A DNA stretch of 64,000 nt from Schizochytrium sp. TIO01 (GCA_004764695.1 SMSO01000033.1:868001-932000); one strand, 5' to 3'; shown: positions 1 through 64,000, counted from the first letter of the stretch. The notes: generated from the letters alone by a model not told the origin. Numbers and translations: made by a program.

Positions 1-1
1 T

Positions 2-952
2 GATCTCAAGCCCAAGTTGCAGAAAGCTCCAGCCCCGGCATCAGAAGTATTGTCTGATTTATTCACCTGGACCAAAAACCTTGTAGCAGATGCGTTAACG
101 GATTCAGATGCAACAGAACAGAAGACAAATGGTGAAGATACAGGAGATGGGTCTTCAGGTGAGGCGAAAGAGGAAGATCTTGAGAAAGCACCTGTGATTT
201 CGTCATTTCAACTTTTTGGTGTTTCAGGTGCAGATTTACAGAAACTAGAGCAAAGTTTAACACCTGAAGAGCGCGCTTCACTTGATGAAAAGGATCGCCT
301 CGCTTTTGTTGAACATGAGAACGAATTGTTGAGACGAGTACTAATGTCAATGAAGCCAACATTTGAAATGGTCATGCAGAAATTTGCTGACAAGTTGCGT
401 AGGAACGAGGTATCCTCTGATGTGGGTTCAGGCTCTCGAAAGGGTGGCCAATCTAAAACTTTGGGTGATTCAATAGATCAGGCCGGTGAGGTGCCGTACA
501 AGCACAGGGGAGGCTCTGAGGATACGCTAACCCGCGAAAATCCAATGAATCCATCTGAGCGACGTCATTCTGCCACTTTGCTTGGAGACGGACCTCCTCA
601 TCAGGAAACAGGAAATGAAGATTTGGACTCTCGTTCTCTAGATCCGACCCGAGGCGATGAAATGGATGAAGATGTGAATGAGCGTCCGACGAAACGGGCA
701 CGCCGAGAAGAGGCTGAAGATATTGAAGAAGATGTCAGCAATGTTGATGGGCAACGAGCTGCAGGTAACGATGCTATTAGGGCTGAAGCAGGGTCGGGAA
801 TGGTTGTGGAGAATGGACAGCATGGTGGAAATGAAATTGGGCAGGTTCATGGACCCGGCAATGACATCGTCAATAGTCAAGTTCAAGACGAAAATATGTC
901 AAAGCAGGAAGGTGACGATGTTGATGTCCAAGCTGAAGAAACCTTGGAGTAG
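2..952 (+). CDS. Hypothetical protein, C-terminal portion (acidic, largely low-complexity/disordered; 5' end outside window)
   Basis: The frame is open from position 2 (GAT CTC AAG CCC AAG TTG CAG...) to TAG at 950-952. Composition is protein-like and D/E/G-rich. It has one helical-looking segment (LEQSLTPEERASLDEKDRLAFVEHENELLRRVL) and a basic NLS-like patch (RPTKRARRE). No family recognised. Confidence 0.75.
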   Translation, partial: DLKPKLQKAPAPASEVLSDLFTWTKNLVADALTDSDATEQKTNGEDTGDGSSGEAKEEDLEKAPVISSFQLFGVSGADLQKLEQSLTPEERASLDEKDRLAFVEHENELLRRVLMSMKPTFEMVMQKFADKLRRNEVSSDVGSGSRKGGQSKTLGDSIDQAGEVPYKHRGGSEDTLTRENPMNPSERRHSATLLGDGPPHQETGNEDLDSRSLDPTRGDEMDEDVNERPTKRARREEAEDIEEDVSNVDGQRAAGNDAIRAEAGSGMVVENGQHGGNEIGQVHGPGNDIVNSQVQDENMSKQEGDDVDVQAEETLE

Positions 953-1664
953 AGTAAAATAGTTGATCACACACAAAAATGTTTGTTTCCTTATTATTTT
1001 GATTGATCGCTTCGATTGTAGGAGTACTAGCAATACCCCCACAGCAGTTGCTTGCGTCGAACTCGCGTTGAGCTCCCCATCGAACAGAGGACGATTAAGC
1101 ATCGCGAATCAGATGCAACGTTACGTTAGCTTCTCTCAATAAAGTTGTTTCTTATGCCCCCACCAGGGGATTCGAATATTTCCCTTCAGACATGAGTCAA
1201 ATCAAGGGTAGGCAGATCGGCTTGGAACTGGGAAACATAAGGTTGTTTGTAAAATAGCTGTAGTATTTGAATTATTAGATGAGTGAAAGAGTATATGAGG
1301 TATGTAGAGCCTAGTATGGAGTACATATATAGAAGAACAGAGGTGATATTTAATGACGTTGACTTCGGCGAAATAATTTGCGATAACGATGAACAACATA
1401 TACGAGCGTTAACCCGCAGAATTATAAAGATGCGCGAGAAGGTAGATGATGAAAGGTAAAAAAAAGGGATCAATCGTCTTGCTTTCTTTTCAGAAGAGCA
1501 GGACATTCGTTGTGATAAGAAGTAGCGCAATATGAGAAAGGAGATCTTTCACAACAACAAAAGACGAAACAAGATGTATTCCTCTTAGTCAGGAGCGAAC
1601 GATTGCGCTCTCCAGCAAGAGGTCAACAGTCGTTATGCTTTCATATAAGCCTAACTATGAAGAC

Positions 1665-3149
1665 TTAAGCTTGGGCCAAAGCTGCATTGTTATCGTTGTT
1701 GTTATCATCGGTTGGGTCGTTTTTAGCCTTCTCCTTGGGCGGGTTGGCATAAGAAGAATGGACGCTGTGAACAGAGCCGTTCTGGTTTGAGTAAGTAGAG
1801 CGTGAGACATCCGGGAAGAAGTCGGGGTAGGCATGACCACCGTGGGAGCTGTTATCAATACCAATCTCTTCAGCCTGTGCACTAATGCGAAGGAAGTTGA
1901 GCTTACGGAGGACAAAGAAGTAGGGGAAGATCAAGGCGGTGACCCAGGGGACAATACAAACAATTTCAACAAGCTGGCATCCAAGAAGAATTCCATTGCC
2001 ACCATAAAACACACCGGAGTAGTCCTGGTAGGCGACGGACTCGTCAAATCCTGCGAGCTCCTGCACAAACTCAGTCTTGGCAAAGAATCCAACCGCAATG
2101 AGACCCCATGCGCCGGTGAAAGCATGCACAGCTACAGCATCGAGAGGGTCGTCGAGTTTCATGACGAGAAGAACAAACTTTGAGGCACACTGGTAAACTA
2201 CTCCACCGAAGACTCCAATTACGAGCGAGGCCCAGGGTGAGACCACGGGGCATCCTGCAGTGATGGAAACTAGGCCAGCAAGGACACCATTCAGGGCACC
2301 GTTGATGTCCCACTCGCGACCCGGGTTGATGGCAGTTGCAAAGAAGAGCGAGGAGAGACCTCCGGTGGCGCTACAAAGAATTGTGTTAACAGCGGCACGT
2401 GCAGCAATGTTGCTGTTACCAACGAGCGAGAGCACACTGCCAGGGTTAAAGCCGAGCCATCCAACCCAAAGAATGAAGGTTCCGAGGGTGGCAAGAGGAG
2501 TGCTGTGGCCAGGCATAGCGAGCGGCTTGCCGTCGGAGTCGAAACGTCCAAGACGAGGCCCGATGAGGTAGGATCCAACGGCACCTGCAACGCCACCAAC
2601 CATGTGGACGGGACCACATCCTGCAAAGTCGAGAGCACCAACGCCACCGACTGTAAAGCCGTCGTTGTTAAGGGTAAGGAAGCCACCACCCCAGACCCAG
2701 TGCACGACGACAGGGTAGATGACGGCAGAGAGGTAGAAGGAGTAGGTGAGGTAGGATTCGAAGGTGGCTCGCTCAGCGACAGCTCCACTTACAATGGTGG
2801 CAGAAGTGGCCGCGAAGGCGAATTGGAAAAGCCAATCGATGTAACCGACACTCTCGCCGAGCTCGTCGCCAGCAAATTGGGAGCCACCGATGAAGGATCC
2901 ACGATCCTCACCGTAGGCAAGAGCCCAGCCCATAAGCCACCAAGCAAAGGCACACGCACAACAATCCATCACAACGCAGATAAGGATGTTGGTGGTGGAC
3001 TTGGTCCGCACAGCACCGGCGGAGAGCATGGCAAAGCCAGCATGCATGAAGAAGACCATGGAAGTGGCCCACAAGGTGAAGAAGTTGTTAAGGTCTGTGG
3101 ACATGCTGTTACACAGCTCAAGGGCCTCGCCCGTGTAGTTGTCACACAT
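1665..3149 (-). CDS. AMT1: Ammonium transporter, Amt/Mep/Rh family, eukaryotic AMT1-like (494 aa, single exon)
   Basis: Signature motifs: FQFAFAATSATIVSGAVAER, YPVVVHWVWGGG, DFAGCGPVHMVGG (first pore His), GPRLGRF, GHS, LGTFILWVGWLGFNPGS, DDPLDAVAVHAFTGAWG (second pore His), and C-terminal LRIS...GID..HGGHAY. About 11 hydrophobic segments. ATG is in ACCATG context, with strong C/T third-position bias. Confidence 0.97.
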   Translation of the reverse strand: MCDNYTGEALELCNSMSTDLNNFFTLWATSMVFFMHAGFAMLSAGAVRTKSTTNILICVVMDCCACAFAWWLMGWALAYGEDRGSFIGGSQFAGDELGESVGYIDWLFQFAFAATSATIVSGAVAERATFESYLTYSFYLSAVIYPVVVHWVWGGGFLTLNNDGFTVGGVGALDFAGCGPVHMVGGVAGAVGSYLIGPRLGRFDSDGKPLAMPGHSTPLATLGTFILWVGWLGFNPGSVLSLVGNSNIAARAAVNTILCSATGGLSSLFFATAINPGREWDINGALNGVLAGLVSITAGCPVVSPWASLVIGVFGGVVYQCASKFVLLVMKLDDPLDAVAVHAFTGAWGLIAVGFFAKTEFVQELAGFDESVAYQDYSGVFYGGNGILLGCQLVEIVCIVPWVTALIFPYFFVLRKLNFLRISAQAEEIGIDNSSHGGHAYPDFFPDVSRSTYSNQNGSVHSVHSSYANPPKEKAKNDPTDDNNNDNNAALAQA

Positions 3150-3620
3150 GGTCTCTCTGTTTGGCTGATATTCAACTGAGGATCACCCGAGCTTTCCTTT
3201 TCTTCGTTAAGGTTCTGCAGGCAGCAGCTTGTGCAAGGAGAACTGAATCAATATACTTTCCAGGCAGGCAAATGTTCTCGCACGAGGAGGATCAACACAC
3301 TCCTTCCGGCAGCGTTTCTTCTCCCAAACGTTTGCGGCGGCCTCGTGTCGATCGACAGTCGCTCTTATGCTCTCTGTGCCTCTTCGTCTCGCTAGTCCCT
3401 AGAGACAGCCTCCTTGAGTCCCTTTTTTGAAGGTTTGCGCGAAGCCTCGGCGTTGGTGCGGTCTTGAGGAGCTTTGGCTTGCGAGCTGTTGCGAGCTCTG
3501 GTGAATGGGTTTTAGGCGTGTGCCTGGGTCAGCTTCTGGAGGGGAGGCTCCAGGCTGCGCGCTGGCGAGGTACGGGTCCTGCGAGCGGCCGCGTTTGCGA
3601 TTTGCTCTCTCCGAGGCGCT

Positions 3621-3632
3621 GCTTGCTTGCTT

Positions 3633-3668
<36 letters not shown>
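3621..3668. repeat. (GCTT)n tetranucleotide microsatellite
   Basis: Tandem GCTT units read directly, with one interruption. Confidence 0.95.
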
Positions 3669-4306
3669 GGTACTGCTGCTCGGACGCAGTGGACTCCAAA
3701 AGGCACTTTTTGCTAGGAGTGTCCTATGCGCAGCTACCCATAACTGCGAGTGCTGACGATGTTTTCTCTCTTTTTTCCTCTTTTCTTTGGGAAGAAGAGC
3801 GAGCAAAACAAAACAAAACAAAACCAAACCACGTTCGTTCTTCCTTTTCTCTCCTTTTCTCTCCTTTTCAAGGATGAATAACCTTCTTCTTTCCTCTGCC
3901 TCTGTTTCTTTCCCACTGGGTTTAATCAAAAGTACGTTCTTTCACTGCAAGTTGTCGCTATCATTTTCCATTATTACTTCAATAAAATGAGCAGAGTTTA
4001 CTAAAATGAGCTTTAAAACAAAAACAAAACAACGCACCTGGGCCTATCAATCATTCCCATTCATTATTTTTTAATCTAAAGTTTTAATGTTAAAAGTTCT
4101 TTTCATTTCTTTTCAATTTTCTTTTCATTTCTTTTCATCTCATTTCATTGCTTTTCATTTCTTTTTCGTTTTAAACTAATGCATGACTCGTTTGGAATGA
4201 GAGGTCGATGTTCGAAACAGGCTTTTTCCAAACTCTTATGCAGAGGCCAAAGCTTTCATAATGCTGTATGGACTTGCTTGAAACCTGCTTACAGGCGGCC
4301 TCAGCT

Positions 4307-4329
4307 GAGAGAGAGAGAGAGAGAGAGAG
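4307..4329. repeat. (GA)n dinucleotide microsatellite
   Basis: Read directly from the sequence. Confidence 0.95.
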
Positions 4330-4710
4330 CTGTTTCGGTCGGAAGGCCGACGCAGGGAGCTCCTTGTCAGCTGCGTATCGAGGGCTTTCGCAGATGCAGA
4401 CGCGTCGCCATACTTTCGACGCGTGCCTTCCTTCTGCGCCGAGCATTCGAGCCATACGAGCGAGCAGCGAGCGTCTTTTTCTCCATTCCTGAGTTTGTTT
4501 ATTCATTCACTTCTAAGTAAACCTATCAATCAGCATTGTATCCGACTTGGTCGAGAATCGCTCTTCTTGGCAGTCTTACTCCCGTCTTAGTTAAGGGGTT
4601 ACTTCTCATTCTTCTCCTTTCTTGTTTTAAAACCAATATTTGCTTCGCTTAATTGGAAAACCTTTCAACGCCACAGACAGAGGTCACAGGCATATATGAA
4701 AATAATGATG

Positions 4711-4773
4711 ATGTAATGTAATGTAATGTAATGCAATGTAATGCAATGTAATGCAACGCAATTTAACGTAATG
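4711..4773. repeat. (ATGTA/ATGCA)n pentanucleotide repeat
   Basis: About 12 pentamer units, degenerating toward the 3' end. Confidence 0.9.
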
Positions 4774-5362
4774 AGCACTTTTCTTTGCCAGTGTGCTATT
4801 TTACTTTCTGAAGAAACTCGCTGAAAAGGTGCTTGAAATTCGAGGCAAGCAAACGTAAATAAATAACTGCAGTCGCTGGGACTAACCCTTACTTACACCA
4901 GCCGCCGCGTCGGCGTAGAGCTAACTTCCTCGCCCCGAAGCTCTCTGGTCGCCGTATTCTTGACATAAGCGCGCAGGCCACCTACCGCCTCAGTGCTTGC
5001 TTGCTTGTTGCTTACTTTCTCCCATCGTTACTTCGCTTCCGTGGATTGATTATTCGTTCGTTCATTCTTACAAATAAAGGAATGAACAAATGAGTGAGTG
5101 AGTGAGTGAGTCCATGTGTCGGCGCCTCTTCTCCTTCTTCTTCTTTGATCAGTTTAAATTAAAAATGAGATAAATAAAAACAACTCTTCTTTTTATTTAG
5201 CTTCAACAAGTCGCTTTCATAATCAGCACGAAGTGCCCCTTTTATTCAAGCAGGAGATATGTTAATGGGCCATTTCAAAGAAACCAATTCGCAATTGAGT
5301 GGATTGCGCGTGTTCCTGCTTAGTTTGTCAACGTTTGAAGCCAAGTTCCACACTCACTAAGT

Positions 5363-5418
5363 CATCCATCCATCCATCCATCCATCCATTCATCCATTCA
5401 TTCATTCATTCATTCATT
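5363..5418. repeat. Compound (CATC)n-(CATT)n microsatellite
   Basis: Read directly from the sequence. Confidence 0.95.
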
Positions 5419-5969
5419 GAGTCCCTCACTTTCTGCCATTCTATCTATCTACCCAGCGCACTATCAGTTTCACTACTCTGGTTTTCGGCCTAAATAAGTC
5501 CGAAGAGGGCCTCGATCTTATCAGAAAGAAAGAAAGAAAGAAAGCAACTTTTAAAAAAGGCGCTTCATCTCCTTTCATTAACCATTAATCGATCGATCTC
5601 TAGCTAGTGAACCTTCGCTTCGCTTCCTTTTCCGCGCCGTCATAAGCGCCTCGAAACTAACGCAGGCGAGGCCCCGTCCGCTCATTTTACGCCAAGTCAT
5701 GGTCCATCACGCTCGCGATATCGCGTGGGGACAGCGAGCGAACTGCTTCTGTGCGAGGCGCTCTAAACCTCTTCGAGGCCATCCTCAGAGCTCGAGGCGA
5801 ATGGCCGTCGAGTCGAGTTTGAAACATGCCATGGATATATATATATATGTATATATATACTACTTTCGCCAGCTCAAGAACCCAAAGACGGGAAGTCAGA
5901 GACCTTTGTTTCCTATTTTCTAAAACTGAAAGCGCTTATTAAAAAAGCAATGAGCTACAGAGAAAGAAT

Positions 5970-6022
5970 GAAACAAAGAAACAAAGAAACAAAGAAACAA
6001 AGAAACAAACAAAGAAACAAAC
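5970..6022. repeat. (GAAACAAA)n octamer repeat
   Basis: About 6 units read directly. Confidence 0.9.
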
Positions 6023-6768
6023 ACCGGCGCATGCACTTCCTTTTACTGGAAACAAACAGTAGTCCAGCTAGAGGCCTATGTCCTACTACGAGTTCTAGTT
6101 TATAAAGTTAAAGAAGAGGAAGAAGAAACCAGATCGAAGATAGGAAATACGTAGTACTGCTAGCTGCGAATGGTAGCTTCATCCTTGATTTTCTAAACTT
6201 TTTATTATTATTTATTTTTTTAAATTAACATATTGGAAATAAATATGTATATAAACATTCTAAACAAATTCAAGTGAATATAATAATTAATAATTAAAGA
6301 GGTATCCAGGCGAAGGCGAAGAAAGAAAAGATCTCAAGAAAAGATATGGTTCGAGCCGCACCATTCCTTCGCCCCTCTGCACAGACGTAGCTTCGCCTTT
6401 CTAACGTGTGGTATACCTCGCAAGGAGCAGGTTTCCCAACGGAGTTTCCAACAGATGCACCGCCTTGAGTCCCTTTGGCGGCTCATCATTCGAATGACCC
6501 AACAATTCCTCTCAGAAGCTCGCAATTTTTGGCGTTCTTTTAAACGCGACTACTAGGCACCCACCTAGCTGGGCGTCTAGGCTCTAAACCCCATCCAAAA
6601 CTCTTCTCTCCCCGTGCGCTACCCCGCGTCTACCGTTTTCCCTAGCCGTGCGCGCGCTGTCCCGAGGTAGCTGGACCATTGGACTCCTTCCATCCATCCC
6701 CTTCCTTCCTTTGGCTCTGATGACTCTTCCTCTCTCATACATATTTATTTACATTCGTCCATGATAAC

Positions 6769-7071
6769 ATGGATGATGAAGACGCCTATCCATCCGTACC
6801 CACTGCTACTGCTACGTTTGGAGCTGCTCGCAGCCCTGGCGATGACGACGAGCTAAAAAGCCGTCTCCGCCACGGACCCTCTCAGACCGCACTTGAAACC
6901 TGCTCGAAACTGCTCGAAACTGCTCGCGCGGAGCGGAAATCCGCATCGCAGAAGCCGCTTTTGCTCGCCCCCCGAACGCCCATTCCCAGCTCAAGCAGGG
7001 CGCTCCAGATATCCGCGAGAACTGCCTCCACCTGTACAGTAGAGGCTATGTGCCTCCCTAGCACGTCTTGA
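6769..7071 (+). CDS. Possible small hypothetical ORF (100 aa)
   Basis: ATG in AACATGG context within a GC-richer island. No recognisable domain, and it could be a chance ORF. Confidence 0.15.
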   Translation: MDDEDAYPSVPTATATFGAARSPGDDDELKSRLRHGPSQTALETCSKLLETARAERKSASQKPLLLAPRTPIPSSSRALQISARTASTCTVEAMCLPSTS

Positions 7072-7091
7072 AGTGAGATGAAAAAAAAAAA

Positions 7092-7252
7092 GAATGAATG
7101 AATGAAAGAATGAATGAATGAACGAATGAAAGAATGAATGAATGAAAGAATGAATGAAGGAAGGAATGAAGGAATGAAGGAAGGAATGAAGGAATGAAGG
7201 AATGAAGGAATGAAGGAATGAAGGAATGAAGGAATGAAGGAATGAAGGAATG
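7092..7252. repeat. Compound (GAAT)n grading into (GAAGGAAT)n satellite, ~160 bp
   Basis: Read directly. Longest simple repeat in the window. Confidence 0.95.
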
Positions 7253-9280
7253 ATAGGGCTGAGATCGCAGAAGAAGTGGCCACCAAACAAGATTTCCTCA
7301 GCTGAGGCGGTCCTCGTGCCCACGTAGGCACCTGTAGGTGATGGTGGGGACTCTGAATAATGGCGGATTCCTCTTTCTTGGCTTTCTGATTTAGAGCAGA
7401 GGAACCTCTGTAATTGAAACGTTGCAATTTGGTAAACATACATGGTGGGCAGACGGACGCAAGGGCCGACTGACAGTATGGGTCTGTCTCCTTTTTGTGG
7501 GTGGCTCAGAGAGAGAGAGAGAAGGGGGCGTGAAAAATGAAAAAATTAAAAAGAAAAAGGGGGTTTTGCTTTATTTTGTTTGTTCATTGGTTTATAGATA
7601 AACAGTATGTAGGTGCTAGAAGAAGAAGTTTCATTCTTTAGAAAGTGGCGGTCGAAGTCTTTACTTTGTTGGTTTTGGCACGAGTGGAGGTGCTAGTGGA
7701 GAGTAAAAGGCCATACGCCATAGTGTGCTCAGGAAAGAATGCTTAAAGCCTATGAGAGCTTTGGATTCTGCAAATAAGGAAGAAGAGCGGCATGGAGAGG
7801 AAGGTTGAAGCAGCTTAGTACCAAAAGCACTTTTAAGCAACAATGACAAACCTTGAAAAGCAACGACCTGAAAGCAAAACTAAAGAGCTTTAAGCGAATA
7901 ATCGAAGCGAAGTTATAATACACTATGGCATCTACAATCACCCCGGGACACGCCTGATTCTGAAAAAGGGGTCGATCCAAACGATGGATCTACTGCAAGT
8001 CTGGTTTTAACTCGGCAGTACCTCGTCATCGGTCGAAGAAATGGCCGCTATTACAACTCCTGAGCCCCTTCTTGACTTTTTTTTTTTTTTTTTTTTAAAT
8101 AAATATTTTAATAAATATTTTATATAATATTTTTTCTAAATAATGGTTCTCAGTTTTCCGGATCAAGACAAGTTCTACTGCTTTGAATTGAAGTCTTCAC
8201 GCTTGTATACCCAAAGTTTGGCCAATACCTGGTTAATATAATGCACCTTTGGCCGTCCGATGTTCTGTGTTTAGCTAGCAACCATACCCCATCCGCCATA
8301 ACGTCTCGCACAAACGGAGGCCTCCCTTCAATTAAAGCCAAAAGTCGGAGACCGTCGCGTTCGAGCGCCTTTTATAAAAGCGCAGGTTTAACAATTCTTT
8401 GTCTACAATCTCTCGGCACTACCTAGTAAGTATTATTAATTATAGTAGATGCTAAACGAAAAGCTATATCTTCCACGAGCAAGGATACTGAGGACAACTA
8501 CCAAGTGTTTCCTCCTGCTATTACTACCTCTGCAGCGGCTTGTGTTTTCATAGTTGTTAGTTAGCGTTTACCTCCCACAAGTGCTTCCTATTGAAGGAGA
8601 CTCGTCATTTTCTTTTTTTTGCTTTTCTTTTCAGAGCTCTTAGGCATACCTAGCCATGGCTAGTCCTTTCCTTCTCAAGCTTTACTTTTTAGTTACTCTT
8701 TTAAAGGAAAAAAGGGCAAACGAAATTTCGCATGATAGGGATGAGGCCAAGCCAGCGACCCTCTGCAGCTGCTTGGAGCTTGCTTGAGACGAGCGTCAGT
8801 GCAGAGCCAATGGAGCTGATTTCTAGCCGCTGCCGTCTTCTTTTTCAAGGCGTCGCGATGCTGTTGTCTTGGCGGAGACTTGTTTGCTTACAATCGATCA
8901 TTCAGACTGCCATACAACTGACTGAAAACTTGGATTGCAGCGATGAGTACTGTTGCATATTGCTAGTTTCAAGAAATTATACTAACTCTAATTTTAAAAA
9001 CAAACAGTATAAGATCATCGAAGGCAGGACTCAGAGCGAAGAAGCACGGAGAGGCCGGGCTCGCGAGGCGACCGTTTGAAAGCAAGGCGGCTCTGAGTAT
9101 CCTTTTGCGTTTGAAGGGCCGTCTCAATTGCGGCAGGGGAGATCTTTGAAATCGAATGGCGGTAGATTCCGGCTGACCTGCAAACGAATGACAAGAAACT
9201 AACCATGGGCGATCTTGAGACACCGCGAACTGCATCCACCCATTCATTCATTCTCCATATACCAAGCCACTTTAACTATT

Positions 9281-9304
9281 TTATTATTATTATTATTATT
9301 ATTA
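9281..9304. repeat. (TTA)n trinucleotide microsatellite
   Basis: Read directly from the sequence. Confidence 0.9.
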
Positions 9305-10489
9305 ATATCAGAGCTCTTTCTCCCTAGCTAGGAGGTCTGTTTCTATTTAGAAAATTTAAATATATATATTCGAAATATAATTAAGATATAGGTAAGGTTT
9401 TATTAAAACATTTTTTTTTTGGGCGAGGTTAATTAAGTTTTTAATTTTTTTCCTTTTTTTTAATTTTTTTTTTTTTTTTAAAATTAATAATATAAAGTAG
9501 TTTTGGATGATCATTAAGAATTAATTAAACTAAAATAATCGTAGCAGATTGTTAAGGGGAATAAGAAAGCGCCATGCTTGATAACAGAGGACGACGACCT
9601 CGTGCGGTTCTAGAGCACATGGATTGGTCGAATCGTAAGTGAGATTATCCATTTATCCATATCAACCCTGAAATATTCGCAAGCGAGACGGAGACTTTCT
9701 TGGTACTTAGTTTACAAGTCGAGTTAATCGCCCATTTGTGGTTTGCGTAAGGCAGATTTCTGGCCAGAATCGAACAGCGCTCGTGCGCGAAGAAAGCCGG
9801 AGCTATTTTGAAGAAGGTAGATACTCAGATAGTAGTAGTATTATTTTTTATTAGTATGTTCTTTTTCGGGATTAAAGAAGACAATCCCCACGTCTTGCTT
9901 GCTCACCGTTCAAGACTAGGGCTATATTCATGTGTTGGAAATGAGATCCAATCACCCCAAAGCTGAGCAGCAAATATTCGATCGGCGCCAAGGTATCTAT
10001 TCTCTTGGCTGTGAACTTCTGACTGGACTTGTAGTTGAAGTTGAGGGATAGTTCGCAGTTGATCAAACAAATGTATGCATTCTGTGATGATGCTAAAGAT
10101 GGTCACGACTATGCTCTTTGTAAGGACTACATCCACGTTACAGCCACCCTTTTGACCAACTTTTGTCAAGTCCTGGCTACTTGCACATGAGCTCATCATT
10201 CACTGCGAGCTTTACGCAGTACTTGGTCTCAGCGCTAAATGCGTGGGCGCGCCTCATAAGCGCCACGCCGTCTGCATAATAAGAGCGCCAATTTAAAGGT
10301 AAGGAAAGGCTTTCACGTGAGCGCGACAGTAGTTTTACAATTTTGGATGTGCTCAAGAACAGTCATGGCATTTGTCGTTGTTACGAGGACAAGTATTAGC
10401 TCCAGCACATTATGGAATCGCCACGAGTTTTGCTTCTGGGGAAATGCCCATGATATGTATACCCCAGCGTCTCGAAAAGGTCTTCCAGA

Positions 10490-10526
10490 GAGCGAGCAGA
10501 GCGAACAGAGCGAGCAGAGCGAGCAG
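10490..10526. repeat. 9-bp tandem repeat GAGCGA(G/A)CA x4
   Basis: Four consecutive units read directly. Confidence 0.9.
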
Positions 10527-11712
10527 GAGGACGAACAGGATTTTGCAAATGAATGTACATTTAGAGACTGACAAGTAAAATATTACGAAGAAGAGCATTA
10601 AGGAATTCATCAGCCACTGCATGCTTAGACAATAAATATCGTGGAAAAGACGTTTAAAATATAGTTGGCCGATGGCTCCGCGTGTCCAAGCCTATATCTT
10701 CTCTCATGATTCGTGAGTGCCACTCATGGCCATGCAAGCAAATGCTGCCAATCTATTGATCCACTTCATCAGTCTACTCAAATCAAACAGGTATACTATG
10801 ATATGATATAATACAAGGTACATCTGCTTCGTTTGCCATACTATGAAATGATTGACGTAATTTCCGAGCTAAAAAAAGAAAAAAATCCTGCATTATTTAC
10901 GATTTGAAAATACTCACTTTCCATTTTATCGATGGTTTTACTTTATTCTTTAAGATTTAAACAGAAATGAAACATTTATAAATTAAAAAAAAAAATAAGT
11001 AAAATAATAATGACAGGAAATTGAAAGTAATAGAATATAAATTTTATGAATTCTAGTAGAGGCTTAGAGTAGCGGGTAGTCAACTTGCCAAGGTCGCCCT
11101 TTTCTCTGCACAGGGGCGAACGTGGCGAGACTTTTAACAGTGACTCGCTCAGTGCGAGAAAATTGCTTTCGTTCGAATCGGGGCTCCATCGGATCGGGCA
11201 AAAAGGGCAAAAGCCAAGGAAGAAAACACACGAGGCCAGCTAGTACCCAGATAGTCAGTCCCTAGTACCCACGCTGGCCATCTTCAACTAGCACAGAAAC
11301 CAAGCACGAAGAAGCATCGAAGACCAAAACAGAGGCACATCCGCGATAGACGCAGGGATCTACCCATCCCTCAGTGCGGCAACTCGGGCCAAGGGCCACC
11401 CACATATTGAGCGAGCCCTCTCTTGAAGTTGATTCAACGAAGTTATGCAAAGAGGGGGCCCAGCTATAGTGGATAATGGATGGTCTTTGCATTTTATTTC
11501 AAGTTGCTGTAGGTAGGTGAGCAGAGCAGGCTTAGGAAAGTACCTATGTGGCGCCTAGCACTGCCAGCAGAGTCTCGGCGACGGGGCTAGGGAGCAGATA
11601 GGCAAATAGGTAGAAGGAGGATGCCACAGAGGTGCTGTGAGTGATTTGGTAGTGAGAGGGCGGCAAAGAAGACCGACGATTCTTCCATTCACGGCAAAGA
11701 CCCCTTTAGTCA

Positions 11713-11743
11713 ACTCACTCACTCACTCACTCACTCACTCACT
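11713..11743. repeat. (ACTC)n microsatellite
   Basis: Read directly. A (GATT)n tract follows at 11817-11836. Confidence 0.9.
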
Positions 11744-12202
11744 TCCTAGTTCAAAGGAGCAGCAGAGACTAAGACTTCGTTGTTTGTGTCCTCCCTTTCT
11801 GGTGGAGCGATTGCTCGATTGATTGATTGATTGATTAATCAGATTGATCTGCACTCGAGATATCACGAGTGACGCTGCAAGTTTTGGCCATGACGGCGCA
11901 CTGCTGAAGGGGCCAAACTCTGCGAGCTGCCGAGGAGTTGGTGATGCTTTCGTACGCCGTTGGAAACTTGTGTTTTACAGACAAAGGCAGTGATGAATAA
12001 TGGTACCTGCATTGCATTGCTACATAGCTACATACCTACCTCTGACCCGTACGAGTGGCTGGAAATGGCCGCTTTCTTCGGAGAATGAACTCAGCGAGAG
12101 CACCGCTGAGTGAAGGCATTAACTTTTCATGATAGATTGGGCAGTCGGCCGCTGAGTGGACCTGTTACAGCACCGTAGAATAGCAGGCGCTGTTTATCCG
12201 TC

Positions 12203-12295
12203 CATTCATTCATTCATTCATTTGTTTATTTATTTGTTTATTCATTCATTCATTTGTTTATTTATTCATTTATTTGTTTGTTTATTTATTCATTT
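12203..12295. repeat. Compound (CATT/TATT/TGTT)n microsatellite
   Basis: Read directly from the sequence. Confidence 0.9.
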
Positions 12296-15293
12296 ATAAA
12301 GAGCGAGAGAGAGTCGCCGTGCCACGTCCGAGAAAGGTAGGTAGGTACCTGCCTCAAGGGTAGCAAAGCAGCAGCGATGCCTTTGCATTAAATGTGCTTT
12401 GAGGTTTGCAAAAGTTTAGGACTTCAAGAGCAACATCTCAGCAGCCGAAGTAGTGAGAGCACTGTCTGTTCCTAATTGACTGGTACGTACCAATGCGGAA
12501 AACACGGCTTTGTTTTCCTCGGAGTCAGAGCAAAAAGGCTGAAAGTGCCTCGCATTGTTTTCCTCCACAGCCGCTGACACCAATCCAGCGAGGAAATAAG
12601 GGAATAGGGCGGTGTACACCAGTTTTATACGGCAAAAACACGTGGTACGCTGAGAGAGAGAGCTGGTTAATGAAAAGGTATTTCCTGTTTCCTGAAATTG
12701 TTTTTAAATTTAAAATTAGTATTATTAATTTTTCGAAATAGCACTTTTCATCCAGTGAATCGTGAAAGTAGGTTTCATACCTTTAATTAATAGATAGACC
12801 TGGTAAGAATTTAAAGGGAAAAAAAAAAATGATTAAAAAAAAAAATACTAGACACTAGAGAGGGAGGGGGACTTTTACCTATTTCCTTTATAGTAGTAAA
12901 TAGATAAATATCTGCAATCACGGTATGTGATATATAAACGGGAAACGTTGTTAATTTTAAAAATAAAAATAAAATTAATTAAATGAAGGAGAGGCTCGAC
13001 CAGACAGCACGCGAACAAGGAGGAAAACATAGACGAAAGCACACCAGACACTAAAGGTACTATAGTATGTATCTAATCTTACGCACCTAAGGAAGATAAA
13101 GTTATCTATTCACGTAGTGTAGCGATGTTTGCACACGTGAGGAGCTTGGACAGGCAAACAACAAGAAGCGCATTCCTCGAAAATTATTAACAAATGGTGC
13201 TGCTACTTTCCAGCACGTCCAGATTCACTTTTGATAGCTAGCTTCGAGCAAAATGACAATTGACATTATTATGAGCACCTGTTCATCAATGCCTATAGGC
13301 ACGATTTATGATGGTTTTGCCCCTATGAGTTGAACCAACTTTAAACTTGTCTTGTCATCAGATCCTGCCTTACCAAATGCACACCGCACGCGGCATGTGG
13401 AGACTCGCTTTATGGAAATTAGCCCTTTTGGTTGTTGACTTGAAAACGGTGACTTGCTGCTATGAAGCCGGGCGGGCTCAAAGGTGATGCAAGATTTCCT
13501 GAGAATGTTGTTTACCATGTTGATCTGTAAGATGCGTATTTAGGGATTAAAACCAAACACATCGATTGCATCAAGACTTCTTTTATTTATTCAAAAACTC
13601 ACTGGGCAATCGAACTGTTGAAGAGGCTGTTCAAAGAGCCCAAGATCCTCCATGTTATCCTGCGAGTCTCTTGGTCGTTGAGATCTTCTTGTGCACCTAT
13701 GGCTGGTGGTCTGGGGATCGTGCAAAGGCCGGATATTTATATCAATGATTTGTAAGTCAGGCTAGTTTTGTAAGCAAGGCAATTTATGACGCGGTTGCGA
13801 GAAGTGAATCTGGCCTTCCATGAAGAACTTACTTGGGCATGCGACCACTCTGAAAAGCTTGTGCGTTACTAAAATTCTACTCTTCGAAAGATATGCAAAT
13901 TTCTATTCCTTAAACTGAATCAAATGGTACTTCATATTTTGCTTGCAAACATCTTAACTCGTTGAATGAATAGCTCTAGGTCATTTGTCGATCTCCGATC
14001 AGCCTGTTCGATGCCATACTGATTGCTTTCATAGTTTTTCTTATATCTATCAATGTGCGCACTCATTGAAAATATAGCAAAGTTTTTCCCTTTTATTCTC
14101 CAGAGCTCGTTAAATACTCCATCCATCATGAGTTTTGGAGATTTAGAAAGTAACCATTGTCATTCGAGCGAGCTTGAACTAGGTAGGTAGGTATCTTTTT
14201 ATTTATTATTGTTTACAATATGTATATCTATATGCAAAGAACTAAGCAAGCCGCTGTTAGAAGGAAAAAAAGATGCAGGTATTTATCATGGGAATGCTTT
14301 CTTCTAGCTAGATCTAGATTACCTTGTAAATGGTCCAGTATTCTATTATTGCTGCTAATTCGACTCGTAGGCTTGAAGTGTTTTTTCTTCTTTCTGACCT
14401 CCTTGTCCGTACCTATGCAGGTACTTACCTAGGCGCTACCACCTGTGCATTACCTTTTCTTTCTAATGATCAAGAGTACTTACTACCTAGCTAGCTCTGC
14501 CCTTGCCTGAGCACTGGCTGCAATTCCTTCTACCCTCTTCAAAGACAGAATGGATTTCGTCATGCCGGCACGAAAGAGTATTTTATTCTTATTTAAAACT
14601 TTAATTAAAATAGTATGATGATTATTTATAATTAGTTACTTTAAAATAAACATACTGGTCTTCGCAGTACCTACTTTCAAGTTCTATGTGGACGGATGGA
14701 TGGACGGTCAGAGGTTATGAGTTATGAAATCTTGTAGCTTGAGTAAAAACTCGAGCCAAAACATCCAATCAGTCATTCCGCAAATGAACACTTTTGTACT
14801 AAATATGATGGAATTTCAACGCGAGTGAAACTTAGTTATGAGTGATGTATTATAATCGAGTTCATTCATGCCTTACCCAAGTACGGCTCTTTTTTTAAGG
14901 ATACGCGCGTGCCCTGGAAAACCTCATTCATTTATTGTTTAGTCAGAAGCCATCCTTGGGGAAATCTTTCCTTGAACTTGAAAATTGCTGGAAATAAATT
15001 ACTTAAATATCATTTCTGTTGTTGCCATACGTAGATGCCTTTGCAGTGCTGCCCCATGTTTTCTAAACAGATCATAATGAACAAGACAAGAACAATTGCC
15101 GCTCTGCGCTTATTAGGTGTCATTGGTTTCCTTTTGCTCCTCAGCCTCTGCGTATCCGACTTCACTTTTAATCTAAAAAACCTTCGTTGCAAGAAGGAGA
15201 AGAAGAAGAAGAAGTCGCACTGCTAACTCACTCCACTACGATGGTTGCAGGTGTCTCGCTATGGATTCAGCAGCTCGAGCAGAACAACATCAT

Positions 15294-15294
15294 C

Positions 15295-15332
<38 letters not shown>
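15294..15332. repeat. (CAA)13 trinucleotide repeat (polyQ in short ORF 15261-15521)
   Basis: 13 perfect CAA units. Confidence 0.95.
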
Positions 15333-15911
15333 GAAAAAGAAGCAGACGATTTGTCCGTGAACGGCGGAGAGAGCAAGAAAGTCGCAGCACGCAGTCAGCG
15401 ATCTTCAACGGGTTTCCCCTCCGTAATCCCGGGTTGCGAGTTGGAGAAGGCAAGCGCGCAACGAGCGGTTCCGGGCGGCGACGTAACTGCGGGGACCCCC
15501 GGTGATGGTCTGGCCGTCTGACCGCCTCTGACTGTCCCTGACTGTCTGACTACTGTCGAGGATTGATTGCTTTGACGACCTGAACGACGGCGAAGAAATG
15601 TCTCCGCTGGAGAGGATGCATTCGCGTTGTTGGTCGGTGTCGTGGGTTGACTGGAGTGGTTGCTTGGCGGATGGACCCAAGTGCTCGCACGGAGGGAGCG
15701 GGCGAGCGAGCGAGAGAGAGAGCGGAGGGAGACGCAGCGCTGAGCCCGGTGCCATCTCGGCCAAGCCGGGCGCAGTCGGGTGGGCGGAAGATGATGATGA
15801 ATCATGGCATCGACAGCGAGAATCGCTTGACCTCGCGAGAGGAGCAGCCGAGGCTTGAAGGGTAGACGCCTCGCGCGGCACGCCTCGGGAGCGACGAGTC
15901 GAGTCTGCGGT

Positions 15912-15974
15912 GCGAGCAGTGCTGCGATCTGCGAGCAAAGCCGCGATCCGCGAGCAGTGCTGCGATCTGCGAGC
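15912..15974. repeat. 19-bp GC-rich tandem repeat (GCGAGCAGTGCTGCGATCT) x3.3
   Basis: Units at 15912, 15931 (diverged), 15950 and a partial unit at 15969. Confidence 0.85.
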
Positions 15975-17340
15975 GGAGCAGGAGCGGGGCACGAGCAGGT
16001 GAGGGGAAGTCGGTTGAGCTCTCGAGACCCTCCCTGCGCTCGAAAGCACTGCCGCGCGAAACGAACGACGCTCGGGCCGACCAGGATCGAGCTCTGCGAA
16101 GCAAGCATCACGGCACGGACGGAGGCGAGGCATCCTGTGGATGGCGGTGACCAAGGCCGCTGGAGGCAAACTCGAATCCTTGAATGTCTTGGCCGGGGCT
16201 GCAACACAGGTGGCCGTCGTCGGGGCGATCGATGGTCGCAGGCGCAGGCGCAGGCAGAGGTCGTGGGTTCGGCGCGGAGGGGGGCCCAGTCGCCATGGCT
16301 TGACCGGGTCGCTGCCAGGAAAGCTGCGCTCCGCCAGCCCGCTCTTGAGGAGCTCATGGATGAAGGTCGCGAAGATGGCGATGGCTTGGGAGCGATCTCT
16401 GGTCCACCTGAACTGCGAAGGCCGTGCGCGGGGCACTGATGATAGCGAGCTAGATGGAGAGACACGAGGCGAGAAGAGCGAGAGGAGACCACTTCGCCGG
16501 TGGAGGCTCCCGTCTCTGGGGAAACCCTAGCTTAGACAGGGGGGAGATCGAAAGGGCTTGCGAGGGAGATCGCACAGAATTATGTCCTATCTGTGCTATT
16601 TGAAAGCCTGAAGCAGTTCCTCCTGGGCTCGCAAAAGCCTCGGGTTTCAGCATCCACAGTGCGAGCCGAGCTGAAGAAAGAATATGCATGTGCAGGCGCA
16701 CCAGGGTTCTGGCAGCGGGCCCGCAACGTTGATTTAGGATGCCTATTCATTCATCCCAGTTGCACAAACCATTTTGAGGGAGCCAATTAGGACCTACCGT
16801 GACGTACAGGGCTTAGGAAATTGGAGGCATAGAAAGAGCTGTTAGGTGGATATGTGTGTAGCCTCCCTCGCCAAGGAAGCACGGCTGATGTCGTTATTAG
16901 TGCCCGGGAACCTGCTCTTACAAATCGGGGTTTCCGGAGCAATCTTGTTGGGGAAGAACTACTTTGTCATCTCCATGTCTAAGGAGCAAATGAGTGGATA
17001 GACGTTGAATAAAAAAGAGCCGGCGGACTTTCTTTAAGCAAACAGTACTTTCTAGCTAAATCGCAAACGGCACGTATGTTTCGTTATACCATTGAAAGAG
17101 AAACTAAACAAGCAAGGGTTGCTAACATGCATTCGCGTGTAGCACCCCGTTTGCCAGAACTAAAGTTGGAAAAAGTAGTTGCCCACTGGTACTTTAAAAA
17201 AACAAAAAACAAAACAAATAATTATATCGGAACAATGGAAAAAGAACAGAGTAGGAAATTATAAATTTCTAAAGAACATAAATACAACACGTGCCCTTCA
17301 GGACTTATGAAGAAAGCCCTGGTCAATACGATTTCAAATA

Positions 17341-17402
17341 AGCCAAAGCAAAGCATGTAATGGACGAATGTAGCCAAAGCAAAGCATGCAATGGACGAAT
17401 GT
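17341..17402. repeat. 31-bp tandem duplication AGCCAAAGCAAAGCATG(T/C)AATGGACGAATGT x2
   Basis: Two adjacent copies differing at one base. Confidence 0.95.
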
Positions 17403-17458
17403 GCGTGATAGATTTCATTGGCTCAGCAACACCATGCAAAGCATCAAATAAAATATTA

Positions 17459-17577
17459 TATAAAATATCATATAAAACACTATATAAAATATCATATAAA
17501 ACACTATATAAAATATCATATAAAACACTATATAAAAAATATCATATAAAACGCTATATAAAATATCATATAACACA
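17459..17577. repeat. 24-bp AT-rich minisatellite TATAAAATATCATATAAAACACTA x~5
   Basis: Units at 17459, 17483, 17507, 17531 (+2 nt) and 17557 (partial). Each unit is two related 12-mers. Confidence 0.95.
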
Positions 17578-18592
17578 TTTAAAAATTATAGAGAAAATTC
17601 CTATTAACGAACCAAGATAGATAGCAAAGGATCTAATATACGAAGCATAATCGAAATTTGCAGCTGTGAAACATCGCTTGCCTAACAGTTTCTCAGAAAG
17701 CACTCCTGGCGTGATTTCCGAATTCCTTGGTCAATGTTACTAACAAACTAACCATTTAAATGTCATGATCGAGTTTTGCTTAAAAGAGTTCTGAAAAACA
17801 TGCTAATCAAGAGTATTTTTTGAATTTGTTGAGGTATGTCTTTAGGAAATTTCAAGATTAAGATATGGCAGGAATTGCTGCCAAGATTTCGTGGTTCATA
17901 ATAAGCATGTACATTTTATAACTGGAAAAGGCTAAAGAGATCTAAAATATGTTTGAAGGTTATCTCTCCCGTGAATTACCAGTATTCGACCTTTTCAAGA
18001 AAGACATGCGTTACCTTTAACCCATTCGAAACGACACTTCATTTGACAACTGAGGATCAAAGCACTTTCACTTTCATCTAGCTCGCTCGTGTTATTCTTT
18101 CTTGACTCTTTTTTTAATTATTTTGAAAACAAATGACCTTTTATCCGAAGATAGTAGAGCTAGCAAAACCACATCTGTCTGCATAGAAAATGAGCGAGCG
18201 TTGGTCATACAATCCGTTTGTCAAGTCATGTTTTTCAACACGCCCAAGTGATTCGTCCGATGCTCCCAGCGCCAAGCTCCGTCTGTTTATCAACTCCCTC
18301 GGGAGAAAGCTGTGAAAGTAGAAGCATTTTTATCTAAGCTCGAGTAGCAGTCACTATTTTTCGAAAATGGGTTGTTCATAAATGGTCCAATGAGGAGACG
18401 ACTTCAAGGGGAAAATAACAACTAGCAGACCACCACATCAAAACGCGCTCGTAAACAGCGTCTGCAGAAACACGGACTGGTTGACTTTCCTTGCGTCTCA
18501 AACCTCCTAAGCTCGCTCGCATCCCTGGCCTAGAGTAGTTAGAGATTATATTGTCGTTCCCTCGGACTTTGCAAGGTTTCGTAGAGGCATCC

Positions 18593-18895
18593 ATGGAGGG
18601 CGGCGGAGGGCGTCTCGCGCGGAGCCTGCGCGTGCGCGATCTCCCTGAGACAGCTTCAGATGGTTTACTGCGCGCTCTTTTCGTGCCTTTTGGTGAAATC
18701 AGCGAGGTGAAGTTGGGTTTGCACGGTCGGCAATGCACAGGAGACGCCATTGTCACCATGTCCGAGGCTGAGGACGCAGACTCCGCAAGGGATAATCTGC
18801 ACAACTCGGAAGTCTTCGGAAAGGTAATTCGCGTCAGTGAGGCCTCCGAACAAGACTTCTCTGAGCTCGGCATAGCGCAAGCATCTGCGCAGTAG
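18593..18895 (+). CDS. Stand-alone RRM protein, cyclophilin E (PPIE/Cyp33)-type RRM, 100 aa
   Basis: ATG at 18593 (CCATGG) is preferred over the TTG start in the ORF track. LRALFVPFGEISEV and AEDADSARDNLHNSEVFGKVIRVSEA align by eye with the Cyp33 RRM ([40 protein letters not shown], recalled). GC-rich coding island. Confidence 0.85.
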   Translation: MEGGGGRLARSLRVRDLPETASDGLLRALFVPFGEISEVKLGLHGRQCTGDAIVTMSEAEDADSARDNLHNSEVFGKVIRVSEASEQDFSELGIAQASAQ

Positions 18896-19617
18896 TTCTA
18901 ATTTGGTGGGAATATCGAAGGTATAGAAAGCCTGGCTAGAAGGGCTTTTCGGGAGGAGGTTATATGCGCGAGTGTTTTGGGCGCATGGATGAGAGCAAGG
19001 GTAGCCTAGACTACCACGCATACTTTTGTGTCGCCTCTTGTAATGTTGTATGAGCTTGAAGTTGAAGGGATCATGTGGTGTGCATACAAAGGAAGGAAGC
19101 TATTGAGATACATGCGTTTTTTAATATACAATTAAAATGAAGCAAAATTTTGAAGAACGAATATTCGCCTCCCGCGCTTTTGTAAATATCAGAAAGTAGT
19201 CTTGTTGTTACCAACTTGGCCCATATATACGTGGAAAGAGCAGGTACAACTGTGTACCATGTTGTTCCAGAGAATCCACAATGCTGACGGTCTTATTCCG
19301 CTCACTATTATATGCCTTCATTTGACCATGTAGCAGTTCTTCTGGAGTCGCCGTCCTCTACTTATATGACTTGTACAATAGTATCAAACTGATAAAATAA
19401 ATGAATAAATAAATGAATATATATATACATTTAGTAGTGCAAATAAAGGAAGATGTAAGATTAAGATATGTTTATACTATTCTCATATTGATTTTACGTA
19501 ACCAGGGCTCTGCCGCTGCCGTGTAGAAGATGTCTAATTCAAGGTGGAAAGAACCTGAGTAATTAATTTCAAAATTTGTTAATGAGTTATATTCGCTGAT
19601 AAGCTGATGACTCTTCT

Positions 19618-22600
19618 CTAGTTTGTAACAATGCTCAAGCTTGTACCTGAAACGTCCTTAGACTCAAAGTTGCCAGGACCAACAGCATTCTCGGCATTGA
19701 CGCGTACGTAGTATCGGCGAGAAGATGAAAGACCCGTGATAGTGTACGAAAATGCATCCGTATCGTCTGCCTCAAGGAGATATTGGTCCTTATGAGGAGA
19801 GTTACTCGTGGAAACAAAGTCTGCTTGCACATCCCACTCGATGATGTAGCGAATAACAGGAGAGCCACCATCAGCTTCACCGAAACTGTCATGGTCGCGA
19901 CCCATTCCTGTGGGACATAACTCATCATCGATAGTAGACGAAGGACCGCCGCCAAAGCAAGTCACACCATGATCTGGCACTCGTGGCGCGTTGAAGGTAA
20001 CGGTGATTGTACCAGCCGTAGTGCCTGCAGTTGTATCAACATTGTAAGGCTTACCCGGAAGCTGCGGTGTTGCCGCTCGCTTAGTCGGGGTTGTGACAAG
20101 AGTTGGTCCGTAACCAACAGTGTTTCGTGCCTGAACCTTGACGTAGTAGTTGGTGCTGTTTGTCAAATCACTAATTGTGTAAGACCGGTGGATATCAGCA
20201 GAAACGTCAGCATACCCCTTGTGTGGTAGCTCATACAATGAGGAAAACGATGGATCACGGTCCCACAAAATTTTGTAATACGTGATGTCATCGCCTCCAG
20301 TATTCGATGGAGTATTGAATGTAACTGTTAGTTTAGAGTCACTTGTGACCAGTAACCTCACGTTTGTCGGCGCAGATGGTACCTGCATAGGCTTCTCAGC
20401 CACTGGCGATGAGCTCTCGAAAGCACCATAGCCTTGAGAGTTGTACGCTGCAACACGAACATAGTACAGAGTACCCATTGTTAGCTGCGTCAAAGATACA
20501 GAAAACGGAGCTCCTCCCTCAAGATACAAGTGTTCCTTCTCCTTGAGGTTCGCAGAGTTAAACGTGGACACAGTATCATACTGAATGAGGTACTTTGTAA
20601 TAGTGTCTCCACCATCATCATCAGGTGAAAATACCACTCGAAGCGATGTACCACTCAAGACAGTTAACTTCACGTCAGTGGGTGGTGAAGGTACTTTTAC
20701 AGGTTTTTGAGATGTAGACGCTGTAGACGCCAAGCTGTATCCTACCGAGTTATACGCAAAAACACGAGCGAAATATGTTCGGCCTTGCGTCAATCCTTCA
20801 ATAGTGTGAGTGCCGGTGCATTCAGAATAAGTTGCTCCTGAGGTCATTGTGTTGATCAAAACTTGACCCGTGTCAGCTGTGTCGGTTTTCAAAACGTTGT
20901 CTGTCACAGCAAATGTGAGCCCATTGACTGTATCCAAGAAGGTCACCGTCCAAATATAGCCAGCGTTAGAAGCCTTAGTAGTCCTTGTAACGGAGACGCC
21001 AGAGGATAAACCGAGAGTGCGGGTCATCAGTTCGAGATGTGACTGCATTGATCCTTGATCATAAATTCCGTTATTTGCAGCATTTGTAGTACACAAGGAA
21101 GTAAGAACGTTTGAGTTACAATAGGTCTCGCCCTGAACCTCATCCGCCGCCATTGCTTCAGCTTCATAGCTGACGTAGTGCTCCATATTCGCTGTAACCC
21201 CAGAATAGGTCAATGAAAGCGTGAAGCCACCTCCTGTGACCTCAGATGCCGTACCAGCCGACGGTACCTTCGTCTCAATGGTAATAACTTCGAGTACAGG
21301 AAAGTTGGGGCATCGAAGCTGCAGAGTCCCTGCAAACCCAGCGCTTGCAGGAGAGTTAAATCCTGCCTCCGTGTCATACTGAATAGCATACTTGACAATC
21401 TCATCACCACCATCGCTTGAAGGAGGATCATATGAAATCTCAAGGGCTGAGGAATCCCCATCCTTCACACTAAGAACCACACCTTCTGGTTCACCCGGAA
21501 CCTGAAATGGCGGTGTTCCAGCAACAACCGACGATGAGCTACCGTAACCTTCCTCGTTACCAGCAAGTACACGAACTTGATATGTCACACCAGTCTCAAG
21601 GCCAGTGATATTATACTCGAGACTTGCATCGTCGGGAGACACAATAGTAAAGCTAAACCGCGCTGGAGTTTCACCAATCGCACAGCTAGCGCACTCAATT
21701 TGTGATGATTGTGCAGTAGGCGGGGATGCGTCAATGTTATTCACCGAGTTATCACCATCAAGAACACTGATGGAGGATGTGGACCCATCAGCACTGTTAG
21801 TTAAGTATGTTGTGTCGGTCTGTAACTCAGGCATATCATACGAGCTTTGTGAACCCAGTGTCTCGAAAGTGATCAACCAGGTGTATCCATTATTAGCGTC
21901 AGCACTCGAGCGCGAGCATGTAATTATACCAACGGTCACTAAACTCTCCAGGGCATCTTGCATGTCTTCAGCAGACGCATCGTATGCAATAAGGGGCGAC
22001 CATGCAGATCCATCAAGAGATAGACTGAAATATCCTTGAATAGAGCCACCGTCTGCTGAAGTTGTTATGCTCTGAATCTCATTGTTTCCGCCTGCACGTA
22101 CACCTGCTGTAAGCTCTTCCACTTTATAGCTTACTGAACCGGATGACACACTCAAAGAACTGCCACTTGGAATTAGCGGTGGTTGATTTCCAGCATTCAA
22201 AGACTGATCAAGAAAGGTAATATCCCATCGATATCCCTTATCACCCACAGCACTTCGTGAAACCTCCAAGTTGCCAATGGCAGACCAGCTGTCGATACTC
22301 ATAAGCGCATAACGTAGGTCCTCTGCAGGAATATTGTAAGGAAGCAATCCTGTTTGGACACCATTGAACAACAAGCTGAATTGACCAGATACAGAACCTG
22401 CCACTGACCCAACAATGGTTAGACGTTGCACCTCATAAATAGGTTCCAAGGTGTACCATTCCACACGATAGCTGGTTATGGGGCTACCTCCTTCATCAGT
22501 AGGAGCAGTCCAGCTTACAGAAAGACTTGTGATTGGTGTATCCTGTTCATCAACAGTAGATACAATCAAGTCCGTAGGCGCAGCAGGCGACTCCATTGGG

Positions 22601-25600
22601 GCTATAGGGGTCGTGGTAGTGTAGTAATCGCCATAGCCTGTATCACCAACACCATTATAAGCCGCAACGCGGACATAGTATGTTGTGCCAGGCTCCAAAG
22701 GGTCGCATGCCAAGCCAGTGTAGGAATGAATTACCGTGGTTGCTCCAATATCATATACCCATCTCTTTGGTACATCTGTGAGAACACGAAGATTGTCATT
22801 GCCATCAATAAGCTGCTCTGTGGAACACAATGGAAGCGTTCCTTCCAGAGAAGTAAATGTGCTACTCGTGTCCCACTCAATGCGGAGCTTGATAAGCTCA
22901 ACACCTCCATCACGGTCCGGCGAAGTCGTAATAACACGAATAACCGTTCCAGAAACCATCGATACATCAACATCAAACGGAGCTAAGGGGGGTTGGTCAG
23001 CAGTTGTGATGGACTCAGGAGTTGAAGTTTGCCAGTTTGTGTTGTACCCGTAGTTCGGTGCACTCAAAGTAGGATCAACAATTTGCTGAGGCACACTGTT
23101 AATCGCAGCAACACGAACAAAATACTCTGTGGAAACACTTAAGTCTGTAACAAAAGCATGGTACGGTGGAGATCCTTGAATTGCACTCTCACCAACCTCC
23201 ACAGTTTGTGCGGTGCTAAAGTCTGACGAGGTATCATACTCGACGAGGTATCCAACAATAGTGTCACCACCATCGCTGACACCGGGTTCAAACTCTACAA
23301 GCAGAGCAGTGCTAGAGACTGCACTCAAGTATACATTTTGTGGCGCCGACGGAAGTTCCATTGGCACAACAGAGAGGACAGAGCTGTATGCAGACAGTCC
23401 CATTGAATTACGAGACTGAACACGAACATAGTACGTTGTACCAGCTTGGAGACCGGTGGCGAAATAGCATTTGTCACAACCAACATTATCACTCTCATCA
23501 TCTGCAAAGGTAAACTCTGCCCCGCCACGTACAGTCACAGAAGCAGAAGAAGGGGCTAGCGCATGGCGAGCTGCCCTGATAGGACCTGGATCCACTTGTC
23601 CTGATGCAAGATCTATCGTAATCATGTAGACAAAACCAGGCACAACACGATATGCCTGTAGACCTTCTGCATTGGATCCTTCATACCGATCAGGTACAGT
23701 GTAGTCAGAAACTGATGCCAGAGGTACTGACGTGGAATCCAGCGTTCCAGTCCGAGCCACTGAGAAAGTCTCTTCCATGATCTTAATGGTATCACCCCGT
23801 TCGAGACCAAGATCTTCAGTAGAAGAAATTTCACTTTCGGCGTTCACAACAGTTACAGTGCCAGGCAATAACTCTAAAGCAACCTCACGCTCTACATGGA
23901 CTGTATCGAGCCCAGACAAGTTTTCGAGCGCGGCCCGAACCTCATCAGCACTGGCATCAAAATTTAATGAAATGGTTTGTTCATTGCCATAGATTAATGA
24001 AAATGTACCGCTCAATTCTTCACCTTGCTGAGTTGTGGCAATCTCAACTGTGTAATCAGCGCCAGCGTCAACACTGGCAATGAGCTCTGGAACATTTCCT
24101 TGAACGGAACCACCAGAGAAAGTTATCTGATATGTCAGTCCATGGCCAATTGAACCAGAGTGCTGAATCGTGTTCACGGTAACGCCTCCCGCGCGGATGT
24201 TAGTAAGACTATCCAAGATAGATTCCATAGAAGGTGACGCCCCCATATCAATGCCTGTGTAGGATTCGTTAATATTCGGAAAAAAACACAAGGCACAATC
24301 AGAGCTTGTGTCAAATTGGAGATCGAATGTTCCGGACAAAGGGTCTTGTTCAATTGCAACAAACGGACCCGAGCCACAGCCGCTTCCACTGCATGTAAAA
24401 TCCGTAGTACAGTCTTCAGTTCCAACCGATACAAGCTCAAGCTGGTAAATATCCGATGTTTCCTGGAAAGTGACGGTATAGGTGTTACCAGTCGTTGTAT
24501 TCGAAGAAGATACTGAAACGGCAGGGTTAGTGAAACTTGAGTCGAAAGCAAGAACTGCATCTGTAATTGCAGTTGCCATCGTGCTTGCATCTGCGTCGAA
24601 GTCTAGACAAACAGTTTTCCGGTCGTTGTAAGAAAGAACATACTGTCCTCCAGTAATGACATCATTTGCTGCCACAATGATGGTCTGGACTACAGACGGT
24701 TTGTAAATGCGAACTTCCTGAATCTCATCGAGTGGAGATGCGCTAACGCGGACTTCTTGACGACGATATAAAAGCTCTGGGCTTTCAAGCATATACCATT
24801 GACCGTCACCTGAATCAAAAGATGACGAAGTATCGATCTCGACTCGGTAGCCGGTGATGTAGTCACCGCCATCATTACGCGGGGCGTCAAACGTGATTGA
24901 TGCAGATGAACCTGTTGCTTCAGAACCCTTTTGTACCTCTTGAATGAGTACAATTTTGCCTGAACCTGACAATAATGTTGCAGACCCAGTCATCAAAGCT
25001 AGATCCCCACCGTTACTTGGACTTGTAAATGTTACTAACCAAGAGCGGCCACGCTCACTGTCTGATGTTGTTTCTGTGACACTAACCGACTTGACTGTAC
25101 TCAGAGCTTCCAAAGCAGATTGGAGAGTAGAAGTATCGGCATTATAAGCAATTGCAGACGTCGTAGCATGCAGGTAACTCAGAGTAAAGCTGCCAGATAA
25201 CCAATTGCCATTCTGAACTTCACTAATCGTCACCGCGGAGCCCGATCCAGTAAGAGAGCTTGTTGCCGTCATTGCTCCAAGATTTCCAATATCCGAGGTG
25301 AAAGTTACAGACCATACATAGCTGTTAGTATCCTCATCCAACACCTCTCGGGTGACATCTACAGTATGAGTGTTGCCTCCGTCCAGGGCCTCAATAGCAG
25401 TTTTGACATCAGTTACAGACGCGCTGAACTGAAGGTTACTGGTGGTTTCGGAGTTGAAAGTCAATGTAAAGAATCCTCCAATCTCATTGCCATTTGAGAT
25501 GGTCTGAACAGTGCACGCATCTCCGTCGAAGTTAGAGGGCGTGCATGACATCATATCTAAATTACCAGCGTTTCCTTCAAAAGCTACGGTCCACAAGTAT

Positions 25601-28600
25601 CCACCGAATTCGTCAGCAATTGAACGTTGCGTATGGACACCAAAAATGTTAGGAAGTTTTTCAAGCTCTGTCTGTAATTCTGCAGCAGTCATGCTGTACG
25701 TCAGATCATCACCATATGGGTCCAAGATAGTTGCAGAAGACTCATAGGTGTTAGTAGTAGGTACCCACAACCTACACTCTGTGTTGCTGCCTGGTCCATT
25801 AACAACACTTATAGATGCCGAGGGCTCTGCAGGGTCGATAAATACGACTGTGTATGAAAAACTGGCATCAGCAGATTCAGATGACCGAACAACCTCGACA
25901 TCAGATATGCCCGAAAGGGCCTCGAGCGCGGTTTCCACTTCAGCCTCAGTTGCATCAAAACTCAAACATGTAGATGAGGTGTCCCCATCAAATTCAACTT
26001 GGAACCCTCCAACCGTAGGAAATTCACCATCACCATCAACTTGATAAAATCGAAGAACTTGTTTCTCTTGAGCAGTGGTGAAGGTATGGCTTACACCATT
26101 CACTGGACCGGTAAAGGACAATGAAAGAGTACCAGTGCTGATGGTTGTTGAGCTTGTCGTCTGAATAGTTTGAACCTCACGTAGGTCTGTACAACTTGTT
26201 GTAATTGTCTGGATTTCGTCAATGTGCGTTGCTGCAAGGGTCACTCGTTGAACTTCATCCTGGTGCAATGCGTAATCTACCGAGCGTAGGTCAGGAGCAT
26301 TAGGAATGCCTCGTGGGAACTCCACTGGGTTGTCGGTAGAAAATTCACCAAGCCCCAAACTGTTACGCAAAGCAACCCTGAATACATATGGTAAACCCGT
26401 ATCGAGGCCTGTGACAGTGTATTGATCAGGCAGGACACCCTGGATAGCTTCGAAGACAAGAACATCAGCATCAGTGCCTTGCAAGCCTGTAATTACGCTC
26501 TCCATGTTATCCAAATCTCCAAGGTTTGTCCCGAAATTTACAGTCCACCGGTGACCTGAAACCTTGTACAGGGCCAACCCAGATTTCGACCAGCCACTAT
26601 AAGTTGTTGGTGAATTAGCGTCCCCAGAAATTACTTCTCCAGTAACACGAGAAACCTCACCCAAATACAAACGATTTTCTGTGCCATCAAGGACTGTGGC
26701 GTAGTTTAATGTTAAGTCATCACCCACCAATGTACCAACATTTGGTACAAGCTGAGGCACATCACCCATCACTGAGCTACCAATGAAAGTAATGAGCCAT
26801 GTTGAACCTTCCAACGTAGAGTCCGTTGGATCTGAACGAGACACCTCTACGTTGTAGGCGCCGATGTTAGGTAATGCCCAAAGACGCTCAAGTAGTGAGC
26901 TCTCGCCATGGTCCAGGGACGGATCAATAGAGCCTGTTGTGTAACTACCCTTTACTGCGCACATGCTGCAGTCTGTAGTATTAAAAGTAACAGTCATGCC
27001 AGTCCCAAGATTTCCTGGGCTAGTGCGCGCATCCACAAGATTTGTCCAATCGCATGCATCTTGAATGATTTCGAGAGGGTAAAGGCCTGTTGTTGCATCG
27101 AAAGTTACAGTATAGGTGATTGTGGTTGAAGTCGTTGATTTGACCACACTAGTTACTGTCTGACTTGAGACTGCTTCAATATCTGCTAGAATTGTACTTT
27201 CGTCAGAGGTCCAATCCAGACAAGAACTACTAGTGCTACTGCTGTATTGAAGTTTATAGGTGGCAGTTGTTGTTAAATCAGTTGTATCAGCAACTTGCAA
27301 GGTAAAAGACTGCGTTATCAAGTCATCTACAACAACAATCTGCTGGATTTCTTTACGTAGTGGACCCGCAAGGGATGAGTCGCCCTCTACCAGAGTGGAC
27401 GCTTCGAGATACTCATCCGGGCTAAAGGACGTGCAGCCAGTAGTTGTGATCTCAAGCTGTTCCTGATCGCCTATAAAATCCACCCCATCAAAGTAAATAC
27501 TGTAAACATAACCTGCGCTGGGGGAAGCGACACTGGCTACGCGACGCGTCACTTTAACACCTTCTGAGACACCATAAAGGTCTAAAATGGCCGCTTCCAC
27601 ATCGGCTTCACTGGAATCAAAGTTGAGACAGCTAGTTCCACTTGTATAAGTAGACGAGTAGATTTTAAATGTACCAGCTGTGATTGTATCAGAACCAGAA
27701 GCACTAGTTGCAGTAAGAACTTGAACTTCAATACCTTCATTCAGAACAGTAAATACAGGTGGTACCAAATAAATATTCGCCTCAGAGTTTGTTTCACCGG
27801 TAAAGACTCGATCTAAAGTTAATGTGTTCGCTGTGCCACCCTGTTGCACCTCTGATATTGCGAAACTACCTGCGCTGAGGGATGTGCATAATGCTGTGGT
27901 GCTGCCGTCTTCGAGATCCGTGACATCTCCATCAAAGTTATCTCCAACGAAAAAGATTGAGTACAAGTAGCCCGTGCTGGCAACATATTCGCGAGTCACG
28001 ATCACATCATCAATTCCATCCAAAAGCTCTAGAGCACTCTCAAGTTCTTCTGCGGTCGCATCAAATGGCAGGCAAGTAGACGTCTCGTCAAGATACTGCA
28101 GAGCGAATTCGCCTGACGCAGGTTCTCCTGAGAAAGCTACAGACTCAACTTCCACACCAGTGCTGATGATTTGGTAGACGCCATTGTCGATGCGAACATA
28201 GTCGTCCTCCGCAATGATCGAACGGAGGTTCGAGCTAGTTGTGACCGTAGCAGAGCCAACAGTCATCTGCCCGGTAGCAGAGGCTATCAAAACATCCCCA
28301 GTGATGCCAATATCGTTATCTCCATTGGTTCCGAGACCAGTTGCACCACCAACACGAATCAGATCTCCTCGGGAAATATAGGAATAAATGTCGGCAGTGA
28401 CATCCAAAAATCTCGAACCCATCTCAACAGAAGCCGTCCCTGGAAGAGGCTCCATGAAGGCGAGCGATCGTTGGGTTGTGACGGTTCCAATACTATCAAT
28501 GAGTTCGAGTTGAGTCTTCAAATCTACAGCACTAATGTCGTATGAAAGTGCATCGGTGGTTTGCCCGTCGTAGCTAAGCCTGAAATAACCGGAAAGCGGA

Positions 28601-31600
28601 GTGCTACCAGACACGGTTTCACCAACTGAAACACTAGCTCCAGTTCCAGTGAGGTCTGTGTCGGTCCAGGAAAGAGCAGAGATGTCCCCAGAACCAGGAG
28701 GCCAGGTTTCTCCTTCAAATACGCCAGGATTCCGAAGATAAGAGATCCTCCAAATGTAGCCGCCGACATCTCCATCTGTGGTAGCCACGGCTCCCCAACC
28801 ACCAGTAGAAGCATTAGGATATACGTCTCGCACGACGCGGACATCGACAAGTTCATCAATCTCCCGAAGTTTTCGTGCCACCTCTTCAGGGTCTTCATCA
28901 AAACTAATAGTCCGCACAATATCAGAGGTATCCTCCAACACAAGAGTAAATTCACCACCAAGGCTTACAGATCCAGCCTCGTCTTCATTCACTGCAAATG
29001 AACGGGTGGATCCTGAATCAGTCTCAAACATGAATGTCGTATCTAGAGTGATAGTGTCCATGTTTCCAGCTCCCGGGGGAGTCTGATTTGGGTTCTCTGT
29101 AAAACGGATCGTCCAATAGCGAGCTCCGTATTTGTTCACTCTAGCCGACTCTACATCAACACTCTTCACAGCACTTAACGCTTCAAGCGCTGCATCAACT
29201 TCATCACTTGTAGCATCCCAAGAAAGCGGTACAGTAGCTTCTCCGCCTAGACTCATCGTAAAAGTGCCTCGGAGAATGTTACCCTTTACTTGTTCTGAGA
29301 CGGCCATAGTCGTACCTGTACCAATCAGATTTCCATAATTTGGAACAAGTTCTGGAACATCACCAGCGCTCAGACAAAGCTCATCTGCGGCGCAAACATC
29401 TCGCAAAAATGTAACAGACCATGTGTATGATCCTGCTTGACCAGACCCCGAATGATGAGCATCGACGGCGTCACGCGTGACCGTAACGTCCCCAATATTG
29501 CTCATAGCTTCCAAGATTTCTTCAATGCTTTCACCGTATCGATTGCTTGATGCCGCTGCAGCCGCGGAAGGTGGCGCATTGTGAGCAATCGAGCCAGAGG
29601 TTATGGATGCCCTGTTATACATAAAATCTGATGTGGTAGAGTCCAACGTTAAAGTGAAATAGCCTGCGAGTGGCAAACTTCCAGCCTCGTACTCGGCAAC
29701 ATCGCAAGTCACCGACTGCCCACTAACCTTGGCTTGAAGACCAGAGGTCACGCATCCAACATTGGAAATATCTCCGACGTTCATGCCCCAAGCTTTGGAA
29801 AAGCCGGAGTCCCAATTGTCATTTCCATGATCAGTGCCATCATGCACAGCACCATTCGTAAATGTAACAGTCCAAACGTAACTTTCCGTCTGTGACATTG
29901 TTCCTGATTGACTGCGATAGACACTGACTGTGCCAATATCTGAATGTGATTCGAGGGCCGATTTAAGTTGAGCCGCTGTGACATCATGTGCAAGAGGAGC
30001 AGTATTCTCACCCATGTACTGGATCATGAAGTTGCCATCAATTTCATTACCGTTCGTATCTGTTGAAATCGATATTGCTGCACCCTCTCCAGTGAGTTCA
30101 CTACATGAGCCAGTGTCAGCCCAGACCATTTCTTGATTGCATGTATTTCCAGTTGTATCACACACAAAGCTTGCACAGCCAGTTGTATCAATTCCAAATG
30201 AGTACGACGGATACTCAGGGTCAACAAAGCTCACAACATACGTGTGACCGTAATTTGAACTTGAACTTGTCACATCCCCTGAACGCTCAACGAAAATATC
30301 GATACTAAATGCAGTTGACAAAGTGCTTTCGAACAGAGTTTGAGAAAGATCCCAACTCAGACAGCTTGTCTCTAGACCGTTGTAGGTTATCTTAAACTTT
30401 CCAGTTTGAACAGCGCCATCTGCTGCGGTTGTTAATGTTTGGACACTTTGGCAAGTATCAGGAACGTCAAGCTCAGGTACATCACCACCAACACCGCTAC
30501 CCACAAAAGTAATTGTGTAGCTGGAGCCACTGGCAGGGCCCAAAGCACTGCGAGTTACAGTGACATCATCAATATTGCTTAAACCCTCCAGGGCAGCCTC
30601 CAGGCCTCCTGCGGTAATGTCAGCGCTTAAAAAGTCAGTCTCGTCAGTTGTAAGACCGTCTTTCGAAGTAAACGAAAGCTTGAACTGACCGCCAACTTCG
30701 TTTCCTACACGAAGGGTATCAGCCACAGCAGCGACAGAGCTTGAACCGGAAACTTCGCTCAACCCAGTCGTGGATTCGATTTCAAGCTGCTTGACATCAG
30801 AGCGAAGAGTTGTGTATTCAATTGTCCAAGTGTAGCCGCCAGTCCAGCTATTGCTGTCAGCAGCAGGCACGTACTGTTCACGTGTTACAGCTAGTGTTCC
30901 CATGCCACTCCATGTACTTTCAAGTTTAGACTTCAACGAGGTTTCAGACTCATCCCAATCAACTGAAACACTTGTCGAACCATCGTCCCAGGTAACTGCA
31001 AAATTACCGCTGATAAAGTTTCCATCAGTTGTTGAAGAAACCGAACAAGTGATTCCAGTACCGGGCGAAGTTCCATAAGTGGTATCGTCAACACGAATAT
31101 CAGCAGCAACAAAATTTGCGCATGATAAGTCTGGCATATCACCAGAGTTTCCTTGGAATGTAATTGTATATTGCACGCCTCCGACACCATCATTCAGTGA
31201 TGTCTTAAGTACCGCTACGGGCGCGTAGATATTAGACATGCTCTCAAGTTTTTCTTTGATAGAGGTTCCTGCACCACTGGTCTCATCAGGTGCGTCGACC
31301 TGAATGCTTGCAGAAGTAACCTCCCCAAAGCCTGTTGAAACTGAAGCGGATGAATCATCGTAAGCTAATGAGTAGGTTCCAGAGTGGTCGATTTCATTAC
31401 CTTCGACAGTAGTCGATGGATGCGTAGGAAGACTCGGTGCATCGCCTGTTAGAGATACTGTAGTGACCGTAAGTACTGTGGCAGGGAGGTTACCAGTTAC
31501 ACCCGATCCTGAGAATGAAATACTCCACGTTTTACCCTCACCATCAGCACCTTCATGTTTGGTTTCAACGACTGTCACATCCATATTTGTGAGTGCGTTG

Positions 31601-34600
31601 AGTTTTGACTCAAGGTCACCGTCGATAGTAACGTCAATTGTTGCACTTGTTTTGGTAGACTTTTCAGTGCAAAGATAACATGCTGTTGTATCTGCGACCA
31701 GTTTAAAAGAACCTGCCAAATTTGTGCTTGTTACAGATACTGGATTTGTTGGGTTACAAGCCGAACCTCCGCAAGTGAATGAAGTTCCACATGTACCATA
31801 CACGGAGAGGTCCTCAGGGTTAGAGGGAGAAGTAAATGTAACTGAATAATCTGCGGCGCTAGCTGTGAGCGTGTCTTGTACAACATTCACAGCAAGGCTA
31901 TTACTACTGGCATCGAGAAGGTTCTCAATGGCCGATTTGACAGAGAGGTTGTCTGAACCAGTTGCATCTGCATCCCATGGAATACAACGTGTCAGACGAG
32001 GGGTGGTGTATGAACCGTACTCTAGTTGGTACCCAGAGTGAATTCCCTCAGTATCTGTAGAAATCGAAATGGTAGGGGAATCGCCGGTCAGTGAATTGGT
32101 AACCACCACTAGCTCCGGTACATCACCTCTCACATTTGATCCAGAGAAAGTAATCGTAAAAATGTAACCCTCACCGTCAGACTGTGCAGTGCGGGAAACT
32201 TGAAGATTTCCGCTTCCAATGTTTGACAGAAGTTCAAGTTGTGTTTTGATATCAGTCAAACTCAATGGATCAATAGCGGCCGTTGTTTGAGACGAGAGCT
32301 CGTTACATAAATCACATCCTGATGATGTGTCAAATTGCAACGTGAAAGTACCATCAAGGTTGGTACTGTCCAAAACAACTTGCTCAGACGTGCATTCTGC
32401 GCTTCCGCAGTAGAATGTGTCACACGTTCCGTCAGTGACAACAGACAGAGCATTCGGCTCGGTAGGTGATGAAAAGACAATCGACATATCATAGTCTTGA
32501 TTTGCAGAATTTATTGTCATGGAGGTAGTAACATCAACTCCAGTGAGTGCATCTAGTTTTTCCTCAAGCGAGGATGCCGTTTCGTCGAACCGAATGCAGC
32601 GTGATGTTTCAGAACCATACATAAGCTGGAATGCACCATGATTTCCTTGTGTAGGAGTACTTAAAGTGATAGTACCCGCGTTTGTTAGACTACTAGAATA
32701 AGTCATCGTAGGCACGTTGCCGTAATATGCCGGAAAAGTGACATCCACGATATAACTAGTACTTGTAGTACTTCCCGTGATAGAAACAGAAACAGACGGG
32801 TCATTGGTAAAGAGTGATAGTGCATTGAAAGCATTTTGAACTGTACTTGCATCGTCAGATGTCACATCAACGGTTACAGATGCATCTGATGTACTATCGA
32901 GAAGATGTTCGCCGCTACTCGCTGGGATAGTCAGCGTAAAAGTACCTGAGAGGGTACCACTTACTGGGATAGTAATTTTTTGGTGCTCAGCAGTCGAGTC
33001 AAATGCAGATGCAGCCGTCACTGAGACAACCTGGGTGCTTCGTGGTTCCTTGACTTGAATAATTTGAACTTCAGACTCCCAGTCAATATCCGCATCTGCA
33101 GCGACATTGATGGTTTGTGTAGTCCTCATCTCTGTAAGAACGAGTTCTTGAACCTCATCAACATCAGTACCAGTAATCGTCAAAACTTGAATCTCATCAA
33201 TATGATCAGCAGATGTAACTAGAGTTTGTAACTCGTTGATATCATCCGCAAAGATTGAAACGATCTGCTCCTCGTCTACGTCGGGCGTTGAAGTGGTAAT
33301 AGTTTGAATCTCTGGTGTTACACCGTCGCAGTCTGTGGAGATGACTTGTACTTCATTTACTCCGACGACGCTACTGGTTACAGTTTGACGTTCATTGGTC
33401 ACTTGAACTGTGGCAATGATTTCCTGAACCTCGTTCGTCACAGCTGCAAAGGTAGCTAAGACCTGAGTTTCATGTAGAATAGGGACCGTAGCGCTACCGA
33501 GACTCTGTGTTGTTGTTGTGATTGTGGCACTACCTCCCGCAAACGATGTACATGGCGATTGGTCTTCTGCCAGAACAAGTTCATAAATAGGATCAACAGG
33601 GTTTCGAAAACGTACTTGCCATGTGCGCCCATACGAAGAAGGCTGTTCAGTGAGAATGACGCTTACATCCGTGATACCAGTGAATTGAGTTTCCAAAGCC
33701 GCCTCCATCTCTGCAGCAGTTGCTTGAAATGACACACATGATGACATTGTTTCCGCTCCAAATCCAAGCAAGAAGGTTCCTGCAGTAAGAGTAGCATCTG
33801 CAGAAAGCACCACAGATTGCAGAGAGTCAAAATCTGCACTTGGGTCCCACTCAACCTCAAGAGACTCGAGAGATCGTCCTCCATCGCTATAGGGAAGATC
33901 CCAAGTCAATGTGATGGAGGTATCCGATGCGACAGTGGCTTGAACATTGGTGGGCTTGGGTGGAACCTGATCAGCTGGAATCGCTGTAGCCGGTGTTGTA
34001 ACAATCGGTGGTCCATAACCAAGAGAGTTCATAGCAGTGACACGAGCGGAATAGTTTGTGCCTTCTAGAAGTGGGGAGTCCTCTGCACCAGTGAGGATAT
34101 TACGGCTCCCAATAAGGTACTCATAAGTTGAACCACTCACCATTGCGTATTTTGCTGCTGGTGGCTGTGTAAAATCTGTGTCCCATTCGACCAAATATGC
34201 GGTAATCGGGCTTCCACCATCGCCACCGTAAACGGCTAAGTCTGGATTCGGTGCAGTCCACTCCACCAAGAGTTGGACACCACTAACAACTGTAAGTGTG
34301 GCAGTCTCAGGCGCACTGGGCAATCTCAGGCGTGGAGAGGCCGAAGATGGCGCACTACTTTTGAAAGGGCCTGAACCACGGCGATTGATTGCACGGACGC
34401 GAACGTAATATGCATGAGTAGTTGTCAAGTCAATGTTGTAAAAGTAGGGCGAGCTGAGATCAACTGTAACTGGGAAGTTGACAAAATAATTGCTTGTTGC
34501 GATGTTGCCAAAGTTAACATCGTAGTCCCACTCAATGCGGTAAGATTGAATATCAAGACCACCATTGTCGGTGGGGGGTGTCCAGACCACCTTGATCTGT

Positions 34601-37600
34601 GTACCGCTCATTGTCATCACGGAAACGGATGCAGGAGCCCCTGGAATACCCGAGGGTTCTTCCGCAGCTGATTGATCGCTTGCTGGCCCGCGCCCGATAG
34701 CATTTATTGCTGTTACACGAGCTACATATGATTCACCTTTGGTAAGGCCTGTGATTGTGTGATTGTAAGATCCTGCACTGGCAACAGGGAATGTGTAACT
34801 TCCATAATTTGTAGGTAAAACACCTAGTAATGTGCTTGAAACCATTGCTCGAGCACTCGGGCCTGTCAATTGACTCCAATCCACACTCATTAGCTCAACA
34901 GGGCCACTCGTGCCAGTAAAAGTAACATGCCAGTCATAACCATAGCCATTAACCACACGAGATACATCTACTACAGAGATGGTCTCCAAGCGTTCTAAAG
35001 CGGCCTTGACAGTGGCAGCTGTAGCATTAAACACGAGAGGAGGCGTTCTGTCTTGCTTCCCAGATGCAGGGTCTCTGTAACCGAGTACAAATGTACCACT
35101 GATCGGCTGAAGTCCTTCTTGCTCTTCAACTGTGCGAAGGACAACATTAGGTCCAATCCAGCCAGATGCAGCAACAGGTTTTAACACCGGTTGATCCCCA
35201 ATGTGCCCGGTGCCGAATGTAACTGTCCAATCATAACCATAGCCCCATTTGAACACTTTAATTGAATCCGTGGGAAGGGTTCCCGAAAAGGCAGCTGCAA
35301 CAGACGAGTCGCTCTCCAACCCGAGGTATACTACATTTGAAGTCATAGCTGTACAGCTACCTTGGCAGACAGTAAAGACCTGATCGGCAACCCAGATCAG
35401 ATCACCTGCTGAGAGAGATGAAAAACAGCCCGAATCCACACAGCTCAAATAGTTGCTTGAAACCGTGACTGTGCCAGGGATGGCAACCTTTGATGGAGAG
35501 CGACTTACATCAACTGTTCCAATGGTGCCCATTCTCTCCAGAATATTTTGAACTTCGCTGGCACTATCATCCCACATTATCTTCTCGGATCTTTCTCCTT
35601 CGAAATCGACGTAGAAGCCTCCTTGAATGGTACCTTCAGCGAAGCTCGTAATACGTTGAATTTCCGGGGTACCCGCCAGCGCGGAAGTAGTAATTGTTTG
35701 CTCAGCGGGAACACCAGCACCTGTATACCATTCTAAAAGCATTCCAGTCACAGGCAGTCCTGTTACACCTTGAGAAGGAGCCTTGAAATGGAGTGTCAAA
35801 CTTGTAGCAGAAGCAACTGACAGAGATGGTGTCTCTGGCTGATCTGGGCTATCCACTGGTGTAACTGAGGCTACATAAGAAACAGGCCCAAAGCTAATCA
35901 AGTTATCAGCTAGGGTTCTCACATAGTATGTTGTACCTGTTGTAAGTTCATCAATCCAAATTTCGAGGGGATCTGTTCCTCTGATCATCTCAGAAACTTC
36001 AACTTCTGCAAGCAAGCCATTCAGTCCACTTGAATCGGCGATCAGCAATCCGATATTGCCAGCGCCTTGAATTATCTCATCCACTAGGTGAGTAAATTCA
36101 ACAGTCCATACAACACCTTCTGTCTCGTCAGTTCCGGGAACAGTGCGAATGATATTCACAGTGTGAATTGTAGGCAACAGCTCTAAGGCGGTCTTGACGG
36201 CTGATGCGCTAGCATCGTAGCTAATTGATCCAGTTGTGTGACCTTCAAAGGTGAGAGTAAAATCTCCAGAAAGAGCAGATAAAGCTTTAGTTCGAATGGA
36301 TTGTTTCTCCATGGTGTATTGACCAGGATAGATATCTGCTGAGCCAGCAACAATTTCTGATACAACAACACGAGCGTTGTAGCCGGTAAGTTTTGTGTAA
36401 TCAGCCTTTAATAGACCCAAATTACCACGAACACCAGTAAACGTTACAAGCCATTCGTACCCGTTCCCAAGACTTGTACGAGATACCTGGACAGGGTTGC
36501 TTCCCTCGCGATATGCTCCAGTGATAATTTGAAGTTCCTCGGCTAAAACTTCTGCACTAATATCAAAATCAAGATCATTTGTCTCGCGACCACCCCATGT
36601 GAGTGTAAAAGTTCCTTCAATATCATCAGCTTGTGCGGCAGTGTAAATACGTTGAACCTCATCTACGATCTCTACACGCATGCTTTGCATGTATGCAGAA
36701 TCAAAGCCTGATTGGGTGTCCCACTCAATTTCAACAGATGTGATCAAGGCTCCACCATCATGAAGCGGCGCCTGATACTCGATCATAGCAGATGTAGCAG
36801 TTGTAAAGCGACCTGCAATAAGACTAGTTGGGGCAAGAGGGGGGACACCAACACTGGGAGTTTTGGCGGTTGCAACGATTGTCTCGCCGAGGCCTGAAGT
36901 GGCACTTTTTGCTGTAACACGAACTTCATACGTTGTATCCTCAGCAAGTGCAGCATAAGTCGAAGTAAAGGCAGAGTTAGCATAGCCATCACGAGGCGTG
37001 TCGATAAGCACCTCAGCATTACTCAATGCGCTTGCATCGCTGCATGATTGAACGCTACCAATACCTTCCAGAGTGAGAGTGGTAATAGTCGGAGACGAGT
37101 ACTCATCACCCCAAAAGTATACAGTGTATAAGTAACCATACAGAGAAGCTGAGAGTCCAGTGCCCTTTCGAGTTACTGTGACACGGTCAATGCCAGTCAA
37201 AGACTCCAGCGCCGTCTTCATCTCACCGGCTGTTGCTTGCCAAGAGATACAGGTGCTAGATACGGCACCACCATAATTCAATTTGAACCCAGGAGTGCCA
37301 GGATCAGCTGTTGCACGCGTGCGAATAGTCTGGACCTCACTCCGGGAACCGAGCGTCAACGTTCTAGGCTTTCGTCCAAATGGTCCCTTGACTTTCAACG
37401 ATACACCAGTGCCGAGCCAGTCAGTTTCGGGTACTGCTCGAAAAGATTCAAGAATATGGACATCATCTTCCACAACGACCACTTCCATCAGAATAGTCCA
37501 TGTAAACCCGAAAGCATTGACCTCGACATCGACGCTTCCAGATGTCGATCCTGCAGACCACGCAGTAGCAAGTGGCATGGAGTTTGACAAACAAGTATCA

Positions 37601-40600
37601 GTTGCATGACGAGTCACCTCTTCACCATCTACCCAAAAAGTCTCACCAGCAGCAATCACATCACAGAGACTCTCTTGTGTAATCACGCTGGTTTCTCCAT
37701 TTAAGACAGAAGCCTTGGCTGAGACCTTGCGTCGCGAAACTGTTCTCTGGACTTGCACACGACCCAGAGAATTCATCACCTCGAGTGCGATCTCCATCTC
37801 AGATGCGCTAACATCATACGGAAGAATTGTTGTTGAGTCAGAACCAAGCTGCAAAGTAAATGACCCATCAATGTTATCCTTATCAGCACTCGATTCAACA
37901 ACAACACGCCGATAAACTTGAGCATAGGAGTCTAGTCCTTCCAGTTGTTCCGAGTGAGCAACGAGAGATTCTTGCGCTCCTGCACTCTCTGGAAATGTAA
38001 TGTGCCATTGAATGAAGGTGTCAGAACCAGAAGTGAGATCAACCTTCTCTACAGAGATTGGAGCAATCTCTGTAATGAGCTCTACAGCTGATGCAACCGT
38101 TTCTGCATCTGCAGAGGTATCCACTTCCACATATGATCCATTACGAGCAAGGATCATGAAACCATCAACGGGATTTTCGTTTGCCTGCAGAACCAATACC
38201 TGAACGTCTTTTGTACCCTTGTAGCAGCTTCCCTGATAGCTTCCATCGAGCCACTTCTCGCAATCGTTTGCCAAAGCTTCCATATAGATGTAATCTGTAG
38301 GAAGCTCACCATCGTATTCAGTGCTCACAGAAGTTGTAATTGTACCTCCATAGGATGTCAAGCCAGAACCATCGATTGTAAGTTCAGGAAGGTCACCAAG
38401 ATCGCTGGAAAAAACAATATTCCATGTCGTTCCATAATCTACCTCAGCACCTGTGACACTCACTCCACGAATGGAAGGGAGCTCATTCAGAGCAATTTCA
38501 ACGTCAGCTTCAGAAGCGTCGTGAGCCAGAGGGCGTGTTGTCTCAGTACCAAACGTAAGTGTGAATGTGCCAAACAAGTTATCAACACTGCTAGAAACTG
38601 TGATATTCTGCATTTCTGAAACAACAGTTGAAACAGGAAATGCCTCAACTATGTAGCGATCCACAAATGCCTCTCCGGATTCTTCTGATGGAGCACTCCA
38701 TGAAACAGACAGCTGCGAAGCGGAATATGGCTGTACAGTAAGCGATGCTGGCGCTGCAAGTCGGGCTTCCGCATATAGCGCTAAGGGCACGGTACCAGGA
38801 GCCCCAATCATTGGTGCTGCAGAGCAGTCCGCAGAAGTGGGTGCTGTGGTTGGGCAGATTGTTGGGGATCCTCGAGTTGGCATTTGTGCAACGGTAGAGT
38901 ATGGGCCAAGGCCTGCCTCGTTACGTACTGCAACGCGAGCGTGAACATAATCACCTTTAGAATACTCTCCATGTGTTCCAATCGAGACGGGGCCAATAGG
39001 CATAACTCCAGGTGTGGTTTCAGAAGCTAGAACTGATCCACCCAGTGCAAGAGAATCATCAATATCAAGTAAGGGTAAGTCTCCGATGTTCGTGGCAAAG
39101 GTCACCGACCACGCAAATGTACCCATCACACTATTATCGAGATTCACTTCAACACGGCCAACGGTAGTCAAAGTCTCGAGCCAGAACTTTAAGTCCTCAG
39201 CTGAAACATCAACTGCAACTGTAATGGGGCTGCCAGATTCATCAAAATCAACAGTAAAGTACCCACTGGTTGCAGTAGAAGTGATGACCTGAACTTCAGA
39301 CGTGGTGGACGCATCAGTTAACGTGGAAGCGAGGGTTGTAAATTCAGGCGCAACACCAGCTCGCAGCGTAGAGATAGTCAAGCTTGGATCCAGAGTTGCG
39401 GCAAGGCTAGAATGCACAGCAAGACAACCTGAAGCTTCTGCTCCAAGACTATCACATGTTGCCTCTCCATAAAGAGATGTCATGGTGACTTGCCAAACAT
39501 AACCACCTTGTGAGTCAGGACCACGACGAGAGACCTCAACAGAACCGATTCCGGGGAGATCCTCCAAAGCATGCTTCATTTCCTCTGCAGTAGCACTGTA
39601 GGAAAGTGCCGCAGATCGCTTACGAATATAAGCTGTCAGTGAAGTGTCGGTTTCTCCTGTATAGGCCTCTGTCAAAGTGATGGAGGTGCTGTCAATAGAA
39701 GCAACTTCACTCTCATGAGAACCGAGCCGAATAAAGTCTCCTTGTTCAACGGAGCTTTGCCAGTCGCTACTGGTAGTTGCGCCATAGGCACCACCAGAAA
39801 TACTTACTTCTCCAAGAACCGTGTCCATAATATAGCCAGTGGCTCCAGAAGCCCCCGCACGGTGCAACTCGGCCAATGTAATAGTAGACGAATCAAATGT
39901 TACTCCTTGCTCTGCAACTCGGTGGACTTCTCCGCTAATTAAAATGTAGTCACCTCGGTTAATTTCGCCAGTCCAATCCTCAGTTGTGCTTCCAACACGT
40001 GACTTTTGAGGGATTGTTACAGTGCCCGGTAAAGCTGTTGTGAATTCGCCTACAAAATCAAAAGACATAGTAAAGGTTCCAGAAAGGGGGCCAGTTGATG
40101 CACTTGACTGAATCTCGAAAACATGAGGCACAAACCCAGCAACACCTTCCACTTCAGTTCCAATGGAAATCGAAATGGCAGTTGATGCAGGGGCTTGGCA
40201 TGAGCCAGAGCCAACATCGGTGGAAGTCAACGAGCCTACGTTTCCATTACACATGTGAGAACCTGTAAATGTAATGAGAAAACAGCTAGCGCATGCCGCA
40301 CTATTCAGGGAAACTGATACGCCATCAACAGAACCGAGACTATTGAGTGCTAGCGAGAGATCCTCAACGGACGAGTCAAGGCTCAAACAATCGGTGGACT
40401 CACCATCAAATGTGAGCTTGAAGGATGCTGATGGCTCTGATTCTGCTCCTGTAATATTGATTGCTTGGATCTCCATGATACGTGTGGCGTACTCAATCTG
40501 GACACTGCTTACGCGGGCTCCATTGTTACCATATACAGTGGTATCCACAGGCAGCTCATAGTCAACTAGAAGGGCTCCGTCGGATGCAAAGTTACGACGA

Positions 40601-43600
40601 AGGCTCACAGCACCTGGGCGATCCGGGAGAGCATATGTTCTTAACGGAGATCCTGATGCTATCTGAACTCTTCCATTACCTTGAGCATTTACACCATAAG
40701 CGCGATAGTAATAGAAACGTCCAGGAGTCAAGTCATATACAGGGATTGTAATAGGATAGCTAGTTCCAGCAGATACAGATGTCGAAACTTGGATGAGATC
40801 ACCGCTATTGAAAGAGTCAATGGTATCCACCTCAATAATAAACGATGAGATCTGCGAGCCACCTGAGCTAATGGGCGAATTCAAAGATAGCATGACAGAG
40901 CTTTCGGACTGAATAGCAACATTAACGTCGCGTGGCGGAAACGGAATATTAACAGCTGGGGTCAATGAGGCAGGCAAGGGGGCGGCAAAGCCACCAGTTC
41001 CACGAAGAGCATTATAAGCCGCTACCCGAACAAAATACTGGCGTTTGGTCAACCCAGAAATACGATAGCTGTATGGCATCATGCCCATTACACCGGCTCG
41101 GGCTTCTTCGACACTAAGAATACCAGATGATGGGACACCTGCAGCGTCGACGTCAAGACGTGAGCCAACACTACCAGGGTAGAGAATGTCAACAAACGTA
41201 ATCTCCCATGAAAAACCGCCATCAACTTCCAGGACATTGCGCTTTACGTTGACTTCGCCAATCGTGATAAGAGATTCTAAGGCGTTCTTGATCTCGGCAG
41301 CGGAAGCATCTACAAAAACAGGGTCGGTTGTCTGCCCATCAAAAATCATTTGAAATGTCCCGGTTGAAGTGCCAGTGCAGGTGATACGACGTACTTCATA
41401 CACTTGTGCCACAGAAGTGCTCTGTACCACAGCAGACCCAAGCAAACTGGAGTCAAATGATGCGCTTACGTCCCATTCGAGCTCGTAGTGTGTAACTGGG
41501 GAGCCTCCGCTCTCCAGAGGAGCAAGCCACTCCACTAAAATCTCAGTGTTCGAGATCGATTTCATCGTCGGGTATCGAACCTTGGGAGGAGCAAGCTTAA
41601 TCGGAGATACTGATGTGGGCACTGTAAATTCCGGTGTTGAATAGCCAAGCTGGTTACCAGCGGCGACACGTCCATAATATGGAACACCGCTTAAAAGGCC
41701 GGTGAATTCTGCAACTCCGACAGCCTTCACGGATACCTTTGCGTCATTGCTTAAAGCTGACAATGTATTCTCATAGATTGCAACAAGTTTACGCGGGGCC
41801 GAAGAAGCGACGCTTGTAAACGTAATCCCCCATTCATAACCGTTATCAATTGAGACTCGTGAAACATCGACAGTACCAATCAGGCCTAAGCTTTCAAGTG
41901 CAGACTTCACACTGGATGCACTTGCATCTTTTGCAAGAGCAGGCGTTCTGGCAAGTCGGTAGCACGGAACATGGGAATAGGTAACGCCATCATGAGTAGC
42001 TGACTTGCTTGCATCTTCTGCGTCAGCTAGAGGAACTGAGTAAGTTCCCCAGCTGTCGCTCAAATGCACACGGTATATAGGTCCGCTCAAGATATCCCCA
42101 ATTCTGATGTAGTCACCTTCAAGGATAGTGGGAGGAGCAAAATTAGTGTTCGAGGTAGTAGCCCCTGAGTTGAGTTCGTAGATTCCAGAGATTCCAGAAT
42201 CGCCAGGTGCAATCGAACAACTGCCAACTGCAGAGTCAAGTTGAAAGACGGGTGTTCCAATCGCAACTGTTTCTCCATCGTAGGTTGTGGCTATACTTGC
42301 ATCATCAATAGTGGCGAGCGGCAAACTTGTTGGACTCAACGTATCAGTGAGGTGGACGCGGTATGTACGACCCATAATTCGGATAAAATCACCGCGAGCT
42401 ACACAATAATCGAAACCGGACGCTGAACCCGACACCCAAGTCAGAGCATAATCTCCTTGTGAAACACTAACTAAGGCATCTCCGCATAAACGTTGAGTAA
42501 ATGAACCGTAATCATTGAAGGAACCATACGCAAGGTAAAAGGTGCCAGAGATACCAGCAGTGTAGGCACTAGTCCGAACGCGTTGAATGGTGTAATCTAT
42601 AGGAAGAATCTGCGTCTGTAAAGAAGAAGAGCTGAATGCAGCACTACGATCAAGTTCAACCTTGAATGAGGTTACAGGCTCCCCACCATGCTCATCAGGT
42701 TCTTCAAATGTAATTTTGACTTGTTGATCATTGATTACTTTCATCTCAATGGTTTTGAGTGCGGTTGGAACACTTTTGGGAGAAAGAGAGATAGGGGTTG
42801 ACGCACTGAGAGGACCACGGCCACGATCAGTTTGCGCGGCTACTTGAACATAGTAGTCCTCTCCAAGATCCAGGCCTTCGATAGTGTAGGTGGAGGTAGG
42901 GGCGGTCACTGTAGCTGACCGGTAGGCTAACGGCTCGACACCGACCTGAGTATCATCCTCAATGGTGACTACAGGACTGGTACCTCCAAGCAAATTATCG
43001 TTGTATGTGAGTGCAGGTTGTTCCCCACGCTGAGACTCAAAAGTAATCACCCATTCGTAACCATATGATCCATAGCTTGACCTTGTGACAGTCACATCCC
43101 CAATGGTTGGCAAAACCTCAAGTGCGGCTTCCACACGCAAAGCACTAGCATCGTAAGCAATATTAGTTGTAGTGTATTTGTGGAAAATCTCATGCGATCC
43201 AGTGGCTCCAGTAAAGGCAGACTCAAGAGGCAGTCGCGAAGCGCTGAAAATGTCCCCCCCGCTGACACTCACAGTGTACTCTACCTCATTAATAACTACA
43301 ACATCACCGCGAGCTAGATACCGAGTCAAGTCCAAATCTCCTTCAACCGTTGCAAAGAGTGCTCCATTAGACACATAAACAGTGCCGAGAGATACATCAT
43401 ATGCTGAACCAAACGAGAGTGTGAAAGACCCGGACATTACGCTTGAAGCCGTTGTACGGACTGTTTGTACGGCTTTGGTTCCAAAATGGGGTGTGGATGC
43501 AGATCGCTGAAACCACTCCACAAAATATCTGTCGACTGTGATACCCGAAGCAAGGACTGGTGCGGACCAGGATACCTGCAAAGAGCTTCCTGAACCCGTG

Positions 43601-46600
43601 TTTACCAGGTTCACAGCTTGTACGGCAGTGGGTAAACCACGAGGCATCTCGCTCAAAGGTTGAGTAGGTGCTGCATCACCATATCCCATCTCAGAGTTAT
43701 ACGCTGAGACGCGAACATAGTAACGTGAGCCTTCTACCAAAGAAGTAATTACATAAATCATATCTGAAGCAGAGGGCACAACTGCGTCTCCATAATTGCT
43801 ACTACTAAAAGCTGAGGATGTGTCCCACTCGACCTTAAACTGAGTTACCGAGCCTCCACCTTGGAATTGAGGCATCGCAAAGTGAACTTCAAGTTCTGAG
43901 GAAGACCTCAGCTTAAGAATAGGCGAACCACAAGTTGCTGAAGAGTCATATGGATTGCAAGGAAAACTGGGTGTTTGAAATGGCGGAGCTAGTTCACCAG
44001 GTGTTGTCGCAATCGTCGTGCCGTAACCTAAACGGTGTTTTGCAGCAACCCTAACATAGTAAGCACGGCCTGGCTGTAGATCGTTGATAATATACGAGCT
44101 GACATCATCTGCGACCTCCGGGCAGGTACCATCGTTACAACGACTAAAATCAAATGCAATTATCGACTCAGATGTGCAGTCTCCAGAATCACAATTGATC
44201 GTATCACAGCGTTCTGCAACTGCAGGATAAATAACACGTAAAGAAGGCGCTCCCGAGCTTGGATCAGCAACATCAATTTCATACGTACGTGATGTTGTAT
44301 CGGTTGTCAATGTAGTCGAAACACTGGTGAAGCTAGAGAGCGACTCAATAAACGCAGTCATTTCTGTTGAAGTAGCATCGTATGGAATGCACGATGTTGT
44401 CTCGCCGGAACTGGTTTGAAGGACATATGCACCTCTATTGCCGTCAACGCTATCTGAAATACTGACAGATGCATCTGTTCCAGTGAGGCTGCTGTCATAG
44501 CTGACGATAAGGGTAGGTACGTTACCAAGTCCAACAAACGTGATTTCATAGTCAGATAAACTAGAGCTAATTGAGCTCGTCACTGTGTTTACTGTAATAT
44601 CACTGTTGCTGAATAACGTCCTTAATTTAGCTTGCAAATCGGAACCATCTGAGTCAATGCTGACAGAGACCGGGGTTTGTAAGCTAGAAATTGCGCAAAG
44701 ACCACAAAAACTAGAAGCATCAACTGTTACAGAAAAGGTTCCAGAAATTGAATTTCCATCAGAAGAATAACTGCTGATGATCTGAATCTCGTCAGTAGAT
44801 GACATTGTAGAGGCCGCTGATACAACTACCTTTTGCTCCTGAAATGGAACTGTGGCGTTAGTTGGATGCCCTTGTGTAATCGATGGACCAGAGCCGCTGT
44901 CAGTACTATCGACCAAGTTTGAGTCTGAAATCTGCAAATCAGGAACCAGTCCAACCATATTTTCGAATTCAATTGTCCACGTGTAGCCACCGTCAGTGAG
45001 GGTTCCCTGCGTTACAGAAACAGTATCAATGTTGGGAAGATTCTCAAGTTCTGTTTTCAAATCGGAATCTGTGGCAGAGGCTGAGATCCAAGCAGTCTGA
45101 TAGATACCTTGCACTCGGCAATAGTCGCAAGTAGCGGTGTTGAATGTCAGGCGATAGAAGCCAGAGACAACTCCATCGCCATCAGTCACAGCAGTCGTGA
45201 TGGTTTGAACATCTTTTGCAAAGTCTGTCCAAGGTGTCGATGACCATTCAACAATGTAATTTTCAATGTCATCTCCACCATTGTCTTCAGGAGTCGACCA
45301 AGAAACATGGAGGCTAGTTCCAAGAAGTGAATCATCTGTAGAGATTTCACTAGATGTCAGCAAACGCAAGCCAACATCTGTTGGAGCATCCGGAGAACGC
45401 ATAGGAATCGAAGTATGGGTAGCTGATACAGGTCCATAACCAAGCGTGTTGCGAGCCGTCACACGGAAATAGTATGTCACACCAGGAGTAAGAGAAGACA
45501 CTGTCACGCTCAACTCGTCACCTGGTGTAGCTTCATCACGGTATGGAGATCCATCCAATCCATCAGCGTCTGTATTTACATTTCCAAATGACAGGGGCTT
45601 ACCACTCACAGAAGTAAATGTTGGCATGGTATCCCATTCAATACGGTATCGAGTGTTTGCAACGTTGCTCAAAACACTACCTGACGTCCATGTAATCTTC
45701 AATGAGGATTCTGTGAAGGAGTTTTGACCGTTCAAGACTTCATTTGAGAGCAAGACGTTCAACACTTCACTTGGAAGCGCGCGTGTCACGATATAAGCAT
45801 CACAGGCCTCAAGACCTGATTCACAAAAGGCAGTGGCTTCGCCTGCGTTAGCACTGAATCCTTGGTCATTCCCAGCAAAAATGCGTACATAGTAGGTTGT
45901 GCTCGGCGAAAGACCAGTCACAACCTTGCTGAATGATGTTTGAGAGTCTTGTGACGTAAGAACAGTGACAGTCTGTGTAGAATCAACGGAACTAAAATCA
46001 GAAATCGAGGAAATCTCAATCTTGTAGGAACTAATCCGAGCTCCGTTTGTTGAAGTAGGTGGAGCCCATTCAACATAAAGAGCAGTAGAATCATCCTTCA
46101 CAGAGCGGGCCCGCACGTTTTGTGGCTTGGTAGATGGGGCCCGAGGAACAAGAGCAGCAGGGGAGGAAACCGTTGCGAGGCCTTGTCCGATAGAGTTCAC
46201 TGCGCGAAGTCTAAAGTAGTATGACGTGCCAGGAGAAAATGCACCACCATCCAAAACAGTAGATGCACTTACTTGAACATCAATTAAGTCAGTTCCAGAA
46301 AAGGATGTACAGCCCGAGGAAGCAGAAGAGTACGACAAAGCTCCAATGTTAGAATCGGAACCAGAAAAAGTAATTCGGTACAAGTATCCATTGCCTGGGT
46401 TTGTAATATCTTCACGTGAAACAGTAATCCCAGCAGAGAAAACAGTGTTCAGAGCTGAAGCTAACGCAGCGCTAGTAGCGTCATAGTCAATGCAAGTTGA
46501 TGTAGTCGCGCTGTTCAAATCTAATTTGTAACTTCCTGCTGAGATGGTACCTTCTCCAGCAAAGACATAGAGATTCTGTACTTCTGCACCGGCGATATCG

Positions 46601-49600
46601 AGAATACAGGAAGAAGAACTACAATCATTTAAGCTTCCGTCTCCAGTGATTGTCGAAATATCCCAGGAACCCAGCGGGGATCCACTTGCTCCATCGAAAC
46701 TAGACCGGGTGTCCCATTCAAGGCGATATGCCGAAATAGTCTCTCCACCGTCTGTGGTCGGATAGAGTAACTCATTCTTCACAGGTGCGTCATACTCAAT
46801 ATGAACATGCCCGGGTACATCAGATTCACTAACTGCTACAGTAAAAGCCGACGGTCGCGGGGGTACTTGAGCTGCAGGGATCGCTGTCAACGGAGCACTT
46901 CGAATAGCAGCACCCATTCCATTCGTGGAATATGCAGAAACACGAACATAGTAGATGAAACCAGCCGTCAGGGAATCAATTTTAAATTGCGAGACCCCGT
47001 TCGATGCAAAGTTAAGACGGCACTTGTTCGTTGAGACACAGTTCGCGAGTGAGACAGTACAGCAGTCAGAATGCGAGGCTGACAAATACTCAACTTCACT
47101 TGAAGCGAAGTTGTAGCTTGTGGACCACTCAACAATAAACTGAGATGGAACAGAGCCACCAGAGTATTTGGGCAGCTTCCATGAGATACCAAGTGCATCA
47201 TTACTCACGACGGTAAGGCTTGGAAGAACAGGTTCCGTCGGTGGTCGGTCACCAGTCTGAGTAAGTGTTGTGGAGGACTGGCCATCCCTAATAGTACTTG
47301 CTGTAAAGCTATCAGAAGATAAGACAGAAGAGGATACTGAACATTGATTCACATTGCCCATCGATTGCGGAAAGGTTACAATCCACTGCCAGCCTTGAGC
47401 AGTGCTCCCAGTGCTATCCAGCGAGGCCATGTCCAGGCGTATCACCTGAGGGTGGGCATGTTTGAAGGCATCCAAGATTGAAATAGCATCTGCAACATCG
47501 CTTGCTGAAGCATCAAAATCGAGAGAAGCTGTTACAGAGGTGTCGCATGTGATAGTAAAACTTCCAGACATGTTAGATCCTGTGAGAGTAAAGGCCTGCA
47601 CCTCGCGTGCATCGTAAGCGGCAGAGCCTGCAGAAGGCTCACTATAACCTTTTGCATTATACGCTAAGACGCGAACATAATAGGGCAGCGTTGTTGACAG
47701 GCCTGTCACTACCGTAGCTAATGTATCGGCAGAGACAGTCACCTTTTTGGTTGAAGAACCAAAAGTAGAACTGGTGTCTACCTGTACTAAATAGTTCTTA
47801 ATTGGCGAACCACCATCAAACTCAGGTGCGTTCCACATGACTGCAATCTCAGCAGGCGAAAGTACGTGAGCCTTGACGTTTTGCGGTTCACTGGGGGAGG
47901 ACGTGACAGGGGCCGCGAGCAAAGGAGCAGTCGTTGTTGCAAGAGTATCTACAGAATCATAAAACACTGCAGAGACACGAACATAATACTCTGCAGCAAC
48001 CGAGAGATCAGAAATTACAACTTCGGTGGAGAGCTCTCCACCATTTGTGAGGATTTCACTATGTACGCACGGTTGAGAGCCCGTCAGCGAACCATGGCAA
48101 GCAAACGTGTGAGCGTCACTTCCATCTGTGCGTGTGCTCACGAGCAACGAAGGGATCGCTTCATTGGCACCCAAAAAGGTGACAATCCACTCAAATCCAG
48201 CTGCAGAGTCGACGCTTCCAGTACTTTGTTGAAGGATAGTCCGTGTCACATAAACCTGATCAACGGTAGACAATGATTCAATGCTTGCTGCAAATGTTTC
48301 TTCGTCTGCATCAAAATCGATTGATTCTGAAGTTTGTCCGAGCATGGAAACTTTAAAGCTTCCCCCGAGGTCATCGGCACCAGTCGTGGTGACTGAGATA
48401 CGCTGGATGCTGTATGAACGCTCAATTTCTTTGGAACCAAGGGGAAGGATAGTGATTCCAACTGTTCCTTGGTCAAAGCTTGGTTGAGTTCCGGAAACAG
48501 CCTTCACTACAGATACCATAGCTTTAGCTCCAACTAAGCCTACTGCGTTGCCCACCATGGTGGGTACTTCACCAACATTGGTGGTGAATGTTACACGCCA
48601 CGAGTAACTGCCTGCAGAAGCAAGGCTCTCGCGGCCAACTTCAACACTACCTACTTGTGCTAGAGCTTCAAGAGCTGCTTTCAATTCGCCCGCAGACGCA
48701 TCATAGGGAATTGGCGTTGTAGTCTGCGAGCCCATCGCAAGCGTAAAAGTGCCCTCAGATCCAGTCTCAGAGGTTGTAATGATTTGCACATCACGAATGG
48801 CTGGATTCGTATCCCACTCCACGAAAAATTTCTCGGTGGAAGCCATTACTTGACGTTCGGGTGTTGACCACTCCACCTTCAGCACATCATTTCCAAGCGA
48901 TGTTACGGAAACATCGTTTATCTCAGCCGGAGCGCGTGAGACACGCCGGGCTGCAGGCAAGCCATATGCAGTAGGGCCATAGACATTTCCGACACCGTTC
49001 CAAGCGGAAACCCTAACATGGTACATGGCCCCAATAATGAGGCTATCCGGGATGGTGTATGTATAGATCGGTCCAGCCCCAAGGGTGGAAACATCAAGCT
49101 CAACAAAGCCCTTTTGGTCAGAGTCCATGCTAGGTAGTCTTCCGGATTCAAGTTCAGTAATTGAAGAGATAACAGCATTTGTACCGGTCAGTCCAGCTCC
49201 GTTGGCAACCAATGTAGGCTGGTTGCCAAGGTTCGTGAGGAAAATGATCGTCCAGCGATATCCATTTGTCTCAGTTGCACGATGAACAAGAACCTCCCCA
49301 ATATTCGAAAGTGCCTCAAGAGCAGACTTAAGCTGCGATGGGCTCGCATTGTAAGGAATGCTAGTTGTCGATTGGCCAGAGAAAGTCAGCTTGAAAACTC
49401 CGCCCAAGTCTGCCGTATCAGCAGATACAGAAAAGGTTTGCTTTTCATAGCCCTTGAGGCCCTCAACCGTGGTTGCAACAAGAACAGCAGCAGAAGTTCC
49501 AGTCAAAGTTCCAGCTGAACCTGAAGACGCAAAGGTATCACCTGAATCAATTGAAACCTCAAGATCGTCCGCATCACCATGCGCCGGGCCGAAAGTCACA

Positions 49601-52600
49601 AGCCATACGTAGCCCTTGTTTTCCGTAGCCTGCACAGATGCGTCAACACGCTTACGACGCGATACCTGCAAATCTGAAGCAATGGAAGGAAGACCACGAA
49701 GAGCAGTCTCCATGTCCTTTGCAGAAATATCATGACTGAGCGCAGCAGTGACATGTTCCTGATAACGAAGCATGAAAGTACCGCCAATTGAATTATCAGA
49801 TGCACTTGTTGTAATAGTCTGCACCTCACGAAGGCTATAGAGCACAGCATCAGAAGCACTTGCATCAACTGCATCTTGGCCGAGGACATCCCATTCGACT
49901 TTATATTTAGTAATCGGTTGACCACCTGCACTAGCCGGGGCTGCAAAATTTACACTAAGGGTGCCGCTTGATGCTGAGTTCAAAGCCACTGACATTGGTT
50001 TCTGGGGCTGGGTGCATGGCTTAAGCGCCGCCGGAACAGTGTTTGCTCCACGCACCGAGTACCCAAATGCGTTGTACGCAAAAACCCGAACATAAATATC
50101 TACACCTTGAGGTAGCGACTGAATAATGTACGAGCAGGGCGAAGTCTGACAATCAGACTGGAGTGATTTAGACACCTCATGAAAACCCTTGCCGGATGAG
50201 GCATCTGATGCAAAGTCGTCTTGGACATCCCATTCAATCTTGTACTTTGTAATTGTATCTGCACCATCACTTTCCGGTGCATTCCAGTAAACCTTGAGAG
50301 AAGTTCCAGTCTGAACAGCAAGTTGTGTATCTTGCACAATATCCGGTTTTTGCCGGGGTGGGGAAATTGAAAGAGGGGTTGAAGACTGAGGTGCACTCCA
50401 GCATCGATCGTTCCTCGTACTCACGCGAGCAAAGTAAGATGTTCCAGCCGTAAGAGAGGTGATTGTGTACTCAAAGGTGGATGCACTTAGTTCGACCGAT
50501 CCATACTCAGCTGGTAGGGTCCCTGCGGTGGTTGTTACAACGCTAGAGGTCAAAGTACCAGAGGTAACAATAAGGTCAGAGTCAATCAACAGGTCGGCTT
50601 GTGGACCAAAGTCGGATTCGAAAATTACTGTCCATACATATCCAGCTGTTGTGTCAGCGGATCGGCTAACCGCTACAGAACGAATTCCGCAGAGTCCATC
50701 GAGAGCAGCCTTGAGGTCCTCAGCTGAAACGTCATAAGAAAGAGCATCTGTAGCCTCGCCATCAAAACTAAGCGTAAAACTACCACCAAGCGAAGCTGAG
50801 CTGGTTAAAGTTACTTCTTGTACTGCTAGAGTGGCGACCGGTAAGGTGTACCATTCAACAAGATAACCAGAAACTGAAGAGCCGACATTATTCTCGGGAG
50901 AGGACCATGCAACCTGAAGGGATTGTACAGAGTCGGCAATACGAACAGAACCTCCTTGAGAACCAGCATTCGCAACGATAGTCGAAAGAATAACTTGGCC
51001 GTCCTCAATAGCATCAAGGGCACGCCGAGGAATATATGATGCAGGGATGGAGTTGCCTCCATCATTATCTGTAACTGTAAAAGGACCACGGCCTTCTGAG
51101 TTTATGGCTGCAACTTTGTAGCTATACCTCTCCCCAGGCACAAGACTAGTGATGACATAATCGAATGTAGTCACACCAAGAGTGCTAGTAAATGCAGCAG
51201 GCGTGTCGATAGTCTCAAAGGACCACACATCCTGAGCCGCATTTGTAGAGGTGGACCACGACACAACATACTGAGAAATAGAAGCGCCATTGTCAGTCGC
51301 GGGTGCATCCCAGTAGATCTTGATAGAAGATGCGGAGCCAGCCACCAGACGACTAAAAGCAGAAGCTGGGGCATCAGGGATTGCTCGAGGAGTTTCATAA
51401 ATAGGTTCCGCACGAGGTCCGTAGCTCAACCCATTAGAAGCAGTGCCGGTAAAAGCAGCAACACTCACGTAATACTGTGTACCAGGATCAAGAGATGTAA
51501 TTTCATATTCATATGGCGAAGAGAGGTCACCTAGATCGAGTGTCTCGTCAGCGCTGGTAATTTCAACACTGCTCAGGTCTGTAGGTGCAACTCCTGTCGT
51601 CGTTGACGTGATACTAAGTGCTGCGGTTCCAGGGCTAAGAGACGATGAGAATATATTAAAGTATTGGGTAGCGTCACCAGCAAAAGAATTAAAGGTGATG
51701 TTCCAACTAACTGAACTCGCTTCAGATTTCACTACAGTGACACTTCCAACTTCTGGCAAAGCTTCAAGCGCAGCCTTTAACTGCCAAGACTCCATATTAT
51801 AGGGCAGAGAAGGAGTCGTATGGGTGCCAAAATCCAACTTAAAGGTTCCTCCAGTAGCACCTGTCATGGTAAGCTGTGCGTATGATGCGGTTCCAGTTCC
51901 GGACCACCATTCAACTTTGTATTTGGAAACAGCTGCGCCGCCATCGTTAAGAGGAGGACGCCAGGAAAGTTGAAGAGAGTCCGCTGCGGTGACACTAAGC
52001 GTCAAGCTTGTGGGTTGAGTCGGTGGCACTGCCTTGGGGTAAACCGAGAAAGGGCTGCCGCTCAGATCCTCAATTGAGTGGTACAAAGCCGCGCTTGGGA
52101 TGATTTGCAAGGGCTGAGAGTTTGAGTGCCAGTAAAGTTTGCATGCTGCATCACCAGTATTCTCCCGAAATTCAATTTTGATAGATTCAAGACGTCCCTC
52201 GACGAGTGAAGTACTGGTTGTGCCAACAAATTCATTGAGAGTCCCATCATCGGCAGTTGCTTCGAACTCATCGATAACGAGGTCGTCTGCAATCCAAAGG
52301 CGAATTCCATCATTCGCTTCAACAATAAACTCAAAGATCTCTGAAAAACGTGGTTGGATGTAGCCTGTCCAACGAATAGAAATATAGTCACGCCCAGTGT
52401 CTGTAATAAAGCTTTCCCATTCAAAGTCAATTGTTTGATCGATGCGGGTCAAAACAGGAGTGTCAAAGAGCCACCTGTTATTGTAGTACTGGCCCATAAG
52501 ACCACCAACATTAGCTCGACTGACATCAAGCGAATACGAACCCTCACGTGGTACTTCATACGAAGCTTCGTAGATACCATCCGCGCCAGAATACCAAACA

Positions 52601-55600
52601 TCTCCTGGAACCAATGTGGGTCCGGTAAGCTCTACAATAAAGTCTGCTCCCTGAACACCGGCGGTAGATCCGGTTGGACAGAATGAGGCAATATCAACAC
52701 GCGCGTTAGTACCAGTGAGAAGATGAGGCTCGCCAAATAATAGAGGCTCCGGACCATCTTCACCACTTGAACTAGTAGATGTAAAGGTAATTGTGTACGT
52801 GTACCCACCGAACGCATTCACAGCACTGCTTGCTACAGTGACAGAATAAATATTGTCAAGATCCTCAAGGGCAGACTGAACATCGGCACTAGTTGCATCG
52901 AAGGGTAGATCAATAGTAATTTCTTCACCGTATTCAAGACGAAAGGTGCCATCAAGTGTAGATTCAGCAGTCGTAGTGACGGTCTGAACATAATTGTGTT
53001 CACAGGCAATCACTTCGGCCTCCACATTAGTTCCTAGGACCTTTGCGGAATCCAGAATAAGTGCTTCTAGATCACCCTTCTCTGTATCAAATGCAATAGT
53101 GTAAACAAACCCAACTGCAGACGTGGAAGTAGCAATATCAAACGTAACTGACGATGCGGTAACTCCACGCCAGCTTTGTGAAAAGTGTACACTCACTTCA
53201 TCAATGGCGCTGACCTTGTAAAGTTCATCATCACCAGGAATGCGAAGAAGGTCACCGAGATTGATATCACCAGTCAAATCAGCACTGGTGGATGCGGCAC
53301 TGCTGCCTGCAACTAAGTCAAGCGTGCCATTTGAAACGGCTGCAAGACTTTCATCAACCAGAACCCGGCCAACACTAACACCGCCAATAGTAGACAGGCT
53401 TTCAAGGCGACCCTCAAGGGTTGTTGCGTCAATCAACACAGGCATTGCAACAGTTTGTTCACCATTAAAGGAAAGCCTGAAAGTGCCCGATAAGTCGCTG
53501 GTAGCATACATATTTAAGACCTGGACCTCAGATACCGGACCATTGAAGATACGATTGCTAAAGCGATCGCGTGATTCAATTTCAAATGTAGCTAGACGTT
53601 CAAAGAAACCAGTTTCAAGACCACAATCACACGATTCAGCAAACACAGGACATAGATCTGAGGGAGCAGAATCAACAGAAGTACAGTGCGCAGCGCTAAG
53701 CGACGTCGGGGAAACCATCAGTTGATCGAAAGGCGCATAGCCAGGTTGATCCTCAGTTATTCCAAAACTAACAATATCAGTGCCAGCAGTCACACTGCTT
53801 GAGTACGTCAAAATTGGTAGATCACCATACGCGAGCGGACTGACAGAATTACTATCGTTATCCTCAGCAATGAAAGTTACAAACCACTGCATTTCCGTGC
53901 TAGATTGAGTTCCAGCTGACACTTCAACAAGCTGAACACTACGCAAAGCATTCAAAGAAGTTGCCAATGAGCTTGCAGTCACAGTGGTGATATCTAAAGC
54001 GGAGGTAGATACACCATTAAATGAAAGTGTGAACGTTCCGCTCAAAGAAGTTGTGCTTGAACTGATCAGAATTTCTTGTACTTCACGTTGAAGGGGAGCA
54101 CGGGAGGTTTTGATATGTGCTGCTTCACCGGGTACCCTTTCCAAAACTGAGGCAGTTGCAGCACCCGAAGTAGACACAAGGGAACTTTCCACGACACTAA
54201 GTAAATCAATGTCTCCGGAAAAGCTGCCAAATGTGATTTCATAAATAAATCCTGTGGATGTGTACTGACGAGTGACAAGGACCTCAGAAAGAGCTTGAGC
54301 ATTAAGTGTTGCAGTTGATTCAAGCTCTGATCCAACCAAAGATTTCCTTAGCGCGCTTTGGATATCAGCTGCAGACACATCCCAAGCAAGAGCAGGGGTC
54401 TTTTTTACTCCATCAAGAGTCAATTTAAATGTTCCGTCACGAGAGGTTGTATCTTGAAATTCTAACGCAAGACGTTGAACTTCCACCGCAGTGCCCATAA
54501 GAATAGCAACATTGTACTCCCCAGCAACAGTTGGTGTGAATGTGAATCGGTAAAGGCCATCACGAATATAGTCCATATCAGCTGCAATTATTGAGATAGC
54601 ATCACCAGGAACAGCGCTAGGCAGATGAACAGTGGCAGACACAACAGAGCGATTCTGTGACTCAAGTTGATTGTTTCCTGCAGCATCCTTAGCTTGAACA
54701 TAAAAGGTAGACATGACACCAGCTTCTGCCAACATCAGACCCTTACCGTATGCAATAGTCATACCCGGGTCTGCCTCGGCAGGTGTGACCTCGGCACGAA
54801 AGGGAGAACCAGCAATGTGAGTTGCGACCATGCCCGGTGTTGTCTCTTCAACCGAAATTGTTGCAATATCACCAGTCAAGAGAGACTCAACCTCAAACAT
54901 TGCAATATTGCCAAGACCATCAGGAAAGGTGATAGACCATGAACGCTCCCCAAAAGACCCTGGGGTAGTCATTGTCACTACGACATTACCTAGAGCTGTG
55001 AAGGAACTCTCGATGGCAGTTTTAAGATTAGCAGCAGATATTGAGTAGTCTAAAAGACCTGAATTCAAAGACCCATAGTTCAAAACGAAAGACCCGCCAA
55101 TCGACGACGCAGCTGACGTAGTAATAGTCTGAACTTCAGCAATCGGTGCAAGTGTTACACTAATTTCATATGTACCCCTCACAACAGGATCGTACTCAAT
55201 TAAGTAGCTTCCTGTGGACTGGCCAACACGGTATACAGGTACGCCGCTCAATGAAGAGCCACGCAAACCATGTGAAGTCGGTACAGAGGTAGAATCTAGA
55301 GTACCGGATAGCGCAACCATGAAGTGTTCAGTACCTACGACGAAGTTCTCACCTCGAGAAAGGTCCAAAGCCTCTGAAGTTTGCAAAACCGAGTCGCCTT
55401 TAGCCATGGTTCCGCATGCAGCACAGAGAAGTTCCCAGTCTCTCTGAACAACCGTTGGGGTAAGCTCAATAGGTGTTCCAGAAACAACTTCATCTAAACG
55501 ACCCTCTAGAGCCCAGCCATCAATTCCCACGATGGATACCTCAATACTATCGGCGCCGCTATTGAATCGCATATTTCCTGAAGAGTCTCTAGCAGAAACA

Positions 55601-58600
55601 ATGAAGCTACTTTGTACATTTGAAGTACCTTCAGTGAGACCAAGGCCTTCAGCAGTGGTTGTTTGTGAATCGATGATGCCGGGATAGATGAAAACATCAA
55701 CAGGGGTGAGGAGCAAGTCACGTTCGTACATGAAGTTCTCGGTAGGAATGATGACCGCGGGGGCGCTAGCAAGAATCATGGAGGGGGTTTGCCATTGAAG
55801 CTTGATACGAGATGCACCATCGCTTTGGCGATAAGCAAGACGAATAGCAATGAGCTCCCCCTCGGATGCTTGAAAGTTTGCAAGACGCATTCCCGCACCA
55901 GCAGCACTATCCCACTGATCAATGACAAGGTCTCCATTGAGCTCAAGCATGACTCGCGAATCTGTTTCCAAGATGATTTTGTATGTTCCAGCACCTTCGG
56001 TAAGTAGGAATCCATTCCACTGTACTGAGAAGTAATCAGCAGAAAATCCCAAAAGAGGAGACTGGGTTCCCCAGTTGAAGTTAATCTGTGAGTCGATTCG
56101 AGTCGAATCACAACTATCGAGAAAATGCGGGCAGTGAAAAGCTTCTTCGGGATGAGCGGCAAGTTCTTCCGCAGAAAGCATATCTGCGGTTACCGGATCC
56201 GTGAGATCTTCCCGTTTGTAGCAAGTCGCGAGAAGACCTCCTTGAGTTCTTTGCTTCATCTGCAAAGCAAAATAACCTGCAATAGTTGGATCATATACAA
56301 CAGAGTAGACACCATTTGTGTTCGGGTCAGTTGTTGTCACTGTAGCTGGAAGCACTACTTGCTTTGTAGTATCGTGACCAGAAAGTTTACTGGGGTATCC
56401 AACAAGTTGCACACTAAAGTGATTTGGGCTTGCTAAGGAACTATCAAGTTCATTTCCAAAACGATCAATTGCTTGAATAGTGAACTCCTCCTGAACACCC
56501 TCCGTTGCAATAGAGCGAGCAGTATTAGTTGAGGTGAATGGGTCAGCCTCGGCTGACTTGACAACGACACCACCACTAAGATCAGTCTTTACATCACCAC
56601 CAGCAACCTTAACACTGATATCGTAGGATCCCTTAATTGAAGGGATGTAGGTCACACGGTACATTGCATTGCCGAGAGACTCCGTCGATACAGTTCCGCG
56701 ATACTGTTCTACTATATTGACAGTCGCACTACCACCTGCAAGTAAATCATCATCATTGGAAATCACTTCTATAAGGCCGCCAGGAAACTTAGTCATGGCC
56801 AGTTCAATTTCGCATGTTTGTGTGCTCGAGCAAACTGTTGTGCATCCCGCCGGGAATGAAGCAGTGATTGATAGTCCGAAAGCAGAGGGCAAAAGGTTGT
56901 CAAGAACATTTTGCAAGGTTGCCTCGTTGCTTGTCGCATTAATTTGACTACTTGTCTCACCAAGCAGGTGGATCATGAAAGAGCCACTCGACGCATCGCA
57001 AGTAAGAGTTTGGATCTCAATAGAGCTGACATGGTGTTCATAAAGCGATGTTTGGTGCGTAAGTTCAACAGCAATGCTACTAGAATCATCACTGTAGACC
57101 CTCTTATTTCCTGCAAGGCCTAAAACAGTGCGCTGAATATATACACGGGGTGGAACCTGGTTGTTATCCGAAGTAGATAGTCCCGCGGCGTTTCCTGTCA
57201 GGAGAGGCTGGTACTCACCAATGTGCGAGCCTAGAATATCAAACCGAATGGTCCATAGAGAACCAAGGGGGAGACCAAGTGTCTCGTCATACCCAAAATC
57301 ATCGCGGCTAACAGAAATGTCATTGATGTTGGTCAAGGCTTCTAGTGCCGATTCAACCTCTGAAGCGCTTGAAAACACGCCTAAATCAGAAGTAGTAGCT
57401 CCATCAAACGTAAGGGTGAATGTTCCAGATGCTGGGGCGACACCTGGAAGTACCTCACGGATGCTGATAGTAGGGCCGGAGATGGTTGTGACGATATCAT
57501 AAGAAATTAATCCTGGAATATCCCCAATAACATTCTCAAAGGTAATCAAAACTTTGACATCACTGGTGCATAGTGCTGTCGAGCTAGTAGGTGAGCCATC
57601 ACTCGTTGCAACCGAGACTGCACCAGAGGTGATATCATTAAGAGCCGTTTCTAAATCTTCCACTGTGGCCGAAGTCAAATCCAACTGGGCAGACGCAGCA
57701 GTGCTCCATGGCAAGGACACTGTAATTTCGCCTGCGGTTGCAGTACCATCACATGTAAACTCTTGGATTTCGCGACGTGCATTTGTTGCACCTTTTGTGA
57801 CTTCTGTAGCGGATGCACTAATAGAAGTAATGCCAGCGACGATGCTAGATGTAAGCAATGGAACGTCTCCAACTGGATCCAAGAATGTAATTTGGATATC
57901 TTCGGAGGCACCAGATTCGCATGCTGTTGCCTGAGAATTGAGAAACTCAACAGTAACAGAAGAAATCACCGGAAGAGATTCTAATGCACTTTCAATATCA
58001 GTAGTTGATGCGTCAAAGTCGATGGATTCAGTTTGATAGCCTGCGAAAGATAAATAGAAGCTACCCGAACTCCCTACACAATTGAGGCTCTGAACTTCAT
58101 AAACATCTGGAAGGATCTCAGCATCGATATAGATAACCTGTTCTTCAAAGCGGGGGCTATCACGAATTTCTACATCAAAGGAAAATACATCCCCAGCTAC
58201 GCCCTCGACGAGTCCCTGTCCTTGGCAGGAGGAGTCGATGGAGTCAATAGATCCGATAGACACTGTCAGAGCAAATGGGCTACCATCAATGTCCAAGCCA
58301 CTGGATCCTCCACGTACATGAAGGTCGTATTCTCCCTCAACCCAATAAGTGTACGAAACAGGGTAAGTTCCAGTTGACGCAACTGTAACAATTGAGGCAG
58401 CAGCATTAGTTCCAGAAAGCATAGAGGTACCCACACTAAGCATGGAGGGTGTCCACTCGCCCAAGTGAGATGTAAAAGTAATCCGCCAGCTGTAGCCATT
58501 ATAAGAGTTACTAGATCGCTCTACCAAGACGGTGCGGCGGCTTCCACTCACCTCTTCAGCAACACCACCCGAGGAATAGTCGTACTCAACCCACATAGTT

Positions 58601-61600
58601 TCGAGAGCTACACGAAGAGCAGCCGCACTGACATCGTGAGGAAGAGCGCGGGAAGTACGATCATGCCAGGTCACAGTAAAATATCCATCGGTGGAATCTT
58701 CAGCAGAAGTCACAACATCCACGACCGCCGAAGAGGAGACCACTTCCTCTGTGGAAACCCCAGGTGTTTTGATGGAGATGAGAAAGGCGTCTTCAGTTCC
58801 TGCAGCATCAATATCAACACCAGTTCCATCACGTGCGTTCGAGAAAATATCTCGTGCATAGATGTTGAATGAAGCCTCTGTTCCCGATGTAGCTGCAACA
58901 AGTCCGGACCCAGATGCAACAGAGCTAGGAGCATGGAGTTCAGCATGCTGGCAAACCACCGTGGGAGCAGCTACCGTTCCTTCTGTAAGGATTGCTTGAC
59001 TCTTGAATGTTGCGCTAACAGTGTAAGAACCAGCTTCGCGAAGTGTATATGTTCCAGCATAAGACCCATCTCCGTTGTCAACAAGGTTTGCGAACACTTG
59101 TCTGCCAGAAATGGATCCTGTGCCTTGGAGTTTTACGGAAAAATCAGTGAGCTCTCCGCCAGTTTGCTTGTTATTACCGTACGTGTCTTTCGCCTGGATC
59201 GTGAATGACGCCACGCGGCCAGCAACTGCGTTACTCAAGCCATTTCCAGTTGCCACAGTTGTTTCGTGAGAAGTTGGACCCGGCTGAACGTTCACCGTAA
59301 AGGGCGAACACTTATTCGAAGCTCCCAACCCACAGTAAATATCCGTTCCACTCTTCGTCGTAATCGAAACAGCATAGGTACCGGCGACCATTGCTGTATA
59401 ACTTCCAACAAACTTTCCTGCTCCGACATATTCGGGGGATACAGTAAGCGTCTCAGGGCCAACGAGAGAGACTTCAAAAGGATCTTCACCGGTTTCATCA
59501 TTGGTGAGGCGATCATTACCTTCGCTATCGCGGCTTTGAATTTCAAAAGTAGTTTGAATACCAGCCAAAACACCAGACGATTCCAATCCAGGGCCCGATG
59601 CAGTTGAGTAAGGGTAGTCCGCAGCTCCTGGAACCACAGAAACTGCAAACGGAGATCCAACAATGTGCTCTGCTCGATAGAGGTTCGCTCGAGGAATGAC
59701 CTGTCGTGCAACACTGTAAGATGACCATTGGAGGCGGATTGATGCATCCCCAGTGAGTTCTTTGTACTCAATTTTGATGTCGTGAAATGCACCAGCAGTC
59801 AATGCAAAGTTGTCCGAGCGGAATTCGTTCAGATTTGTCTCACTATTAGAGTCAACATCCCAAGCATCAATGATCAAGATATGGTCCACCCAGAGTCTAG
59901 CCCCATCATGAACAATAAGATAAAAGGTAAAGTCCTCCGATTGAGGACCCAAGAGTTTACCTTGCCAGCGTACAGAAACATAGTCCCGACCATACGGGGT
60001 AATTACACCATCACCCCAGTTGAAATCAACAGTCGAATCAACTCGAGACAAGCTCGGCGTTCCTGAAAGCCATTGATTATCAAAATAATCAGCTGAAAGA
60101 CCACCTTTCGTTAGCTGACGAATACTAAGGGCGTAGCTTCCTGTCTGAGCTGGTGTATAAGAACCAATGTATGACGGAAGACCGGGGGTCTTTTCCTCCA
60201 CAAGAAGTGCTGGGTTCTCGCCTTGAAGTGCTGAGTCGGACCCTGACTGCTCTTCAATAACCTGAGCGTCAGGTGACGTTCCGTGAAGTCCAGAAGTATC
60301 AATATTCATGCTGTCGAGATTACCAAGATCATTGTGAAAAGTGACAAACCAGCGGTAGCGACCATACCCACCACTCAGTGGGCCCTCGCGTGAAACGCTC
60401 ACTGAAGTTCCCTGCAAAAGGGATAGTTCCTCAAGAGCAACTTTCATTTCTTCCGCTGTACAGTCATGACTCAGTGCTCCTGTGTTAGCTCCACTTAGGC
60501 TGATAACAAATGAACCCGTAATAGGAGTAGGATCACCCCCCAAGATTTCAATCGATTGGATTTCATGACGCACAGGTTCAGCTACCAGTAAAGGAAGGTT
60601 TCCTAAGTTACGCAAGAATGTAATGGTCCAGCGAAACCCAGAAGAAAGATCATCGCGTTCCACGCTTACTGATGAGACAGTTTCCAAAGCTTCAAGACTA
60701 GTCGCAACATCTGCAGCACTTGCATCAAAAGCAATGTTCCCAGTGTACGCTCCTTCATAGGACAGCACAAATGTACCATTAAGTGGACTGACACCAGTTT
60801 GAATTTCCTCTACGTCTGAGCAAGGCTGAGTGGAGCAAGTGAGGCCAGCTTCATCAATAACCAACGGTGCTACATCACCTACAGGGTCAAGAAAAGTCAC
60901 CGTCCATGTCGGTGAGGATCCAGTTACCTGAACAGCAGATACGGTTTCTAGACTTAGAAGAGCATCTCTGATATCCGCAGCAGTAGCTGTGTATTGAACC
61001 TCGGCAGACGATGGCGAACTATCAAATTGAATCGTGAATGTTCCGCCAGAAACATCAATTAGGCTGATCACTTGTTCTTCCCAAACGAATGCTGAAGATG
61101 CAGACACGGTTACAGTTTGTACCTCCGTAACGCCAGTTTGGATTTCATCGAAGTAGACAGTAGAATCGGTTCCGTCAAGAGACGACCCGACAGCCTCAGA
61201 AAGCACTGGGAGAGGACCAAAATCTCCGGTAAACGTCACAGTCCAAGCATAGGTGCCACTTCCGAGGTCAGAGCGAGTAACATCAACGGAGACAATGTTA
61301 CCCAGAAGCTCCAATGCGTCCTTCATGTCTTTTGCGGAGGCATCAAATGCAATAGCAGTTGTAGTTGCAGAAAAACCTGATTGCTTGGAATACGAAGAGG
61401 TATCAAGCGTGAGAGCAAAGGTGCCACTCGAAATTGTGCTCGAGGTGCCGGTCCGGACAACTTGAGTTGCATATCTGACAGGTAGATATTGAGCTAGTCC
61501 TCCGTCAACAGCCCAACTATGGGTTCCATCAACTACACTGATATCTGAGGTCCAGAGTTCTGTGTAAAAGAGGTCAGCACCTTCAAATCCAGGCTGGGTG

Positions 61601-63999: not shown

Positions 64000-64000
64000 G

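What the first reader, a model, noticed from the sequence alone, without database searches (positions are those of the whole stretch)
26437..33474. 13-deep recursive 'Russian-doll' arm: 13 orphan head strands followed by exactly 13 headless domain bodies
SEEN: the normal module is head (EVQxIxx) + body (G.F.L.F...ALE.L...V.V.R...W.VTF...Gd.p.L...L.G...v.....G). At 33474-~32960 thirteen heads of ~11-17 aa occur back to back: HETQ, NEVQ, NERQ, NEVQ, PEIQ, DEEQ, NELQ, DEIQ, DEVQ, RTTQ, SEVQ, RSTQ, AEHQ. Thirteen bodies with no head of their own follow: SGTFTL ~32950, HGAFQL 32640, DGTFTL 32355, HSGYQL 32040, AGSFKL 31716, SGTYSL 31383, SGNFAV 31011, GGQFKL 30693, DGNFMI 30039, AGYFTL 29667, RGTFTM 29271, GGEFTL 28959, SGYFRL 28593. 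Other modules inside this span carry their own heads. INFERENCE: each module is inserted right after the first strand of the previous one, so the chain runs out along 13 strands and folds back through 13 bodies. That would give a rod in which neighbouring domains are joined by two covalent linkers. KNOWN: nested insertion of a few domains occurs in T4 gp18 tail sheath and in flagellins. I am not aware of a 13-level homotypic case, but I cannot search the literature.
Basis: partly seen in the sequence, partly recalled or inferred. Interest (0 to 1): 0.95.

Follow-up and report, generated by a model that had tools for sequence, protein, structure and literature searches.

The report
Thirteen-deep nested domain arm in giant protein
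A secreted protist protein of about 16,250 residues carries a side arm in which one small phage-type domain appears to be inserted into itself 13 times, about twice the deepest nesting I found described (six levels), though whether each orphan strand really completes its matching domain is not yet shown.

Summary
On the minus strand, 13 short EVQxI "head" strands (window 33474-32950) are followed by exactly 13 headless domain bodies, plus one complete sibling module, ending at 26437.

The module is not new. It is homologous to the mycobacteriophage Bxb1 "CTE" decoration domain (gp23, E 4.6e-43; fold Z 9-10). By sequence order, gp23 itself looks like a three-level nest.

Support for one-to-one, last-in-first-out pairing:
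- Counts stay equal across versions of this arm: 13/13 here and in a 52%-identical transcript orthologue, 10/10 in P0034, 9/9 in P0018.
- The 9-deep homologues lack one contiguous central block of four heads plus four bodies.
- Counts are equal in 55 of 136 multi-head segments of homologues (12.9 expected by shuffling).
- Head-to-head similarity mirrors body-to-body similarity only under the exact mirror pairing (r 0.41, P 0.0009).
- Heads are conserved slightly better than bodies, with no indels.

AlphaFold is split. One model puts head 11 in the domain of body 3. The other fills that slot with the preceding tail strand. Head confidence is low in both.

Verdict: a real, conserved, record-depth recursive insertion. 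The exact strand pairing is still inferred (about 0.68).

The scan's first readers noted the same architecture elsewhere in this gene.

The parts
32950..33474 (-). Run of 13 head strands H1-H13 (aa 10138-10312): xEVQxIxxx, 11-17 aa each. H13 is directly contiguous with body 1.
   Evidence: All 13 Gln residues are conserved and there is no indel against orthologue P0001, with 58% identity.
30448..32949 (-). Headless bodies B1-B8 (aa 10313-11146). LTG-type and Cys-rich tails alternate.
   Evidence: Body HMM hits; sequences.
30097..30459 (-). Sibling module with its own head (QSVQTL), body and Cys-rich tail. It sits between the body of B8 and the LTG tail that follows it (that tail is window 30040-30096).
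   Evidence: The same arrangement is present in P0001. It is absent in 9-deep P0018.
28594..30039 (-). Headless bodies B9-B12 (aa 11283-11764).
28456..28593 (-). N-half of body B13 (strand 1, helix, strand 2; aa 11765-11810).
   Evidence: The HMM hit covers profile positions 2-43 only.
26602..28455 (-). About 620-aa insert inside B13. It holds an SH3-like 'RGDxIxV' domain that is itself split by module aa 11924, then module aa 12070 and the two-level nest aa 12208/12298.
   Evidence: Read by eye against similar inserts at aa 6818 and 7935-8082. Not folded.
26437..26601 (-). C-half of body B13 (strand 3, GDL loop, tail; aa 12429-12483). It closes the outermost level.
   Evidence: HMM hit to profile positions 48-68 at aa 12429-12463.
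33475..33825 (-). Ordinary head+body+tail module (aa about 10021-10137) just before the arm, inside the same host FN3 insert.
31717..33126 (-). Central block H10-H13 + B1-B4 (aa 10254-10723). It is present here and in P0001. The long 9-deep homologues show no collinear match to it, and their alignment resumes at B4-end/B5.
   Evidence: Collinear blastp chains; head-run alignments.

Best explanation
**What it is.** The span encodes one side arm of a secreted, intronless protein of about 16,250 residues. The arm is built by recursive insertion of a roughly 100-residue alpha/beta module into itself. The module is homologous to the mycobacteriophage capsid/tail 'CTE' decoration domain.

**Module layout.** A normal module is head strand (EVQxI), then body (GxFxL strand, helix, VxVxR strand, YxWxVTF strand, GDxPxL), then tail strand (LTGxxxVxVxE).

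**How the arm is wired.** In the arm, each next module is inserted in the loop between the head and the first body strand of the previous module.
- The chain runs outward through 13 heads.
- It turns at the innermost complete module (H13+B1).
- It returns through 13 bodies, so head k belongs to body 14-k.
- Both chain ends therefore leave the arm at its base, inside a loop of a split FN3 domain.
- The result would be a branch of 13 modules plus one sibling, with two short covalent links between neighbours.

**Shown here:**
- the counts, and their conservation in versions of the arm of different depth;
- the central balanced indel;
- the mirror-specific similarity;
- homology to the phage domain;
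- the signal peptide.

**Inferred:**
- that each head physically fills the first-strand slot of its mirror body;
- the rod shape;
- any mechanical or adhesive role.
For: 1. **Counts.** There are 13 heads and 13 headless bodies plus one headed sibling. Orthologue P0001, an MMETSP transcript, has the same architecture and is 52% identical over the arm.
2. **Homologous arms of other depth keep the balance.** P0018 has 9 heads and 9 bodies. P0034 has 10 and 10.
3. **Central balanced indel.** In the long 9-deep homologues the collinear alignment resumes at our B4-end/B5. Head-run fragments align with H1-H9 and then run into their first body. The difference is therefore one contiguous block, H10-H13 + B1-B4.
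4. **Same ORF, other places.** Balanced nests occur at eight other places (five 2+2, one HHBHBB, one 3+3, one 4+4). Across 150 homologues, 55 of 136 complete multi-head segments have equal counts, against a shuffled mean of 12.9 and a maximum of 26 in 5000 shuffles.
5. **Mirror similarity.** The head-similarity matrix correlates with the body-similarity matrix under the exact mirror mapping (r 0.41, P 0.00085). It does not under same-order mapping (r 0.14, P 0.13) or any shifted mapping (at most 0.29). The P0034 arm repeats this: mirror 0.48 (P 0.012), same-order 0.16.
6. **Head conservation.** Heads are 58% identical to P0001 with no gaps and all 13 Gln kept; bodies are 51%. Per-element identity of H_k tracks B_(14-k), r about 0.58 by my own arithmetic on the numbers.
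7. **AlphaFold model 1.** Single solved CTE domains superpose on model residues 76-82 to 420-427, which is H11 plus B3, skipping about 230 residues. Examples are Bxb1 gp19 (Z 9.8, rmsd 2.3-2.8 A, 88-89 residues) and the Bxb1 capsid protein (Z 9.1). In model 2, two weak rows span 80-287, which may be H12 plus B2.
8. **Unambiguous nesting in the same fold.** B13 is split after strand 2. One level of the 4-deep nest appears, by eye, to be split after strand 1. In solved Bxb1 gp23, three N-halves are followed by C-halves.
9. **Secretion.** A signal peptide starts the ORF.
Against: - AlphaFold does not settle the pairing. Heads H5-H12 have pLDDT 45-60 in both models. There is no confidence step between heads with and without a partner body in the construct.
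- In model 2 the solved CTE domains align to residues 294-411. That puts the tail of B2, not H11, in the first-strand slot of B3. B8 likewise uses the tail of B7.
- The tail-to-body spacing in nests equals the head-to-body spacing in normal modules (read by eye), so a tail could substitute for a head.
- Equal counts and mirrored similarity could come from the history of insertions alone, without present-day contact.
- The alignments given to AlphaFold were shallow and partly misaligned.
- 81 of the 136 segments were not balanced in the automatic parse. Many are cut at long inserts or have missed elements, but I did not check them one by one.
- No coordinates or contact maps were available to me.
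Confidence: 0.68

Rival explanations
1. The recursion is historical only. Modules were repeatedly inserted between head and body, but each headless body now uses the tail strand just before it as its first strand. The 12 displaced heads form a separate beta structure or spacer alongside the arm.
For: - AlphaFold model 2 aligns solved CTE domains to tail+B3 (residues 294-411) and tail+B8 (844-954).
- Tail-to-body spacing equals head-to-body spacing (read by eye).
- Heads have low pLDDT and show no partner-dependent step.
Against: - Heads are the best conserved part of the arm and have no indels.
- Counts stay equal in versions 9, 10 and 13 deep, whereas relics should be lost unevenly.
- The tail motif is equally present in lone modules, where no body follows it, so it has a role in its own module.
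- The EVQ motif is shared with phage modules in which the head is contiguous with the body. That argues for a role inside the fold.
- Model 1 places H11 with B3.
Confidence: 0.22
2. Same-order (first-in-first-out) pairing: head k completes body k. This would give a strand-swapped closed ring of 13 domains rather than a hairpin rod.
For: Equal counts alone would also fit this. I have no direct evidence for it.
Against: - H13 is joined to B1 by the same short loop as in any normal module, so they pair.
- The similarity correlation is weak for same-order mapping (r 0.14, P 0.13) against 0.41 for mirror mapping.
- The indel between the 9-deep and 13-deep versions removes the last heads and the first bodies.
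- Model 1 pairs H11 with B3, not with B11.
Confidence: 0.03
3. Assembly artefact or non-coding repeat: the head run is not part of a real protein, or is removed by splicing.
For: None found. I did not check RNA reads for this genome.
Against: - The frame is open for 16,277 codons, with a signal peptide at its start.
- A transcript-derived orthologue, 52% identical over the arm, contains the same 13 heads and bodies as one continuous sequence.
- 344 representative proteins match at E<=0.001.
Confidence: 0.01

Closest known systems
Mycobacteriophage Bxb1 CTE domains: the C-terminal extensions of capsid gp14 and tail tube gp19, and the CTE-like domains of the 'tail tip cage' gp23 (PDB 9d9w, 9d93)
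   Same: - Same domain family by sequence: a profile of 24 modules hits gp23 at E 4.6e-43, the capsid protein at 8e-6 and gp19 at 3e-3.
- Same family by fold: Z 9.1-9.8, rmsd 2.3-2.8 A over 88-89 residues.
- gp23 keeps the EVQ head motif.
- gp23 shows three N-halves followed by C-halves, which reads as a three-level nest of the same module.
- PHROGs families of major tail proteins and a tail sheath also match.
   Different: - The phage domains are single, or at most three deep. They decorate virions, and their function is unknown (PMC8704799: non-essential, immunodominant).
- In gp23 the insertion point is after strand 2.
- Here the host is a secreted eukaryotic giant protein with more than 70 copies. 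The main insertion point is after the head strand, and the depth is 13.
- I inferred the nesting in gp23 from sequence order only. I could not read the Bxb1 structure paper or the coordinates.
SI3 insertion of the cyanobacterial RNA polymerase beta' subunit (recursive insertion of sandwich-barrel hybrid motifs)
   Same: Homotypic recursive insertion of the form A1-B1-C-B2-A2. A survey of 2.7 million classified domains presents it as its example of extreme nesting, at six levels (PMC13114784).
   Different: - Different fold, intracellular enzyme, six levels.
- Here there are 13 homotypic levels, 14 counting the host FN3.
- Here nesting is used as a general building rule along the whole protein and across a family of homologues.
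Flagellar cap FliD, flagellin outer domains and phage tail sheath domains
   Same: - Classic proteins in which outer domains are inserted into inner ones, so the chain goes out and comes back (general knowledge).
- Their domains give weak structural matches to the module (Z 5-6).
   Different: - Only two to four levels, with heterotypic domains.
- The structural scores are in the range the tool calls common arrangements, so homology is not shown.

Membership tests
Mycobacteriophage CTE-like decoration domain (Bxb1 gp14/gp19/gp23 type) | Significant sequence-profile similarity to the solved phage domains | tested here: met
   Profile A6 against PDB sequences: gp23 E 4.6e-43 (5 stretches), capsid protein 8.4e-6, tail tube gp19 3.1e-3. 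PHROGs major tail protein and tail sheath families match at E 1e-5 to 7e-9.
Mycobacteriophage CTE-like decoration domain (Bxb1 gp14/gp19/gp23 type) | Same fold as the solved domain | tested here: met
   AlphaFold models against PDB: 9d93 gp19 Z 9.8, 9d9w capsid Z 9.1-9.4, Patience gp22 Z 8.3-8.4, rmsd 2.3-2.8 A over 85-89 residues. These stand clearly above the next rows, at Z under 6.
Mycobacteriophage CTE-like decoration domain (Bxb1 gp14/gp19/gp23 type) | Sits as an extension of a virion structural protein | tested here: not met
   Here it is repeated more than 70 times in a secreted cellular protein with FN3, PA14-like and filamin-like parts. This is homology of the domain, not of the protein.
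Recursive (nested) domain insertion architecture | A domain's sequence is interrupted by another complete domain (A1-B-A2) | tested here: met
   B13 has profile positions 2-43 at aa 11765-11810 and 48-68 at aa 12429-12463, with complete modules in between. The host FN3 halves flank the arm (read by eye).
Recursive (nested) domain insertion architecture | For the 13 head/body levels: the separated pieces (head k, body 14-k) fold into one domain | tested here: inconclusive
   Model 1 places H11 with B3. Model 2 places the B2 tail there instead. Indirect support comes from counts, the central indel, the mirror correlation and head conservation.
Fibronectin type III domain (host of the arm and C-terminal repeats) | Pfam PF00041 match above the gathering score | tested here: met
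   Six stretches, E 2.2e-73, in the C-terminal 2272 aa. The split FN3 that hosts the arm was read by eye only.
Any Pfam or NCBIfam family, for the module itself | Match to a curated model | tested here: not met
   No Pfam family in the 2346-aa span. No NCBIfam family for four modules.

The most novel reading that the evidence does not exclude
A linear polypeptide encodes a branched, tree-like protein through a bracket grammar. Every head is an opening bracket and every body a closing one. Nests become side branches and siblings become forks. On this reading, this arm is a 14-level branch (FN3 host plus 13 modules) in which each head physically completes its mirror body. It would be by far the deepest recursive domain insertion known. 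The building block is a domain shared with phage virion decoration domains, and it has been kept across protist lineages at depths of 9, 10 and 13.
Probability: 0.6. Interest if true: 0.88.

Novelty: new variant of a known kind. Interest (0 to 1): 0.8.

Why it matters
- **Depth.** Recursive domain insertion is treated as rare and shallow. The only large survey I found presents six levels as its example of extreme nesting (PMC13114784). A conserved 13-level homotypic case would more than double that.
- **Folding.** A chain must fold 13 domains whose first strands lie up to about 2,300 residues from the rest of the domain. That is a hard test for ideas on co-translational folding, and for structure predictors. 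AlphaFold gave two different answers here.
- **A natural series.** Versions 9, 10 and 13 deep exist, which gives a ready comparison for folding and force-spectroscopy work.
- **Evolution.** A nest cannot be deepened by simple tandem duplication, so another DNA mechanism is needed.
- **Origin.** It links an uncharacterised phage decoration domain to giant secreted proteins of marine protists.
- **Design.** It suggests a principle for branched or doubly linked protein rods.

Tried and rejected
- **Pfam and NCBIfam on the module:** nothing.
- **The search for homologous proteins with the 592-aa inner segment:** nothing. The tool only sees proteins of similar length.
- **The look-up of encoding contigs:** I could not cut orthologous sub-ranges out of long homologues.
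- **Alignments for AlphaFold.** MAFFT repeatedly placed body fragments on the head-run columns, or scattered a long orthologue over the query. Alignments A1-A4 were discarded. A5 and A7 were used despite some noisy rows.
- **Partner-dependent confidence test.** I planned to show that heads without a partner body in the construct have lower pLDDT than partnered ones. It gave no contrast.
- **Mirror-similarity test on 4- to 5-deep arms:** no statistical power.
- **Paralogues.** The own genome holds no second gene with this module.
- **The Bxb1 structure paper** (PMC12124961) is not held.
- **Not run.** Complex prediction (heads offered in trans) would not separate the two main readings. The look-up of sequencing runs and read laying were not run because the transcript orthologue already shows a continuous mRNA.
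- **Rejected readings:** same-order ring pairing and assembly artefact (see the rival explanations).
Full report
**1. What is there**

The window is G000:C32:868001-932000 of a 64-Mb, 37-contig genome.

One open frame on the minus strand runs from window 19618 past the window's end. In the genome it is open for 16,277 codons, and it is the only gene there with this module. Upstream of the window the frame starts with MLMFILKVLAAFSLANLGVKA/QSAQ, a typical signal peptide. An FN3 beginning and four heads follow directly. From that Met the product is about 16,250 residues by my arithmetic.

A homologue cluster contains Mucochytrium quahogii, a thraustochytrid. The genome is therefore probably from a labyrinthulomycete or a relative. 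That is an inference.

**2.

A 70-position body HMM, built iteratively from the ORF, finds 73 bodies. Gaps between them are 18-51 aa, which hold only the tail motif LTGxxxVxVxExxxGxxPL or a Cys-rich variant. Ordinary neighbours have about 49 aa, which is tail plus head.

One module inside the run (aa 11161) has its own head. A head scoring matrix finds 68 heads in the ORF against 3 in a shuffled copy.

Body 13 is only half present at aa 11765-11810. Its second half is at aa 12429-12483. About 620 residues lie between the halves and contain further modules.

**3. What the module is**

Pfam and NCBIfam have no model for it.

A profile of 24 ordinary modules (A6) hits these solved proteins:

| Solved protein | E-value |
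|---|---|
| Bxb1 "tail tip cage" gp23 | 4.6e-43 |
| Bxb1 major capsid protein, C-terminal part | 8.4e-6 |
| Bxb1 tail tube gp19, C-terminal part | 3.1e-3 |

These parts are the "C-terminal extensions" (CTE). They are dispensable, immunodominant and of unknown function (PMC8704799). [quoted passage not shown]

PHROGs families of major tail proteins and a tail sheath also match.

The AlphaFold models of arm modules superpose on the solved CTE domains at Z 8.3-9.8 and rmsd 2.3-2.8 A over 85-89 residues. That is well above all other rows.

In gp23 the profile matches three N-halves in a row (residues 268-325, 328-388, 387-463). C-halves follow (514-567, 561-601). By sequence order this is a three-level nest of the same module, with the insertion point after strand 2. 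I could not inspect the coordinates or read the paper.

**4. Is there a one-to-one, mirror-order correspondence?**

(a) *Same ORF.* Balanced nests occur at eight other places: five 2+2, one HHBHBB, one 3+3 and one 4+4.

(b) *Orthologue.* P0001 is a transcript-derived protein. It is 52% identical over the arm in a global alignment, and 38% over the 1194-aa search query. It has the same 13 heads, 13 headless bodies and sibling.

(c) *Depth variants of the same arm.*
- P0018 has 9 heads and 9 bodies, with no sibling. P0034 has 10 and 10.
- In the long 9-deep homologues the collinear alignment resumes at our B4-end/B5. Their head runs align with our H1-H9 and then pass straight into the first body.
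- The difference is therefore one contiguous, balanced block: H10-H13 + B1-B4.
- A nest model predicts exactly this. A module, or a small nest, has been dropped into the head-body loop of the module H9/B5.

(d) *Family-wide.*
- I tokenised 150 homologues automatically. Of 136 complete segments with two or more consecutive heads, 55 have equal head and body counts. The shuffled mean is 12.9 and the maximum is 26 in 5000 shuffles.
- The equal-count classes are 2/2 (20), 3/3 (7), 4/4 (13), 5/5 (7), 6/6 (6), 8/8 (1) and 15/15 (1).
- Many unbalanced segments are arms cut at long inserts, or have missed elements. I did not check each one.

(e) *Mirror similarity.*
- Within the arm, head-to-head similarity correlates with body-to-body similarity under the exact mapping k to 14-k: r 0.41, with 0.085% of 20,000 permutations reaching it.
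- It does not under same-order mapping (r 0.14) or any cyclic shift (at most 0.29).
- The signal includes the pairs H10~H12 with B4~B2. The B3~B5 and H9/H11 similarities fit a duplicated two-module cassette, as another first-reader note proposed.
- The P0034 arm repeats the result: 0.48 against 0.16.

(f) *Conservation.*
- Against P0001 the head run is 58% identical, with no gap and all 13 Gln kept. Bodies are 51%.
- Inner elements evolve faster than outer ones on both sides. The correlation between H_k and B_(14-k) identity is about 0.58 by my own arithmetic on the numbers.

**5. Structure prediction**

No coordinates are returned, so I used two readouts: per-residue confidence, and the model ranges that solved single domains align to.

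*Model 1* covers H5-H13 + B1-B5 (644 aa, alignment A5).
- Mean pLDDT is 64.5. H13+B1 score 80-92, B3 scores 75-93, and B4-B5 are poor.
- All heads are predicted as strands, but at pLDDT 45-60.
- There is no difference between heads with and without a partner body in the construct.
- Solved CTE domains of about 90 residues align to model residues 76-82 through 420-427 with 85-89 aligned positions. That range is H11 (81-91) plus B3 (321-427), skipping H12, H13, B1 and B2. More than 15 rows agree. Other rows cover 106-228, which is H13+B1.

*Model 2* covers H6-H13 + B1-B8 (957 aa, alignment A7).
- Mean pLDDT is 63.4.
- The same solved domains align to 294-411. That is the tail of B2 plus B3. B8 is matched together with the tail of B7 (844-954).
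- Two weak rows span 80-287, which may be H12+B2.

AlphaFold therefore offers two occupants for the first-strand slot: the mirror head, or the adjacent tail. It is confident about neither. The alignments were shallow and partly noisy.

**6. Weighing the two readings**

The rival reading is that tails substitute for heads and the heads are relics or a separate structure. It fits model 2 and the equal spacing.

Four points count against it.
- Displaced heads are the best conserved, indel-free part of the arm.
- Their number tracks the number of headless bodies through depths 9, 10 and 13.
- The tail motif is just as conserved in lone modules with no following body.
- The EVQ motif is shared with phage modules in which the head is contiguous with the body.

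Nesting of this fold is unambiguous where the split falls after strand 2 (B13, gp23).

I put the physical nest at about 0.68 and the rival at about 0.22.

**7. How it most likely works (inferred)**

Head and tail are the N- and C-terminal strands of the module, so they probably lie side by side. That makes the module insertable.

Insertion into the head-to-strand-1 loop returns the chain to where it left. Repeating this would give a hairpin rod with these properties:
- Neighbouring domains are tied by two short linkers: head to head, and tail to body.
- The tip is H13+B1.
- The base is in an FN3 loop.
- The arm is a side branch that carries no load when the backbone is pulled.
- If the host FN3 opened, the arm would be unzipped from the outside in.

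The role is probably surface display or adhesion, by analogy with virion decoration domains. That is a guess.

**8. Comparison and novelty**

Recursive insertion is known. A survey of 2.7 million classified domains gives six levels in cyanobacterial RNA polymerase as its example of extreme nesting (PMC13114784). The domain family is known structurally from phages.

New here:
- the depth, at 13 homotypic levels (14 with the FN3 host);
- the systematic use of a bracket grammar along a 16,000-residue secreted protein and its homologues;
- the natural series of depths;
- the occurrence of a phage decoration domain in protist giant proteins.

I rate it a new variant of a known kind.

How a nest is deepened at the DNA level is unexplained. 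A tandem duplication gives siblings, not depth.

**9. Limits**

- Complex prediction and the read-mapping tools were not used.

Noticed in passing
L008:4576 downward (minus strand), i.e. G000:C32 about 936376: The giant ORF starts with a typical signal peptide (MLMFILKVLAAFSLANLGVKA/QSAQ). An FN3 beginning follows and is at once interrupted by four EVQ heads. From this Met the product is about 16,250 aa.
   Followed up: partly
window 24916-26253 (aa 12545-12990): In the four-level nest, one level seems to be split after strand 1 rather than after the head. 'TGTLSLSFTG' follows head 3, and the matching body at aa 12724 starts only at profile position 15. Insertion points therefore vary: after the head, after strand 1, or after strand 2.
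   Followed up: partly
window about 43200-43430, 39640-40080 and 27860-28455 (aa 6818-6894, 7935-8081, 11811-11923): SH3-like 'RGDxIxI/V ... tLtL..ytGe' inserts sit inside module bodies. The one in B13 appears to be split in turn by a complete module (aa 11924). Read by eye only. Not folded or searched.
   Followed up: no
window 31384-33159 (H9-H12, B2-B5): Two alternating module subtypes form a duplicated two-module cassette. One subtype has a 17-aa head with a Cys-rich-tail body. The other has an 11-aa head with a body carrying a CxLC loop and an LTG tail. The pairs are H10~H12 with B4~B2, and H9/H11 with B5~B3.
   Followed up: yes
PDB 9d93 chain Ma (Bxb1 gp23), residues 268-601: Three N-halves of the module are followed by C-halves. 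This solved phage protein looks like a three-level nest of the same domain. I could not check whether its authors describe it that way.
   Followed up: partly
window ORF aa about 1250-1330 and 3780-3900; aa about 3010-3140: PA14-like stretches (GxxADYFDNQWLSGTP...VDFxWG) and filamin-type repeats (GSPFxxxVxPg) lie between module groups. Many FN3 domains are split by module inserts. Seen by eye.
   Followed up: no
PDB 9ufe chains EA and FA ('OCM5', 'OCM6'): Weak profile matches of the module (E 0.011 and 0.17) to proteins I could not identify. They may be another solved relative.
   Followed up: no
P0002, P0015 and others: Other giant homologues of 6,000-7,600 aa, from metagenome contigs, use the same grammar in different ways. 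P0002 has a 13-14-head run. P0015 is mostly tandem HB with many small nests. Their organisms are unknown.
   Followed up: no
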